Assembly: GCF_037042905.1 (NCBI RefSeq) | Contig: NC_087245.1 | Location: forward strand, 23,314,001-23,378,000 | Length of the DNA: 64,000 nt | Direction: 5' to 3' | Source of the DNA: Lytechinus pictus | Lineage: Eukaryota | Shown: positions 1 to 64,000 of the stretch, in pieces | Position numbering within the stretch: position 1 is the stretch's first letter | How the letters are laid out: every line of letters begins with the position of its first letter | Made by a program: the position numbers and the translations under genes | The notes under the pieces: model-generated | Database searches by the model: none | Told to the model about the DNA's origin: nothing | The model's input: the letters and a program-made list of their open reading frames with translations, nothing else

Positions 1-830
1 CTTATCATGTGTAATGACACAGAGGATGACCTGATGAATATATTTTTATATAATGTACATACTGTGATATTAATTTTCAGTGTTCTGATTATGAATTATG
101 CTGATATCACTATTCAAATAGTTGAAAAGGTGATAATTCTCCCCCGAAACCGAAAAAAAAAATCCAAATAATTTAACTCCCAGGTCATTGCCATTAAGAT
201 TGACCTATTGATACCATTCTTTAATACTTCAGTAAGAGAAATTGTGTGTGTGTTTTCATTTCCAAACAAAGAAAAAATACAATACATTCATTTAGTTATA
301 TATATCCATCTACATCACAATTTTATTGCATTTTTATCCAATTACTGTACAAATAAAACAATACTTCTAGTGGTGAATATATATAACACATAAATATTGA
401 GGTATAAAGCTATGTCACAAGTAATATACACAACCCATAAGTATGTACAATTTCATAATGGTGTGGTATATAAAAGTGCAAAACTGGAGTACATACATTT
501 ACAATATTAAAACATTGAAGCATATATCAGTAACAATTTACTTTGAAAAATGCAAATGTTCACTGAAATTTCCATTTTATTTTTTTTTTGGAATAAGAGA
601 GATACAGATTCTTATGAGGGAGTCAAGAGAATATGATTTAATATCTTTCATCATATTATTTTCCATACAGATAGGAGGTGATCTGTTTCTCATGGAGACA
701 ACTGTGCATCAGAGATTAGGAGCATGTTCTTCTTGCATCAAGTCTTCCGACTCCAGCCCCTCATCCACAAACAAGGTTATAGTCCTTTGTAAAAAGGAAT
801 TCCTTTAATTTTTGCTATCAGTAGTGTTAA

Positions 831-1300
831 AGGGATGATCCGGGCTGAAAAGATTTCTAAATAAATAGAGTAAAATTCACAGAGCAAAATGCTGAAAATT
901 TCATCAAAATCGGATAATATTTATTAGGTGGGCTGATGATGACACATCTCCACTTTCCCTTTATTACATGAAATTATACATGTGTAAATGATGTGTCTCC
1001 ATTATTATGAAATAAGTTGCGGCAATAAATAACTAATGCACTTATCAGTTGTCAATCCAATTGTTTTAGTTTTTTGAATAAACCTAATTTCCTACAATAA
1101 AGAACAAGTGGGGATATGACATCATCAGCCCACCTAATAAATATTCATAAGAACATGCCTAGAACTGTTTCACCGGAATAATGCAAATCTTTAAAAGTCT
1201 ATAACTTTGTTATTTGTTATCCGATTTTGATCAAATTTTCAGCATTTTGCTTTTACTCTTATTTATTGAGATATAGACATTTCCAGCCTGGACCATCCCT
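831..1300. mobile_element. Non-autonomous DNA transposon (Kolobok-like MITE)
   Basis: TTAA on both flanks (827-830, 1301-1304); TIRs AGGGATGATCCGGGCTG / CAGCCTGGACCATCCCT; internal inverted repeat ATTAGGTGGGCTGATGATG. Confidence 0.8.
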
Positions 1301-3182
1301 TTAAGGAGGGCATATTGTTCCTACTCAATTGTTTAAAGGAAATGGACAGGACGGAAGTGTGGCATGATTCGTAGGACTCTGCCTAGATGAGCAAAGAGTA
1401 ACATCATCTTACTCTCTATTTTTGTTGTTCAATTATGAGCTATGCAATTTTTTAAATAATTAGGTACAGTTAGTATTTACACTATCTAATGAATAATAAG
1501 ACATTTAATGGCATATAAAAGGAGGGGGTTGCATAAGAGAACATTTTCACAATTGTAATTAATCTTGTGAACTGTAAAAGTCGGAAGTGCCACAACCCCA
1601 GCATCAGTTCACAGAATATGGTACAAGCATTAGGATATGTTGTTTAACTCGATATACTGAAATACTCTTTAAAAGCGATTATCAACATCCAGAAATATAT
1701 ATACAAATATTACATGGAACAGCAGTTGATTCCAGATTATCTTTAGACAAAAAAAATTAATTTCTACAGAAATATTGTTTAAAAATATTCGGAAATAAAT
1801 TTCGTATGGAAAGGAGAATCGTGGTATTGTAAAAATCATTTTAATGCAGCTGCATAAATTAAAGAGGAAATACTTCAGTAAACTGATAACTAAGGGTATT
1901 GCTAGCCCATTTTGGGGTCAACAAGTCTATGCTCTACAAGTACTAACTAACAACAAATGAATAGGTCTGTTTGAAATGGGAAGGATGCATATAAATAATT
2001 TTATTCTGTGTTTAAAGAGGTAGTTCACCTAGTTGGTTTCATATAAATGAAGGTTCTAAAAGTATTTTATTTTGTGACGTTACATGTACGTCATGTGATA
2101 TAAACTCCATAGATGGCCTATTGTGTAAATCTAGGAAAGTTAAAATTTGTATACATGCTTGTCTGAATTAAGAATACAATCCTCTCAAAATTGATATTAC
2201 ATGACATGGGAGAACTGACTGATGTCCAAAAATATAAACAAAGTCTTTTTTTTTAAATAAATTTCCACAAGAAAAGCTTCCAGTAAACCAAACTTCAAAT
2301 CAGGGTGAACTTAAATTCCTTCTCATTGCAAACAGATTGTGTTCTACCTACCTTGGATTCTCTTTGATATAAAGCAGGTGTATCAAATTAATGCTGGTCA
2401 GCAAAAAGAATAAGCACTCTTGAAAAAACTACCTCACCTACATTCTTCTCTTTCTCCATCTATGTATATAATAATGGGAGGGGGGTATTTGCATTCAACT
2501 ATGGCAAATCCTTGTTTTTGACTAATTTGCCATATTTCATTTTCATATCCCATGAAAGAAAAAAATCTCTTTCTTGCCAGAATTTAAATCACACCAGTCC
2601 TGACTCCATCTTTTGCTAGGTCTACTTAAATGGAAGTCATCCCCATGCCAAAGGCAACGCAAGGCACATAGGAGTCAATATGAACATTTCTTAACAAAGA
2701 CATAATCTTAAGCAAGTGACTGAGTTTTGTACTTATTTCCATCCTCAGTTGCTTTCCTAGAAAATCATTTGTCCTTTAATAGAAGCCATGATTCGAAATC
2801 TGCCCAATCTCTTTAGAGACTCCTAAATATGACAATGCTGATTTATGTCCAATTGTAACATCCTGTTCTCAAAGATATGTTTCAAGTTTTTAGTGCAATA
2901 TGTGATTAACAGAATGTATATATAAAATTCATTGATTTCAGTCTGTTTCATTTTGAATTTTATATTGTTTACTAGAGCTGTTTGTTTTTGAAATATTCTA
3001 TTTCTGAGGTGGTGGTAAAACCAGAAAGATAATTTAATAGTTGTTTAATAATGGTAGTTAATTAAACTTGGCAGTACTTTCAGCATCAGTTTTGGCCTTG
3101 TTTCACTGGCTCCTTTTCAGTGGATTTGAGGGCATGAAGTGATGAAGAATGTGAAGAACGTCCATCGTGGTGGTCTATGTGA

Positions 3183-3285
3183 TCACGGCGTCTGTAAGTT
3201 TCTTCTCTTTCTTCTCACTACCTTGCATCCACCCGTATCAATCTGACATCTGTTTGTACATCGCAGAGAGCCAATCGTGTCGTAT
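3183..3285 (-). CDS. ColQ-like terminal coding exon
   Basis: (K)[36 protein letters not shown] acceptor, TGA at 3183-3185. Confidence 0.9.
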
Positions 3286-6200
3286 CTGGAGTATGTGGTG
3301 AAGAAAGAGATTAGGATGGATAGATTGATATCATTTGACAGAGGGAAAGATTGGGGAAATTGAGATGAATGCAGTCAGGAAAAATGAGGAAGAGACATGG
3401 AGATTGGTTAACCCTAAATAGACTGGGCTAGTTCACAGACTCTTTATAGGGATCTGATTAAATGTACTTTATGAACATTTCAACATCACATTCATTTTCT
3501 CATAAGAACTGTTTTCTGTATTTATTTAATATTCAACTTTTTTTTTTCAATGGTAATTAATTCATTTTAATTCAAAGGAAAAATAGGGATACATTTATGA
3601 ATTTTGCCTCAAAACACTAATTGAATTAAAATTGTACACAAAGTCACCTTTTTGAGCCATTTTGGGTCTGTATGCACTTACAAAATATTGCGTAATTTCG
3701 GAACTGCGTACCTTGGGATCGCAATTTTGGTCTTTAAAAAAAGTCGAGCGACGTGGTCAAAATTTTTCATGTGGCAGATATATGGCGAAGGGGAGGCTGA
3801 ATCAGCCCCCCCCCCCCCCCGGTCTTCTTAGGGTTAAGAGACAGAGAGAGAAAAAAAAGAAAGAGATAGGAAAAAGTCACCTTGATATTGGCAAATTAAT
3901 AATGCTCAGTGTCGAACAGTTAACACTGACAAACCAATCAGGCGTGGATCCAACTGGATTTATAGACACAATACAATTTCAGGGGCCAAACTGTTTATGC
4001 AAATTAGTCGGCCTCTCAAAATTATTGTATCTAATTTGAATGGATCCGCGCCTGAACCCAGTTATCACACTTCCAATCAGTTCTCTAAGCAAAAGAGACT
4101 TGACTTGGTTAAAAAATTATTGGTACATCATGATTCTAAATGATTGTAAATGTATATATTAGTTTAAGATGTTAACCCTATAGCCATAAGAATGTAATCA
4201 AACTTACTTTGGGAAGAAGTATTGACATGTTTTTCCATCAAAGTCGGTTCCATCACACGCTTCAACACCGCGTTGACGATAGCCATCACCACAGTAGGAT
4301 CGTCTACAATCTAAGCAATCAAAGATATGAGGAGAGTATGAGAGCATGGGAGGAGGAGGTGGGAAGCAGAGAGAGAGATTGGGGAAGGGTAGGTAGGACA
4401 GATATACTTAAAAACTTTTAGAATGGAAAACAGAGGGATTACTAATAATGGACATGGTAATTCTTGAAGCAATGCAGCTTTGCCGAAGTCAGGTCCACCT
4501 CTTTTCGGCAGGAATCCCACACACATCTGTTCATCTTAGACAAGACAATTGGGTTGCAGGAAAAACTGCATAATACCTTTATAGCAGGATTCCTGCAAAA
4601 TGCTTTTGTTGCGTCATGTTTTTTCTTATTTTCGTCAGATAAATTTTGAGGATTACCTATGAAAAGATACTTGTCTGGTTCCAGTGGGCAAGACATATCT
4701 CTGACTTTTGATATCAAGGTGGATGAAACATGTACATCGTATTATCTGGGAAGGGTTTCAGTTTAGAATATAGTATAAGGGGTTGTTCCTTACCAATGCA
4801 GCCATCGTGGATGTCTTCATTCCCGTCATCACATTGTTCACCCGGTTCCATGATTCCGTTGCCGCATTCAACCTCCTGTAACAGATACATAATCGTGAAA
4901 TCGGCCAATATGATTAACTGAATGCCTTTCATACACTTCAAAATCAATAAGCCTGTTCACGGTTGTAAACTGCGCACGAGCAGAAAACGGTCGTTTGAGA
5001 TAAACCATGAAGATGGCTTTCAAATTCACTGACATAGGCATTTGTGATTTGATGATTATTCATGTATTCCTTTCAAAATATTCATTTTATCACATCCAAG
5101 CTGCAGAGTAATAAATAGAGCCTTCATAATCACTGGCAGAGGCGTCGATCCTGGGGGGGGGGGGGGCGATCGCCCCACCAATGAAAATATTGGGGGGGCA
5201 AACATCGTTTTGCCCCCCCCAATAATTCCGGATGTGCAAAAATAAAATTAAGATTGTAATGTTCAGCAAGCGAGATTGAGATACACAACTCGTTTTCTAT
5301 TTCAAATCGTGCTCAAAATGTCCGCTTTTCAGATTGGAATACAAAAGTTTTCATTTCGGTAACAAAAACTCATACTTTTCATGATTAAATAGGTGAATAG
5401 AATGTCCCGTTTTCAGTTCTAACCCTCAAAATAACTCCCGCTTCGATTTGCAATAATCTTTTGTTGGATATATTTTGTTCTTTATAAAAAAAAAACGTCC
5501 ATTAAACTGTCATTTTTTTCAGATCGAAATATCAAAATTTTCAGCTCGCGCTTCGCGCTAGCATCTCTTTGAGCTTTTAGAGAGAGATTTGTTCGTTTAG
5601 ATACCAATCTTAATCATTGGTACCAAAAATGCTTAGAATATCAAGCTTTCAGGTCAGAATATAAAGAAATTTCAGCTTGCTCTCGGCACTCGCATTATCT
5701 GTGTAGTGAGATATGTATCCTCCTCATGAGTTACTATACTGTACAAACAGTCCTAAACAGGTACGCTTTTCCTGTTTTAAGGTCAGTATACTAAAAAATT
5801 TCAGCTCGCGCTTTGCGCTCGCATTAATTTGTTGGTGAGATACCGTACATGTCTGTATCTCAAGAGTCATATATACATATATATAATATGCCTGTGTGTG
5901 GGGGGGGGGGGTGTTTTGTACGATCGAGTGCCTTTGGAACGTTGATTCATGATTTTGCCCCCCCAATCTGAAAAATGGATCGACGCCCCTGATCACTGGT
6001 ATTTGACAGAAGCCTAAACAATAGTTAAATGTGCCAAAGGCAGACAATAAAACAGATTTCCAAACTTTATCCCTGATGTATTCTAGTCACCTGGTCTATA
6101 CAATGCCTTTTGTTCTTAGAATTTGAATACTCTACCGGTAAAGCTTGCGCAACATCTACATTTGAAAATGATAGTGCTTCTCCTAATGAAAAATCACAAA

Positions 6201-9200
6201 GGTCATTTGAGAAAAGTTGATCATGAGCTAACCGTGAACTGGCTTATTGAAAGTCTACTTTAGTGTGGATTTTTGTTGTTGTTGCTAAGGTGAGTATCTG
6301 GTGTTAGGCCTACAACAATATTAAGGGAAATTCAGTTCCACTTCTTCACCCTATAGATTTATCATCAAAGTTAGGACTGGAAGCCCCAAAGGTTAGTCTT
6401 CAAAACCTATATGGGTAAAACCCCAGATGAGAAGTTACCTATAGATTTATCACCAAAGTTAGGACTGGAAGCCCCAAAGGTTAGTCTTAAAAACCTGTAT
6501 GGGTAAACCCCCAGATGAGAAGTTAATCTCTTGGGTTGAGCAGATTGGCAAATTCAGTGATGACCACAATTTATCATGATCTATCTTCTCAGGGTTTGAT
6601 TACAACATCAGGACTGTTCAATTATTGCTCAATAGCACCAACCTGTCCCGGGATCAAGATATCAGTGTCAGAGCCAGAGTCGCCCTTTTCACCCTTCTCT
6701 CCTCTGGGTCCTTGGGGCCCTGGCATCCCCTGACGGCCTGGAGGTCCACGCATTGTCTTTACTTCCTGCAGAAGATCGGAGGATGCCATCAGACAGTTCC
6801 AGTTGGTGTTATCCCGGAAGTAGAGCTTCCTGTCGTCCAGGCGGTAGGCGAGGGCCGCTTCTTCGCTGATGCTGTTCATTGCGTTCTCATCAGGCACAAT
6901 CAAGATGCGCTGAAATGGACAAAAGTGATGATCATCCTTAATGTCATTGACTTCATTACCATACTTTTCATTATATTCACTATTATCATCCTTATAATAT
7001 TGGTATTCACCATCATAACAATGGTCTCATCTCACTTAAGCCATATTACTATACCAGAATTAGCTGAACTTTCATTGTCATTACAATCTTGCAAATTAAG
7101 TCATCAAGCCAGTGTAATATTTTTTATTACTAATACCTCAGTCACATTGGCTCTACAGTGGCCATACAGAGTCGAAAACAGCCGTTTTATTCATTTTTGT
7201 TCAAACCACCTATATGTAGCTGATACAATGTGAAAACAGCTGTTTTCTACTCGCCGTACGGCCGCCGTAGAGCGAATGTGCCTGAGGTATAAGCAATAAA
7301 TTGAAATGGCAATAATTACCCCCTGAGTAACAAAATCTCCCTGGTCTCCTTTTGGACCGGGTGGTCCAGGGGGTCCAGTCAAGCCACGCTTTCCGACACT
7401 TCCTTGTATTCCTGGTGGGCCGCGGGGACCTACGGTACCAGGTTCGCCATTCTGACCTTAAATAGAAAGAAAAGCAATAGAATGTAACGAAAACATCAAG
7501 TTGTTTACAAACGTGTACAATGTATATTTTGAAAACATATAATCTCCATCATTAAAAATATCCATAGCTTTTTTAGTCCCAGAATAGATTGATGAGTTTG
7601 AGAGGTAGAAGTAGAAGAGTCAAAATTTCAAAAAATGCCAAAGGCACCATTTTATAAATTTCTTTGAAAGTGTTACACAGGGGAAACTGACCGGTGCTTC
7701 TCACTAATCAAAACCATGGATTTCACTGAACGACTAGTCAGAGCTGACAATTTAATCAGTGCTGACAACTTTCAGAAAACGCCACCTAGGTTCCAAAAGC
7801 AAAGTCACATAATAATGTTTTCTTTGGTCAAACTTTTACATTACTAACATCTAACATAAAATCTGTATTAGATTATTATGTCCATTATTGTTTGGTTGAT
7901 CATTTATAGAATACACAATGTATATTTTTCTTTGCTGTAAAGTCGATTACAGAAACCCTCATTATTAAAATTGACTCTCATTTCTCACCTATTCCTGGCG
8001 GACCCCGAGGTCCCTGTGGTCCCTGAATACCCATCATTCCCTTCGGTCCCTGTGGCCCTGGCTCACCATCGGATCCAGTACGTCCCTGGTGTAACCAAAC
8101 ATATAAAAGGAAACTTAATGGCAAGAGCATGTTTTAAATTACAGTGTACAAGGAGTTTAAAAGCTAGCTTTATTGTTGAAGTACTCACCAAAATTCATGA
8201 GATTATTACATTGATATTTCATGCACATGTAAGGAGCAGAAAATAAATCAAATAGCCCAGGTCTTGACTGGCTTGTTTGTTGGGTTCTTCAACTGTTAAG
8301 TGCATGTTTTTAACAATAACGATGACATTGGTCTGGAGGTAAGAGTGAAGTGTACACTTATAAATCATCTGCATAACAGTGATAGTTAAGAAATGACATC
8401 TTAAATTCCGTCAAGACCACCCAAGTGGTCATTGTGGTACACCAGAAACGAATTCAACATGATTTCTTTTCAAAATTAATATAGGCAGCTTTAGCCTTTC
8501 AGATGGATATTATTTTAACCACTCCATAACTGTAACATCAACACAAAGGGCTCTCAGATTGTTTAACATAATTGTATGATTGACAGTATCAAAATAAATG
8601 CTGAGGATAAATCGAAAACATTAATTCTCCCATCATCCATGTCTCTCAAGGTGTCATTTGATAGGTTAACAAGTAAAGGCTGAACACAATGACACAGGTG
8701 AAATGTTAGATAGGGAGAGGGGTAGTTGCTTACCCTTCTGCCTGGACTTCCTATTGCTCCTTTTGGTCCTCTTGGTCCTTGCATTCCGACCACACCTGGT
8801 AATCCTATTGGACCCTGTGGAAAATAGAGAAAAAATAGTTTATTACTGTTCTACTTCACTTATCTTCCATGTAGTACTATACTGAAACAAACAGAATGCT
8901 CATTTCCTCCTCCCTCTTCTACTCCTTCTCCTCCCTCCCTCCTCTTCTTCTTCTACCTTCTTTCATGTACTCATCCTTTCTTTTCTTTTTCTAATTTCCC
9001 ACACTCTTTCTGCTACTGTGTCAAAGATGGCATTTTGAGAATACTTTTTTGTTTCTCCCTCATATTCCAAATATACACTTAATTAAAACCAGTGTATCAA
9101 TTTTTGACCACATAGTAGTTAAAGGTCAAGTCCACCCCAGAAAATGTTGATTTGAATCGTTGGAAAAAATATGGATGTAACATAAGAAAGTTATATTTAT

Positions 9201-12200
9201 TTAAAAGTTTCGCTTATTTTTCACACAACAGTTAATTATATGCACAACTCGGTGATATGCAAATGATAAAGTACATGTAGGTGATGTCCCTCACTCACGA
9301 TTTCTTTTTTTTTATTGTTTGAATTAAAGCATATTTCAATTTTTACAGATTTGACAATTAGGACCAACCTGACTGCCATTTAAAAGCAATGGTAATTCCA
9401 CATTTTCAGGGAGGATTAAAACTTTTCTTACATGACAATGAGAAAATATGATTATTTCATATTTCATATACTGGTAATAAAATACTGGTAATAGTGAATG
9501 AGTGATGTCATCAGTCCCCTCATTTGCATACATAGCATTAGGTGGGGGATTCAAAACTTTAACACAGAATTTTGAAACTCATTCAATATGCTTATTTATG
9601 CGCAATTTTCAAAATTCACAAAAAATGCTTCTTTTTTTGTTGACCAATTTTGAATTTTTTGCTTCCATCTAGTAAAGCTTTGAGGTTCACCAAACTTCTA
9701 CATAGAATTTTGAAATTTTTACTAAAACAATTTTTATGCTAATTTATGCATAATATTTATAAAAAAATCACATAAAATTCTTCTTTTGTTGACCGATTTG
9801 GATTTTTTTTCTTTCATCTGGTAGAGCTTCATTAGGTTCACCAAACTTCTACACAGAATTTTGAAATTTGGATTAGAAAATTATTTATGCTAATTTATGC
9901 GAAATTCATAAATCACAGAAAATGCCTCTTCTTTATTTATTGACTGAATTTCAAAATGCTTCTTCGTCATTTCAAGTCTGATTTCGATTATGTTTGCTTT
10001 ATATGGTAGCATTAGGTGGGGGATTCAAAACTTCTACATGAAATTTTCAGTAGAAAATATTTGCTAATTTATGCAAAATTTATTCATAAATCACAGAAAA
10101 TGCCTCTTCTTCTTTATTTGTTGACCAATTTTGATTTTTTTTCTTCCATCTTGTAGAACTTCATGAGGTTCACCAAACTTCTACAAAGAGTTTTGAAATT
10201 TTCAGTAGAAATTTTTTAAATGCTAATTATGCAAAATTTATTCATAAATCACAGAAAATGCCTCTTATTTGTTGACCGATTTGGATTTTTTTCCATCTGG
10301 TAGAGCTGCATGAGGTTCACCAAACTTCTACACAGAATTTTGAAATTTGGATTAGAAAATTATTTATGCTAATTTATGCGAAATTCATAAATCACAGAAA
10401 ATGCCTCTTCTTTATTTATTGACTGAATTTCAAAATGCTTCTTCGTCATTTCAAGTCTGATTTCGATTATGTTTGCTTTATATGGTAGCATTAGGTGGGG
10501 ATTCAAAACTTCTACATGAAATTTTCAGTAGAAAATATTTGCTAATTTATGCAAAATTTATTCATAAATCACAGAAAATGCCTCTTCTTCTTTATTTGTT
10601 GACCAATTTTGATTTTTTTTTTCCATCTTGTAGAACTTCATGAGGTTCACCAAACTTCTACAAAGAGTTTTGAAATTTTCAGTAGAAATTTTTTAAATGC
10701 TAATTATGCAAAATTTATTCATAAATCACAGAAAATGCCTCTTATTTATGACCGATTTTGATTTTTTTTCCATCTGGTAGAGCTGCATGAGGTTCACCAA
10801 AGTTGTACACAAAAATTTGAAATTTTGTCTAGAAAATTATTTATGCTAATATATGCAAAATTTACAAATAAATCACAATAAAATGTTTTTCTCCTTTATT
10901 AGTTGATCAATTTCAATTTTGTTTGCTTTATATGATATCTAGGTGGTGATACAAAATTTCAACACAGAATTTTGAAGTTTGAAGTTGTTCATATATTTTC
11001 AATACTCACAAAAAATACTTATTTATTTGTTGATTGATTTTGATTATTTTTGTTCCATCTGAGAGCTGCATGAGGTTCACCAAGGTTCTACACAGAGTTT
11101 AGAAATTTTGACTCGAAAATTATTTATGCTTAATTTATATGAAATTTATTGAATAATTTTTTTTTCATAGATCACAAAAAATGCTTCTATGTCATTTCTT
11201 CATCAATTTCAATTCTATATCCTCAATTTATGTCACCAATATAATTCACTTACAGTGTCAACTGGGCTGAAATTAAAATTGTGTTAAATTTCGTTGTGAG
11301 ATGCCGGATGAGCTCCACATCATTGATGTGCTAGTTATACAATTTTCAGCGTTAGGCTTGTTGAAGTTTTCTCTTTTTATTCAAATCAACTCTTTTCTTG
11401 GTGTGGAATTTTCCTTCAATTATTCACCTTACACCTTGCCCCCAAATAGTAAAAAAATTACTTAAAAAGTCAGGATAAAGTGCATACTTGTTATACTACT
11501 TTTTAATGCTGCATGTACTCTACCTTATAATAATTAGTATATAATGAAGGACACTAGTACTAACCTCTGGTCCTTGTGGTCCCTGTGCACCGGGCATGCC
11601 GTCTGTCCCATCTAGTCCTCGTTCCCCTGGTTCACCCTATCATTTGATCAAAAAAAAAAATGAGTTACTTGAAACGAGTTCATTACCGCTGCCTTTATTG
11701 AAATTGAAGAAAAGCACTGACATTTAATTCAGTAAGTTCAGAGAAAAACACGACTTGCATGGAAGTCGACCAGCAACAATTGTTGATGGAAATGGACTAC
11801 CACTATCATATTTTCCTCTTTATAACTTCATTTTACAAATGAGCAATCTTAATGTTATACGTTACTGTTATAAGTTTCTTTTATCAAGTGAAAACGTAAA
11901 CAAATTATTTTGATGTATGTGAGATCGTGCATGGCTTCATTTTCCGAACAAGATTGAAACACCAAAATCGACAAAGCAGTTGCAAAGGTATTAAATACCA
12001 TGTAACTTCAATGTATGAAGAGACTGATTATTTGATTTACATTATCATCTCATTCTTCAATTTCATTGCACCTTCAAATTCATTGCACTTTTGGTTTTGG
12101 ATTTCGAAAATTTGATAGTGACCTCCAATAATCATGATTAATTTTATTGAATTTCCTGTTAAGAAGGTGAAGAGAGACATATATTCAAGTAAATCATGAC

Positions 12201-15200
12201 AAGGATTATAAACATTCAAATCAAACAATTAGGTAAAGATGCAATAATTAAATCTATTACCTTTGGTCCTATATCGCCTGTATCTCCTTTTCTCCCTCTC
12301 CTTCCGGGCGGGCCAGGTTCTCCCTGCATACCCTGGAATGAAAGAGTATAAAAGACGTGTCAACAGGAATGCAACAAAAACATCAAAATAGACGAGATTA
12401 CATAATAATACCTTAATTGTTTGTTTTATTTCCGAAATCATAAAAAACACAATATTTACACAATAGCTTACAAAACAATAATAATGATAATATGACACGG
12501 TTGGATAGCCCATTTCTGAGCTGTTGAGCATAACAGCTCTGTTCTTCCATGGGGACAATATATTGTGTATTTTTGAGTTTTGTCAGACGTGTATCAATCA
12601 GATATGATTATTTACGTCTGGGACCGACCTTTAACGTCACCATCCGAAAGACGTGACCAGGGCTCGAACCTCTGCATCAATTTGTAACTTCCCCGCATAG
12701 CTTGGATTACAGGCGCACGCCACAACGCCCAGTTAATAATTATACATAAACAATGGTAGCACAAAACATAAAATACAAAAAAAAAAACTCAATGTAAAAT
12801 GTGGTTACAAATATCCCATAGAGTTATTGTGAAAATCACCCCCCCCCTTAACCCACACATCTAACTGTTGATTACCTTGAAAAATAAGCAAAATGGAATT
12901 ATATGTTCCTAAATCGTAATTTTCATTTCATTTCCTTAAATGTATGGCCAAATCTATGACGGTATTGAATATTTAAGAAGAAAGATCACATTTTCCATCG
13001 CTTGCTTAGTTCGCTTGAAAGTTGTAAAAAAATAAGATATAATGAAAAATAAACAGTGTACCTCTTCGGAATTTCAGCCCTTTAAATTTTATGCCATTGA
13101 TTACCCACACTGCTAGTTGGGAGAATAGCACATTGCAAAGTTGACAGTATAACTAATATGATTTCTTTGTATGCTCAGGAAACGCAAGATCTAGTTATCC
13201 TTGCAATGTTATTAATTCTTTCCCATTAATCTTCCTATCCATTTCAATCTTAAGGCGACCGCACACCTTACGACTGGTCTGCGACCCGATTTTGGAACAA
13301 ATCGCATTTTGCTCATTTTCTGAAGATGTGAATGGAACATATCATTCTTTTTAAGGTTAAAATTAATTGAAATAATAATATTATAACAATTTTGAAGGAT
13401 TGCAAGTCCTTATTTTGGTGTAAAGTCCAAATTAGTTTCAAATCGTAGCCAATCGTACGACTGCTATGACGTCATTACGACTAGATATTAAATTCGCTTT
13501 TATTCTAAGAAGGATGATAGCATAGCCACGAATTTGATCATAGGTATTCGTACGATGATTTAGAACATTACACAGTAAGATTTTCCAAGTCTCAATATTA
13601 GCATCAAATTCTATTACATTTTATTCTGAAATCGGGTCGCAGACCAGTCGTAAGGTGTGCGGTGGCCTTTAGGCATCAGTGATTCGTTTGCCTTTAAGAC
13701 TCGAAACTAGCGTTTACGATGCTCAAAGTGACATTGTTACTACTATGATGTAAACATTTTCGATCATGAAAAAAAAATCGAGAACGGAGGGAGCAGTCAC
13801 AACTTGTAAAAAAATTCCGCAAAGAAAACTCATCGAAATCATGGAAATTCGGGTTTGTATATATTTTTTTAAGTGCAAGGCTCTTAAAACTGTTTATTAT
13901 CCATTCGTATGACTTCCTCAAATGATATTTTCAGTTGTCCGTTCATTCATTCGATACAATTAGCCTTGGCAGAGATTGACAAGATCATAAACACTTGTCA
14001 ACTTGCTTATGCCAAAGTCGTTTCATCTGTGGCGCAATTTGCCGTTTTTAAAAGAAATTTAAAATCACACAACCCTGCAAAAAGACGAAAATACTAGACT
14101 ATCATGGGTATAAGAAAGAGGTTCTCCGTAATTTGTAACAGCTTGTATATTATCAGGATATTGCCTCAGTTTCGGCAGGCAACAAAAGAGATGAGTGCCA
14201 CCAAGGAGTTATAAGAAATGGAGAACCATTCAACACATTCCCTTTAAAAGTAACTTTGATGTCACAAGGATGAACTATGTTAGACATGTTTGGATTTTTC
14301 TCGCAGATTGTAGACAAAAGATTCCTACCTAAGTACAGACTCGCTGGCTAAATACAATAGGAAATGTGCTTTTGAAATGATTATCGATTTTCGCTGCCTC
14401 GATCTGTTTGGATATGACGAGCAGACACGTTGCTAACTTTTACGGGGGAAAGCAAAATAAATGTTGCAATATCTATTGAAATATGATTTGATGTTACTCT
14501 ACCGGCCGCATGTGATCGCAACTATGGCACATAACATTACAAATATATTCCCTCAAACTAATCTTTATTAGGTGATCTGTCAATCGACAGATCAACTATT
14601 AATTTCGTACGAATTTTCTTTTTTATTTATATCTTTTTATTTTCCCGCCCTTTTCTTGTTGCCATAAAATCTCAAAATCTACATCATCAATTATCTTCAA
14701 AATATCATCAGATATGGGGACTTATCCTGTCATCTGTATGAAACAAGTTCAAGGTCAAAAGGTCATCGTGACGTCATCTAGACGCCATTTTGCAAATTCC
14801 CATTATCAATCATATCTTCATTATCAATTATCAAAAATTAACCATATATACATCACATTAACTTCAAGTCAAGGGTCAACTGTCCATGTCATCAAAGGTC
14901 ATGTAAAGGTCACGACGTGCGCGTACGCGCGCGTCAAAATTTTAAAATGCTCAAAATCACTTTTTGACCAAAGTAGAGTATGAATCAGGTCATTTTAAGC
15001 ATTTCAAAAATTTGCGCGCGCACACGGTTACGCGCGCGTTCTCGCGCGTAACGGCACTATGCAACATAGGATCGCCATTTTTTTCATATCAATGCACCGA
15101 CAATATAATTCTGAACAATTTGATACCTTGATCAACCTTCTACGACAAGTAATAACGGAATTAGCCTCCATCAAAGTTTACAGCACGTGCGCGCGCGCGC

Positions 15201-18200
15201 ACTAACCATAGACAATATATGTGCAAAAACATGCCTATACAAAATTCATTATAGCTCTTCAGGAAGTCCGTTGACCCCCAATTTCTTTTTCATATTCGAA
15301 TAGAATATGGATGGGAGATATGATTTCATGTCACATTTGACCCAAAATTTTATCATGACGTCATCAAAATGGCGTCGGAACACAAAATTCCCATTTTGCT
15401 ACTTATGACGTCATCATAATTATGCACATTTGACTCTTAACTCCATAAATATTGGCCAATTTTTGCTCAGTTTTCAATATGTTGTAGCTGAGGACATACT
15501 CTTTCTAATTTGATGGCTTTATTTACATTTAAAGGAACGAATCATCCTGAAAAATTGCAAGTTATAGAGACATGTCATTTTCGCTCATTTTGTGTGCAAT
15601 CTCTATGGGAAATGACTTTTTCTCAAAACTGGATTTTACATTCCTCTATTTCGTGAGCCATATCTCCATTTCTTTTTGTCGGTTTTCTCTGAGCTTGGAG
15701 TATGTTGTAGCTGAGATTGTAAGCTATCGCCAACGTTGTCTCCATTTTCCGATCAGATGCCGGGATCATGCCCGTATTTCACTTGCAAAATTGGATTTGA
15801 GATCCTCTTAATTTGCTTATGTGTAAAGTCTATGGGAAATAGTGCTTATGTGTAAAGTCTATGGGAAATAGTGTAGCTCAGTTGATAAGGCATCAGACTT
15901 GCGTGCTTAGGGTCCAGGGTTCGAGCCCAGGGGTGAACATGAGATTTTTTTTTTTTTTAACATATCACAAATGGTTCTTTATGACCATTACAATGTATAT
16001 AAAATAAAACATTGGACAATAAAAGATATCAAAATCCCTTTTAATGTACAATGTTCCTGTACAATATGTGTATGACCTACACTTTATCACACAACTTTTT
16101 CATTTCCCTCTTTTTCAAGAGTATTCAACACGTTCTTTTCATAAGAGAAGTTCAGTTTTCATCCTGATGATCATATTGATCTCAATAAACATGCTGATTG
16201 TCTTCCTCATCATGAAATCAGAGACAGATCACCTAATTCGTCCTCATGACGAATTAAAATTCTAGTTTTTATTCATTTTTGTCATGTAGAAGTGTTTGGA
16301 TATTGCTAACATTGACTTAAGAATCGTCAAATTCTAATACATTTATAAAAGTATTACCATATCGGGTTACCATACCATAATTTTGCCCAGTTTCAGGCCA
16401 TAGTAATGCTTTGAGATATATTTCGTCATGTGTTTAAAATTTAAATTTTGTAATCAAATAAAACTAGAAATATTCCCAATTATCTTCCTTTTTTACACAA
16501 AGCGATTTTTACTTTTCCCCATGAAACTGGCGGCATCAAAGGTAAACACCAAACAATGCACCTGTGTATTATTTTGTTTTCCTTTAAAAATTTGAAGCTA
16601 TGTACATGAATTAATTTGCATTTCGTGGTCACTCCATCTCTAAAAACTCCTTCGATTCATAATCAAATCCAGTCATTTAATTTGGATTCTGTACTGTATA
16701 TTCGAAAGTCAGTCAAGTGAGCCAACATCCCTCACTTTAAAATTTTTACCCCACTCTTTCTCTGCATGTCTGTATGTCTACCTGTCTGTTTTTGGATGAG
16801 GGATGGTGCCCCCAGCCTCTCTATTCTCCCTTTCTCCATCTTCCTCCCTTTTCTTTCTCTTCGTCTGTCCTTCTCCCAGATTTGTCCGGTCCCTCCACTG
16901 CTTAAGTTCATCGGCATTAGTCTCCATGTATTTATCTCTTATCGTTTCATTCATTGTGCTTTGTAAATGCAATCATGGTGCTTAACGAACGCCTCTTAAA
17001 CAACAGTTAAGAAAAGAGGAACATAGACTTATCCAAAACACCATCAGAATTGAAGCAATCACTGAAATATTTTTTACATACCACGCATGACATGGTACAC
17101 ACGCCATCATCCGTGGTAGTCGGCATGGTAGTCGTCGTCGTATCTGGATCTGTCGGTGGAGGTGGCGGTGGTGGTGATGGTGGGGCTGGAGGCATCATGG
17201 TTGTTGGAATGAACTGTTTTATAAAATCAGAAGACAGGTTTATTGATTAATCACCCACGATAAATCGCACTTTAATCGAATAGAAGTCATATTAAAGTAG
17301 TGATAAAAACAAGTGGTTTCATTTTAGTTTTCACATAATGATACAACTGCAAAAATAGTGGTGTGTTGAGAATGGGGGAGGGGGCAAAAGTAATAATTGG
17401 ATCACGAAATGATGGTGATGATAATAATAACAATAATAGTAAAAATGATAAACTATTTAATAATAATAATGATAATAACAATAATAATAATAAAAATTAT
17501 AATAATATCAACAATAATAATAATAATTATAATAATAATAATAATCAATGATAATAATAATAATAATAATAGAATCACCCTGGAGAGAGAGGGAGGCAGA
17601 AAGATGGACAGTTGTCAGAGACAACGAAATTGTTACTTATTGTTATACTTGTACTTGTACTAATCAAAGCATTATATTACTTACTGTGTCGTTATGAAAA
17701 TCAAAACCAAGGACTCCGGAAGGGGGAGGAGGTGGTATAATTGGTGGTGGTGGTAATCTCATTATCAAGATGCTAGAGCCAGAAGAAGATACAGTGGTCA
17801 TTCCTTCTCCTTCCCCTGGTGTCGGTGGAGGAGTTGGATTTGCTTTGTGCCTTGAGTTTGGTCCTGAGCATGGGTGAATATGAGTTCTCATTATATCAAC
17901 GTGTGAATGATTTTGTCAGACCCACTGCCACTTTCTACTTCGACAGTCAGCATCAGTGAAGACTGCGACACAGAGTCTTTATTTAGTGTGTCGTCAGTTC
18001 GCTGAAAATTTCCTTTAATCATTTTTATCACGGTCTCTTGATCGCATTCGGGTAAAAATGAATAGTTATAATAATTGAAAATACTGAAGTCCTGTCATGC
18101 TAATTTAATATAGTAGGGAGAGAATAGTCCGATGACCTTCAGCCAAGATTTCAAAATGTAGAGTGTTTTGGAGAACAAACGAATCCAGCAAGAGTGACAT

Positions 18201-20586
18201 ACAAAAAGTAGGGCGCTAACTGTGTGTGGACATGGTAGAATGTGATTTCAGAAAGCGGGCAAATTAATTGGAAAATTAAATATTTCGAGTAGGCCTATAC
18301 ATAATTATTTTCCATGACACCGTAGAGCCGCTTTTAGTGATGAAATGTACCCGGAGTCTCTGTAGTTTTGGAAGCAAGTTCTGGAAAATGGAAAAACAGA
18401 TTTGAGTTGAGTGAGAGACTTACCTGGACATCTTGGGCAGCATTTTCCTGGGCTGATAATGGGATTCTCACATGTCACCGGTTTACATGCACTCCTAGCC
18501 TTTAAAGAACATTCAGATTCTCCATCCTGTAAGAAAAGTATTCAATTTAAGTATTGCCAACAGAGCCTACTGGAATGCAGAACATGAATTTAAAAGATGG
18601 TCATTATCCGTACGGTAACAATCAGAGAAGATAATGCCTCGTGATGTGGAAGGGGCTTGACTTCAGCGCTTTCCACCGCTTTACATTCTCTCTTATTGTT
18701 TAAAGAACATTAAGATTCACCACCCTGTAAGAAAATATCCAACGTAGGAAAGTATTTCAAGCAGATCTGTTCTTGGGCCTGCTTGAATGCAGATCATGAA
18801 TGTTTACAGAAGAAGGTCGTTATCTGTACGGGAAAGATCAAAGAAGCTATGCGTCGTCATGTAAAATGGGTTTGACTTGCGCGCTTTTACAACTAGGGGA
18901 GATCTTTTCGGATCCAAAAGGGTGACACATTTTCGCAAGCAAAGTTTGACAATAGCCAAAAAAAGTCCTCATTTGTGTATGAGCGCCATATTTACAATAT
19001 TTCCCGTGACTCTCCAGGGGGGGGGGGGCTCACTTGTGTATAAAGGACATATTTACATTAAAAATATTTACTACGACTCTCAAGGGTGGGGGGGGGGGGC
19101 ACGGGCCAGAAATGCCCCCCTCTGGATCCGCCTGGGTCTAAATTACATTTCATTTTTTTTTTAAAGTCTAATCTCTTTTTTGTTTTCTCTTGTAAAAATA
19201 CAACCCATCGGTTGGAAGTGGGTGTGATACTACGTTAAGAAAAAAACCAACATTCGCACCAAGATGACACCATTGAATGAACATGAATTTTACCAAGATC
19301 GGAGGAGGAGGAGTTCTACTTTGGTGATTTTCAACAATTAAAGTTGTAATACTGCATACTTAAAGCATAATTCACAAGTTTTGTGATTTTAAAAGTATAA
19401 CAAAGCTTTGAAATTAGAATTCATCACAAAATGAATTTCTTGACGATTTCACCACTTTCCAGGCATCTTTTTATCAAAAAGAACAACTTCGTCGTGTTCG
19501 TTAGAACCATGAACATACCTTACATCTACATCTGATACAAGGATCGACCTGTGATTTGTATCTAGCTCCCTCTTGATAATCTTTCCCTTCGAAGTGGCAC
19601 TGAGCTGTTTGAAATGATTTAAATAAAACACATGTAATCGTGACATGGCGAACATGAAAGCTTTCAGATAAAAACCATATAGCGATAACATGATTATTCA
19701 TCTTTCAAGTATCCAAAAGACTTGGGCATACGTCTACGGTGAAATTGGGGCTAGGATTTCATCGCTGACCCGGGTAGACCTTACAGGTGAGGCAGACATG
19801 GTAGAGGGGAGGGCTAAAGCCCCTCCCCCAAATACTCGCTTAAATTAATTACTAAGTAAAATTACCTATAACTTTGGATATAAAGACATAAAATAATAAT
19901 TACAAAGTTATTCAACAAAGGCATACAATCTGAGCTAGAGCTGTTTTCACCGACCATTTTGGAATACAAGAAAAAAATTTACCCTCATTAGTGCAAAATA
20001 ACGCTAGAAATCTAAGACATCTACTGTAAGTCCCTTTTGTACAGATGTAGGATCGGGGAAAGGTGGTTAAAGCTCGAACTACCGAATCTCACTTAGATTA
20101 CAATTTTGTAAAATCATTGTTTGGGTAGAAATATACCTATCGTTTTGGAAATATACCTATCGTTATAGTCTTATAGATGTATTTTTTTAATATTCAGGCT
20201 GGTAGAACAAAATTAGTCTTTTATACATATCATTATGTTAAAAGTGACCCTCTTTCTCTCTTATTTTTGCCTCGCTTGGTCTATTTTCTCGAAATCATTT
20301 AATCACAAAACTGGCCGGGCCCGTTTCATAAAGAGTAACAACTGTTGTATCTTTGCCATTATGGCAGCTACCATGGCAACAGGGCTTAGCAGCCAATCAA
20401 AATAAAGGTTACCATGGTAGTTGCCATAATGGCAAAGTTACAACAGTTGCAACTCTTTATGAAACGGGTCCCTGGTATAGATATCTTACCTGGCGATGAA
20501 GTATTTTCTATTTGAGATCGGCTGATCGATATACAGAACACAGCTATAGATAAGACTTGAAGCAGAATTCTCGCCCTTCCTTCCAT
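3183..20586 (-). CDS. COLQ: ColQ-like (acetylcholinesterase collagenic tail-like) secreted collagen with N-terminal vWC domain; 14 coding exons, 536 aa
   Basis: Manual model complement(join(3183..3285,4208..4310,4794..4875,6643..6909,7320..7456,7989..8085,8734..8814,11565..11636,12261..12332,17082..17213,17685..17863,18424..18526,19519..19604,20490..20586)). All introns are GT-AG, phases are compatible, and the 1611 nt are open. C-terminal [34 protein letters not shown] and [79 protein letters not shown] match vertebrate ColQ as I recall it ([111 protein letters not shown]). The symbol denotes homology; orthology is unverified. Confidence 0.85.
3412..3833. mobile_element. piggyBac-like MITE
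   Basis: TTAA TSD; termini CCCTAAATAGACTGGG / CCCGGTCTTCTTAGGG. Confidence 0.7.
3939..4054. mobile_element. Short hAT-like MITE
   Basis: TIRs CAGGCGTGGATCCA / TGGATCCGCGCCTG; degenerate 8-bp TSD AAACCAAT/AACCCAGT. Confidence 0.55.
4208..4310 (-). CDS. ColQ-like coding exon 13: Cys-rich domain (103 nt)
   Basis: (D)[42 protein letters not shown] boundaries, phase 1 to 2. Confidence 0.92.
4794..4875 (-). CDS. ColQ-like coding exon 12: Cys-rich domain, CGNG...E.CDDGN repeat
   Basis: [35 protein letters not shown] boundaries, phase 0 to 1. Confidence 0.92.
5137..5991. mobile_element. hAT-type non-autonomous element
   Basis: Perfect 8-bp TSD ATCACTGG (5129-5136, 5992-5999); TIRs CAGAGGCGTCGATCC / GGATCGACGCCCCTG; internal repeats of AAATTTCAGCTCGCGCT. 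Confidence 0.88.
6349..6524. repeat. 88-bp tandem duplication (2 copies)
   Basis: CCTATAGATTTATCAYCAAAGTTAGGACTGGAAGCCCCAAAGG...CAGATGAGAAGTT occurs twice, nearly identical. Confidence 0.9.
6643..6909 (-). CDS. ColQ-like coding exon 11: ColQ-type non-collagenous (trimerization-like) region plus short second collagen run
   Basis: [95 protein letters not shown] acceptor, GTTGGT donor. Confidence 0.88.
7134..7289. mobile_element. MITE (family shared with 55123..55443 and a fragment near 61390-61445)
   Basis: TIRs TACCTCAGTCACATT / AATGTGCCTGAGGTA; internal GAAAACAGCCGTTTT inverted motif. Confidence 0.75.
7320..7456 (-). CDS. ColQ-like coding exon 10: end of main collagen domain
   Basis: (G)[48 protein letters not shown] acceptor, GTAATT donor, phase 1 to 0. 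Confidence 0.88.
7989..8085 (-). CDS. ColQ-like coding exon 9: collagen (97 nt)
   Basis: [40 protein letters not shown] boundaries, phase 0 to 1. Confidence 0.9.
8734..8814 (-). CDS. ColQ-like coding exon 8: collagen (81 nt)
   Basis: [35 protein letters not shown] boundaries. Confidence 0.92.
9123..11418. mobile_element. Kolobok-like MITE interrupted by a nested tandem-repeat-rich insertion
   Basis: Left TTAA|AGGTCAAGTCCACCCCAGAAAA and degenerate right end TTTTCTTGGTGTGGAATTTTCCTT; unrelated repeat about 9530-11335 inside. Confidence 0.55.
9530..11335 (+). repeat. Array of diverged ~120-130-bp units including a near-perfect 479-bp duplication
   Basis: GAGGTTCACCAAACTTCTACACAGAATTTTGAAA...AAATCACAGAAAATGCCTCTT recurs many times; the block near 9841 is repeated near 10320. 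Confidence 0.85.
11565..11636 (-). CDS. ColQ-like coding exon 7: collagen (72 nt)
   Basis: [32 protein letters not shown] boundaries. Confidence 0.92.
12261..12332 (-). CDS. ColQ-like coding exon 6: collagen Gly-X-Y (72 nt)
   Basis: [32 protein letters not shown] boundaries, phase 0 to 0. Confidence 0.92.
12560..12733 (-). mobile_element. Putative SINE with 7SL-RNA(Alu-domain)-like head
   Basis: Minus strand reads ACTGGGCGTTGTGGCGTGCGCCTGTAATCCAAGCTA (cf. 7SL/Alu 5' end GCCGGGCGCGGTGGCGCGTGCCTGTAGTCCCAGCTA), then box-B-like GGTTCGAGCCC, then CGTCTTTCGGATGGTGACGTTAAAGG and an A-rich end. Confidence 0.65.
13253..13668. mobile_element. PIF/Harbinger-like MITE
   Basis: About 40-bp TIRs AGGCGACCGCACACCTTACGACTGGTCTGCGACCCGATTT; TTA TSD on both sides. 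Confidence 0.85.
14565..15960 (+). repeat. Probable interspersed repeat (HINE/DINE-like) ending in a tRNA-like segment
   Basis: Hairpin TGATCTGTC-AATC-GACAGATCA (14573-14594) followed by a T-rich tract, CpG-rich GCGCGCGC motifs, a 29-bp tandem duplication (about 15813-15871) and a tRNA-like box A/B plus poly-T. Boundaries are approximate. Confidence 0.4.
15870..15958 (+). pseudogene. tRNA-derived sequence (pseudo-tRNA or SINE head)
   Basis: TAGCTCAGTTGATAAG (box A) and GGTTCGAGCCC (box B) followed by a T-run. Anticodon and acceptor stems do not pair. Confidence 0.55.
17082..17213 (-). CDS. ColQ-like coding exon 5: polyproline/Thr-rich stalk and CxxxC
   Basis: [47 protein letters not shown] acceptor, GTATGT donor, phase 0 to 0. 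Confidence 0.75.
17420..17572. repeat. (AAT)n imperfect microsatellite
   Basis: Direct inspection. Confidence 0.95.
17685..17863 (-). CDS. ColQ-like coding exon 4: proline-rich, PRAD-like motif
   Basis: (G)[65 protein letters not shown] donor, phase 0. The CTCAG acceptor at 17864-17866 was chosen for phase-1 compatibility and is weaker. Confidence 0.65.
18424..18526 (-). CDS. ColQ-like coding exon 3: vWC domain, second half
   Basis: [34 protein letters not shown] with a CCxxC motif; TTTTCTTACAG acceptor, GTAAGT donor, phase 0 to 1. Confidence 0.88.
19519..19604 (-). CDS. ColQ-like coding exon 2: vWC domain, first half
   Basis: (A)[28 protein letters not shown] with a CxxCxC motif; CAG acceptor, GTATG donor, phase 1 to 0. 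Confidence 0.85.
20317..20471. mobile_element. Palindromic ~155-bp Harbinger-like MITE
   Basis: GGGCCCGTTTCATAAAGAG...CTCTTTATGAAACGGGTCC long TIRs; same family as 49246..49401 in opposite orientation. Confidence 0.85.
20490..20586 (-). CDS. ColQ-like coding exon 1: signal peptide
   Basis: [32 protein letters not shown] has a basic n-region and hydrophobic core. Phase-1 GTAAG donor. A CAG acceptor at 20606-20608 after a pyrimidine tract implies an upstream UTR exon. Confidence 0.8.
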
Positions 20587-23287
20587 CGCCCAGACATTGA
20601 TAAACCTGCGTGTGTATATAAATACAGAAGAAGAGAAAGAACGGATAGAGTGAGAGAGTATGAAAAAGAAAGCAGAAAAAATGACAAGATAGAGGGAGAG
20701 AGAGAAAAAGAGAGAAGGGGAGAGAATGATAACAATAGAGTGGGATGTAGAGAGAAACAAGGGAAGGCAGAGATGGGGGAAAGAGAGAGAAAGGGGGGGG
20801 GGGTAGCATTAGCACTGATTCAAACTCAGAGAGATTCAACATGAGCAATGGGATTAGGGTGTCTATTAGTCTACACACTTAAGTTCATTTCTTTTCGAAT
20901 ATTCCGCAACTTGATTTCTGATAATATAAACATTGAAAATAAGGAACATTCTGTAGATGAGACTCACAATTTCCTTGTCCTACTCCTTTCAATTTTCTAT
21001 CCTTCTTTCTATCGATTCGCTCTATTTCTCTTGTTTTCTCCTTCTCTTGCTCTCTGCCTTGCTATGCTTTCCCCTCTTCCCGTTCCCTGTCTTCTCGCTT
21101 GCCCATCCAGCAAAGAGAGCAAAGACCATTCTCATGTAGTTAGTGAAGAGACAGGACAAGAGCTGAGGAGGATATAGAATAACGGAAGGAGGCTATTCAT
21201 GATCGGGGCTGGTGGCTCTTCAATGACTGCAACAGCCCTGATCAAACTTGTGAGAAAATATATTGAGCTATCACAAAGGCGTCACGCGTCTGAAACGCTT
21301 TCGAGAAGTTCCTTCGACGTCTCGCCAGTCTCCTTGGTCTCTAGCGATAGACGTCGCAGGATGATGAAGATGAAACATGTGAATTCACACGAACTGTCTT
21401 GGACTTACAGTCCCTGTGCGCAAGAAGGAGCTCCATATTCAAGGTTAATCTAAAGAAAGCTTCGTCAATTGTTTGCTTTTATGAGCGATGCCATTCCAGC
21501 ATGCTTGTATCTTCCGCGTCTCCCAGGGTTCCGTCTAAACACGAAAGAAAGCTCCCGATTGCGACATATATTCACTCTCGAAAAAATTACAGGCTGCAAC
21601 TGGTGGAAACGTCGACGGGAAACCATGGAGAATTGTTGGGGTCCATCCGAAAAGTCTGTGGGTCATAATCTGTCTTCAATCTCGAACAACCGCACATAGT
21701 CTCCTGGAGACGTCTCGCGGAGATGTCTCGAAGTTATCGTAGAAACAGCTTCACGAAAAGCGGTAATCCTTGTCGTGGTCACAAACTAGTTTTCAGATCA
21801 TGGTACCCCTCCCCCCCCCCTCTCTCTATCTTCTTGTTGGTTTGATATGTCTGTGATTGATTTGTTTAGATCTTGGATGATATTGCAAGACGGAAGTGTT
21901 CCTGTTTATCAGAGATTGGCCTAGCACAAACAGAGACGACTCAAGACGCATGTGATTGGGTTGTCAGGTTGTTGCGAAAAGGGGGCAAATGCGCCTATCA
22001 AAAAAGATGTATTTTGTTTCAAAAGTATAACAAATAATTATTGCTGCATGCTGCTTTATAATACGTTCCTAATTCATTGGTCAGTACAATTTGCCAGAAT
22101 GTCGACACGAACGAAATCATTAAAACAGTAATTAAATGTAGTGGTTATTTTACATATTCGATTTCAAACTGCTGCACTTATTTAGATTACTCTCTGTGTT
22201 CATTGCGTCGTAATCTTTTACACAGCTACATGCGGAGGCAGGTGTGGTATAACTTCACAATTGCAGGGGTGATTGGCAAGGGAGAATACATCATACTTTT
22301 GTGACATCAAATGAAACATAACTGATACATGAATAACATGAACGGCATACCGAGGAACTGCACCCCTGTCTGCAGGAACGCTGCATACGACTGTATGAGA
22401 TGAAAAATAATAATACTGCCAATAGAAGACTATAAATCTATAAGCCATTGTAGAATATTTTACTTTCTCTCTTATATTGTGTAGTATTTCATCGGAATAA
22501 AAAGTTGATGCTGTTATCAACTTCAGAATTGTTCAGCGTTATAGCTTCATTACCCATCGTTGTTCCGAGGTTTCCGCACTTCTTTTTTGTCTCGATAAAA
22601 CAGTGTGATGAATACATTTACCAAATCAATGGAAGGTGTGTACCATATAATTAGAACCAAAAAATACAGACATACTGAAACAAGCTAAGAAAGTGTTTCG
22701 GATGAGGGATGGAGTAAACTTCCTCTTTTCACCATCGGACGATAGGGAGGGGTGAGGAATAACTTCCACACACCCTTTGCCAACGGATGATTTAGGGTGA
22801 GTACATGAACCTTTCCCCCATCCCCTTCACCCGTGGCTACGCCCTGTCGATGCTAGCGATAGATTTCAAGTATCCTCCACGTGGGCTTGAGGCCAATTAG
22901 CTGAGGAGTGTGGAGAGAAATATCGACCGGTGTAAATTGAATCAAGAAATCAATATCCAAAGGATGCAGTCTCTCTCAAAACCCAGCAGTCGTGCAAGCA
23001 CGGCAGCAATATCTCTCCTACCATCTCCAATTATTCCTGACTGTGGGATTTCTTGCACGCGACTCCGCCACCTACCATTATCATCCCCATCTCCTAATTC
23101 CAACCCTCTTTTCAGTTTGATCAATTGATCCTTTGATATTTGTTAAGAATTAGAATTATCATATACCATTATCCTAACCCTTTTCGGCGTTTAATTTCAT
23201 TATATCATTCTCTGTTTCTGCATTCGTATAGGTCTGTCTCTCTTTCTGTCACTGTCTCCTTGCCCTCATCCCCCTTTCGTCCTCCTG

Positions 23288-23440
23288 TTCTTTCTTCTTC
23301 TTCTTCTTCTTTCTCTTCTCATTCTTCTTTCTCTTCTTCTTTTCCTCCTCCTCCTTCTTCTTCTTCCTCCTCCTCCTCCTCTTCTTTTTTTCTCCTCCTC
23401 TTCTTCTTCTTCTTCTCTTCTTCTTCTTCTTCTCCTTCAT
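23288..23440. repeat. (CTT/CCT)n polypyrimidine microsatellite
   Basis: Direct inspection. Confidence 0.95.
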
Positions 23441-26091
23441 CAGCTGATATATATTTTTTTATTTCTTGCCGTGCACCCTCGTTCTCGATGAGAATCCATG
23501 TTTGGCGAAATTGGTATCCTTCTCGGTTTAAAGATGATCATGATTGCAAAGAAGTTGCTGGCGAAGGTAGTCGTGGTGGTATTGTATAGTGTTGGTGATG
23601 AAGGCATTGGCGCTGGCGTTTGTGAGGTGGTTTGGTGATGGTGGTGGCAGTTATGGTCATGATGGTCCGAATGACCATGGAAACAATCATTATCGTGATT
23701 TTTTTTAGGAAAAGGGTGAGTTGGATAAGTTTGCATCAAGTATAAGAGGAATAAGAAAAATACAAGGCACCCAGATATGCCTAATCTACTGTCCAGAGAT
23801 GGGTCATGTAGGACAACAATGCCTTCGATTTTATTAGTTATACAACTAAGCGTCCTTAGGCATATGCGTCACAAAGTCATAGTCAGCAAAAAACCATAAC
23901 AAATCCATCGATTTGTGTTGGTAAAAAGTGTTGCCACAAGCTTACGTAAATCAAGCAATCATTCATTAGTTCTCGATGGTAAAGATACTCCAAGTCATAC
24001 TGGTGGTGCTGAGTGATCAGAGGTCCTCTTGTTTACATAACTGAATCTCCATTGGATTAGTCAATACGTCATCGATCTTAAATACAGTTCATTAAAATTC
24101 ATAACGACAACTTCTAATGCGCCCCTGGCTCTCCGCGGGACATATTTATTTTGACAATTTATTTATTGATGGCGTACTTAATGTTCATTCTGGAATGATG
24201 TCACTAACGGTCAATGTGAGTGTTCTAACAAGATTTACAAACATGTCAAAGGGATCTTCTTACTGACGTACATCTTCAAAGGATACTACATTTTTTCACC
24301 GACAAACTTTTTTTGTATGGAATAGTCCAAAAGCAAAACTACTCTTTTACTCGTTTTTAGTAGCACGAATAATTATACGGCAATATAGTTGAGTTGCCCC
24401 ACTTATACCAGTGTTTTAAGCTTGGTTCATTTTTCGCATGTGGTATTTTGATCAAGTGCGTTATAAACATGTTATGCCCTTTAAGGCATATGATGTCTGG
24501 CTGTGGCGTGCATTAGTTTGGGCTGGTGCGTGTATGCCGGGTATAGCCAATTAACTAGATTGATTTTTCGCGACTAGAACTCTACGGAATAAGTGGACTT
24601 GTTATTTGTCCCGCGGTTAACGTTCTACCGCGAAACGGACTGATAACAAATAAAACAAATGAATTAAGGTGATTGGTACAAGCAGATATAATGTACATGT
24701 ATAGTGACTGAATTCACCCTTGATTAGATTTTTTTCAAACAGAATCAATTTTAAATATGATCTTGTTAATCAAAGAATCATTTCTTATAATTCTCTACAA
24801 ATATATCCATGATATGACGAAAGTGTATCTATCATCACATCACATCACGTCTTTTCATTATGGATGCTAGATTTCATAAAGATCTCAAAGTTTACGTATT
24901 TTCCTTAAAGGTACTACACCCTAAGATTAAGCTGATTTGAATAAGGAAAAACACAACGGCGAAAACATTACCCGAATTGTATGGGGAAAAAATCTGATTT
25001 TTTTTTTCAATAGGGCACACTGCATTGGTAACTTAAATTGAATAAAAATACAAATATACCCGGTTTACCTAATTGGTAGTATTAATTCTCATAAACGTTT
25101 CACTCGATGTGTGTTGTTTGTGTAAACAGGTTTGACGTCATTAGATTAATAATGCTAGGTAGTATATAGCTATGTGGAATAACTTGTATATTGTACAATC
25201 CGTAGGATAGTCCTTACTACATGAAACACCGTGTGAAAGCAGTACTGTATTAAAAGAGAGCGTTGTGAGAAAAAAAAACATGAGGGTCAGATAAGACATA
25301 ATTATATGACAGGACCGAAAAGGAGAGGCCAAGGCCTAAAAGTAAAAAAAAACTTTTAAAGGGAGTGTTAAAATTTAATCAATACATACATCCCTTCCTG
25401 TTCCTCTATAAGAGGTTCAATAACACACGCGCACTGGTCGAAGTACACAAAAACACTCCACACATACGCAAGAATCCATTCTCCTTAGACAAATATTATC
25501 CTCATCCCAATCCCCGAATCTCGGACTTGTGTTCACTGATACCAGTAAATGACGGTAGATTCAAATAAAATACCATCTGCGCATGCCCAGTCCTCTTGAA
25601 TTAAAGACTGAGCATGCGCAGATCAATTTTGATTCTAATCTCTCGCCCTTTTACCTTCCGTCGTATAATGATAAATGTATTAACTGAATATGGGAGCTTC
25701 TGAAATTAACGATGAATTATGTTTTTGACATCTACTGAAGATATGAACATATTGACAAAAAAAAAGACAATTTGGATTTCTTTATTTGCCTTAATTATTA
25801 AAATCTTAAATGAGTTAGCAAGATTGATTTTGAAAACATTAAGAAAATTACATTAAGGCGTTAATATTCCCAAAGTTCCAATAATCATGTTTACAACAAG
25901 GTAAAGAAAGTAACACCGTTTTATCGTGCAATGAAACTGTTTTCATCGAATGATGCTACATGTTTTCCCGTTGCACTTGTATACATTTCATTAAATCTAC
26001 GACTACGGTTTGATATTAAAGGACTTGTAACTGACGTCATAGGATCGATGGTTTGCGAGTGGGGTGTATAAAGGTATTAATGTATAGTTAA

Positions 26092-26684
26092 AGGGGAATC
26101 CAGCCTTTGCTATAAAATGTTGTGTTGGGAAGGAGAAAAATAAATTAAACAGAATGGCGAAAGTTTGAAAGAAATCGGACAAGGAATAAGAAAGTTATAG
26201 CTGCTTTTAAATTGAGATCACTAATAGTATGTAGATTTCAAATTGGCAACTGGGTAAGTAAATTATGACAAGGGGCAAGGACAACTTTCCCATAGGCCAT
26301 GTACTTTATTATCAGGGATTTGTGGTTTTCTCCTAAGTACCCATTCCCCTGGGGCAGTAATCTAAATATAATCCAGGTAGTATATTGTTTTATGTCCTCA
26401 TGAAAAAAAATATAATTTGAAATAAAACTTTTGGGGAAAATGACATTTTAGCCACAATATGTATTGGAGTACATGGAAGAGTAGTCCTTGCCTTACATCA
26501 CTATGACATCCCATATGCGGCCAATTTGAAGTCTCCATGGGTATAATGATTACCAATATTTACAACTTTTAAAAAATCATAACTTTCTTGTTGTTTGTCC
26601 AATATTGTTCAAACTTTCACCTATCAACTTGTCTGATTTTTCTTTTTCTTATAAAACAAGTTTTTATTTGGGTTGGATTCCCCT
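26092..26684. mobile_element. Kolobok-like MITE
   Basis: TTAA TSD (26088-26091, 26685-26688); TIRs AGGGGAATCCAGCC / GGTTGGATTCCCCT. Confidence 0.82.
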
Positions 26685-27912
26685 TTAAAGGTCCAATGTA
26701 ATATGCAGGACCAAATCCACATGGGTAGCAAAAGCCCACCAAAAAAAGCTTGACGTAGCGATAACATCATTTATGAACGTATAGAGAAATTACAATTTTA
26801 AGTTCACCTGGTCAAATTATCGAAAAAAATTGGTCTTTTCCGATTCGTAGGAATATTAAGAAAGTCCTCTTAAACAGAATTTAAATAATATTAAACGAAA
26901 ATTATATACATAACGGTTAGTTATGTTCTGGATAAATTTGAAAAACATTACTATTCTAATTTTTATATCACTTCACTTCTGTGGGGTCTCATTTAAACCT
27001 TTTAAATTCACACAATTCGGAATATGAATTTGTATCTACTATTTTCCAACAAGAGAAAAATAAAATTACTGAAAACAAAGAAAATTACTATACAAGTATG
27101 AACTATTATTTTTATCTAAGAGCAATCCAACTGTAAAGCATGAATGCAGTCTACAAGTATATAAGGAAATTTGGGAAGGTCCACTAAAAGTATTGTTTGT
27201 AAAATGTAAACCCCATCCTCGAAAAATATTCTACTGGTAAAGATTAACCAATATATTCACCAGTGTTCACATGCTTCGCTCTAAGAACTTGGTAATCCTT
27301 ACCAAAGTTCATCCTTGCACCCAAACGTTATTTCAAGAAATTTCTTTTCATCTTCAAAGCTCGTATATTCTGCAACACTATCTGATTATCTGGAGAAGAT
27401 AAAGTACAACATGGCGGAGTGTAGGTCATAAATCACGTAAGCTTTGGGACAGCCGTGCTACAACATGACGGATGGACTGCTCATATCTCTACGAGCCGAC
27501 TTTATAAATGAATTTACGAGTTCCTTCTCCAGACTCAGTGACATTCCTATTTTCCTCGTCCGCCAACTTCCAACTCCTCTCCTCACTCCTCCTCCTCCTG
27601 CTCTTTCTCCTTCTCTACCACCACCTTATCATCCTCTTGCTATACGTTTTTCCTTCCTCCCTTAACCCTCCTCATAATAACTAAATAGTAACCGTAAAAT
27701 TGTCTCTACCCCCTCACTTTTATGAAATACTTGAAATATTTCTCGTTGCTTCGTCATAACTATTTTTTGCTTGTTATGTTATTGTAAAGTAATGTTAACA
27801 TGTTACTGCTTCAGTGCATCTTTACAATGGAAAGTACTACGATACAATCTTTTTTGTGAATACAATTTCCTTTATTTACAAAAATTAATGCCAATTAATC
27901 TGCCCCCCCCCC

Positions 27913-27944
<32 letters not shown>

Positions 27945-30900
27945 TGATAGGAATAATGAAGAGAGGTCAAGAAACCATTAAAGCATAAGGCCGCGCTAGG
28001 GCATTTTTAATAGGGGCAACATAAATCAATTTGAAGAATATGGATTTCACATAAAGGAACAGGATACAGATCCCTCTTTTGTATAGACTTCTTCTGTTTA
28101 ATTTAATTACTCTTCCTGGTGTTTTTTTTTCTTTCTCCCCTTTCCTCTTTTTTCTCCTTTTCACTAAGTTGAAATATTCCGTAGTGCAGTTCCTGACAAT
28201 TACATTATTTTTGATATTCACAAGCCCCTTTTATTTCAAAAGACATACAAAGAGAGATGGAAATGCGTGGAAACAATATCAGAATGAGGGTGATTAATTG
28301 CCCCTGATAAATTTTCATAACCCGCGGTATACCATGCCGAGGAAATTTCTGTACTGTATACATGGTATACAAACACGGACGGCTTGTATACATGTACATA
28401 TATATTTTCATTTATTATTAAACTTCCTCGAAGCAGTTACCATCAAATCAGGCTGGGTTTCTTTTAAGGAATTAAGGATGTCTTATAAATATATATCAAA
28501 TGAACACGAAAATTGAAAGAAAAAAAAATAGATTTTTAATGTGTATTGAAAGCATTTCGACGTAAAGTATAAAACGATGAAAATCAGGTTTTGTTTAAAA
28601 CATTTTTCACTAACCATGATCATTTTCTGCCAAATTAAGAAGTAATGAAACGCAACAATGCTTTAGGATGGGCTTACTCTCAAGGTGCCAATATTCCGAG
28701 TGTAAATATTGTGGCTTGACCACGCTATAAAAATACAGCCTGTCGGAAAAGGTGTCTTTTCAATTAAAAGAGAAGTAAATTTGTGTATGTTCCTTCATTA
28801 AAATTGTCTCGTGATGCCACTTAGTGAAAGTATTCTCATATATTTGGCTTTGATGTTTCTGTGCTTCGGAGGGTATAATAAGGTTGATTGTTTAAACATG
28901 GCAATTCAAACAACGATAGGTGTGATAAATGCTGAATTTCTAAACCCTGCATGCATGGAGGATACTGCTTCGTGATAATTGCTTAGGCTCAACACGAAAG
29001 TACGTGCACTCAACTGGTATAACACCCCGGCCTAGATATGAATTCAGTCAATCTATTATGGGAGCGCTTTAATTGATTCTATTCAATATAAAAATGGCCC
29101 AAGCCTGTTATCCATATAAACAGGGCGAATAGAGTTGAGGGATCATTGATATTGATACGTGTGCACTAAATTATTAGTAAGCCCTCTTACTTCGGTTGAT
29201 CATCGTTTCTAATATTGTGGATATTTCCCATTAAATCTCTAATCAAATTTCAAGCCTGGGATCAGCTCTCAGCTAGTTCATGTATTTACAGCGTACTTTT
29301 AGGATTCGAGCTTCATTCATCCTTGGAGAGATGGGATATTTATAGAAAATAACTTAATTCTTTTAATCTCATGATTACGAAAGCATTTTATCGATTAAAG
29401 TGATGACGTTCGTTGTAATTAAGAGGAACAAGCAGCTCATTACTACATAAGTTTACTTTCGGTCATTATGGATATAAAGCTCGGATGATATACATAAGAT
29501 GGATGGAGAGAGAAAGAGAGAGCTAGGGGTGATTGAAAGAGTTAGATAATGATAGACAAGTTGGAGGGAGGGAGATGGTTGAGGAGGGACAAAAGAATAG
29601 ACATAAAAATAATGTGCTTGATTGTGCGTGTCGCATGTATTTAAAAGGCTTCTCAAAAATGTAGTCATTTAAACATTCTTATTTGTTTTCAGGGTTTATG
29701 ACAACAGAAAAGTGTTTTTTTTTTCATTGTCTACCCTGCTTTTACAGACGGCGTTTTTTTTAGGGGGGGGGGGGTGAGTCCATATCGAGTTTTCGGGGGA
29801 AAATCGTTTGGAAATAATCAGTTATGAGTACGGTGAGGAATGATATTCTGATTGGACAAAATGTTTAAAAATAATAATAGCTTGTCAATGTCTTTTTGTA
29901 TCATATCTTGTTAATTTTGTTGTTAACTTGGTTAGGACACAGCCCAAAATCAAATTGCTTGACATCCATCCCTTTCCATTGATAATCAACAATAACCTGT
30001 ATGAGTGTATCCATGCTCCTGGTCGCCATCATGGTGATAAACACTACAAACATGAAATAACAACGTTTGAAACCCGTACATCAATACACACCTGCTAATA
30101 TTCTTGTCTGTTAATTTGACTATTCCGCTTTCTTTTTATCAGAACATGTATAGCGAGATCATGAATCGAACTCTGTCGAAGATATTTTGACAATCGTTTC
30201 TCATCTTAGCAGACGTTGCTCTTATTTTGTCCCCAATAAACATGATTATACAATAGTAATGCTCCACTCTCAGAAGTGAACATGTATAATTCATTTATTC
30301 AATGTACTTATTTTCACTGATTAAGATAATTCTTTACACGTGATTTACAATGCTACGATAATAAGAGCAAGAAAAAAAGTAAAGTACGAGAGTATAAGAC
30401 CAAGGAGCTCATTGATAAAACGAAGATCCACAATGCACCCTATTCTACTTCTACGGTATTTTCGTAATATAAAAATTGAGTCTTTTAAACTAATTTCAGT
30501 CAGTGCCACTACTCGACCCATCCTTTGCTTCTGCAAATAATTTGCCCGTCTCACATCTTTTAAATCATAACTTCTCGGCACTAAACATGGGATAAAGGTA
30601 AGGGTTGTTTGAAATGTTTTAATTCATTTGCCACATCTATGTTCGATATAGAGGCGGTGCTACATTGGGATAGAGTTAACATGGTGGTGATCGCCTCCTC
30701 AGTGTGAGTTTTCAATTAGTGGGGGAAAATACGAGAACGAAATAAAAAGGCGGAGAGGGGGAAGGATCGAGTGCATCAAAAAGAGAGATATAGGTCTCGT
30801 AACTCTATTCATTTAGAACAATGGGTCTTGCCCCCCCCCTCAAAATACACCAGCGCCGCCCTTTTACGTTGTAGCCAGTAAATAGTTATACTGTACGACA

Positions 30901-32407
30901 CCATAATTATACTGTTATGAAACCTGTGAAGTCTAGCGGAGGAAAAATGTTTAAAAAATCATTTTTTGCTGTACATTGAAATAATTCTTCCTCATTTTGT
31001 TTGTTGTGTTAAAGAGCTTGATGAAGAAGACCTTGTAATGAAAGGAACACACGTGCTGACATATACATAACGAGATTAGCACGTTCCCAAACTCGACTCT
31101 AACTCAATCAATTTGCACACGTTATAAGACACAGATACTGTATAAAGAGAAAATCTAAAGGAGACGGAAAGAGATGCAAGCAACATGGCACGAAAAGAGA
31201 TATATATAGAGATAGAGATAGAGAGAATAAGTCTAAAAAGTGAACAAATGGAAACTCAGACTATTTATGTAAGCCAATGTGAGAATATAAGAAAATATGA
31301 TAACGAAGAGTAGCCATTTTGTGGTGTATTGATTTTTAAAAGAAAGAATTCTTAAACACATACACCTTATTAACACAAGCTGGGGAAATCTTGGTGATAA
31401 ATAATTGTTAACAGAACAAAACTATAACTTCTATGGAGAAGAGGTGGAAATAAAGGAGAGAAGGGGAGGTATGGGAAGGAGTATTTATCAGAGAGAACGT
31501 CTCTCTTTTTTTTTGGGGGGGGGGGAATTAAGACGTAGATTCACTCAAAGACAGAGAAAAAATATAGACAATGTCAGAGCAGTGGGGAGGTGGGGGAGGG
31601 GGGCACATAGCGAACAAGAAGTAAATAGATATCCGACACGAATGAAGGTGGCATTCATGGAGCAAAAACGTGCCTACGATATGTGTACTCTAATTTGGTC
31701 CACGGTCTATCGCCAACTGCACACAGAGCTATGAATATGCGCAGTTCTGTAGCCAGTGGAAGATAGCTCTGTTAGCTGTATGATAACCAGTGTTTCTAGA
31801 ATAGCTGACCAACGATTATTACGTTTGACAGTCACTTGAAATGATGACAGATAGCTGTTACTTTACATTCAAATAGATTTTACGTAAAATATAAAAGACA
31901 TTTAGTCATAATACCTTGTTTGAAAAATCGAAAGGAGAAAAACCTCTATTGGTTATCTTATTAGGGTCTTATGCATTATTGCCTAGTCCCTTTCTGCCCA
32001 GGGCACTGGGAACTGGTTTGGAAAAAAACGAATGTTTTCACTCCAAAATGTTTGGAAGGTGATTTTAGACAGGAAAAAATTGACAAGCAAAAAAAAGGGG
32101 GGTTCGCACTGTGGTGACACGACAATTGCTCCGGGCTTTATTTTGTCTAAGATATAGAGTTAGGGTTAGGGTTGCTATAGGGTTTTATTTTAGGTTTATA
32201 TAGAGTTAGGTTTAGGATAGGGTATAGTGTTCAATCTAGGGTTGAAGTTTGTGATTTCTTTAGTATGTGGAATTTACAGCGTAGCAAATGTTTTGGAACT
32301 CGCACTGAAGGTGATTTGAGTTAAATGTCTGCCTGTTAGCTTACCAACCTGATTTTCAGGGGGTGCTGGTTATGCTGCATAACACACGCAGCACCCCCTC
32401 TTCTAAG

Positions 32408-33713
32408 CAGGGTTGTTGATTTTTTTTGATTTTTTTTTTTAAATAAAAAAAATCTGATTTTTTTTTTATTTAAATCGGATTTTTATGATTTAAATCAGAT
32501 TTTTTTTTTTTTTTTCCAACGAAAAATAATGGTCACACTTAACAAGTTTTAAACTATATTTAAACTGTTTTACACCAATAATAGTGGTCAAGTAGTCTTT
32601 TGAACATTGTGTATTGTACTATTTGACACAATAATCCACTTATATACAGGTAATTATTAATTTTTTAATTTTTATTTGCATTATAGAGAGGGACATTTTA
32701 TGGAAGCCCAAGTAATGTTATGTATTATGTATACATTTAAACTCTTGAATTTTTTATATCAGTCAGTTCAAAACATCCGAAGTGTTACTCCAATGCATGA
32801 AGTACTCAAAGAACTTGAGAATTTCCAACAAAATTGACATTATTAAAGGCCTGTTAGGGTTCCTATACTGCCCTTGGGAATTCTAGCTGGGAATATTTCC
32901 TAGAATTATCATATGGGGGATTTTAGCTAGGAATATTTCCTAGAACTATCACATGGGGGACTTCCCAACTAACAGCTGGTAATAGCTAATAAACAAAGGG
33001 TTTTGCAGCTTTTGTGATGCATGAATAAGCATCATGTCTGGAAGAAAATCAGACCCCATTTGGTACTTTTTTGAGAAACTGCCATCAAAATCTGCAACTG
33101 GATGCAGAGCAAAGTGCAAACTATGTGGTTTTGAGTTGATGGGGATTGTGAAGCGGATGAAAACACACCATGAAAAGTGCAACAATGATCGACCGGATGT
33201 TGCCCAAGATGACCATCAGCATCTTTAGCATACACAAGGTAAATTCTTTCTCTTGGTTTGTTAGCTCATTTGAGTTGAAGGCTGGAGTAAACTTTTTACA
33301 TTTTCTTTCCTTATCCAAGTTGTGGACTTTGAGCACCTTTCTAGATTTTATATATTATTTTATTGAAGATTTAACAGTTTGGTGTACATACAGAGAGTTA
33401 TTTATCATTACTTCGTTAGAAACTTGTTGTTTTCATCAGTTTTGCTTGTTTTACAATTTGAAAATAAAACAGTGGTGTTAAATCAGACTCCATGAGGGTG
33501 TATCATTCTTTTAAAGTATTTCTAAAGCATGTGGAACAGAAATGAAAATGATTACATTGAAAGTATCTGTTAAGAAGAAGAGAAAATAGAGAAAACTAAT
33601 TTTTTTCATAAAAGTTGATTTAAATCAGTGATTTTTTTGAAAAAAAATCAAGTGATTTAAATCGCGAAATAAATCATGATTTAAATCGACATGATTTAAA
33701 TCAAACAACCCTG
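32408..33713 (+). mobile_element. hAT transposon internal-deletion derivative retaining a BED zinc-finger ORF
   Basis: Perfect 8-bp TSD CTTCTAAG (32400-32407, 33714-33721); TIRs CAGGGTTGTTGATTT / AAATCAAACAACCCTG; subterminal GATTTAAATC repeats; ORF 33034..33228. Confidence 0.92.
33034..33228 (+). pseudogene. Truncated hAT transposase N-terminus (zf-BED)
   Basis: MSGRKSDPIWYFF...AKCKLCGFELMGIVKRMKTHHEKC has the W-x-F-F, CxxC and HxxxC BED pattern; no catalytic domain follows. Confidence 0.8.
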
Positions 33714-36700
33714 CTTCTAAGGGCCATGTTTCTGCATATTCTTTGGGACTGATATTGAATCAGAAACTCCCTTTTCTCTTATTTTTTATTTCCCCCTTTT
33801 AGCTATTTTTCTTTTCACATACTTTTTTTGGTTAAAATTGCAATTTCCTTGATGAGTGTGGCCGACCATTAGATTTTCAAGAAGAATAAACGTCCATTGA
33901 GATTTATACAAAGTATTTAGGACGATCGTCACGTCATTCAACTGTGCTCTACATTCGAGGTAAAAAGAATCAACACCAGTAACGATTATTTTTTATGGCT
34001 TCTTTTGTTAGGGCTTCTAGGGAGGAATCACTTCATTTGATTCACTATAAAAATATTTTGAATGAAATGTTAAAGATGCATTGAAACGAGGTCATGATGA
34101 TAAAGAGATCGCATTATGTCTTTTGAAAATACATTCATTTGTTTACAAAAATAAATGTGTTTACCAAAATAAAGGTAAATGTTCGAGGGTGGTTTGTGTA
34201 CGGGCATAAACAACGAAATGAGAGAAAGTAATAAAAACATGAATTAAAGAAAGGGATAGGGGAGGAAGGGAACATGGGAGTAGGGTGGGGGAGTCAAGTT
34301 GCCGTTTTCTCTCTAAGCACTGCAAAAAAAAATCCGGGAAGGGGAATAGTTTACAGGAACTGCTTACCGATACGTTTGCTCTTCAATTAATTTTCAAATA
34401 TAAATCACCAAGTTGAAAACTCTAAAACAATTTGATGTTCTAATGGCTTTCAATACTAAACAGAATTAAAGAAGACATTTCTTGTTTGATTACAATGTAA
34501 ACTTATGTAGGCCTGTGTCCTGATCCATAATGTCTCTGTACAATTATTCTGCAAACTGTTTCCGCTAGATGTCCAGAACTGCTTCAATTCCAGATAAATA
34601 TTATATACAATCATGACGAGGTCTGCCTTTCAGCAGGACTGTTCATATTGTGGATCTACCAAAGAACATGAAATGTTTACATCATATAGTGCAAGGTTGT
34701 ATTTGATAAACTTTGAGGAACCACATTTTTGGAATTCTTAATAATCTGAACACATCCATTTCTTGACAGGTAAATAAGATCTTTGGGACGAATGTAATTC
34801 TGAGTATCGCCGGCGTGCTCCGCAGAGCTTTGGGTAGTTTATTTTGGCGGGAAAGATTACACCAAGTAAATACCAAAAAGATTCTTGACTCGGTCGCTGC
34901 CTGCCCTCGGGGATGAATACTCGAAAGAGTGGTGCGAGTGAGATGGCAGCGCTTATGTCTGGGTATGGTAATACTTGTATAGGTATGACATGACCATGAA
35001 ATTAACATTATGAGAGAGGGAGAGAGAGGGAGAGAGAGAAAGAGAGAAGGATATTATAGGAGAAAACAATTTCCATTGATTTTTTATAGTAAAAATAGGT
35101 GGATTGCATATCAAATTATAATCTAAATATCTCTAACAAAAATAACCCTTAATACTTTTGTTGAATAATGTTATTATACTCGATTTCCTGTTCGAACAAA
35201 AAATCTCATTTTGAGCCCACATTTTCCGACACAATCATATTAAACAAAAATGTAAATCAACACATCTCTGCATTGCGGAAGCTTCGGCGTGTGATAAGGG
35301 GACGAATTTCGTATCAGTTTGTTTGGTACTTGAATTGGTAATCAAATATAGAGATAGGCTCTTCTGGTGAGAGAAGAACTTTGGTATCCATGGTGACCGA
35401 GGAAGAGACAACTCTCTGAACACACTATTTGCAGTGGGATGGAAATGAGTGTGGTTGAGAACAGCGCCGGTGGTGTAAAGATATTCAAGAGGAATAGAGT
35501 CGTTCTAATTTTGTATACCAACTCAGGGGTGACAATGGGGCGACCACCCCCACCCCTAAGATTTTTAAATAGTGAAAAAAAATAGGAGAGAACCAAAGAA
35601 CGAGTAAAAGGGGAATGCAGAAGCACATAAAAAAGGCTGTCTTGCCCCCTGAAAATTTCATGGCTCCGCCCCTGTATATAATTAATGTATTTAGTACATC
35701 AGGACCTGTCATGCACAACTATTAGGCGAGAAAAAATGTATAGTTTCCTTTATCATACATTCTGTGGTGTTACATGGAAAGATAAATTTAGTATGACGGT
35801 ATCACACGATACTTGAGTATCTAGACTCAATTTGTAGAGGTCATATTGAGTAGAATTTTTAGAAATAAATTTCATAACTCCTAGGACTATCGGATTTCGT
35901 TGGATTTGTAATATAAAGAGGTAAACGCCACTTAAGAGTAACAATTGAATTCATCTCTCCTCTGACCATAAACATGAGTACCTGCCTCCGTGACCATATC
36001 GAATGCATAATGGAATACGAGCTTTCTTTACATCTCTTCAAAAGGCAACCACCAACCTTGTTGGAGCACTCGACATGGTAATCATATTTGATATACCTGT
36101 ATCCTGTTTCTTTATGATTGTAATATCCATCCAATATATGCCCCTATAACGCAGACCCTTATCCTCCCCTTTTTTTCATCAGATCAATTATATTCATATA
36201 TATATTCTATGAATAATTCAACACGATCTCGAGGAAAAAAATTACCGGTGTCTAATCACATTACACCGAGGCAAGGTTATACCAATTCCGAATAGAAAAG
36301 TGAATGACAGTGATGGTATGTGAGCGAAATGAAACAAGCTACATCCTTGTGCTATGCCCGAGATGGAATTAAATTTCCATGATCGGTTGGGGATTCTGTT
36401 CAATTTGTGGGGATATCAATATTGACATGTGGCAATATTTTTTATATCAGCTTTTCGGGAGAACGAATTTTCAAGAAAAGGCACATATTTGCTGATATCG
36501 TTAAATGAAAATGAATTTCCTTCAGTTGTAAGCCAATATATAGTACAGGATTTCATATACAAACCAGTGGTACAATTTAAGATGAATCTCACCACTTGCT
36601 GAAAATAATACAATGATTCTTAATTATATCATAGAACTCGTTAAGATGTGATGACTACTGCATAAAATGCTCAGTGAAACATCATTATGCTGTATAATAC

Positions 36701-39644
36701 GCCCTATGTCCATTCCATTCTGTTATATAGGCCTATGTGTATCTTTCACTCTTTTGTCCAGTTTATCCACACACCTCCCTTGCAGTACGTTTGTTAATCT
36801 TCACAACAATTTCTATCCTACAACTCCTTCACCCAAAACTCTTTGACATCTCGACCCCCCTCTTTTTCAATTAAATAATAATTCCAGCCTCAAGTGTAAC
36901 TCTGCACAAAGAATAACATCCGAGAAGTGAAAAGAGGTTGAGCCTTTATAAGGAACAACGACAGGATCAATTCTATTTAAAGAGAAGGAGAAATCAATGG
37001 TTTAAGAGGCCCGCTCACTCTAAAGAATAAGAGAGGACACGCTGGATTTGAGTGTAACTGTTTTTTGAAGACAGTTATATGTATAACTTAAGATATCGAG
37101 TGTAAATGCGAATAGCGTATGTGGAAGAGAAAGAGAAAACGGAGGTTTTCGGCACTTGTTTTGCTCTAGTTCTCTATCAGTTTGCAAGTTTACACAAAGC
37201 ACAACGTATAGAATTAAGTGAAACGGCGTCACGAATGTGTGAATGCGTCTGCATTATAAATGTTATGAAATATGCGTTCAAAAAATTATATGTAAATGAA
37301 ATACGTATAAAACCGCCCAATGAGTAAATAAAAATCAAATCAGAAGAACTTCCAAGGAAGTTGGGAAGAAGAAGCCATGAATGTCTTGATTTCTACCCGT
37401 TTTCACAACTTGCAAGGATGATTTTTTTCCCCCTTCATGATACTGTTGATAACAGTTCCAAAGGCAATGAACTTTATTTCTCACAGCGGGTCAAGAAAGC
37501 AATTTACCTTCTATCAACGATTCATAATAGAATTCCTCGAGGGATCTCGAAAGAAAACAGACTTAAAATGTCCTCTCGATACTTCCATCTCACGTAGGTG
37601 ATTCCCGTGATTAGCAAGTAACTGTTTTTTTTTTAAAGGTAAGGCATGAACAGTATGATAAATTTATAAATTTAATCTCGGAGAAATAGCAGGGAATGTT
37701 AAGCAATATCTATGTATGGACTTGTACACCATGTAGTCCTAGAACCTAACTGGTTTACATAATATTGATGATAATGGTTGAAAAGTGAGCATGCAAGTTT
37801 GTCTATAAAATTATACCAAAGACTGTGTAGAATTTACTTAACGTTGCCTCAAAATTTACTGATAAAACATGACAATACTCTTTGTTGCAATATCCATGGT
37901 AAAACATGTATTTTACATAATCTTAAACTTCATCCATGCAATAGAGATACCAAATCAATGTTTCAACCAAGAAACAGGAATGCATCCGTTTGTCTCAACT
38001 CTCGATTTTTTAAAACATTTTTTTTAGAGTGCAGAGTATGCCAGGAAAACAATATGTGTATAAAGTATTGAGATATCAGTTTGCGTTTGTAATACCATGT
38101 AACCCAGAAGGAATCGTCAGGTTTATCATGATGTCCCTTTTCTATGACAACGTTGTTGTTTGACAAATGTTGTTATTGTTTACAACAATTAATAATGGAT
38201 GCAGTCATGGCGCTACTTGACCATACATGCGTTTTATGAACAAGGGGAATCACATATATTGAAAATGGAAATATAATGGCATCTGGATATGGCTTCAACA
38301 AAAGAAAAAGTATAACCCTCATGATGTCTGTGTAAATTTGTATTATTTTCTTGACTGCAGTTCAAACTTGCTGATCAGAATACAGTGCATGCTATTTATT
38401 TGCTAATCCTCTGTCCCGATCGAACTCAATTGTGACCCATTAGATCCCGAGCAAATCGCTTTTAACGGTCTGTAAGACCAGATCAAAACATGCATCGATT
38501 GAACAGGTTTTCTAAAGTGAATCCGAACGGGGATGTTTGAAAAGGTTTATGAGAGTATTTACAGTTATACCACGCCCCGTCGATCCCTACGTGTCATGAA
38601 AGATTATAGGTCTATAGACCTATACTGAAGATGGATTTAAAAAAAAAACATGGAGCAAATTTGGATGTACCTCGTGAAAACGTTTCATACCCTCAACTAT
38701 ACATTTTTAACAATCATATTCAAGCTGGTTTTCAATTTGTGGATAGGAGTAGCCCGGGGTATTTGAATCATAGTGGTGATATAGGGTTGACGACCCAGGC
38801 TCTCAATCTTTTTTTTTTCTCTTAACTACCAATTTCAGTACTTGAAAAATCATATGATTATAGGGTTGGGGTGATCGACGCCCCCTGCTTAGGTATATGG
38901 GTGATGTTAAAATGCCCGGAGATAACCATAACTGACAAAAATAATGTTTGAAATTCTTCAGTACTATCATACGAATACGATCAGACGATGGTCGGTGTCT
39001 TAAGTCGATCAATGCTCAGGCAAAAACTAGGGTCCTATAAGACATGCTAGAGTATAAAAATAATTGATAAAATATTTATAGACAATGGTAGACTGATAAA
39101 TGTACAACACGAGTTTACATGCTGACTTCGCAGCTAAAAGTAAACAAAAAAAATAAGGTTTCTCAGCAAATAATACAAATACAAGTGATTAATTTCGCGA
39201 GTATAGGGTAAGTATTGTGTTCTATTTATACGGTCAGGTTTTAAAAGATTCAGTCTACTGTGCAAACTATTGAAACATTATTAGATTCTCGAATCAATAA
39301 AAGTGTCGTATTTACCCGAGGCGTATCGGTTAGAACACTTTCCTCGCCACTCTCAGCTCGAACAAAAAGGCGGGAGGGGAAAGCAGAACTTTAAAGGGAG
39401 TATCCATGATTTTCGATTGCCTGAATATTGATTTTCCCAAAAGTTTATTTAACAATGGAAAATCAAAGATGAAAAGCAAATCTACAATTTTGTTTCTGAC
39501 GTTACAACATAAAGCCCATTTTGAGTGTAGAGAAACACATCAAGTTACATGCTGAAAAGCAAAAACAAGCCAAAGGAAATCAAACCAGAGCATTTCTATA
39601 TCAGAAGGAGACCATTTTCTTGAGAAAAGGCCGATAAATTCTTA

Positions 39645-39858
39645 CACTCTTAAAATAGTAAAACATGCCAAATTTTTGACCAACCCTGGGCAATATACAA
39701 CTATTGCATGGTTGAAATCTGCCAAAATTAGGTAATATAAACTAATAATTGGGCAATTAATTTGCTTAATTGGATAATAATTGCCCAGAATATATACTTT
39801 TTACCAACATACATCACCCAATACAGTGGACAGTATGTTGCCCAACATTTTAAGTGTG
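39645..39858. mobile_element. CAC...GTG MITE with TA TSD (EnSpm/CACTA-like)
   Basis: TA|CACTCTTAAAA ... TTTTAAGTGTG|TA; shares GTGGACAGTATGYTGCCCAACATTTT with 55213..55372. Confidence 0.65.
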
Positions 39859-40897
39859 TACCTGGAAAACCGCCATAAGATGGATCGTATGTTCGGACAT
39901 GCCACAAAAAGAGCCGCCATACTCATGAACATAATGGCACCAAACCATTTTTTTTTCAATAGTACTCGTAACATATGTCTTTAAGATTTCAAGATGTATG
40001 TTTTCCTGTTTTTACATCAAGAGGATTTGTGAATGAAAAGAGCCGATTAAAGTGGTCTTTAACAGTTCACACTCATCACTCAACCACATATAATCCTATT
40101 TATTTTGCCCAACCCTTCGTAGTTACAGCTCTATAAAGTCTTCTAACGTGAGAAAGGTGATCAAAGAGACCCTATCCCAGCCGGTAAAGATTCTAGATCA
40201 CATTGTACATATACATGTATAACAAAAGAATGACATGAATATCAAAAGAATGAATAGTTAGTATCTGGAAAGATTGTACAATCTCTTGACAGTATAAAAA
40301 AAGTGAAAAGGGGGAAAAATTTAGACAGTATCGTGTTCTTCATTCCCTGTAAAGGATCTCTGTTAGTTTTCTTGCTGGCCCGATTATAAAATTTCAATTC
40401 GTTTTAAAATGTCCGTTTAAAAGGAATTCTGTAAAATTGCAACGAAATTGTGATTCACCAAAATAATGTACACCTAAAATGCAGAATTCGTAACGGAATA
40501 CACCCAAATTATAATTTAGGTGTATGAAAATAATAATTACACATGCATACAAGAATATCTATCATATATAATAGAAATTCTCCTATGCATGTCTAATTAT
40601 TATCCTTTCATAAAGCTAGTTTTCTGTTTATTTGTTATGTGAACACGATAATTTTTATCTGTTCGGAGATTTCTTTCTTATATACCTTTTTAAAATACTG
40701 TTTTCTATTGAGCATGGTATATTCCATTAATCTATCAAGAATGCATTAAGGTACAGGAGATGATTCGTGATCTAGGACGCTCTTATTTTTGGTATTGAGG
40801 AGTCCATCGACCTCTGGATGACCTCCATCTCACTCGGGAAGCCCTCGGTGATGTTGACAGGTCGGGTCCAAAGGTATCCCATTCTAATGAGTCTTGT

Positions 40898-41160
40898 AAT
40901 GATGGTGATGATGACGGTTGGATGGTGGTAGTGATGATGATGGTGATACAAATGATGATGATAACAATGATGATGATGATGATGGTGATGATGATGGTGA
41001 TGATGATGGTGATGATGATAACGACGATGATGGTGACGATGATGATGATGATAATGATGATGATGATGTTGATACCAATGATGATGATGGTGACGGTGAT
41101 GATGGTGATAGTGATACCAATGGTGATGATGATGATGATGATGATGAATATTATGATGTT
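40898..41160. repeat. (GAT)n imperfect microsatellite
   Basis: Direct inspection. A further GAT/CAT low-complexity tract extends to about 41560. Confidence 0.95.
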
Positions 41161-44149
41161 GGTAGCACGTGAGATTGTGTTGATCGTGATGACATTGCTA
41201 GCTAAGAAATATGTTTGTATGAGAGTTGGTAACAAAGTAACAATGACGAAGACGGTTTGCTGGTAACAAAAACGATGACCAAGACAGTCGTGAGCGAATA
41301 ATGGTGTATTTATAGGAGTAGTAAAAGTATGATGATGATCATGATAAAACATCATCATCATCATCATCATCACGATCATGATGATCAAGATCATGATGAT
41401 GGTGATGTTGATAGATACGCAGATGGAGATGGGTATTGATGGTGGCAGAGGAAATGATAAATATCATAATGATGATGATCACGATCATGATAATTGCTGT
41501 CATGATTATGGAGGTGATGATGATTATGATAGCTGTGGTGGAGATGGTGATAGGGGTTATGGTGTTAGTGAAGGTAATGCTGATGATATGGAATTAGACG
41601 TTGGTATCATCAATGAAGGCAGCTTTCTAGATCATATCGATGATTATTCCGGATATCAATTTGGTACAGACCCAATTAGCGTTCTGAGTGATGGCAGTAA
41701 TTAACAGCGTTGATGATGGTATCTCGGAGTCAATCTAATTTACTAACTTAGCATATGTGCATACAATACTCTTTCAACTACAATTTACACTGTCGTATCT
41801 CCATATTCACTTAGATACATGTACGCTGGTAAAGTCCATAAACGTATAACTGTATTTAAAGATGAAAAATGGAAACAAAAACATATCATAATGAATTGCC
41901 ATTAAAAAGCTGCCCACGACAAAACTTCTCATATGAAATATTTGTAAATACTATGTGCTCCCCGCAATCCCTTTCGATACCATTGTGGAATATTCATAAC
42001 ATTCATCCCCATCTAGGAGTTCATTACCAAAACGCATTTTGAAATAAAGTCGATATCAGCAGGTGCTTTTGAATTAATATAGATCAATAATATAACCAGC
42101 ATTCCATCTAAAGGTGGCATGTGGTAACGTAATCATATGCAGATTTATGTTTGTTATCGGGAACTAGAATGCAGTTAATGAAGAACACCTGTTTTGTCTT
42201 TCATAGAGTTAACGGGTTAAAATGATTTGTCTTCGAACCAAAATAATCATTATACATTCTGCTCTCAGTTATGTAAATATATCAATATGAAATGACTATT
42301 CATATTTTTAAATGACAAAGGTACGAACTGAATTGGAATAGTTATAATTCCTGGCAATAATGATCAACGTATAGGGGTAAACACAGGTTTCGTAAACAGA
42401 TTAATGCAAGTGGATTCCTAACAAAATACATTAAAGGGAGAAAACTGAATATGACTAAATTGATAAGAAATGAATCCATCTATATGGCAAAAGCGCAAAA
42501 GCCACTGCAAACAGTTACACACACCAACACGCGCGAAACACACGCACACCCTCACCCTCACCATGACGCACACGCTTGGGAGTACTGAATAAAGACTCCG
42601 AAGAGTGTGTTTAAATACCAATCTGTTCAATGTATTTATTCCAATACTAAATTCGGTGACAAGAAAATTAATTCTAGCAGAGACATGGCTATTCAGTGCT
42701 TCAATGACCAAATTGCAAATAACAAGCAAAATGTGTTAAGAAGAGATAAAGCTTATAAGCATTTTTTTTCCTGTATAAATATACACCTCATTGAATGTTT
42801 AAAATAAACTTCATCCCATAGTTTGAGGTAAAATGTCTGGATATGTGTAGTATGTTTCCCTTAATAATGTGTATAGATGCTCGTTTTATTTCATCCATTT
42901 TATCGTTGTTATTATTATTATTACTATCATTATCGTCATCATTGTGCTTACATCCTTACTGAACATGCTGAAAGTGAGCGTGTGCGTCTTGGACAATCAC
43001 AGATTACACATGCTATACAGGACAAACTGGTAACACAGCTAGTTATACGTCATAGCACGGCGATATGGACCTAACTCGCTATATGACGTGGATAAATGTC
43101 AAGTATTTGAAGAGACATATCTTGGACTTCATCGAGCTTGACAGACAAGAGAGTAAAATTGAGGTCATAACGCCATTCGATATGAATGGGCGTACCGGCA
43201 ACACGCAGAGCCTTGCTCCTGACTATTGGAACTATTAAAACTTTTAGCCTGAGACATATATATGACCACGGAGATCCTCTTTGCAACTTTTGGGCATGCT
43301 CCTCAAGCACTCTGTAACATGGCTGATTATACGGCACAATTTTCATCACTATCACAATACCAGTCTCGTTTCCAATACATTTCTGGGTTCCATATCATAA
43401 AGGTTATCGGTGCTAACTTGTATATAAGCTTTGACGATTTCAGTGAAATCCTCTTTTTTGTTGTTTAATTTACTGAGAAATACCGGTCTCTGACTGTTAC
43501 TGTAGTAACCAACTTTCAGCTAAACACAAATCATCAGTACTGACAAGCTTCATAAAATGGCGCCAAGATTTAGTTTTACACCGCTTGTAAAACTAATGTT
43601 GCCCTACGTCTGCAAGAAACCACTGATCGTGTTGTACGATATCGTTCTTGTAAGAGCATTACCTTTCAAAATGTTTGAAATATCTGCTTTTATCGAACAT
43701 GTCAGAATAAATGATGATAAAAAAGCACACAACTCAAAGTTATTCATCCTTGTTTATACTTTATCTTACGAGGGAGTCGGTAGAGTTTGATTAACTGATA
43801 CGCGCTACGGAGTATGAGCGAAAATGGACAATCACCCCTGTGGATATTACTTAGAATAAAAATATTAAATATCTCAACAGCTCAAAGCAGAAAGTGGCCG
43901 GTGTGTCAATTTTGATGGAAATCACAGATTGAGGAATCCAGAGTAGAGCAGAATCTACATAGGTCCATGACCTAACAAAGCATATATTTCGGTATGTGAA
44001 AAAAGGTGTATCATCTTTTTGATGTAATTACAAGTTGTAACCTCGCTCTACATCAGATTCTCCGTGTAGAATGATATGGAAAAATTGGCATTAATGCCTT
44101 GAATCAATTTAAAGTCTATTGAACATTTACGACCCTTCATTGTATTAGA

Positions 44150-46600
44150 ATTCTAAAGAAACACGCTGTAAATGAATATGATGTCGACTAGAGTATTGAA
44201 ATTATTCCTTTCATGACCATTGAATTGTTTTTAGAGGGAATAGAATAGACATTTCCCGTCAAATATTTTTTAAAGACAAGCGAAAATACTTTCTATCAGT
44301 AACTTTTAAACAGTATCTCAAAGGAAAATAAACAGTCACTTTTAGGTGACTTTAATATGAATGTTCTTCGCTACAAAATAAATTCTTCTGTTAATGATTT
44401 TGTTGATACTCTGGCTACTTTTTCCTTTTATCCACAAAGAGTAAAACTAACAATTACTCTTACAACAACGACCGCATTAGACAACATTATATACAATATC
44501 CCAGAAAAGGATACTAGTATTAAGTCAGGTATACTCATTGTAAATATCAGTGACCACCTATCTCCATTCATCATTTTACCTCGAAATAATATATTCTAAT
44601 AATAGCATCAGTTGTTAACAAGGACATGAAAGCCGAAAGTATACTGATGCAAATTTATATCTATTCTGTAACAAACTACAAGCTACTAACTGGTAATTTT
44701 TAGAAAACGTAAAAGATGCAAACAAGCAATTTGAACTGTTTGGCATATGTAATCAAAACTTCATGATAGTTTCCCTATAAAAAAAAAAAAAAACAATACT
44801 GCAAAAGAGATAAACCTTTGCTCACGAAATCATTGAAGAAAGTGTGCAAAAAGAAGAATTCATTGTTTAAAAATATGTAATAAATACTACCGTATCTAAT
44901 AATATGAATTATGAATAAAGAGATGAATGAAATAAGATATGCATAGCGTAAATACTTCGATGACAAATTTCAGCATTTGAAAATAATCATAAAGCCACTT
45001 GAAAATTCATCAATGAAATACTAAATAGAAAAGCCAAAAGTCAGAATATTAAGAACATAAACTGCGATGGAAATTGTACCAGTAATGCTCCTACAATTGC
45101 TGAATCCTTTAATACAATTTTCACTTCTGTTAGCAGTACCGTACACAATAAAATTGCGGAAAATGCCGATTGTATGCATGAGCACATGTAATACTTTAAA
45201 GTTAACTATGTAAACTGAATGTTTTTCACTGATATTACAGGAAATGATATTTTTGAAGACTGTATTGAAATTACAGTTAAAAGTCTTGGATATGACGGCT
45301 TTAATACTAAACTAATTAAGTCATCTATCCATTTTATTATTCGCCCCTGTATGTTATTATAAAAAAAATCCTTAGAATCGGGTGTCTTCCCGATAGCCTT
45401 AAAACTGCAAGGGTTACTCTTGTTTAAAAAAAAGTGGCGACACAGATATCTTGAATAATAATCGCCCTATTTCGGTATTGAGTGTATTTAGTAAATATTT
45501 GAGAAAAAAATTGCTTGTGAAAAATTAATGTCATTTTAAAGAAATGTTGATATTTCATCTCCGAAGTAATATGGATTTAGACAAGCTAGGATAGGAAACA
45601 AATTTAGTATTCGTTGAGCTTGTTGACAAATAAGCAAAATCTTTTGAACAGAATAAAACAACTTTTGGGATATTGTTTGACGTTTCGAAGGCCTTCAATT
45701 GCATGGACAATCGAATTCTACTTAATGAATTATATTCTCATGATTCTTATGACATTAGAGGATTAGGTCTTAACTGGTTTAAACGTTATTTATCAAACCG
45801 AAAACATTATGTTGCAAATGGAAATAGTAAGCCTTCACCAAAGACTATTATTACCGGAATTCCTCAAGGTTCAATACTAGGGTCAGTGTTATTTCTAATA
45901 TATATCAACGACCTTCGAAATGTTAGTACAGATACATCAGTGATATAGTTTGCTGATGACACTAGTTTCTTCCTGTCAGGCAAAAACATTCAATTAATAA
46001 AAAATAACTTACAGAATGAGTTGAAAATTTAAGAATAATGTTTTTTAATGTAATAATTACAAATCAATGCTTAAAAAAGACTTCTTACGTTATATTCCAC
46101 AGAAAAGGCAAATCCATCAACTGTGATTATGCAATTAATGATAAATAACGAGATAAACAAGAAAATGCTGTGAAATTTCTTGGCATATTGATAGACTCAC
46201 AATTAACTTGGAAAGATCATGTCAGCTGTATTTCAGAGAAAAATAAATATCAAGATTTACTGGAGCATTATACAGAGTAAGCTTAGGGATCTCCTTCCAT
46301 TGAGGATCCTTGTTAATTTATATTATTCGATGATTTTCTCGCATCTTACTTATGGTATAACTGTATGGGGACAAGGTCATAGATAACTTTTCCAAAGATT
46401 TTTCTAACTTCAAAAACAGTCTATCCGCATTATAACAAACTCAAATTATTATGCTCACTCCGAACCATTATCTAAAAATAACCCTCCCAATTATCCCTTT
46501 GAATGACCTATAAGTTCCACATTGTATTCTATTATACATAATGTACTCCCTCTCTCATTGAATGAGTATTTCCTCTACAATTATAACATGAATTTATATA
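44150..46600 (+). mobile_element. Decayed non-LTR retrotransposon (CR1-group LINE) ORF2: APE endonuclease plus reverse transcriptase
   Basis: Fragmented motifs in order: GDFNM (about 44345), SDHL (about 44550), RPISVL (about 45462), YGFR, DVSKAFN, GIPQGSILG, FADDT (about 45949), KFLGI, YGITVWG, LQKQSIRIIT. Many stops and frameshifts. Confidence 0.9.
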
Positions 46601-49245
46601 ACTGCATAAATTCTAAAGACCTATCCCACTTTTTAAATATGGTGTTTCCAGAGCAAGTATATGATATCAAGGGAAAGTCTGATTGACATGTCTAAGGGCA
46701 GTGTCAAAGGTCACAGGAATATTGATTTCACTGCCAAAACGGATTATTTCTCCTCACTTATTTCGCTTTTGCTTGTTTCTATAGAATGAAAGGAGTTTCT
46801 AATAAATCTTAATAAGTGTTACTTTTTGGGAGCAATATTATCACTGCCCTTAATATGAAAAAGCTAAAATATTAAAGAATGGGTGATTTTGGATATTCTT
46901 TATTTAGAATAATGTTCACCTCATGCGGTGTCAGACGCATGCATCATTCAGATGCGACGAACATCATTTTGAATTGAAATAACACCAAACAGTTGTTCAT
47001 CCAGTCCTGATTGATTTAATTAACTGTGTTTAACGTCATTGCACAGCTATATCGAGCTCTCTTCGAGCTACGTGCTGCACACTAGACACGAAGATATCAT
47101 TAATTCACCACCAGTACACCATCTTTACAAACATCATCAACATGAAAAGGGGTTCACCTGCCCTCATTTAACATGCATAACAAAAACAATTTCCTTTACA
47201 AACACTATTTAGTTAATACACGAGCAACTACTGCTCCTCTTGAAATAGTTGATTTAAAAGTGGTAATAGTATGCTCTCGGAAATATGAATAGAAACAAAC
47301 TTCTTATTAAGTAATGTGATATAATATCTTATTTAACACCACGACTTACCGTTTCGTGAACAACCAATCATCTACAGTTTCTCCAAACGTATCCTATCAG
47401 GAAAGTTTAATTGAATCCCGCCGCCGCCAAATTCTCGTGGTTCAGAAGAACACCATCGAAGCTGTCTTTCTGGCGAAGGTGAAGAAATAAAACTGAAATG
47501 GAGAAACAAGTTTCTTTTTTACTGGTTTATTGTCGTTCCGATTCAACTTCTGGAATAGATTTAGGCAAACTAATGCCAACTGACCGTTGGGCACTTATTC
47601 ACACATCTAGGTTAAAAGGATGTTTACATCCGAAATAGGAATGTTGATTATTACACGCTGAGTAACGACTCGCAGAGAGTTATCTAAGGAAGAAAGTCTT
47701 CGAAGACGGATAACCTCAAAAGCTCCAGCCTTTCTCCGGACAACAATGCCCTTTCCTTCTTTATTTTCACAAGCCCTCTTTAAAAATTACGGCGGCTTTT
47801 TTCTGTACGTGACCATCTGATTCGATGTTTTAATATCGGGTTAGATGATGTACTATACTAGATGCTTATGCATCTGGTAGCTTAGTTCACGGTGACCGGG
47901 ACTCCAACGTCACCGCCAGCATCCAAAGTCGTCAACTGAAAAGGGGACCAGTAATTACATTACCTGAAAGTCGGATTCAACGGCTAATGAACGCACTTTA
48001 AGTTGGTACTGCTGGAGTGCGAAAGCCAACGGACGATCGCCGCGTAAAGCTAATGAGGAACTTGGTATGGGGTCCACACGAACAAGAACTACCGCGGTCT
48101 TTTTTTTTGTATGAGTTGGTTGCTGCTTCGCCGCTGATCTCTTGGGTATCGTTGCAAGAGGGCGTTTTTATATAAACGGCAAAATACTCTATTTAGTGAG
48201 ACTTAAAGCAACTTTACTTTATTTGATTTCTTAGCGAGAATTTGCAGTTACCGTTGTCTGCTCATAATCACTGCTATTTTCCTTCACTATAATAGTTAGT
48301 TAAACATGTTCAAAATAAACAAAAATTCTTGCACAGATTGAACAATACTTGATGATAATTTCGTCAAATGTGTTTAACTCTCCATATATTTTTAGTTGGA
48401 AATAATTACATTCACAAAACACACTCGATTATCATTACATTTTAAAGTGTTCATTACAGTCTTTAAAGTTCGCACAATAATCACACACTGATAAAAGAAG
48501 AGTTGAATTTATCTTGTTTATTATAACTTTGTTTTCATTTATGATAAAATAATTTTCACTTCTGATAAAAATGATCCAAAGGACCTACGTTCATAATATA
48601 CCATGAACAAACTACTTTATAACATATAACGTTTGACAAATGAAATACAATAAGTTTAAAACCAATAATGTCACCTAGAACACATCCGTTCATTAAGGTT
48701 AACGCAATTCATGCAACATAAAAAAAAAATTGACATATCATATGACAGATTTTTTATTGATTAAAAAAAGTAAACCTGTTCAATTATAGAATAAAACACC
48801 AAACAAAATACTCACAGATTTAAAATTACAACTTACCGAAATAATGTCAATTTCAACTGCGTATTGTTGAATATTGATGACGCTCAATTATGACCTAGCA
48901 TGATAAAAACGTATTCTGACGGCTGGATTTTGTTTTACATGTTGATAAACATTGATCGTATTCTTCAATCTGAAGACAGTCTTTAACCCCACAAATGTGA
49001 TTAAGGCTCATCAGACCAGAAAGGTGAATCACTGTGTTTCCATTCATAAAACTTTGATAGTTATTCCCGTACATGTATACAGTATAAATGTGAACTGAAG
49101 AACGTTTCTTTTAAAAGTCCCCACATCCCATTCTGAAGAGGAAATCATCTGTGATTATTATGAGCATGCAGATGCCACAATACATATGGGCGCAAAGTTT
49201 AGGTTCAGCACAATTTAACAATATCATAACAAAACAAGACTTCTG

Positions 49246-49401
49246 GGGCCCGTTTCATAAAGATTTACAACTGTTGTAACTTTGCCATTATGGCAAATAC
49301 CATGGCAACCTTGATTCTGATTGGCTGCTGAGCCATGTTACCATGGTAGTTGCCATAATGGCAAAGTAACAACAGTTGCAAGTCCTTTGTGAAACGGGCC
49401 C
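49246..49401. mobile_element. Palindromic Harbinger-like MITE (copy 2)
   Basis: CTG|GGGCCCGTTTCATAAAG...CTTTGTGAAACGGGCCC|CAG. Confidence 0.85.
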
Positions 49402-50067
49402 CAGGTCTATTGCTGCAATTATGCCTGTGTTCAATTTCTTCCTTGACTTTACGGCATACGGCATATTTCATTTGCCACAACATATACTTCGGTTATATAT
49501 CATGGTAACAAACATGATTGTGACTAAGTCATCTCGGTATATTCTAATACATGCATCATATTCGTGAGCTATAAGTTCTATCGTTGAAACATCTTAAAGT
49601 TGTCTTAACTCGATAAAATAATTTGTTAAAATATAATATAATAAGCATTTTTGATAATTTATTTGATCTTATAAAAACAGTTGGGCAATAGGAATCAAAT
49701 TCCAATTTGAATTTCAGCTGACCTTTAACCCTACGTGGTATTCCTGCTGGAAAACTATAGTATCATACAGTGTGTTCGCAGTGTGAGAATAGTGGACTGT
49801 GACGATGTGACTCACATTGTTACAACGTTCAGATTTAACAATGTGAAGGTAATTTCACAATTCACTCTGTGAACACCTCCACAGTGCGAGTTTTCACAGT
49901 GTGTTCACATAGTCATGATAGTGGAGTGGACTATGTGAATACGCGATCCACAAAGTCAAATAATAGCGTGGACAAAGTGGTAGATCATTTCTTACTGCGT
50001 TCCATTGTTAAGGAAAATTTTTACTGTCTTCTTTCCAGAAGGGACATACCTGGGTCTATTTTCCAGC

Positions 50068-50423
50068 TCAATGGCAACGATTGCTCATATTGACAGCTTG
50101 CAAGAGGAGAGGAAAGTACTTCATTTTCCCCGGTCCTAAGACATCAGATACAAGTCTGACAACATCTTCCGTGGTTCCGTCAACAGAGCTTCCACAAGCA
50201 GTGTGAAGTTCCTTGCCCTCTGCGGATGACAAGATGTTGTACGCCACGGATGACCTTTCCGTGCCGAGGCGACGCTCAAGGTATATCTTCAAGAGTTCGA
50301 ATTTCCCGCGAAGGTCACAGGTCATCTCGCCAGGCTTCTCCGTTAGAGCATGAAGGAGCTCGGCAATCTCGAAGTCTTGCTTTAACACCATGTCACCGGC
50401 ATGTGTGCGGTCCAGTCTTCTAC
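50068..50423 (-). CDS. NEK-like kinase terminal exon, C-terminal helical domain
   Basis: FELLKIYLERRLGTERSSVAYNIL...VSDVLGPGKMKYFPLLLQAV resembles the NEK1-type C-terminus (LEELRLHLEQEMGFEKF...VQNILG, recalled). Stop at 50068-50070. Confidence 0.8.
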
Positions 50424-53400
50424 CTTGGGTAAAAACACACGTTTATCAGTTCATATCTAATGAAGATAAGCAAAGTGTTTTTTTTTTCTTTAATCCATGA
50501 TAGCAGCTTTATATGCAGAACGTGGCAAAAGCTTAACTAGTTGAACACGAGAGACAATGGTGCGTGTTCTTTCCATTATCATGAAAAATGTGACAATTTT
50601 CTTTTATATAAGTTATCTAAAAATTACATTTTGGGGTAGAAATCCCCCTGTGTCACATTAATCTCTCAAGAACGTATAAATATTTTTGTTAGGAGAACAG
50701 ACAATGCTATTGAGAATTGACGTTATAAAATATCATTCAAAAATATGTTTTACCTGAATGAACTTCTTGCTCTTCTGCAGGTTCAAGGAAGACGTCCTCT
50801 TCATTAGGAGGAATTACGTCAGGTTTTGCTCCAAGACGAGTATCTTTGTTGTTGTTATTCTTCTGCCGAAGGGACTTGGATCTCTGGCTCCTCTGAACGC
50901 TGTCACGAGACCGTCTTCGAAGTGCATTTCTTCTTTTGAATTTTCCAACCGATGTTGAGCTTGGTGAAGCAAAGCTACAGGTGGAGTCGGATGAGATGCT
51001 TTTCATGACAGGCTCCTTTTCATCTCCTGTTTCGGTACAAACCTTGTGGTAGGGAACAATGTCCGCATCATAGTTTAACATGGATGATGTCCTCCTTTCA
51101 ATCCTACATTCACACTGGCCACATTTAGAGGGCGCCTGTACGTCATCCGAGGATAGATGAGGCAGGTTGAGTGTGTATGTACCGTGCTTGATGCGTGTAC
51201 GGGGTCGTGAAGGGCCTTCAGGTGTCTTTGGAAAAAGGCAAGTAATAGGAGCAGATGATCCCTTTCTCGGTCGCTGTGAACTCTTCATTGTTGGTACTGT
51301 TCTTGGGGTTGTGGAAGCCTGGTTGGTTATATGAAAAAAGAAAGGGATGATGACTGTTGTTTTTATAATATAAAAATCGCTTCATCGTTTCATACAGACC
51401 TACATTTTGTTAATTTCATTTTAAAATTTATATAATTATATATTTTTGTATGTTCTTGTACATAATTATTGTCATTACAGTCAATCACTTTTGAGAATAT
51501 TTTGATATAAACAACTTGGCTGAGTCATTATTTGTCCAAGGAATACTAAATAATCACGAAGAGAAATTGAATTGTATTCAGAATGCAAGTTTAAGACCTG
51601 ATGATGTCGTTTTTTACTCATTTTTTTTTCAAACAAACAACAAGGGTATTAATTAAGTGGCCAAAAATTATATTTTTATACTCCTTTTTTCCTCTTTTTT
51701 TTAATTCCCCACGTGTGTCCTTTTATAAATACTTGAAATAATAGAGGCGCTCACCCCAAGGAAGGAAAATATTAAAGGGTAGCAAAAGAATACAAAATCT
51801 CAGAAACTCATCCGGAAATTGTTTCTATATGTGACGAAATTACATTAAACATTTTTTATAGTGGATTTGTACAGTGTCATCGTTTTGAATTCAGCACTGA
51901 TTATGCAACATATCACCGTATAAAGGTAGTCCTACCATCTACGTGAAAATTAGAAAGGGGTTAGAGAATTTACCATGTGATTCTCGGTGGAGGCTGGTGT
52001 CTGAGTCGACTTCACTTCAAGGTGTGTAGATGGCGGTCCACTCTTTCGCCTTGATGTCTTCGCCTTCACCAACCCGCCACAGGACCTTTTATTCTCCCGA
52101 TGGAGTCCCGGCACAGTCTGGATATCATTTCCTGTCATCTCTGAATGGGGGCGCTTTGAGGTTGTACTTTCACCCGAGACAAGCCGAGAGAGAAACTTCG
52201 AATCTTTCACTCGCTCGGGCAGGGATTGGCGCCGTTTTTTCGATGGAATGTCACATGGCATCTCAGGTTGATAACATGGATAAGGTGACTCCAAGGCAAT
52301 TGCAGGAATGCACGACCTTCTTTTTCTTGACATTGTAGATGGTGTGGCATCTGAAATTTTCTTGTGGGACTTTGTCCGGGAAATGGATTCTCCCTTCCTG
52401 TAACGACCGTAAAGTTGTCGATTATCAGCACCGTATCCAGAAGCACCCTCACAAAGGGAGCGTTCGCGAGAGGCAGTCACTGTGGACGTTTTCCCGGATA
52501 GTTTTCTTTGACTCATCGCCCTTTCAGGTCGATGTCGAGATCGGACGGGCGGATCGACGCGGTGGACTGGTTCACTTGCAGAATAATGATGGACAATTCT
52601 TGGTTTAGCTTTCTTTGTGACCCTACAAGTGTCAATGACCACTGGGGAATCAGTCCTTGGTTTCAGCTGTCTGCTTTGTACTATCGGTTTGTCAGACAAC
52701 CGATCAGCTTGGTGGAACCTTCGAACACGTTTGGAAGCATTTTGTGATCTTGGAGGTATTGCGTAAGGGGAATTCGAATACACTTCCTGAAGGTTCTCTC
52801 GATCTTCCTATATTAAACCAGACAGAGAACGGATGATATAGACACTGCTTTCTTGTGTTAAATTTGTTTTATACTTAGTGGAAAATATAAACCAAGGGAA
52901 ACAGTCTTTATTTAGAACTATACCAACCTCGAAATAATGATTTATATGTATGTGCCACCATACAAGGAAACGAACCTTGAACCGACCGAGTCAGTATCGA
53001 TAAGCTCAAATATATATTTAAAAAAAGTGAATTCAATATGAATTTTAGGGGGAATCTTGTTATATCAACCTACGCCCAAAATTCCAAAATCGAATATGAG
53101 CATTACCAGTTTTAGCCTTTTGTTTGAAAAGCCACTCAAGCCATAATACACACATGAATGTTTAATGATCCAATGATCATGTTCAACTTACAGACTTTCT
53201 AGATTTTGCATGACCACGAGTTCCTGTACTTGGAGATGTTGAGGGTGAATTCGGTATGAGTTTTCGTTGGTCGGTGAAAGCCTTGACATATGGCCGTATA
53301 TTATGAGAAGTAAGGATTGCATGTGCAGATGGTCGCATGTTGGGACTCACAGAAAGAAGAACTGCCACAAGCTCCTCGATAACGATTCCATAGGTCCTTC

Positions 53401-54763
53401 CAATGAAACGTGATTGTGTAAAAGAAAAATGTGAAAGGATATTTAAGGATTTATCTAATAATCTAAGACTTTTGTATTTCCCACCATACAGTGAATATAG
53501 TCTATTCCTAGATGATCAAATTTGCATGTGAAGATTTATCGTCTATGTTGTAGGCCATATTGAAAAGACAGTGGGAAACGACATGTTGCATAGATGTTGG
53601 CGCCTTTGAGGCACTTGAACCCTCTACACCTAAATAAAAAGTACTACAACCGAAAACAATGATCTGGAAAAATGATATGTCATTCTTTCAACTTTGGGAA
53701 TATCATGTCAAAATTGAATTCGCCTGACTTTCTATGCCATCGAAGGCAATTTAGCTTATAAAGACAGACTATACTTTATATAATCCAGGACTTTGATAAA
53801 AATGCAAATTATGACTTACGAAATAAATTTGCCATCCATGCATTACTCATTATCATAATCGTAGATCACTCTTTACCACATTTCATCATATCGATTGTCA
53901 GTTTAAAAAATAATCAGAGTTGGTGTTTTCATCGGTAGATAAAACAAATGGGAAGTCTAGTAGGAGTGATTTGAATAAGCTGTGACCATGATGACTAGGC
54001 AAAAAAAAAAAAAAAAAACATTTTACCCGCTAATGCATTTGCTAAGAGGATAAAACCAAATATTCAAGACGATACCAACTTTGAAATAGGGGTGTACAGG
54101 CCTCTTAGTATGCGCATGATGAGGGTAGATAATTCATGTCCTTCGAATGGGCGTGTAAGGGTTACTAATTCATACAGGATACAACCTGCTGCCCACATAT
54201 CACTCTTCTGGTTGTATCTAAAAAAATGTAGACTGTCAAGGAAAACATAATCAAATCAATAGCACTATATATGCATTAGAAAATATAAAATGCTATACAA
54301 TGCAGCTTGAATATACATGTACGTCTGCATGAATTTTGTTAATCAATTGAGTGATTTCAGCAGATTTCAGCAGATATTATGCGTTCAAGCAAACTTCGGG
54401 ATTGAATTCACAATCCAACCTTGTTAGTATGCAAGTAGGCCTATATGCCTATCATCATATCCCTGGTCACTCCCTTAAAATCTTCAAGGAGAGGTCCCGT
54501 TTAGAGGTCAGAAAGTGTTCCTTGGCTTCAGCAACATGGTGGTGGAAGACTAGAACAGACTACCTCAAGAAATAATCGACTCAAAATCTCAAATTCTATT
54601 GATGATTTCATAACTCGACTGGACAAACACTGGAAGACCGAGCGATTCAACCTCTCATAGCCAAACCGTCTTAACCCATGAGCATGTGCAATAAAAAAAA
54701 GATAATTTCAAACTATAGATAGTCTAGACCGAGGATGACAGGATCTACCTCTCCTTGTATCCA

Positions 54764-54796
<33 letters not shown>

Positions 54797-57700
54797 ATAT
54801 AGAGTGATAAAAATATCAATTAAAATGCACACAAGTGTTTAAAATCAATATCCTACAAAACGTGCAAATTCAACTCATGGAGATGAGTTTGTTTTAAAAT
54901 TAGATTTGTATCGGCAGTACGTAACTTCTTTCTTTTCAGACTCGGTTAAGCCTATCATGCCTACGCCGAATGCTAATTGAAATTTAGAAGCTAGCGAATT
55001 AATTCTGGTTCACACCACATTCGGTTCAGTAAACCGTGCCCAAATCCGTATCAAATCACTCGAAGCTAGAACGGATGCATAATAACTGTTCAATCCTGAT
55101 CCTTTTGGTTACTTAACAGTTATACCTCAGTCACATTACCCATACGGCGGTCGTATGGCGACTCTTGGCGAGTCGGAAACAGCCTTTTTAACATTTTTTG
55201 TACCAGATACTACACTCTTAAAATGTTGGGCCACATTCGTTTAAAACATGTATCCAACTCTGGGTAGTTGTTAATACATGTAACCAATATTTGTTTAAAC
55301 TAGCCAGAATTGGATAAAGTTTTAACCAATATTGTTGTGTGGACAGTATGCTGCCCAACATTTTTAAGAGTGTATGTGGTAAGAATAAAACGGCTATTTT
55401 CGACTCGCCCTACGGCCGCCGTAGGGGAAATGTGACTGTGGTATTAACAATTGGTGTGAACAGTCAGTTCCGAATAGCATGAATAGTACGGACAAATTAT
55501 TTCTTCCTACTTTTTATCACCCATACTATAGTGCCATCACCGGAACCAGATTCGGTGTGCAGATAAGGGGCCGGGGGGGGGGGGCTCGGGATGTCATCCC
55601 GTTTAAGATATGATTAGTTACTTTTTGGTATTTTTTCAAAATGTATTACAAGCGAAGTTTTATTATTGACAATATATTTTCTAAGCTCGCTCGCTTCGCT
55701 CGCTTTTGTGAAATTCTACTTCACACGCCATAGTGTGCCCCCTATCGTATTGGCTATCACATCGCATCACCGCATTTGGGAAATGATGCGTGAGACGATC
55801 AAGCGCATCAAAATTAAAACTGCCTAGTATTCTCCTTCACGGTCAGAAGATGACCCACAGAGATAAGAAAAAATGGGGTTTCGGTCTTTATCCTTTCCTT
55901 ACATTTCGCGTGTTCTTGAAGTGATAAATACAGTTTTTGAAATGTTAAGGTGTGAAACCCATTTATTAACGTAAAGGTGATTCACACTATCGATCAGGAG
56001 GTATAATCAACGGGAAAACGATTTGGAGATTTCATGAAGAAAAATACCCTCCCTCCTCTCTACCCATTCTTCTTTATATTTATTGTTTTGAAGCAAATTT
56101 ATTAGCATGCGCAATTTACATTGGATTGAACATTTACAAGAAGGCTTTGTGAGGTAAATTTAAGATTTTATGTGTGAAGTTGGAAAATTCAAGTTTTCAC
56201 ACTGAGATGATTCACAATATTTCCTCAAAAGCTATCTTGAATTTGATCGATGATCCAGGATGACCTTCATAGCCTTATATTAATTTGAATAAGACATGAA
56301 GAAAAGTAAAAAAAATCTATTGAATAACTCAAAATAATGCGGTTGTTTTCGAGAGTTTCTAAGAAAATGTCTTCAACCATTATAATTGCAGAGAGGGAAC
56401 CAAAATCGGTCAACTAAATGCTATCTGATGTAATACCTCTTCGTTTGTCCATTGAGACACTTACTTCTACATGGAATGATTGTCACGCAAACATGTACCC
56501 AGTTAAAGAATATTTTTGACATGTCGGTGAAAATGAAGGGGGCGGTGTCGTCTCTAGCGTACCTGAGAGAACTCTGGATACCTCCTTGTTGTTGTTTTTA
56601 AATGTTTTCAAATGACGAGTTTGACGGGACAGCTCCTAAATTGATGATGAGGGGGGGGGGGTGTCAGAAAATTTTGCTCCTCCTGACGAGGCTTGCTTGC
56701 CACGGCAGGTACGCCACAAGCTATCTGGTTCAATATAAGTGAGTCACGCAATCACACGATGTAAATACGGGGATGTAGGAAGCATTTACTGAGCGCTTTT
56801 AAGTCACAGGACGCCAAGGGCCGTTTCCAGACAGAATTACAACTTACTATGGTAACTTTTAGATTGTACCATGGAAATCTTCCTTGTGATTTGCTCAGGA
56901 CATAATGAGCCCAAATACCAAGGTGGTTAGTCTATCATGAAACAGCCCCCCCCCCCCATGTTCCTCGAGTGTACAATGTTATTTCGAAAACGACAGCGTT
57001 GCCACCAAGCATCAGTAGAGTCTATTGAAGGATCGCTGGCAGGACATACTCCAAACTGGACTCCAAATACATTAAATCAGTAGTGATTTATGGTTTGAAA
57101 TAATAAAGTGTGCATGAAAGTGTTTTATCAATGTGGAATACGTCATGAAAGACATAGGCAAGAAGATTTGAATGTGTTTTTATGCCAGTGACGCGAAAAT
57201 ATGCTTATAACGAACGCTTATGTTGCAGTTTATGTCTACCAAATATCGAAGCCTTCCCAATATGAGGCACTGTTTCGCGTTGTCATGGTAACTATTCGTG
57301 GTAAATTATAGCGCCACTTCCCTCTTTTGAGATTTTACAGCGCTGAAGTATTATACCTATATACATTCGAGGAGAATTAAAAGTGAACATGACAGATAAT
57401 TACGAGAGAACATTGGGGGGAATTAAGTAGTAGATAACGGGGTCCCAAAGGCCTGAATGGATTTGACAATAAGGCAATCAGTGGTTTCACTGACATAGGT
57501 TGTAGAGTTGATGGAACCGGTTGAGCGGGGGAGGGTTGTATTCCTTTGGTTGTATTGGTCAGACGTGGCGTACGTGTCGCGTATAAAAGGCGGCAAGTTC
57601 ATAATCATTACTTAAAGGTCACTTTGGGGGCGATTCCATACGTGTCGTACGGGACATTTTGACAACAATTTTCTAGTTTCCTAGCCGAATGCTTGAGCAA

Positions 57701-60700
57701 TAAAATATTATTTTTTGTCAATGAGAAAACTATAGTGGGTAGTCATGTGAAAAACTAATAACCAACACCAAAAAAAAAAGATTATGGGTAAATTATAGGT
57801 GAAAATGTTGTGTGTCGTACGGGACGCAAGAATGTCCCGTACGACACGCAACATTTTAAGCTCTAATTCACCTATGGACAACATATTTTTGTTGGTTGTC
57901 AGTTTTTTGCATGTCTACCCAGTAGTACTTTAATATTACCACAAAGCAAATTAAAGTTCTTCGTTCGTTTGGACAGCAGGTTGAAAAATGTTGTGAAATT
58001 TGCTGATTTTCTAGCATGGAATCGCCTCTCGCAGAATAATGTATACCCATTTTAGAAGGGGATAATTTCGTTCAAAAGTGCTATTCGATATACAATAAAA
58101 TGTTCCATACCAGTCTGACCAGTGTTCGATGTCACTTGAGACTTCAAAACTTTCGTCCTGTTGCATTGTGTTCACTGTATGCTATACACACTAAGAAATA
58201 GGGGGTAGAACCAAAGGCCAAAGGGGTTGGTGCAATAGTAGCACACAGGGTGCTAATGAGCGCAATAGTGCTCATTTGTGCACCTTTAGGGGTGCTTTTA
58301 GCAATATTAAGTACCATATACACTTTAAGAAACGAAGAGCTACGAAGCGCTAATTTAGCTCTTAAAGAGCGTGTATAGTGACTGGACCTCGGAGTGCTGA
58401 TTTTTCTCGTTCAAATTTGAACTAGACAAATCAGTACTCCGAAGTGCAGTCACTATACACGCTCTTTACGAGCTACATTAGCTCTTCGTTTTCTGTGTAT
58501 GGTGTAGAGACGAACAATATAATAAAGGTGCAAATTTGATTTTTTTTTTTAACGTCAAGTAGGCCTATTCACATTAAAAGGTGAAAAGTTTCAAATTTAA
58601 GGGTGCAAACGAGCATTTTGTTGGTGCAAATAAAATACAAAAGGTGAATTTTTGCACTTTTTTAACTTAGGGTGGAAGGTAATAGCCCAAAAGTTGGGTA
58701 CAAATATTTCATTAAGGTTGCAATTTTTTTTTAATGTGTGTATACCCGGTGCCTGTTTGTCGAAAACGGTTACCATAATTATCTTCATATGTTCTCGATA
58801 ACTCTTTTCAGTTTATCAACATAGATGGTGTTTAATCTTTTTTTTTCAAATCGTCTGATATCGGCATGCATATCATAGATATTAGGGCATTGGTGCGTTA
58901 TCACAAACTTCCGACAAAAACTTCTCACCTTTCCACTGTGGTTTGCCTTGCATTGTCAAAGAAATTGGTGCGTTGTAGCATGGACCTATTAATAGGTCCA
59001 TGGTTGTAGAAAGCGTCCGCATAGTGATTGCAAAAAAAACCTACCTATTTGATTAAAAGGATACGGCTGTCTCTGGCAGATTTCTGGTGATAGGTAATAG
59101 GGTGTACCGATAGTTGTGTTTGCGTGGTCCATGGTATTATGCAACATCTTTGCGATTCCAAAGTCACCCACTTTGATGATGCCTTTTGATGTGAGGAACA
59201 GGTTTGAAGGCTTAAGGTCTATTATGAAGAAATCAGATGATGAAAGGAAGGAATATAATACCAATACCAATTATGAACAGAGTGATTAGTTAGAAATACA
59301 AGATCATCGTGTCGGGGTTGGCGGTGTAACAAATTATAAAAATTATTATTATGGCATCAGAAATTCAAATATATTATGAGGAAATGAATCGGTATTGGTG
59401 GAAGCGTCGTAGTGTAGCGGTTCTGACTCTCGCCTTGCAATCAGAGGGTCGTATGTTCGAATCCCACCGCGGCCTAGGCGTGAATCCACAATATTTACCC
59501 CTCTCCACCCAGGTGTTAAATGGGTACCTGGTAGGATGCGAAAGCCTACTAGCAATTGAGTCTTGATTCCACTCCCCAGGGAGTGGAGAAAGTGCATACA
59601 TCGTGTGCGGGCATGCAATGATCTGATGTCCAGGGTAATAGAAATTGCAATGTAAAGCGCTTAGAAACAAGGTGCAATAAGCGCTATATAAATGTAACTA
59701 TTATTATCGTCATCATGGAAGATATGAAAAGGGAACGTCATACTTTACAATGTTGGCGAATATCTTTATTATAAGGAGGGAGGTATTAATCATGTGAACA
59801 GTCGTTATCATGATGTCATGAATATTTTTCCGCTTCCACCGAAAAGGGTTATATTCATCTCCCTTACACATGTTAAACGTTAAACAACATGGGGTACATA
59901 AAAATAACATTTGTCTGCATGAATGTCTGCATGAGTTGTATTATCAAAATGATAAAAAATGGGATATTCTATCCCATTTTTCTGGCTTAATCAGGGAGTA
60001 TTTCCCCGTCCGATTTCAAATTCAAATAATAAAAGTTGCCTAAAATGTTATTACAATACAGACCCACTTTGAATAATTCGCAACATCCTGTGTAATGAAT
60101 ATTTGCATACTGGCATTTGTTTTCGTATTTTCTGACAAGAACTTTCTCTTTTATCCTTACCTCGATGTAAAACCTTTTCAGAATGTATATAGTAGAGAGC
60201 CAGGCAGAGCTGCACAAACCAGTTCAAGATTTGAGGAGGATGGAAACTGTCCCCAGATAATTTCGCTTCCTCAATTTTCTCCGCTAAATCCCCTGCAACA
60301 ATAGGCAGAATAAAAAAAGTATATTGCAATAGAGCGTGATCGATTAAAGTGAGCATCAGGGTAAAAATTCATTTTTATATTTTTATGATGTAATCACTGC
60401 CGGATCTTTCATTGATATCTAAGGTTACTAAAATCCATATATGTTTATTTGGTAAGATCCGGAAAGTGACTGGAATGACTCACTTTCGAATAGGGGTGTT
60501 GAACACTGCTGTCACGGACGGACGCTTTTGAGAAATATTGATTTGGTCCTATTTTGACAATCATTAGATTGCCTTGAGTTTTGTTTGCAAGTAATTATAG
60601 ATGAGTCACCAAGTGAGTTTGCTAAAATACAAAAAAATATTAGGAAATATTTGTCCAGGAATGGTCATACCGCATTTTTAATATTCATGTTTATATGTAA

Positions 60701-63700
60701 ATTCGTCCGTCCGTGACAGAAAGAAAATTCAAAAGTTGTATGTTCTATTGCTGGAGCAATAAACTTAAACAAAAACATGCTGAGCTATCTCACTAGCAAA
60801 AGACCTAAAGGTGTATGTAAAAAACCCAGATCAATAAATATTCTTATGCGAAAGTTGAATATTGTCACGGACGGACGAAATTTTATCACGGACGGACATT
60901 TGCATTATGTTGCAATGGTATTTGTACACTGCAAAAACGTCGGTGTTGATTTAACACCAGCCCGGAATCTATATATGTCCACACCAGAGAAGTGTTAAAC
61001 AACACCGGTTTTGGTATTAGTCTAACACCAGATAGGTGTTTATACAACACCAATTAGTATTAAAACAGCATCGGTTTGATTAAAAAATATCAGGCGTCAG
61101 CTCTCGAAGACCCCCATTTCATGTCAAATTCCAAATTCCATTTCCCAATTATTCTCATTTTCAGACGACCATCTAGTTCTTATGCCCCCTCCCCCCGTTT
61201 CGAAGCAACTGCAGCTCTTAACGGTATGCCTTTCCAAATCAAAATGCCCCCCCCCCCCCGGGGGTGGTGGGTACTGACCTTCTTCCGATAGTGTAAATAA
61301 AATTGTAAAGATGGCTGTAGTTTGACATAACAAGTATCCATTCATTTTTATTCAAACCACCTAAATGTCGCTCTTACAAAAAAATGTTAAAACGGCTGTT
61401 TTCGACTCGCCGTCGGTCGCCGTATGGGAAACGTGACTGTGCCTACGAATCTTTAAGAAGCTCCAGCATGTCCAGAATGATCGTACTACGAACAATAGGG
61501 TTCCTACGAACACATCGTTATACAAATATTTGGGAATGTAGCTTGTGATACAGTCGAGTCAATAAAGAAGATGAGGGATTACTCTTTCATGATCCGGTAT
61601 ACATTGGCCATCTAAACTTGGGTGACCTTTATATGATACTCGTCTATTCTTCCCAAAAATATAAGTACGTCATAGGATTGATTCTTATAATCTTATGCTC
61701 TCATATGGATCAGTGCCCATGTTCTAGTTACTATGGTTACAGCTTTATGATTTTTTTTTAATACGGAATAGCCCAAGACTATATAATTATACTAAATTAC
61801 ATGTTCGCATGATGACATTACTTGACAAAGTAAGTAAAAACAGGTCTTTGCATACCATATCGAGCATGTCATTTTGAGAAATTGATCCTCTGCTATTGAA
61901 CGAAATTGTGTGGCAAAAGACCTTGCTTGTGATGGTGGCTTTGTTTTTAACAAACGCTTGTCGGAGGTGAAACTTAAAAGAACATATACAAAACGTCAAA
62001 GCTGAAAATAGTTGTCTTGCAGTTGCGTCATGAGCCGAAAGTTTGAGGAGACGGTGTGGCGTATGGGCGGGGGTTAAAAAAGAGAAGGAGCAAGTGACAA
62101 TTTTGGCCCTTAAACATGTATAGGATGGGGGTGGGTGTCTGGATACTTAAAATTATTGAGGCCTCCCCACTAGCGTACCTAAGATTTTCCAGAAGGGGGG
62201 CAAATATTTTGGAGGATATTTCGTCCGCGAAAAAAATTGACAAGCAAAAAAAATATATATATAAGGTCTTCAACCACAAATAAAGGATTTCTTACCACAA
62301 AAAAATTTGACAAGCAAAAAAAAAGGGTCTAAAAACAAAAAAAAAAGGATTCCTAACCAGAAAAAAATTTGGCAAGCAAAAAAAAAAGTCTTCAGTTTCA
62401 AAAGAGGGGGTACACGTCTGTTTTTATAGCATTTTTACATTACAAATTAATAATTTGGCTTCTCAAAAAGGGGGGGGGGCACGTCCCCTGTATCAGTTGT
62501 GACTCGTCAGGGGGGCAGGGATACGTCCCCTGCATGAGTTGTGACTCGTAGTCTGCCCTCTGCCCCCCCCCCCCCTTAGGTACGCTAGTGGGCCTCCCCT
62601 GTTTTGTTTTTGGATTCAAAAAAATGAATTGAAAAATTGTACGCGTCATCAGTATTTTTTCTTTACAATATTGCCCAACATTATTGTACTAAATTGTAAA
62701 AACTATGCGTGAAAATTTTTTCAAATGGCTGTTTGAAATCGATTGTCCGGACACACGACCTGTCCGGACACACATCAACAGGGTACTGAATTCGCTTGCA
62801 GTCATTTACAAACTGAAGAGGATATCGCTCCTTAAACCCCCATCACACTTATTCGGAATCAGCAGGAATCAAGCAGAAGCTGGAACGAAAAAAATATTCA
62901 AAAAATCTAGAAATATTTGGGAGGAACTTATGAATTTACCAAACTGGAGTTCAAATTCAGTAAATTGACCAGGTGAATCATCATACACTAGTCAAAATGA
63001 GCCGCAATGGAGTCAGATTGATAATTCGTGCTACATTCTTGGACATTCTAGGCGCATTCTAAATATTCTGACTGCATTCTGGGTGCATTCGAAATATTTT
63101 TGTCATTTCTTTTGGCCGTCCCGAAGGTTTTGGTCATGTTCAAAACATTCGAGGGGTATTTTCGAACGGTGTTCGAAGTAGATTTAAATGACCAACTGGT
63201 GGTCAAACAATAGTCCTTTCATTCAGGCCAATTCTGCTTGATTCGGAATAAGTGTGATGGGGGCTTTAAGTTCATGCATGGGCGAGAACACATTGAAGAC
63301 ACAATGTTCACTGAAGTTCACATAAGAATGGCTTATTCTGGTTTCAATATGAGCTCATTCAAACATATTAAAATTTGCCTCAATCTGTTGGATATAGATA
63401 ATCTAGATGGGTTAAGAAATATCGGAATTGGTCCCTCAAAATTTTAGTTAATATGATAATTGTCAAAGTATGTTCCACTTGGTTTAGCAATTAACAAAAA
63501 ACACAACTCTTGAACATTCATCAAGGATTGGAGAAAATAAATAATTGTCCCCTGTGGATATTCAAAAATTTCTTTTTTTTTCATTGAAGCCTTGTCTGTG
63601 ATATGAACGGACCTCTCATACATGGCTTGATTGATCCACTGATTTTGACTCAAGGGCCCGAATTCACAAAGGTGGACTAAAGTTATACCGGGGAATAAAA

Positions 63701-64000
63701 CGCGCCATTTAACTTCATTTTAATCCATGACTAAACTTAACCCCGGTATAACTTTAGTCCACCTTTGTGAATTCGGGCCAAGAAGATGTGGGGACATTTG
63801 GACCAAGTTATTTTGCTAAAATCATAATCATTACATTGCCATCTTCTATAGGGGGCTCTTTCTTCTCCATATTTTTGGGTTATATAGATCACTTACCTCC
63901 ATCCCCGTACTCCATCACAATAGCTAGTATCCCGCCTCCACCGGCAACGAAAGCCTCACGGTACCGAATGATGTTCACGTGCCTCAGCCGTCCAAGAATA
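50068..64000 (-). CDS. NIMA-related Ser/Thr kinase (NEK1/NEK4-like), 5'-partial, 8 exons in window
   Basis: complement(join(50068..50423,50754..51318,51974..52807,53192..53396,54080..54217,59065..59218,60161..60292,63897..>64000)). Motifs [87 protein letters not shown] and RPSA are typical of NEK kinases. Phases are consistent. The exact paralog is not assignable by eye. Confidence 0.9.
50754..51318 (-). CDS. NEK-like kinase exon, probably disordered region
   Basis: 565-nt open exon containing most of ORF 50737..51288; CAG acceptor, GTAAAA donor, phase 0 to 1. Confidence 0.8.
51974..52807 (-). CDS. NEK-like kinase large exon, basic Ser/Arg/Lys-rich, probably disordered
   Basis: 834-nt open exon containing most of ORF 51950..52783; TAG acceptor, GTAAAT donor, phase 0 to 0. 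Confidence 0.8.
53192..53396 (-). CDS. NEK-like kinase exon (subdomain XI and linker)
   Basis: TYGIVIEELVAVLLSVSPNMRPSAHAILTSHNIRPYVKAF...KSRKS; GTAAGT donor. Confidence 0.85.
54080..54217 (-). CDS. NEK-like kinase exon (subdomains IX-X)
   Basis: [45 protein letters not shown](K); phase 2 to 2. Confidence 0.9.
55123..55443. mobile_element. MITE with nested CAC...GTG MITE (55213..55372, TA TSD)
   Basis: Outer TIRs TACCTCAGTCACATT / AATGTGACTGTGGTA; inner TA|CACTCTTAAAATGTTGGG...CCCAACATTTTTAAGAGTG|TA. Confidence 0.8.
58321..58497. mobile_element. Fold-back MITE, probably nested in a larger CAC...GTG element (about 58187-58740)
   Basis: AAAGAGCGTGTATAGTGACTG...CAGTCACTATACACGCTCTTT; long near-perfect inverted repeat with TA flanks. 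Confidence 0.65.
59065..59218 (-). CDS. NEK-like kinase exon (catalytic loop, DFG, activation loop)
   Basis: (D)[50 protein letters not shown](P); ends at a GTATCCTTT donor. Confidence 0.93.
59401..59706 (+). mobile_element. tRNA-derived SINE with LINE2-like 3' tail
   Basis: Box A TAGTGTAGCGG, box B TGTTCGAATCCC, core CCACCCAGGTGTTAAATGGGTACC, tail AAGCGCTATATAAATGTAACTATTATTA. Confidence 0.8.
60161..60292 (-). CDS. NEK-like kinase exon (subdomain VIa to HR)
   Basis: (G)[46 protein letters not shown]/GTAAG boundaries. Confidence 0.92.
62168..62590. mobile_element. hAT-type MITE
   Basis: Perfect 8-bp TSD GGCCTCCC; TIRs CACTAGCGTACCTAAG / CTTAGGTACGCTAGTG. Confidence 0.88.
62835..63266. mobile_element. 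MITE with ~30-bp TIRs
   Basis: CCCCCATCACACTTATTCGGAATC / GATTCGGAATAAGTGTGATGGGGG. Confidence 0.7.
63655..63779. mobile_element. Short Harbinger-like MITE, probably young
   Basis: Perfect 39-bp TIR GGCCCGAATTCACAAAGGTGGACTAAAGTTATACCGGGG; 3-bp TSD AAG. Confidence 0.88.
63897..64000 (-). CDS. NEK-like kinase exon (subdomains IV-V), runs off window
   Basis: [40 protein letters not shown] donor, phase 1. Confidence 0.9.

Follow-up and report, generated by a model that had tools for sequence, protein, structure and literature searches.

Asymmetric, collagen-tailed AChE has been described from vertebrate neuromuscular junctions and electric organs, and the vertebrate PRAD follows the pattern CC-xxx-PPPPP-xx-PPP-FF. 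The core of the human PRAD is given as LLTPPPPPLFPPPFF, with the layout PPPPP-LF-PPPFF (bioRxiv 10.1101/431288). Three accounts describe a crystal structure in which the WAT helices are bound to the PRAD non-covalently, and an AChE assembly in which two subunits are bonded to two cysteines beside the ColQ PRAD (bioRxiv 10.1101/431288; PMC8518539; PMC2212707). The BChE tetramer is described as holding a lamellipodin polyproline peptide non-covalently (bioRxiv 10.1101/431288; PMC6152381), and polyproline alone is reported to assemble tetramers, synthetic polyproline substituting for the PRAD (PMC6152381; PMC1285061).

Here we characterize a proline motif of the sea urchin Lytechinus pictus, found in a 64 kb window (the whole stretch of DNA analysed) and described in an earlier note as PRAD-like. 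Its host protein shares with vertebrate ColQ the domain order PRAD, collagen, proximal C-terminal domain and distal Cys-rich C-terminal domain (PMC10671321, for the C-terminal domains of human ColQ). Its two proline runs are likewise parted by a hydrophobic spacer of two residues, its collagen carries candidate basic clusters, and its top Atlas match, at 0.95, is ColQ. Set against the human PRAD core, the urchin motif has the same 5+2+5 layout, but it lacks an adjacent CC, has proline runs of 4+5 rather than 5+3, and ends in Ser rather than FF. The urchin protein also differs from vertebrate ColQ in adding an N-terminal vWC and a second Pro/Thr stalk, and echinoderm proteins carry a short collagen insert between the proximal and distal C-terminal domains.

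Two other systems invite comparison. Like the lamellipodin-derived peptide of the plasma BChE tetramer, the urchin motif would be a Cys-free, non-covalent polyproline core for four WAT helices; that peptide, however, has long proline runs without interruption and derives from a cytosolic protein, whereas the urchin motif has a fixed length and belongs to a collagen that is secreted. PRiMA similarly has an N-terminal PRAD that organizes AChE and BChE tetramers, but it is a transmembrane anchor with four upstream cysteines (PMC8518539), whereas the urchin collagen has no cysteine close to its motif.

Gene structure and expression

Splice-site scoring and tblastn place the host gene on the minus strand, with 14 coding exons. 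The frame is intact and 536 aa long, its ATG lying at 20586 and its stop at 3183, and every intron is GT-AG. Set against L. variegatus XP_041473506.1, the predicted protein has 9 differences in 536 residues (98% identity). From the N-terminus it is made up of a signal-like helix, a vWC domain (residues 35-94), a region rich in Pro and Thr, the collagen (200-350), a conserved block (351-393), a short insert of collagen and a tail rich in Cys. The features, in window positions, are as follows.

20490..20605, minus strand: ATG exon and signal-peptide-like hydrophobic helix (helix 3-23 in the AF2 model), spliced in the contig of sequencing run X6 only
19519..19604, minus strand: first half of the vWC domain (Pfam), covered in X6, with depth nil in raw runs X21 and X22
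18424..18526, minus strand: second half of the vWC domain, with CC (C90-C91) and C94 (Pfam, Foldseek)
17685..17863, minus strand: exon with divergent linker, PRAD-like motif and conserved N-glycosylation sequon (NDT at the exon end), from splice sites and RNA junction reads
17718..17756, minus strand: PRAD-like core of 13 residues, with proline runs 17753-17742 and 17735-17721
17082..17213, minus strand: second Pro/Thr-rich tract (mucin-like stalk, seven-Pro run) and CxxxC right before the collagen; between-class identity 0.55
7320..12332, minus strand: five Gly-X-Y collagen exons (12332-12261, 11636-11565, 8814-8734, 8085-7989, 7456-7320), Pfam PF01391
6643..6909, minus strand: proximal C-terminal domain of trimerization type (predicted homotrimer, weak fold match), then a short second collagen stretch
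4875-4794, 4310-4208 and 3285-3183, minus strand: distal Cys-rich C-terminal domain of ColQ type, and stop (DUF4215 match; between-class identity 0.65)

The earlier note had placed a PRAD-like motif in 17685..17863 without naming a strand. This interval proves to be a spliced exon of the minus strand (17863-17685, 179 nt, bounded by AG/GT, phase 1 to 0), and the plus strand at 17685-17863 has stops and no sensible translation. The proline runs lie exactly where the earlier note put them, at 17721-17753, the first Pro codon starting at 17753 and the last ending at 17721. The motif has the form L-PPPP-xx-PPPPP-S, with a hydrophobic spacer. When all six frames of the 64 kb window were scanned for neighbouring pairs of proline runs, only two matches were returned, both in the ColQ-like gene (the motif and the next-exon tract, 17213-17082); this and its conservation make the motif more than a chance feature. 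The next-exon tract and the CxxxC ahead of the collagen do not figure in the earlier note. The gene model bears out the proposed ColQ-typical place between the N-terminus and the collagen.

The assignment of the gene to ColQ, implied by the earlier note, is supported by ESM Atlas matches and by the RefSeq names of its relatives, on which the vertebrate link of the window protein is built. With the whole protein as query, chordate ColQ makes up the top three Atlas clusters, which score 0.95, have 180-184 features in common with the query and carry the same pair of Pfam domains; the motif region by itself (residues 96-200) found no ColQ look-alike, its best matches being other collagens at 0.77. 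Relatives in S. purpuratus, Acanthaster, Patiria, Asterias and Branchiostoma are named 'acetylcholinesterase collagenic tail peptide(-like)', names given automatically by similarity, and the Lytechinus model is called 'collagen alpha-1(III) chain-like'. The collagen domain (residues 200-350) matches PF01391 with an E of 1.9e-28, and the distal C-terminus matches DUF4215, its Cys pattern being invariant in 17 orthologues. The collagen of the window protein holds two GRRGR basic clusters; the pattern G[RK][RK]G[RK], which we take to be a candidate basic heparin-binding cluster pattern of ColQ collagen, occurs in 11 of the 12 proteins scanned, twice in urchins. PDB sequence searches returned just collagens and vWC domains, or no significant match, and the full-length AF2 models are poor (mean pLDDT 36 and 52) and uninformative on the motif.

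Two smaller features of the C-terminal half were noted. The short collagen stretch between the proximal and distal C-terminal domains (6643-6740, minus strand) is present in echinoderms and absent from Glandiceps and amphioxus, and a basic C-terminal VVRRKRR (3198-3218, minus strand), three of whose arginines are invariant in 8 echinoderm proteins, is a possible furin or heparin site.

Transcript evidence comes from the 4 of 23 sequencing runs aligned over 16900-20700, about 6% of each raw run having been read. The motif exon is joined to the downstream exon by 18 and 24 junction reads (X21 and X22, respectively) and in the X1 and X6 contigs, and to the upstream exon by 11 and 24 reads in the same two raw runs and in the X6 contig. 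No joint that skips the motif exon was seen in the aligned runs X1, X6, X21 and X22. Neither failure foreseen by the earlier note, an exon missing from transcripts or proline runs that are not conserved, was encountered: the exon is spliced in RNA with both junctions read, and the motif is strongly conserved between classes. Artefactual or intronic proline codons are therefore ruled out, and the motif region is real, conserved and probably functional.

Elsewhere in the window, an intronic 477-bp tandem repeat occupies 9628-10869 in 2.6 copies; an (AAT)n microsatellite lies at 17421-17571 and a (TTC)n one at 23292-23438. Upstream of the ColQ-like gene are the exons of a protein kinase gene (50740-60368, minus strand; Pkinase E 7.5e-14), apparently NEK-like. 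Broken ORFs lie at 44303-45948 (plus strand), which we take to resemble a LINE endonuclease and reverse transcriptase.

Conservation of the proline motif

Searched with a profile built on the proximal C-terminal block, 1.84 billion representatives yielded 38 matches, and further searching added more; leaving out isoform duplicates, short exon fragments and unrelated matches, the orthologue set comprises 19 full-length proteins. When the Cys-rich C-terminus served as query, bacterial DUF4215 repeat proteins swamped the results, and no ColQ of a vertebrate, tunicate or holothurian came up, which does not imply absence. In a midpoint-rooted tree of the non-collagen C-terminal parts, made of invertebrate rows only (no vertebrate) and with several weakly supported forks, ambulacrarians are followed by amphioxus and then by two outgroup families, broadly in the order of the species tree. 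These two ColQ-like families, which fall outside the deuterostome rows of that tree, have a short collagen and Cys-poor proline motifs; ColQ-like genes may extend beyond deuterostomes.

Across three echinoderm classes, no other stretch of 13 residues in the protein is as well conserved as the motif. Among 8 proteins from urchins, starfish and a brittle star, its between-class identity is 0.95, with 12 of 13 positions invariant, compared with 0.08 in the linker of 36 aa that precedes it and 0.25 in the flank that follows; the second proline tract reaches 0.55, the vWC 0.41 and the distal C-terminus 0.65. When 17 proteins are aligned, six motif prolines form the sole invariant columns ahead of the collagen. 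The pattern [LF]PPPPxxPPPPP occurs in 15 of 19 orthologues: all ten ambulacrarians (urchins, starfish, brittle star, crinoid, hemichordate), two of three amphioxus rows, the third having one Pro-to-Leu change, and three of six rows of the two ColQ-like outgroup families. One orthologue has an LF spacer identical to that of the human PRAD. The motif of the hemichordate Glandiceps is RLPPPPMIPPPPPS, followed by an NHT sequon, and an N-x-S/T sequon follows the motif in 9/10 ambulacrarians. The crinoid Antedon has two tandem copies, at residues about 79-91 and 122-134. In the remaining three of these six rows (family B, 3 of the 19 orthologues), the motif has diverged, a single Cys lies just upstream and the second proline tract is present.

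A separate observation concerns the predicted Glandiceps isoform X4, in which a hydrophobic C-terminal tail replaces most of the distal Cys-rich domain; this form could be membrane-anchored.

As the earlier note had held for the urchin, the adjacent CC is absent, and it lies beside the motif in 0 of 19 orthologues; the motif is thus not a covalent, vertebrate-type PRAD. Since the adjacent CC is lacking in every invertebrate orthologue examined (19/19), its lack is not peculiar to the L. pictus genome, and we take the Cys-less motif to be the general invertebrate state. The nearest CC, which had been put about 45 aa upstream in the vWC domain and thought to be used within it, is C90-C91 (exon 18526-18424), 41 residues ahead of the first Pro. 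In the 8 echinoderm proteins, the distance from CC to motif is 35-44 residues, spanning the least conserved linker. The vWC is a full-length match to PF00093, above the cut-off (residues 35-94, profile 1-57/57, E 5.6e-7), with ten cysteines, CCxxC included, that are invariant in the 8 proteins, and its fold matches the vWC of collagen IIA and CCN3 (Foldseek, E 3e-3 to 4e-3). Such a complete ten-Cys domain supports intradomain use of the CC, the pairing itself being taken from the family, and, together with the distance of 35-44 residues, rules out the vWC CC as the CC of a PRAD. An N-terminal vWC is found in 10/10 ambulacrarians and in 0/9 other orthologues.

Predicted trimerization of the C-terminus

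Three copies of residues 332-400 give a predicted homotrimer score of 0.74, against 0.08 for the best control, with contact agreement between runs of at least 88% and partner pLDDT of at least 71; in calibration on eukaryotes, 17 of 29 solved same-chain pairs attained this mark, as did 0 of 30 single chains. The proximal domain weakly matches the collagen XV/XVIII trimerization folds 3N3F and 3HON (rmsd 2.0-2.1 Å, E 0.17-0.45), and since it resembles this solved trimerization domain, the trimer score may reflect memorization by the predictor. Block 351-393 is conserved between classes at an identity of 0.64. By prediction, the proximal C-terminal block is a putative ColQ-type trimerization domain.

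A putative non-covalent PRAD

With two proline runs and a short hydrophobic spacer N-terminal to the collagen, the motif has the layout of a PRAD. Our preferred reading, to which we assign a probability of roughly 0.65, is that it is a putative non-covalent PRAD wrapped by four cholinesterase WAT helices. By analogy with vertebrate ColQ and BChE, the motif would adopt a polyproline II helix in the secretory pathway, and four C-terminal WAT helices of a T-type cholinesterase would wrap it antiparallel via Trp-Pro stacking. Three chains would trimerize from the proximal C-terminal domain and then zip into the collagen helix; such a trimer carries three motifs, so that as many as three esterase tetramers could sit on a single molecule, in an A12-like form. 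Lacking a CC, the complex would have disulfides only between its esterase subunits, as the BChE-lamellipodin tetramer does, and the basic collagen clusters and Cys-rich C-terminus would retain the complex in the matrix. By parsimony on these sequences, in a sampling of ambulacrarians, amphioxus and the two outgroup families, the Cys-less state is probably ancestral for deuterostomes, the CC clamp having been added on the line to vertebrates.

Several points count against this reading. The terminal FF of the vertebrate PRAD is absent from the urchin motif, and to our knowledge cholinesterase has been reported from invertebrate deuterostome tissues in globular forms only. Ciona AChE-T is, for its part, said to assemble on rat ColQ. 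In addition, H-type C-termini, which carry a GPI anchor, are said to be widespread among the AChEs of invertebrates (PMC3045457). The lack of a ColQ look-alike for the motif region in the Atlas, the diverged motif of family B and the runs that lack the signal-peptide exon (see below) also weigh on this side. Polyproline being a generic ligand, conservation of the motif does not name its partner.

Alternative explanations

One alternative is that the motif is homologous to the PRAD and binds another secreted partner, such as a non-AChE member of the esterase family, a coiled coil or a matrix protein, so that cholinesterase anchoring would be a vertebrate specialization of an older ColQ. The widespread H-type C-termini would fit, as would the extra vWC module of the ambulacrarian protein and the marking of annelid gut secretory cells by a gene that a single-cell study labels colq (bioRxiv 10.1101/2020.10.16.342709). 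However, the layout and position of the motif match the PRAD, and AChE and BChE were stated in 2017 to be the sole known proteins that tetramerize on a polyproline peptide (PMC6152381), and we consider another partner unlikely.

Alternatively, the motif might serve a structural role free of any enzyme, as a rigid polyproline II spacer or as a self-association or chain-registration element ahead of the triple helix. Both proline tracts and the Thr-rich stalk do share one region, which is unstructured in the AF2 models (pLDDT under 50). A spacer would nonetheless tolerate changes of length and spacing, as the second tract and the flanks of the motif have done, whereas the motif keeps both across classes; moreover, trimerization is already accounted for by the predicted trimer of the C-terminal domain. 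We therefore regard a structural role as distinctly improbable.

The 5' end of the gene raises a further possibility, that of a cytosolic polyproline ligand (for SH3, WW, EVH1 or profilin) in a signal-less isoform starting at the ATG at 17801. X6 alone joins the signal-peptide exon and both vWC exons to the motif exon, and X21, X22 and X1 are without the signal-peptide and first vWC exons: in X21 and X22, exon 19604-19519 has no depth and neither of the two upstream joints has a read; the X1 contig begins at 18400, inside intron 4. These samples may use an alternative 5' end, perhaps making a product that lacks the signal peptide. No signal-like stretch accompanies the ATGs that come next in frame, 17801 and 17762. 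A pattern-based search of the sequence found no upstream or alternative first exon, and the true 5' partner of exon 4 in X21, X22 and X1 may sit beyond the aligned stretch. Against a cytosolic product, collagen requires the ER, the sequon following the motif is kept in nine of the ten ambulacrarians, and named full-length orthologues mostly start with a hydrophobic, signal-like stretch, although the Antedon and B. belcheri models do not; such a ligand is thus very improbable. In the same region, the intronic sequence at 20320-20475 is palindromic, is covered to very high depth by reads of both strands and shows many variants; it looks like a high-copy MITE.

Equally improbable is a PRAD still covalently linked, via the CxxxC about 50 residues downstream (C194 and C198, between motif and collagen in urchins) or via the vWC cysteines, given that the CxxxC cysteines are absent in both Asterias species and reduced to a single Cys in Acanthaster and Patiria, that the ten vWC cysteines are an even and full set, and that WAT, being antiparallel, has its C-terminal Cys on the upstream side of the PRAD (bioRxiv 10.1101/431288; PMC8518539).

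Implications

Part of this picture is already known, as automatic annotation has given ColQ-like labels to several species and vertebrate biochemistry has established that a PRAD can bind non-covalently; the non-covalent PRAD put forward earlier is accordingly less surprising than was implied, and it is not a new binding principle. What is new is that a Cys-less motif is so extremely conserved between urchins, hemichordates and amphioxus, together with the probable later origin of the CC clamp, the ambulacrarian vWC fusion and the crinoid double motif. Our literature search, which lay largely outside subscription journals and so allows for a prior description, found no account of an echinoderm ColQ protein or its PRAD. 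A 2023 review of the echinoderm ECM does not mention ColQ in its text, and its supplement gave no match to the three motifs and one name searched.

That a putative PRAD without cysteines should be the best-conserved element of an invertebrate ColQ suggests that WAT-polyproline anchoring predates vertebrates and that the disulfide clamp came later. Taken further, and here we are tentative and rather doubtful, the collagen-tailed cholinesterase itself might be older than vertebrates: echinoderms and hemichordates would build non-covalent A-type forms on a ColQ with an ancestral Cys-less PRAD, fused to a chordin-type vWC that would join acetylcholine clearance to the binding of growth factors (e.g., BMP), and the crinoid form, with its tandem PRADs, could carry twice as many tetramers. 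For echinoderm matrix biology, the ColQ-like protein would be an added candidate.

Follow-up and report, generated by a model that had tools for sequence, protein, structure and literature searches.

A vWC module in front of the polyproline motif of ColQ in sea urchins, other echinoderms and hemichordates

Vertebrate ColQ is the collagen tail that anchors acetylcholinesterase (AChE) at synapses. In a window of 64,000 nucleotides of Lytechinus pictus DNA, the whole stretch that was analysed, we found a ColQ gene whose product carries an N-terminal vWC domain, and the same fusion occurs in 12 named species that cover all five echinoderm classes and two hemichordates (acorn worms). The vWC domain itself is already annotated in databases, and the echinoderm and hemichordate ColQ that carries it is a variant of the known ColQ. 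As a joint explanation we favour, with some reserve, a two-exon vWC inserted once in the ancestor of Ambulacraria into a ColQ that would be a secreted collagen trimer tethering cholinesterase tetramers to the matrix, its three vWC heads providing extra protein contacts rather than acting as Crossveinless-type BMP traps.

Gene model and the vWC module

The predicted gene lies on the minus strand, where its 14 coding exons form a single open frame of 536 aa and all introns (13/13) are GT-AG. The encoded domains follow the order signal peptide, vWC, PRAD-like polyproline, collagen, trimerisation domain and Cys-rich end, the signal peptide being read from the sequence as a hydrophobic N-terminal stretch.

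Exon 1, 20490..20605, minus strand: short 5' part, start codon (ATG) at 20586, signal peptide; phase-1 end
Exon 2, 19519..19604, minus strand: 86 nt, phase 1 to 0; vWC cysteines 1-4, CxxCxC
Exon 3, 18424..18526, minus strand: 103 nt, phase 0 to 1; vWC cysteines 5-10, CCxxC
Exon 4, 17685..17863, minus strand: 179 nt, phase 1 to 0; linker plus PRAD-like polyproline motif lacking the vertebrate Cys-Cys
Exon 5, 17082..17213, minus strand: second Pro-rich run, Thr-rich stretch, cysteine pair ahead of the collagen
Exon 6, 12261..12332, minus strand: collagen; first basic (heparin-site-like) cluster
Exon 7, 11565..11636, minus strand: collagen
Exon 8, 8734..8814, minus strand: collagen; second basic cluster straddles exons 8 and 9
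Exon 9, 7989..8085, minus strand: collagen; shares the second basic cluster with exon 8
Exon 10, 7320..7456, minus strand: end of the main collagen domain
Exon 11, 6643..6909, minus strand: proximal C-terminal (trimerisation) domain of ColQ; also a second, short collagen run (9 triplets)
Exon 12, 4794..4875, minus strand: first part of the distal Cys-rich C-terminal domain (DUF4215-like)
Exon 13, 4208..4310, minus strand: distal C-terminal domain; phase 2 end at the residue of the inferred end of human COLQ exon 16
Exon 14, 3183..3285, minus strand: end of the distal domain, basic tail, stop codon

The model is colinear with XP_041473506.1 of Lytechinus variegatus, from which it differs by 9 substitutions (527/536 residues identical). 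That public record has an identical domain order, as does XP_030829956.1 / UniRef100_A0A7M7N1Q1 of Strongylocentrotus purpuratus. The RefSeq name of the former, 'collagen alpha-1(III) chain-like', prompted a fibrillar-collagen reading, which was rejected because the COLFI domain is absent; the latter is named 'acetylcholinesterase collagenic tail peptide' or 'VWFC domain-containing protein'. We found no published study of the vWC-ColQ architecture in the literature, and database annotation of the domain is automatic only. RefSeq isoform X1 is longer by 11 residues, contributed in part by an exon farther upstream of exon 1.

Exons 2 and 3 encode 10 cysteines (residues 35, 55, 58, 60, 67, 75, 80, 90, 91 and 94), with both CxxCxC and CCxxC, and the intron phases (1 ahead of exon 2, 0 within the pair, 1 after exon 3) make the pair a symmetrical, class 1-1 module. 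Exon translation and exon model thereby bear out an earlier note on this DNA, which had described such a two-exon domain between phase-1 introns. Its assignment of the domain to the vWC family also held: in a scan of the near-identical RefSeq protein, Pfam VWC (PF00093) aligned with residues 35-94 over profile positions 1-57/57, scoring 30.2 bits where the cut-off is 27.6 (E 5.6e-7). The 10 cysteines are present in 11/12 ambulacrarian rows, the remaining crinoid model being truncated at its start. NELL, chordin, collagen IIA and Crossveinless-2 are the best solved relatives (E 1.5e-6 to 4e-3), and an Atlas model of the domain superposes on chordin-family vWCs with TM 0.68-0.86; Atlas feature scores, at 0.80 or lower, single out no donor class. 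A PDB search with exon 2 alone gave no match, and one with the whole protein returned collagen-helix matches only (47 rows).

A single vWC between signal peptide and collagen helix is also found in procollagen IIA and other fibrillar-collagen N-propeptides, which share the 10-cysteine pattern (profile match E 7e-5 to 8e-5); the sea urchin protein differs from procollagen IIA by its short helix, its ColQ C-terminus and the lack of a fibrillar C-propeptide. In vertebrate ColQ, alternative first exons join immediately 5' of PRAD, the position that the vWC module occupies in the sea urchin, at an exon junction that we take to be phase 1. Our literature search returned no paper describing human COLQ intron 1.

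The acceptor of exon 4 is weak, scoring -1.1 on a matrix derived from the acceptors of this gene. Candidate acceptors at 18001 and 17962 were discarded because of in-frame stops. The poor score would suit a scenario in which the vWC exons form a small gene of their own and gene prediction created the fusion, but we give this almost no credence. The identical join is predicted in 12 species by independent annotations, the PRAD exon has no signal peptide of its own, and a stronger in-frame acceptor is available at 17815. In addition, the join is present in four Logan contigs (2.6-3.2 kb) of a Holothuria cluster, each of which holds the entire vWC-ColQ ORF of 539-540 aa; such short contigs with an unbroken ORF are as expected of spliced mRNA.

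ColQ identity and distribution of the fusion

When the C-terminal 187 aa served as query, the best 120 of 358 matches comprised 12 ambulacrarian rows, followed by 106 named vertebrate rows, mostly named ColQ, and 2 unnamed rows; against a bird ColQ, identity is 35% over 376 aligned columns (E 9e-46). A C-terminal-domain tree of 29 rows tracks the species tree and places the 12 vWC-bearing rows on a single branch, with support of 94/89 that is not starred in a tree without outgroup. The last intron appears to share its position with that of human COLQ, in phase 2 at the same residue as inferred for the human gene. Judged from tree and gene structure, the sea urchin gene is a ColQ orthologue, in agreement with the ColQ scaffold recognised in the earlier note.

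Like vertebrate ColQ, the protein has a signal peptide, a PRAD-like polyproline motif (residues 133-143, aligning with the vertebrate PRAD), about 50 Gly-X-Y triplets in its main collagen domain, and both the proximal trimerisation and the distal Cys-rich C-terminal domains. Two basic clusters in the collagen, at residues 209 and 272, also have vertebrate counterparts and are putative heparin sites by sequence motif only. A profile of the trimerisation domain found no relative among solved structures (2 chance matches). The sea urchin protein differs from vertebrate ColQ in the added vWC, in a second Pro/Thr-rich exon, in a basic C-terminal tail and in a second collagen run after the trimerisation domain, which is echinoderm-only. 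It also lacks the Cys-Cys before PRAD, a pair seen in 0/21 invertebrate rows versus 90/96 vertebrate PRADs.

Pfam VWC was detected in 13/13 ambulacrarian rows scanned versus 0/16 chordate and spiralian ColQ rows. The domain is absent from the 108 non-ambulacrarian rows among the best 120 of 358 matches, which agrees with the earlier statement that vertebrate ColQ lacks vWC, and from every full-length-like non-ambulacrarian row (0/141). It was not found in the ColQ examined from vertebrates, amphioxus, annelids, a brachiopod and a nemertean, and the combination of vWC, collagen and ColQ C-terminus was recovered in the 12 ambulacrarian species. The amphioxus and spiralian ColQ-like proteins (XP_078701098.1, XP_013382092.1, CAH1781745.1, KAI0226482.1) resemble sea urchin ColQ in their PRAD-like motif without Cys-Cys, collagen and ColQ C-terminus and differ from it in having no vWC; in most of these rows a hydrophobic N-terminus leads straight to PRAD without a Cys-rich block, and the spiralian helices, at 13-35 triplets, are much shorter. 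The Saccoglossus record, a partial one, is uninformative. Searches of limited reach (the best 120 of 358 matches, a library without names, 8000 scored candidates) brought up no ColQ assigned by name to a tunicate, an ecdysozoan, a mollusc, a cnidarian or a xenacoelomorph, a blank that is not evidence of absence.

The history that asks for least is a single gain on the stem of Ambulacraria, and the module was likely inserted once in the common ancestor of echinoderms and hemichordates, as judged from sequence comparison. The gain proposed in the earlier note is likely, but it is common to the echinoderm classes and hemichordates rather than specific to this gene or to urchins. The note's alternative, loss in vertebrates, does not fit alone: amphioxus and spiralian ColQ are also without vWC, so that further losses would be needed. 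A broader version, in which the ColQ of the last common bilaterian ancestor had a vWC that was lost once in a Chordata+Protostomia clade or twice independently, seems improbable to us. Counts of changes do not separate gain from loss here because the three-way tree is unrooted, and a phase 1-1 module is as cleanly deleted as inserted. The monophyly of Deuterostomia is itself disputed, and under a Chordata+Protostomia tree (PMC7978419) one loss equals one gain in parsimony. Under monophyletic Deuterostomia or Xenambulacraria+Protostomia, however, ancestral presence costs two losses versus one gain, and the uniform absence of vWC from the full-length-like non-ambulacrarian rows also speaks against it.

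Proposed BMP binding and probable cholinesterase anchoring

The earlier note had proposed that the vWC head may bind BMP or other TGF-beta ligands. In its fullest form the proposal would have the head bind BMP2/4 or another TGF-beta ligand in the manner of procollagen IIA or Crossveinless-2, each trimer offering three BMP sites on a stalk anchored in the matrix, for local modulation of BMP signalling. The domain has a true vWC fold, with chordin, collagen IIA and Crossveinless-2 among its best solved relatives; like the procollagen IIA domain it precedes a collagen helix, about 10 residues are free ahead of its first cysteine, and three copies could provide avidity. It shares fold, cysteine register and N-terminal position with VWC1 of Crossveinless-2/BMPER and the CR domains of chordin, and its Cys3-Cys5 spacing is identical to that of Crossveinless-2 in 12/12 rows. 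Sea urchin ColQ nevertheless differs from these proteins in having one vWC per chain, on a collagen stalk, without a conserved clip motif and with the hydrophobic contacts kept only in part.

Several observations weigh against BMP binding. The clip motif (Ile2, Thr3, Gly4 and Thr5 of zebrafish CV2) is found in 0/11 complete rows, and its loss from Crossveinless-2 reportedly lowers affinity more than 1000-fold. The equivalents of Crossveinless-2 Ile21 and Ile27 in L. pictus are Ser50 and Ile56, the Ile21 mapping being loose because Cys1-Cys3 spacing is 23-24 versus 20 in Crossveinless-2. Hydrophobic residues occupy both positions in 4/12 rows, all asterozoan; the Ile27 position is Ile/Val in 6/12 and Glu in both sea cucumbers. 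For comparison, the collagen IIA vWC is described in a review as having a BMP site made of two hydrophobic clusters, one per subdomain. Identity at non-cysteine positions is 31% in the vWC versus 59% in the distal domain, which disfavours a fixed BMP site. Many vWC domains do not bind BMP, so that binding is not a general vWC property: BMP-2 is reported not to be bound by four of five Crossveinless-2 VWCs (PMC6270503) or by the CCN3 vWC (PMC10326224). With Crossveinless-2 determinants that are apparently not conserved, the binding proposed earlier is unsupported, and we consider it unlikely. We would also call improbable the combined claim that vWC-ColQ is an undescribed shared-derived character of Ambulacraria with three BMP/TGF-beta-binding heads on a matrix-anchored AChE scaffold, coupling cholinergic sites to growth-factor control.

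By analogy with vertebrate ColQ, sea urchin ColQ likely anchors AChE. The chains would trimerise via the proximal C-terminal domain, each PRAD would be ringed by four WAT (T) peptides of cholinesterase, and two basic clusters together with the distal domain would hold the assembly in the matrix. With the two-exon vWC placed between the signal-peptide exon and the PRAD exon, and because WAT helices run antiparallel to PRAD, geometry would place the vWC past the WAT bundle and away from the collagen stalk, where it is predicted to be able to form a second contact with the matrix or the cell surface.

Of the regions measured, the PRAD window is the most conserved (69% mean identity). Synthetic polyproline can substitute for PRAD and suffices for WAT binding (PMC1285061); because polyproline alone binds WAT, the missing Cys-Cys marks the invertebrate form without ruling out function. 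That same absence of Cys-Cys ahead of PRAD, in every invertebrate row, could instead be taken to mean that the echinoderm protein anchors no cholinesterase and serves as a short collagen of the matrix, its polyproline and vWC binding other partners, with AChE anchoring a vertebrate use. GPI-anchor (H) peptides are widespread among invertebrate AChEs (PMC3045457), and we found no paper on collagen-tailed AChE in echinoderms, both of which would suit such a collagen. We nevertheless find it rather unlikely, given that the PRAD spacing (proline run, two residues, proline run) is near-invariant from urchins to acorn worms, that annelid PRAD spacing is very close to that of vertebrates, and that WAT binding needs only polyproline.

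Implications for ColQ evolution

To our knowledge, ColQ has been studied almost solely at the vertebrate neuromuscular junction. Its presence in annelids, a brachiopod, a nemertean, amphioxus and ambulacrarians makes it an old bilaterian protein, one that was likely remodelled through exon shuffling in one lineage. The vWC insertion is a yes/no character, open to scoring in xenacoelomorphs and cnidarians, that is relevant to two disputed nodes, Xenambulacraria and deuterostome monophyly; a vWC in the ColQ of Xenoturbella or an acoel, if true, would be a rare genomic change favouring Xenambulacraria. Knockdown is routine in sea urchins. If the vWC head binds BMP, the synaptic matrix would be tied to morphogen control in these animals; if it does not, the protein would still offer a natural ColQ variant in which to ask how PRAD assembles tetramers when it has no cysteines and follows a folded domain.

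The ColQ gene and its vWC exons

The gene for the collagen tail ColQ lies on the minus strand and has 14 coding exons (20586 to 3183), which join across GT-AG introns and give 536 residues in a single open frame. The product aligns colinearly with Lytechinus variegatus XP_041473506.1, from which it differs at 9 residues. From the N-terminus it consists of a signal peptide, the vWC domain, a linker, a PRAD-like polyproline motif (133-143) and a second Pro/Thr-rich exon. Next comes collagen of 36+13 triplets, in which basic clusters lie at 209 and 272, and then the ColQ trimerisation domain, another, short collagen run and a distal Cys-rich domain. RefSeq's label for the protein, 'collagen alpha-1(III)-like', misleads. 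In a search with the C-terminal 187 residues, among the 120 matches listed of 358 retrieved, 12 ambulacrarian proteins are followed by 106 named vertebrate ones, mostly named ColQ, and 2 are unnamed. The last intron is in phase 2, inside Lys503. From the numbers given for a human COLQ variant in PMC10671321, we infer that human exon 16 also ends in phase 2, six residues past Cys427, at the position aligned with the urchin intron. The feature is real: this ColQ orthologue bears a vWC insertion found throughout its lineage.

The vWC module is encoded by two exons:

19604-19519 (86 nt), minus strand: vWC exon 2, canonical splice sites
18526-18424 (103 nt), minus strand: vWC exon 3, canonical splice sites

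The earlier note had described a two-exon domain of ten cysteines, with CxxCxC and CCxxC, between phase-1 introns, and this description is borne out: the introns are in phase 1 before exon 2, phase 0 between the exons and phase 1 after exon 3. The Pfam VWC scan that it proposed matches residues 35-94 of the corresponding RefSeq protein above the cut-off (30.2 versus 27.6 bits).

The RefSeq acceptor of exon 4 (17863) scores poorly, and a stronger in-frame acceptor is found at 17815. The same vWC-ColQ join occurs in annotated proteins of 12 named species (three echinoids, two holothuroids, one ophiuroid, three asteroids, one crinoid and two enteropneust hemichordates). In addition, four Logan contigs of a Holothuria cluster (2562-3176 nt) each encode a full vWC-ColQ of 539-540 residues, an unbroken frame as expected of spliced mRNA, the library type being unstated. 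Together, these observations provide strong, though indirect, support for the vWC exons being part of the ColQ gene.

Several other elements were observed in the window. Some 200 nt upstream of the genuine vWC exon 3 lies a degenerate tandem duplicate (18674-18888) of the last part of intron 2 and the beginning of that exon; it matches at 84% over 62 nt, keeps a good-looking acceptor and contains an in-frame stop. Intron 1 holds a MITE-like inverted repeat (20317-20471; 64-nt arms, 91% complementary), and intron 7 a tandem array (9587-10885) of 2.6 copies, 93% alike, of a 477-nt unit itself composed of ~150-nt units. Broken reverse-transcriptase frames at 44300-45950 (Pfam RVT_1 at 45634-45945) represent a non-LTR retrotransposon remnant. 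Minus-strand exons at ~50000-60400 encode a protein kinase (Pfam Pkinase) with a long low-complexity C-terminal part; by its motif the kinase may be NEK-like.

Distribution and origin of the vWC module

All 13 ambulacrarian protein rows scanned matched Pfam VWC, 12 of them above the cut-off and the truncated model of the crinoid at 27.5, and none of the 16 ColQ rows from chordates and spiralians did, in agreement with the earlier statement that vertebrate ColQ lacks vWC. Of 1.84 billion representatives searched, 157 proteins matched a trimerisation-domain profile. A second profile, combined with searches of clusters, gave named ColQ-like proteins from amphioxus (several isoforms), hagfish, lamprey, chimaera, lungfish, bichir, four annelids, Lingula and the nemertean Tubulanus. 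Scored with a vWC profile derived from five rows of echinoderms, 20 of 161 full-length-like proteins exceeded 20 bits, all of them ambulacrarian, and the best of the remaining 141 reached 4.4; beyond urchins, the architecture occurs in other echinoderms and in hemichordates, and in none of these 141 proteins. In most amphioxus and spiralian rows a hydrophobic N-terminus runs to PRAD and the Cys-rich block is absent, so a missing 5' end does not simply account for the lack of vWC; a few models look incomplete. No named ColQ from tunicates, ecdysozoans, molluscs, cnidarians or xenacoelomorphs was among the matches listed, which says little on absence.

The annelid, Lingula and Tubulanus proteins (P0235, P0242, P0251, P0301, P0309) have short collagen helices and a PRAD near the vertebrate form, so ColQ is older than the protostome-deuterostome split. 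A divergent ColQ-like protein, possibly a second paralogue, is present in lungfish and bichirs (P0258, P0266, P0260); it clusters with hagfish ColQ with weak support. Many unnamed single-exon fragments (P0225, P0226, P0228, P0241, P0261, P0269 and similar), in some cases several on one contig, contain a trimerisation-like domain that is divergent and carries a one-residue insertion.

An unrooted tree was built from the C-terminal domains, vWC and collagen excluded, of 29 selected rows. It separates the chordates (93/81), the spiralians together with some unnamed rows (99/95) and the vWC-containing rows, 12 in number (94/89, not starred). Given this grouping and the vWC distribution, a single gain on the ambulacrarian stem is simplest. 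The earlier note had proposed exon shuffling or, alternatively, vertebrate loss. The phase-1 boundaries fit a shuffled module. If chordates and protostomes are sister groups, a topology treated in PMC7978419 (Chordata+Protostomia), a single loss carries the same cost as a single gain. Domain gain in ColQ is well supported. Vertebrate alternative first exons converge ~20 residues ahead of PRAD (P0026, P0047, P0059) and other models (P0062, P0093) diverge at the same point, which indicates an exon junction where the vWC module sits; we assume that the vertebrate intron there is in phase 1. Solved relatives of the domain (NELL, chordin, collagen IIA, Crossveinless-2) rank within a narrow range and Atlas feature scores reach at most 0.80; no single donor family stands out.

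Further differences lie downstream. A second collagen run of 8-10 triplets between the trimerisation and distal domains (6643-6753, within exon 11) is present in 10 of 10 echinoderm rows and lacking in hemichordate, chordate and spiralian rows; it is a further insertion, at the level of echinoderms. Exon 5 (17082-17213) encodes the second polyproline run after PRAD in echinoderms, a possible second site for the cholinesterase WAT peptide, and shares with amphioxus ColQ a cysteine pair ahead of the collagen. Echinoids, asteroids and the ophiuroid retain a basic C-terminal run resembling a furin site (3183-3225, within exon 14); the vertebrate protein stops short of it.

Automatic annotation already implies this architecture: in UniRef the protein of Strongylocentrotus is 'VWFC domain-containing', and its RefSeq label is collagenic tail peptide. 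The open full-text literature, searched also for invertebrate ColQ, yielded no description of the architecture. ColQ-like genes were noted earlier in invertebrate chordates, so a prior mention is possible. The main text of a 2023 echinoderm matrix review (PMC10381214) does not mention ColQ or acetylcholinesterase.

Possible ligand binding and probable cholinesterase anchoring

The weak step of the earlier note is the BMP-binding head. Only one of Crossveinless-2's five VWC domains, VWC1, binds BMP (PMC6270503), and the vWC of CCN3 does not (PMC10326224). We mapped the BMP-contact positions of zebrafish Crossveinless-2 VWC1 by cysteine register, in which Ile21 maps loosely. None of the 11 complete rows has the clip motif. 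Of 12 rows, 6 have Ile or Val at the Ile27 position, 7 have a large hydrophobic residue at the loosely mapped Ile21 position, and 4, all asterozoan, combine the two. The urchin protein has Ser50 (loosely placed) and Ile56. Identity outside the cysteines is 31% in vWC versus 59% in the distal domain, suggesting selection on the fold more than on one conserved ligand. BMP binding by this head is speculative and rather unlikely.

In vertebrate ColQ, four WAT peptides are bound round each PRAD, the proximal C-terminal domain trimerises, and a pair of heparin sites together with the distal domain provides anchoring (PMC10671321, PMC1285061); PRAD, the trimerisation domain, both basic sites and the distal domain all have counterparts in the urchin protein. 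Among the regions measured across the 12 rows, mean identity is highest in the PRAD window (69%), followed by the distal domain (64%), the trimerisation domain (56%) and the linker (14%). Two points speak against anchoring. The Cys-Cys that precedes PRAD in 90 of 96 vertebrate rows is seen in none of the 21 invertebrate rows, and H-type AChEs occur widely among invertebrates (PMC3045457). Because polyproline alone can stand in for PRAD (PMC1285061), we nevertheless consider cholinesterase anchoring by vWC-ColQ likely, by analogy with the vertebrate protein. As WAT runs antiparallel to PRAD (PMC10671321, PMC1285061), the vWC domain, N-terminal to PRAD, would sit past the WAT bundle, on the side away from the collagen stalk.
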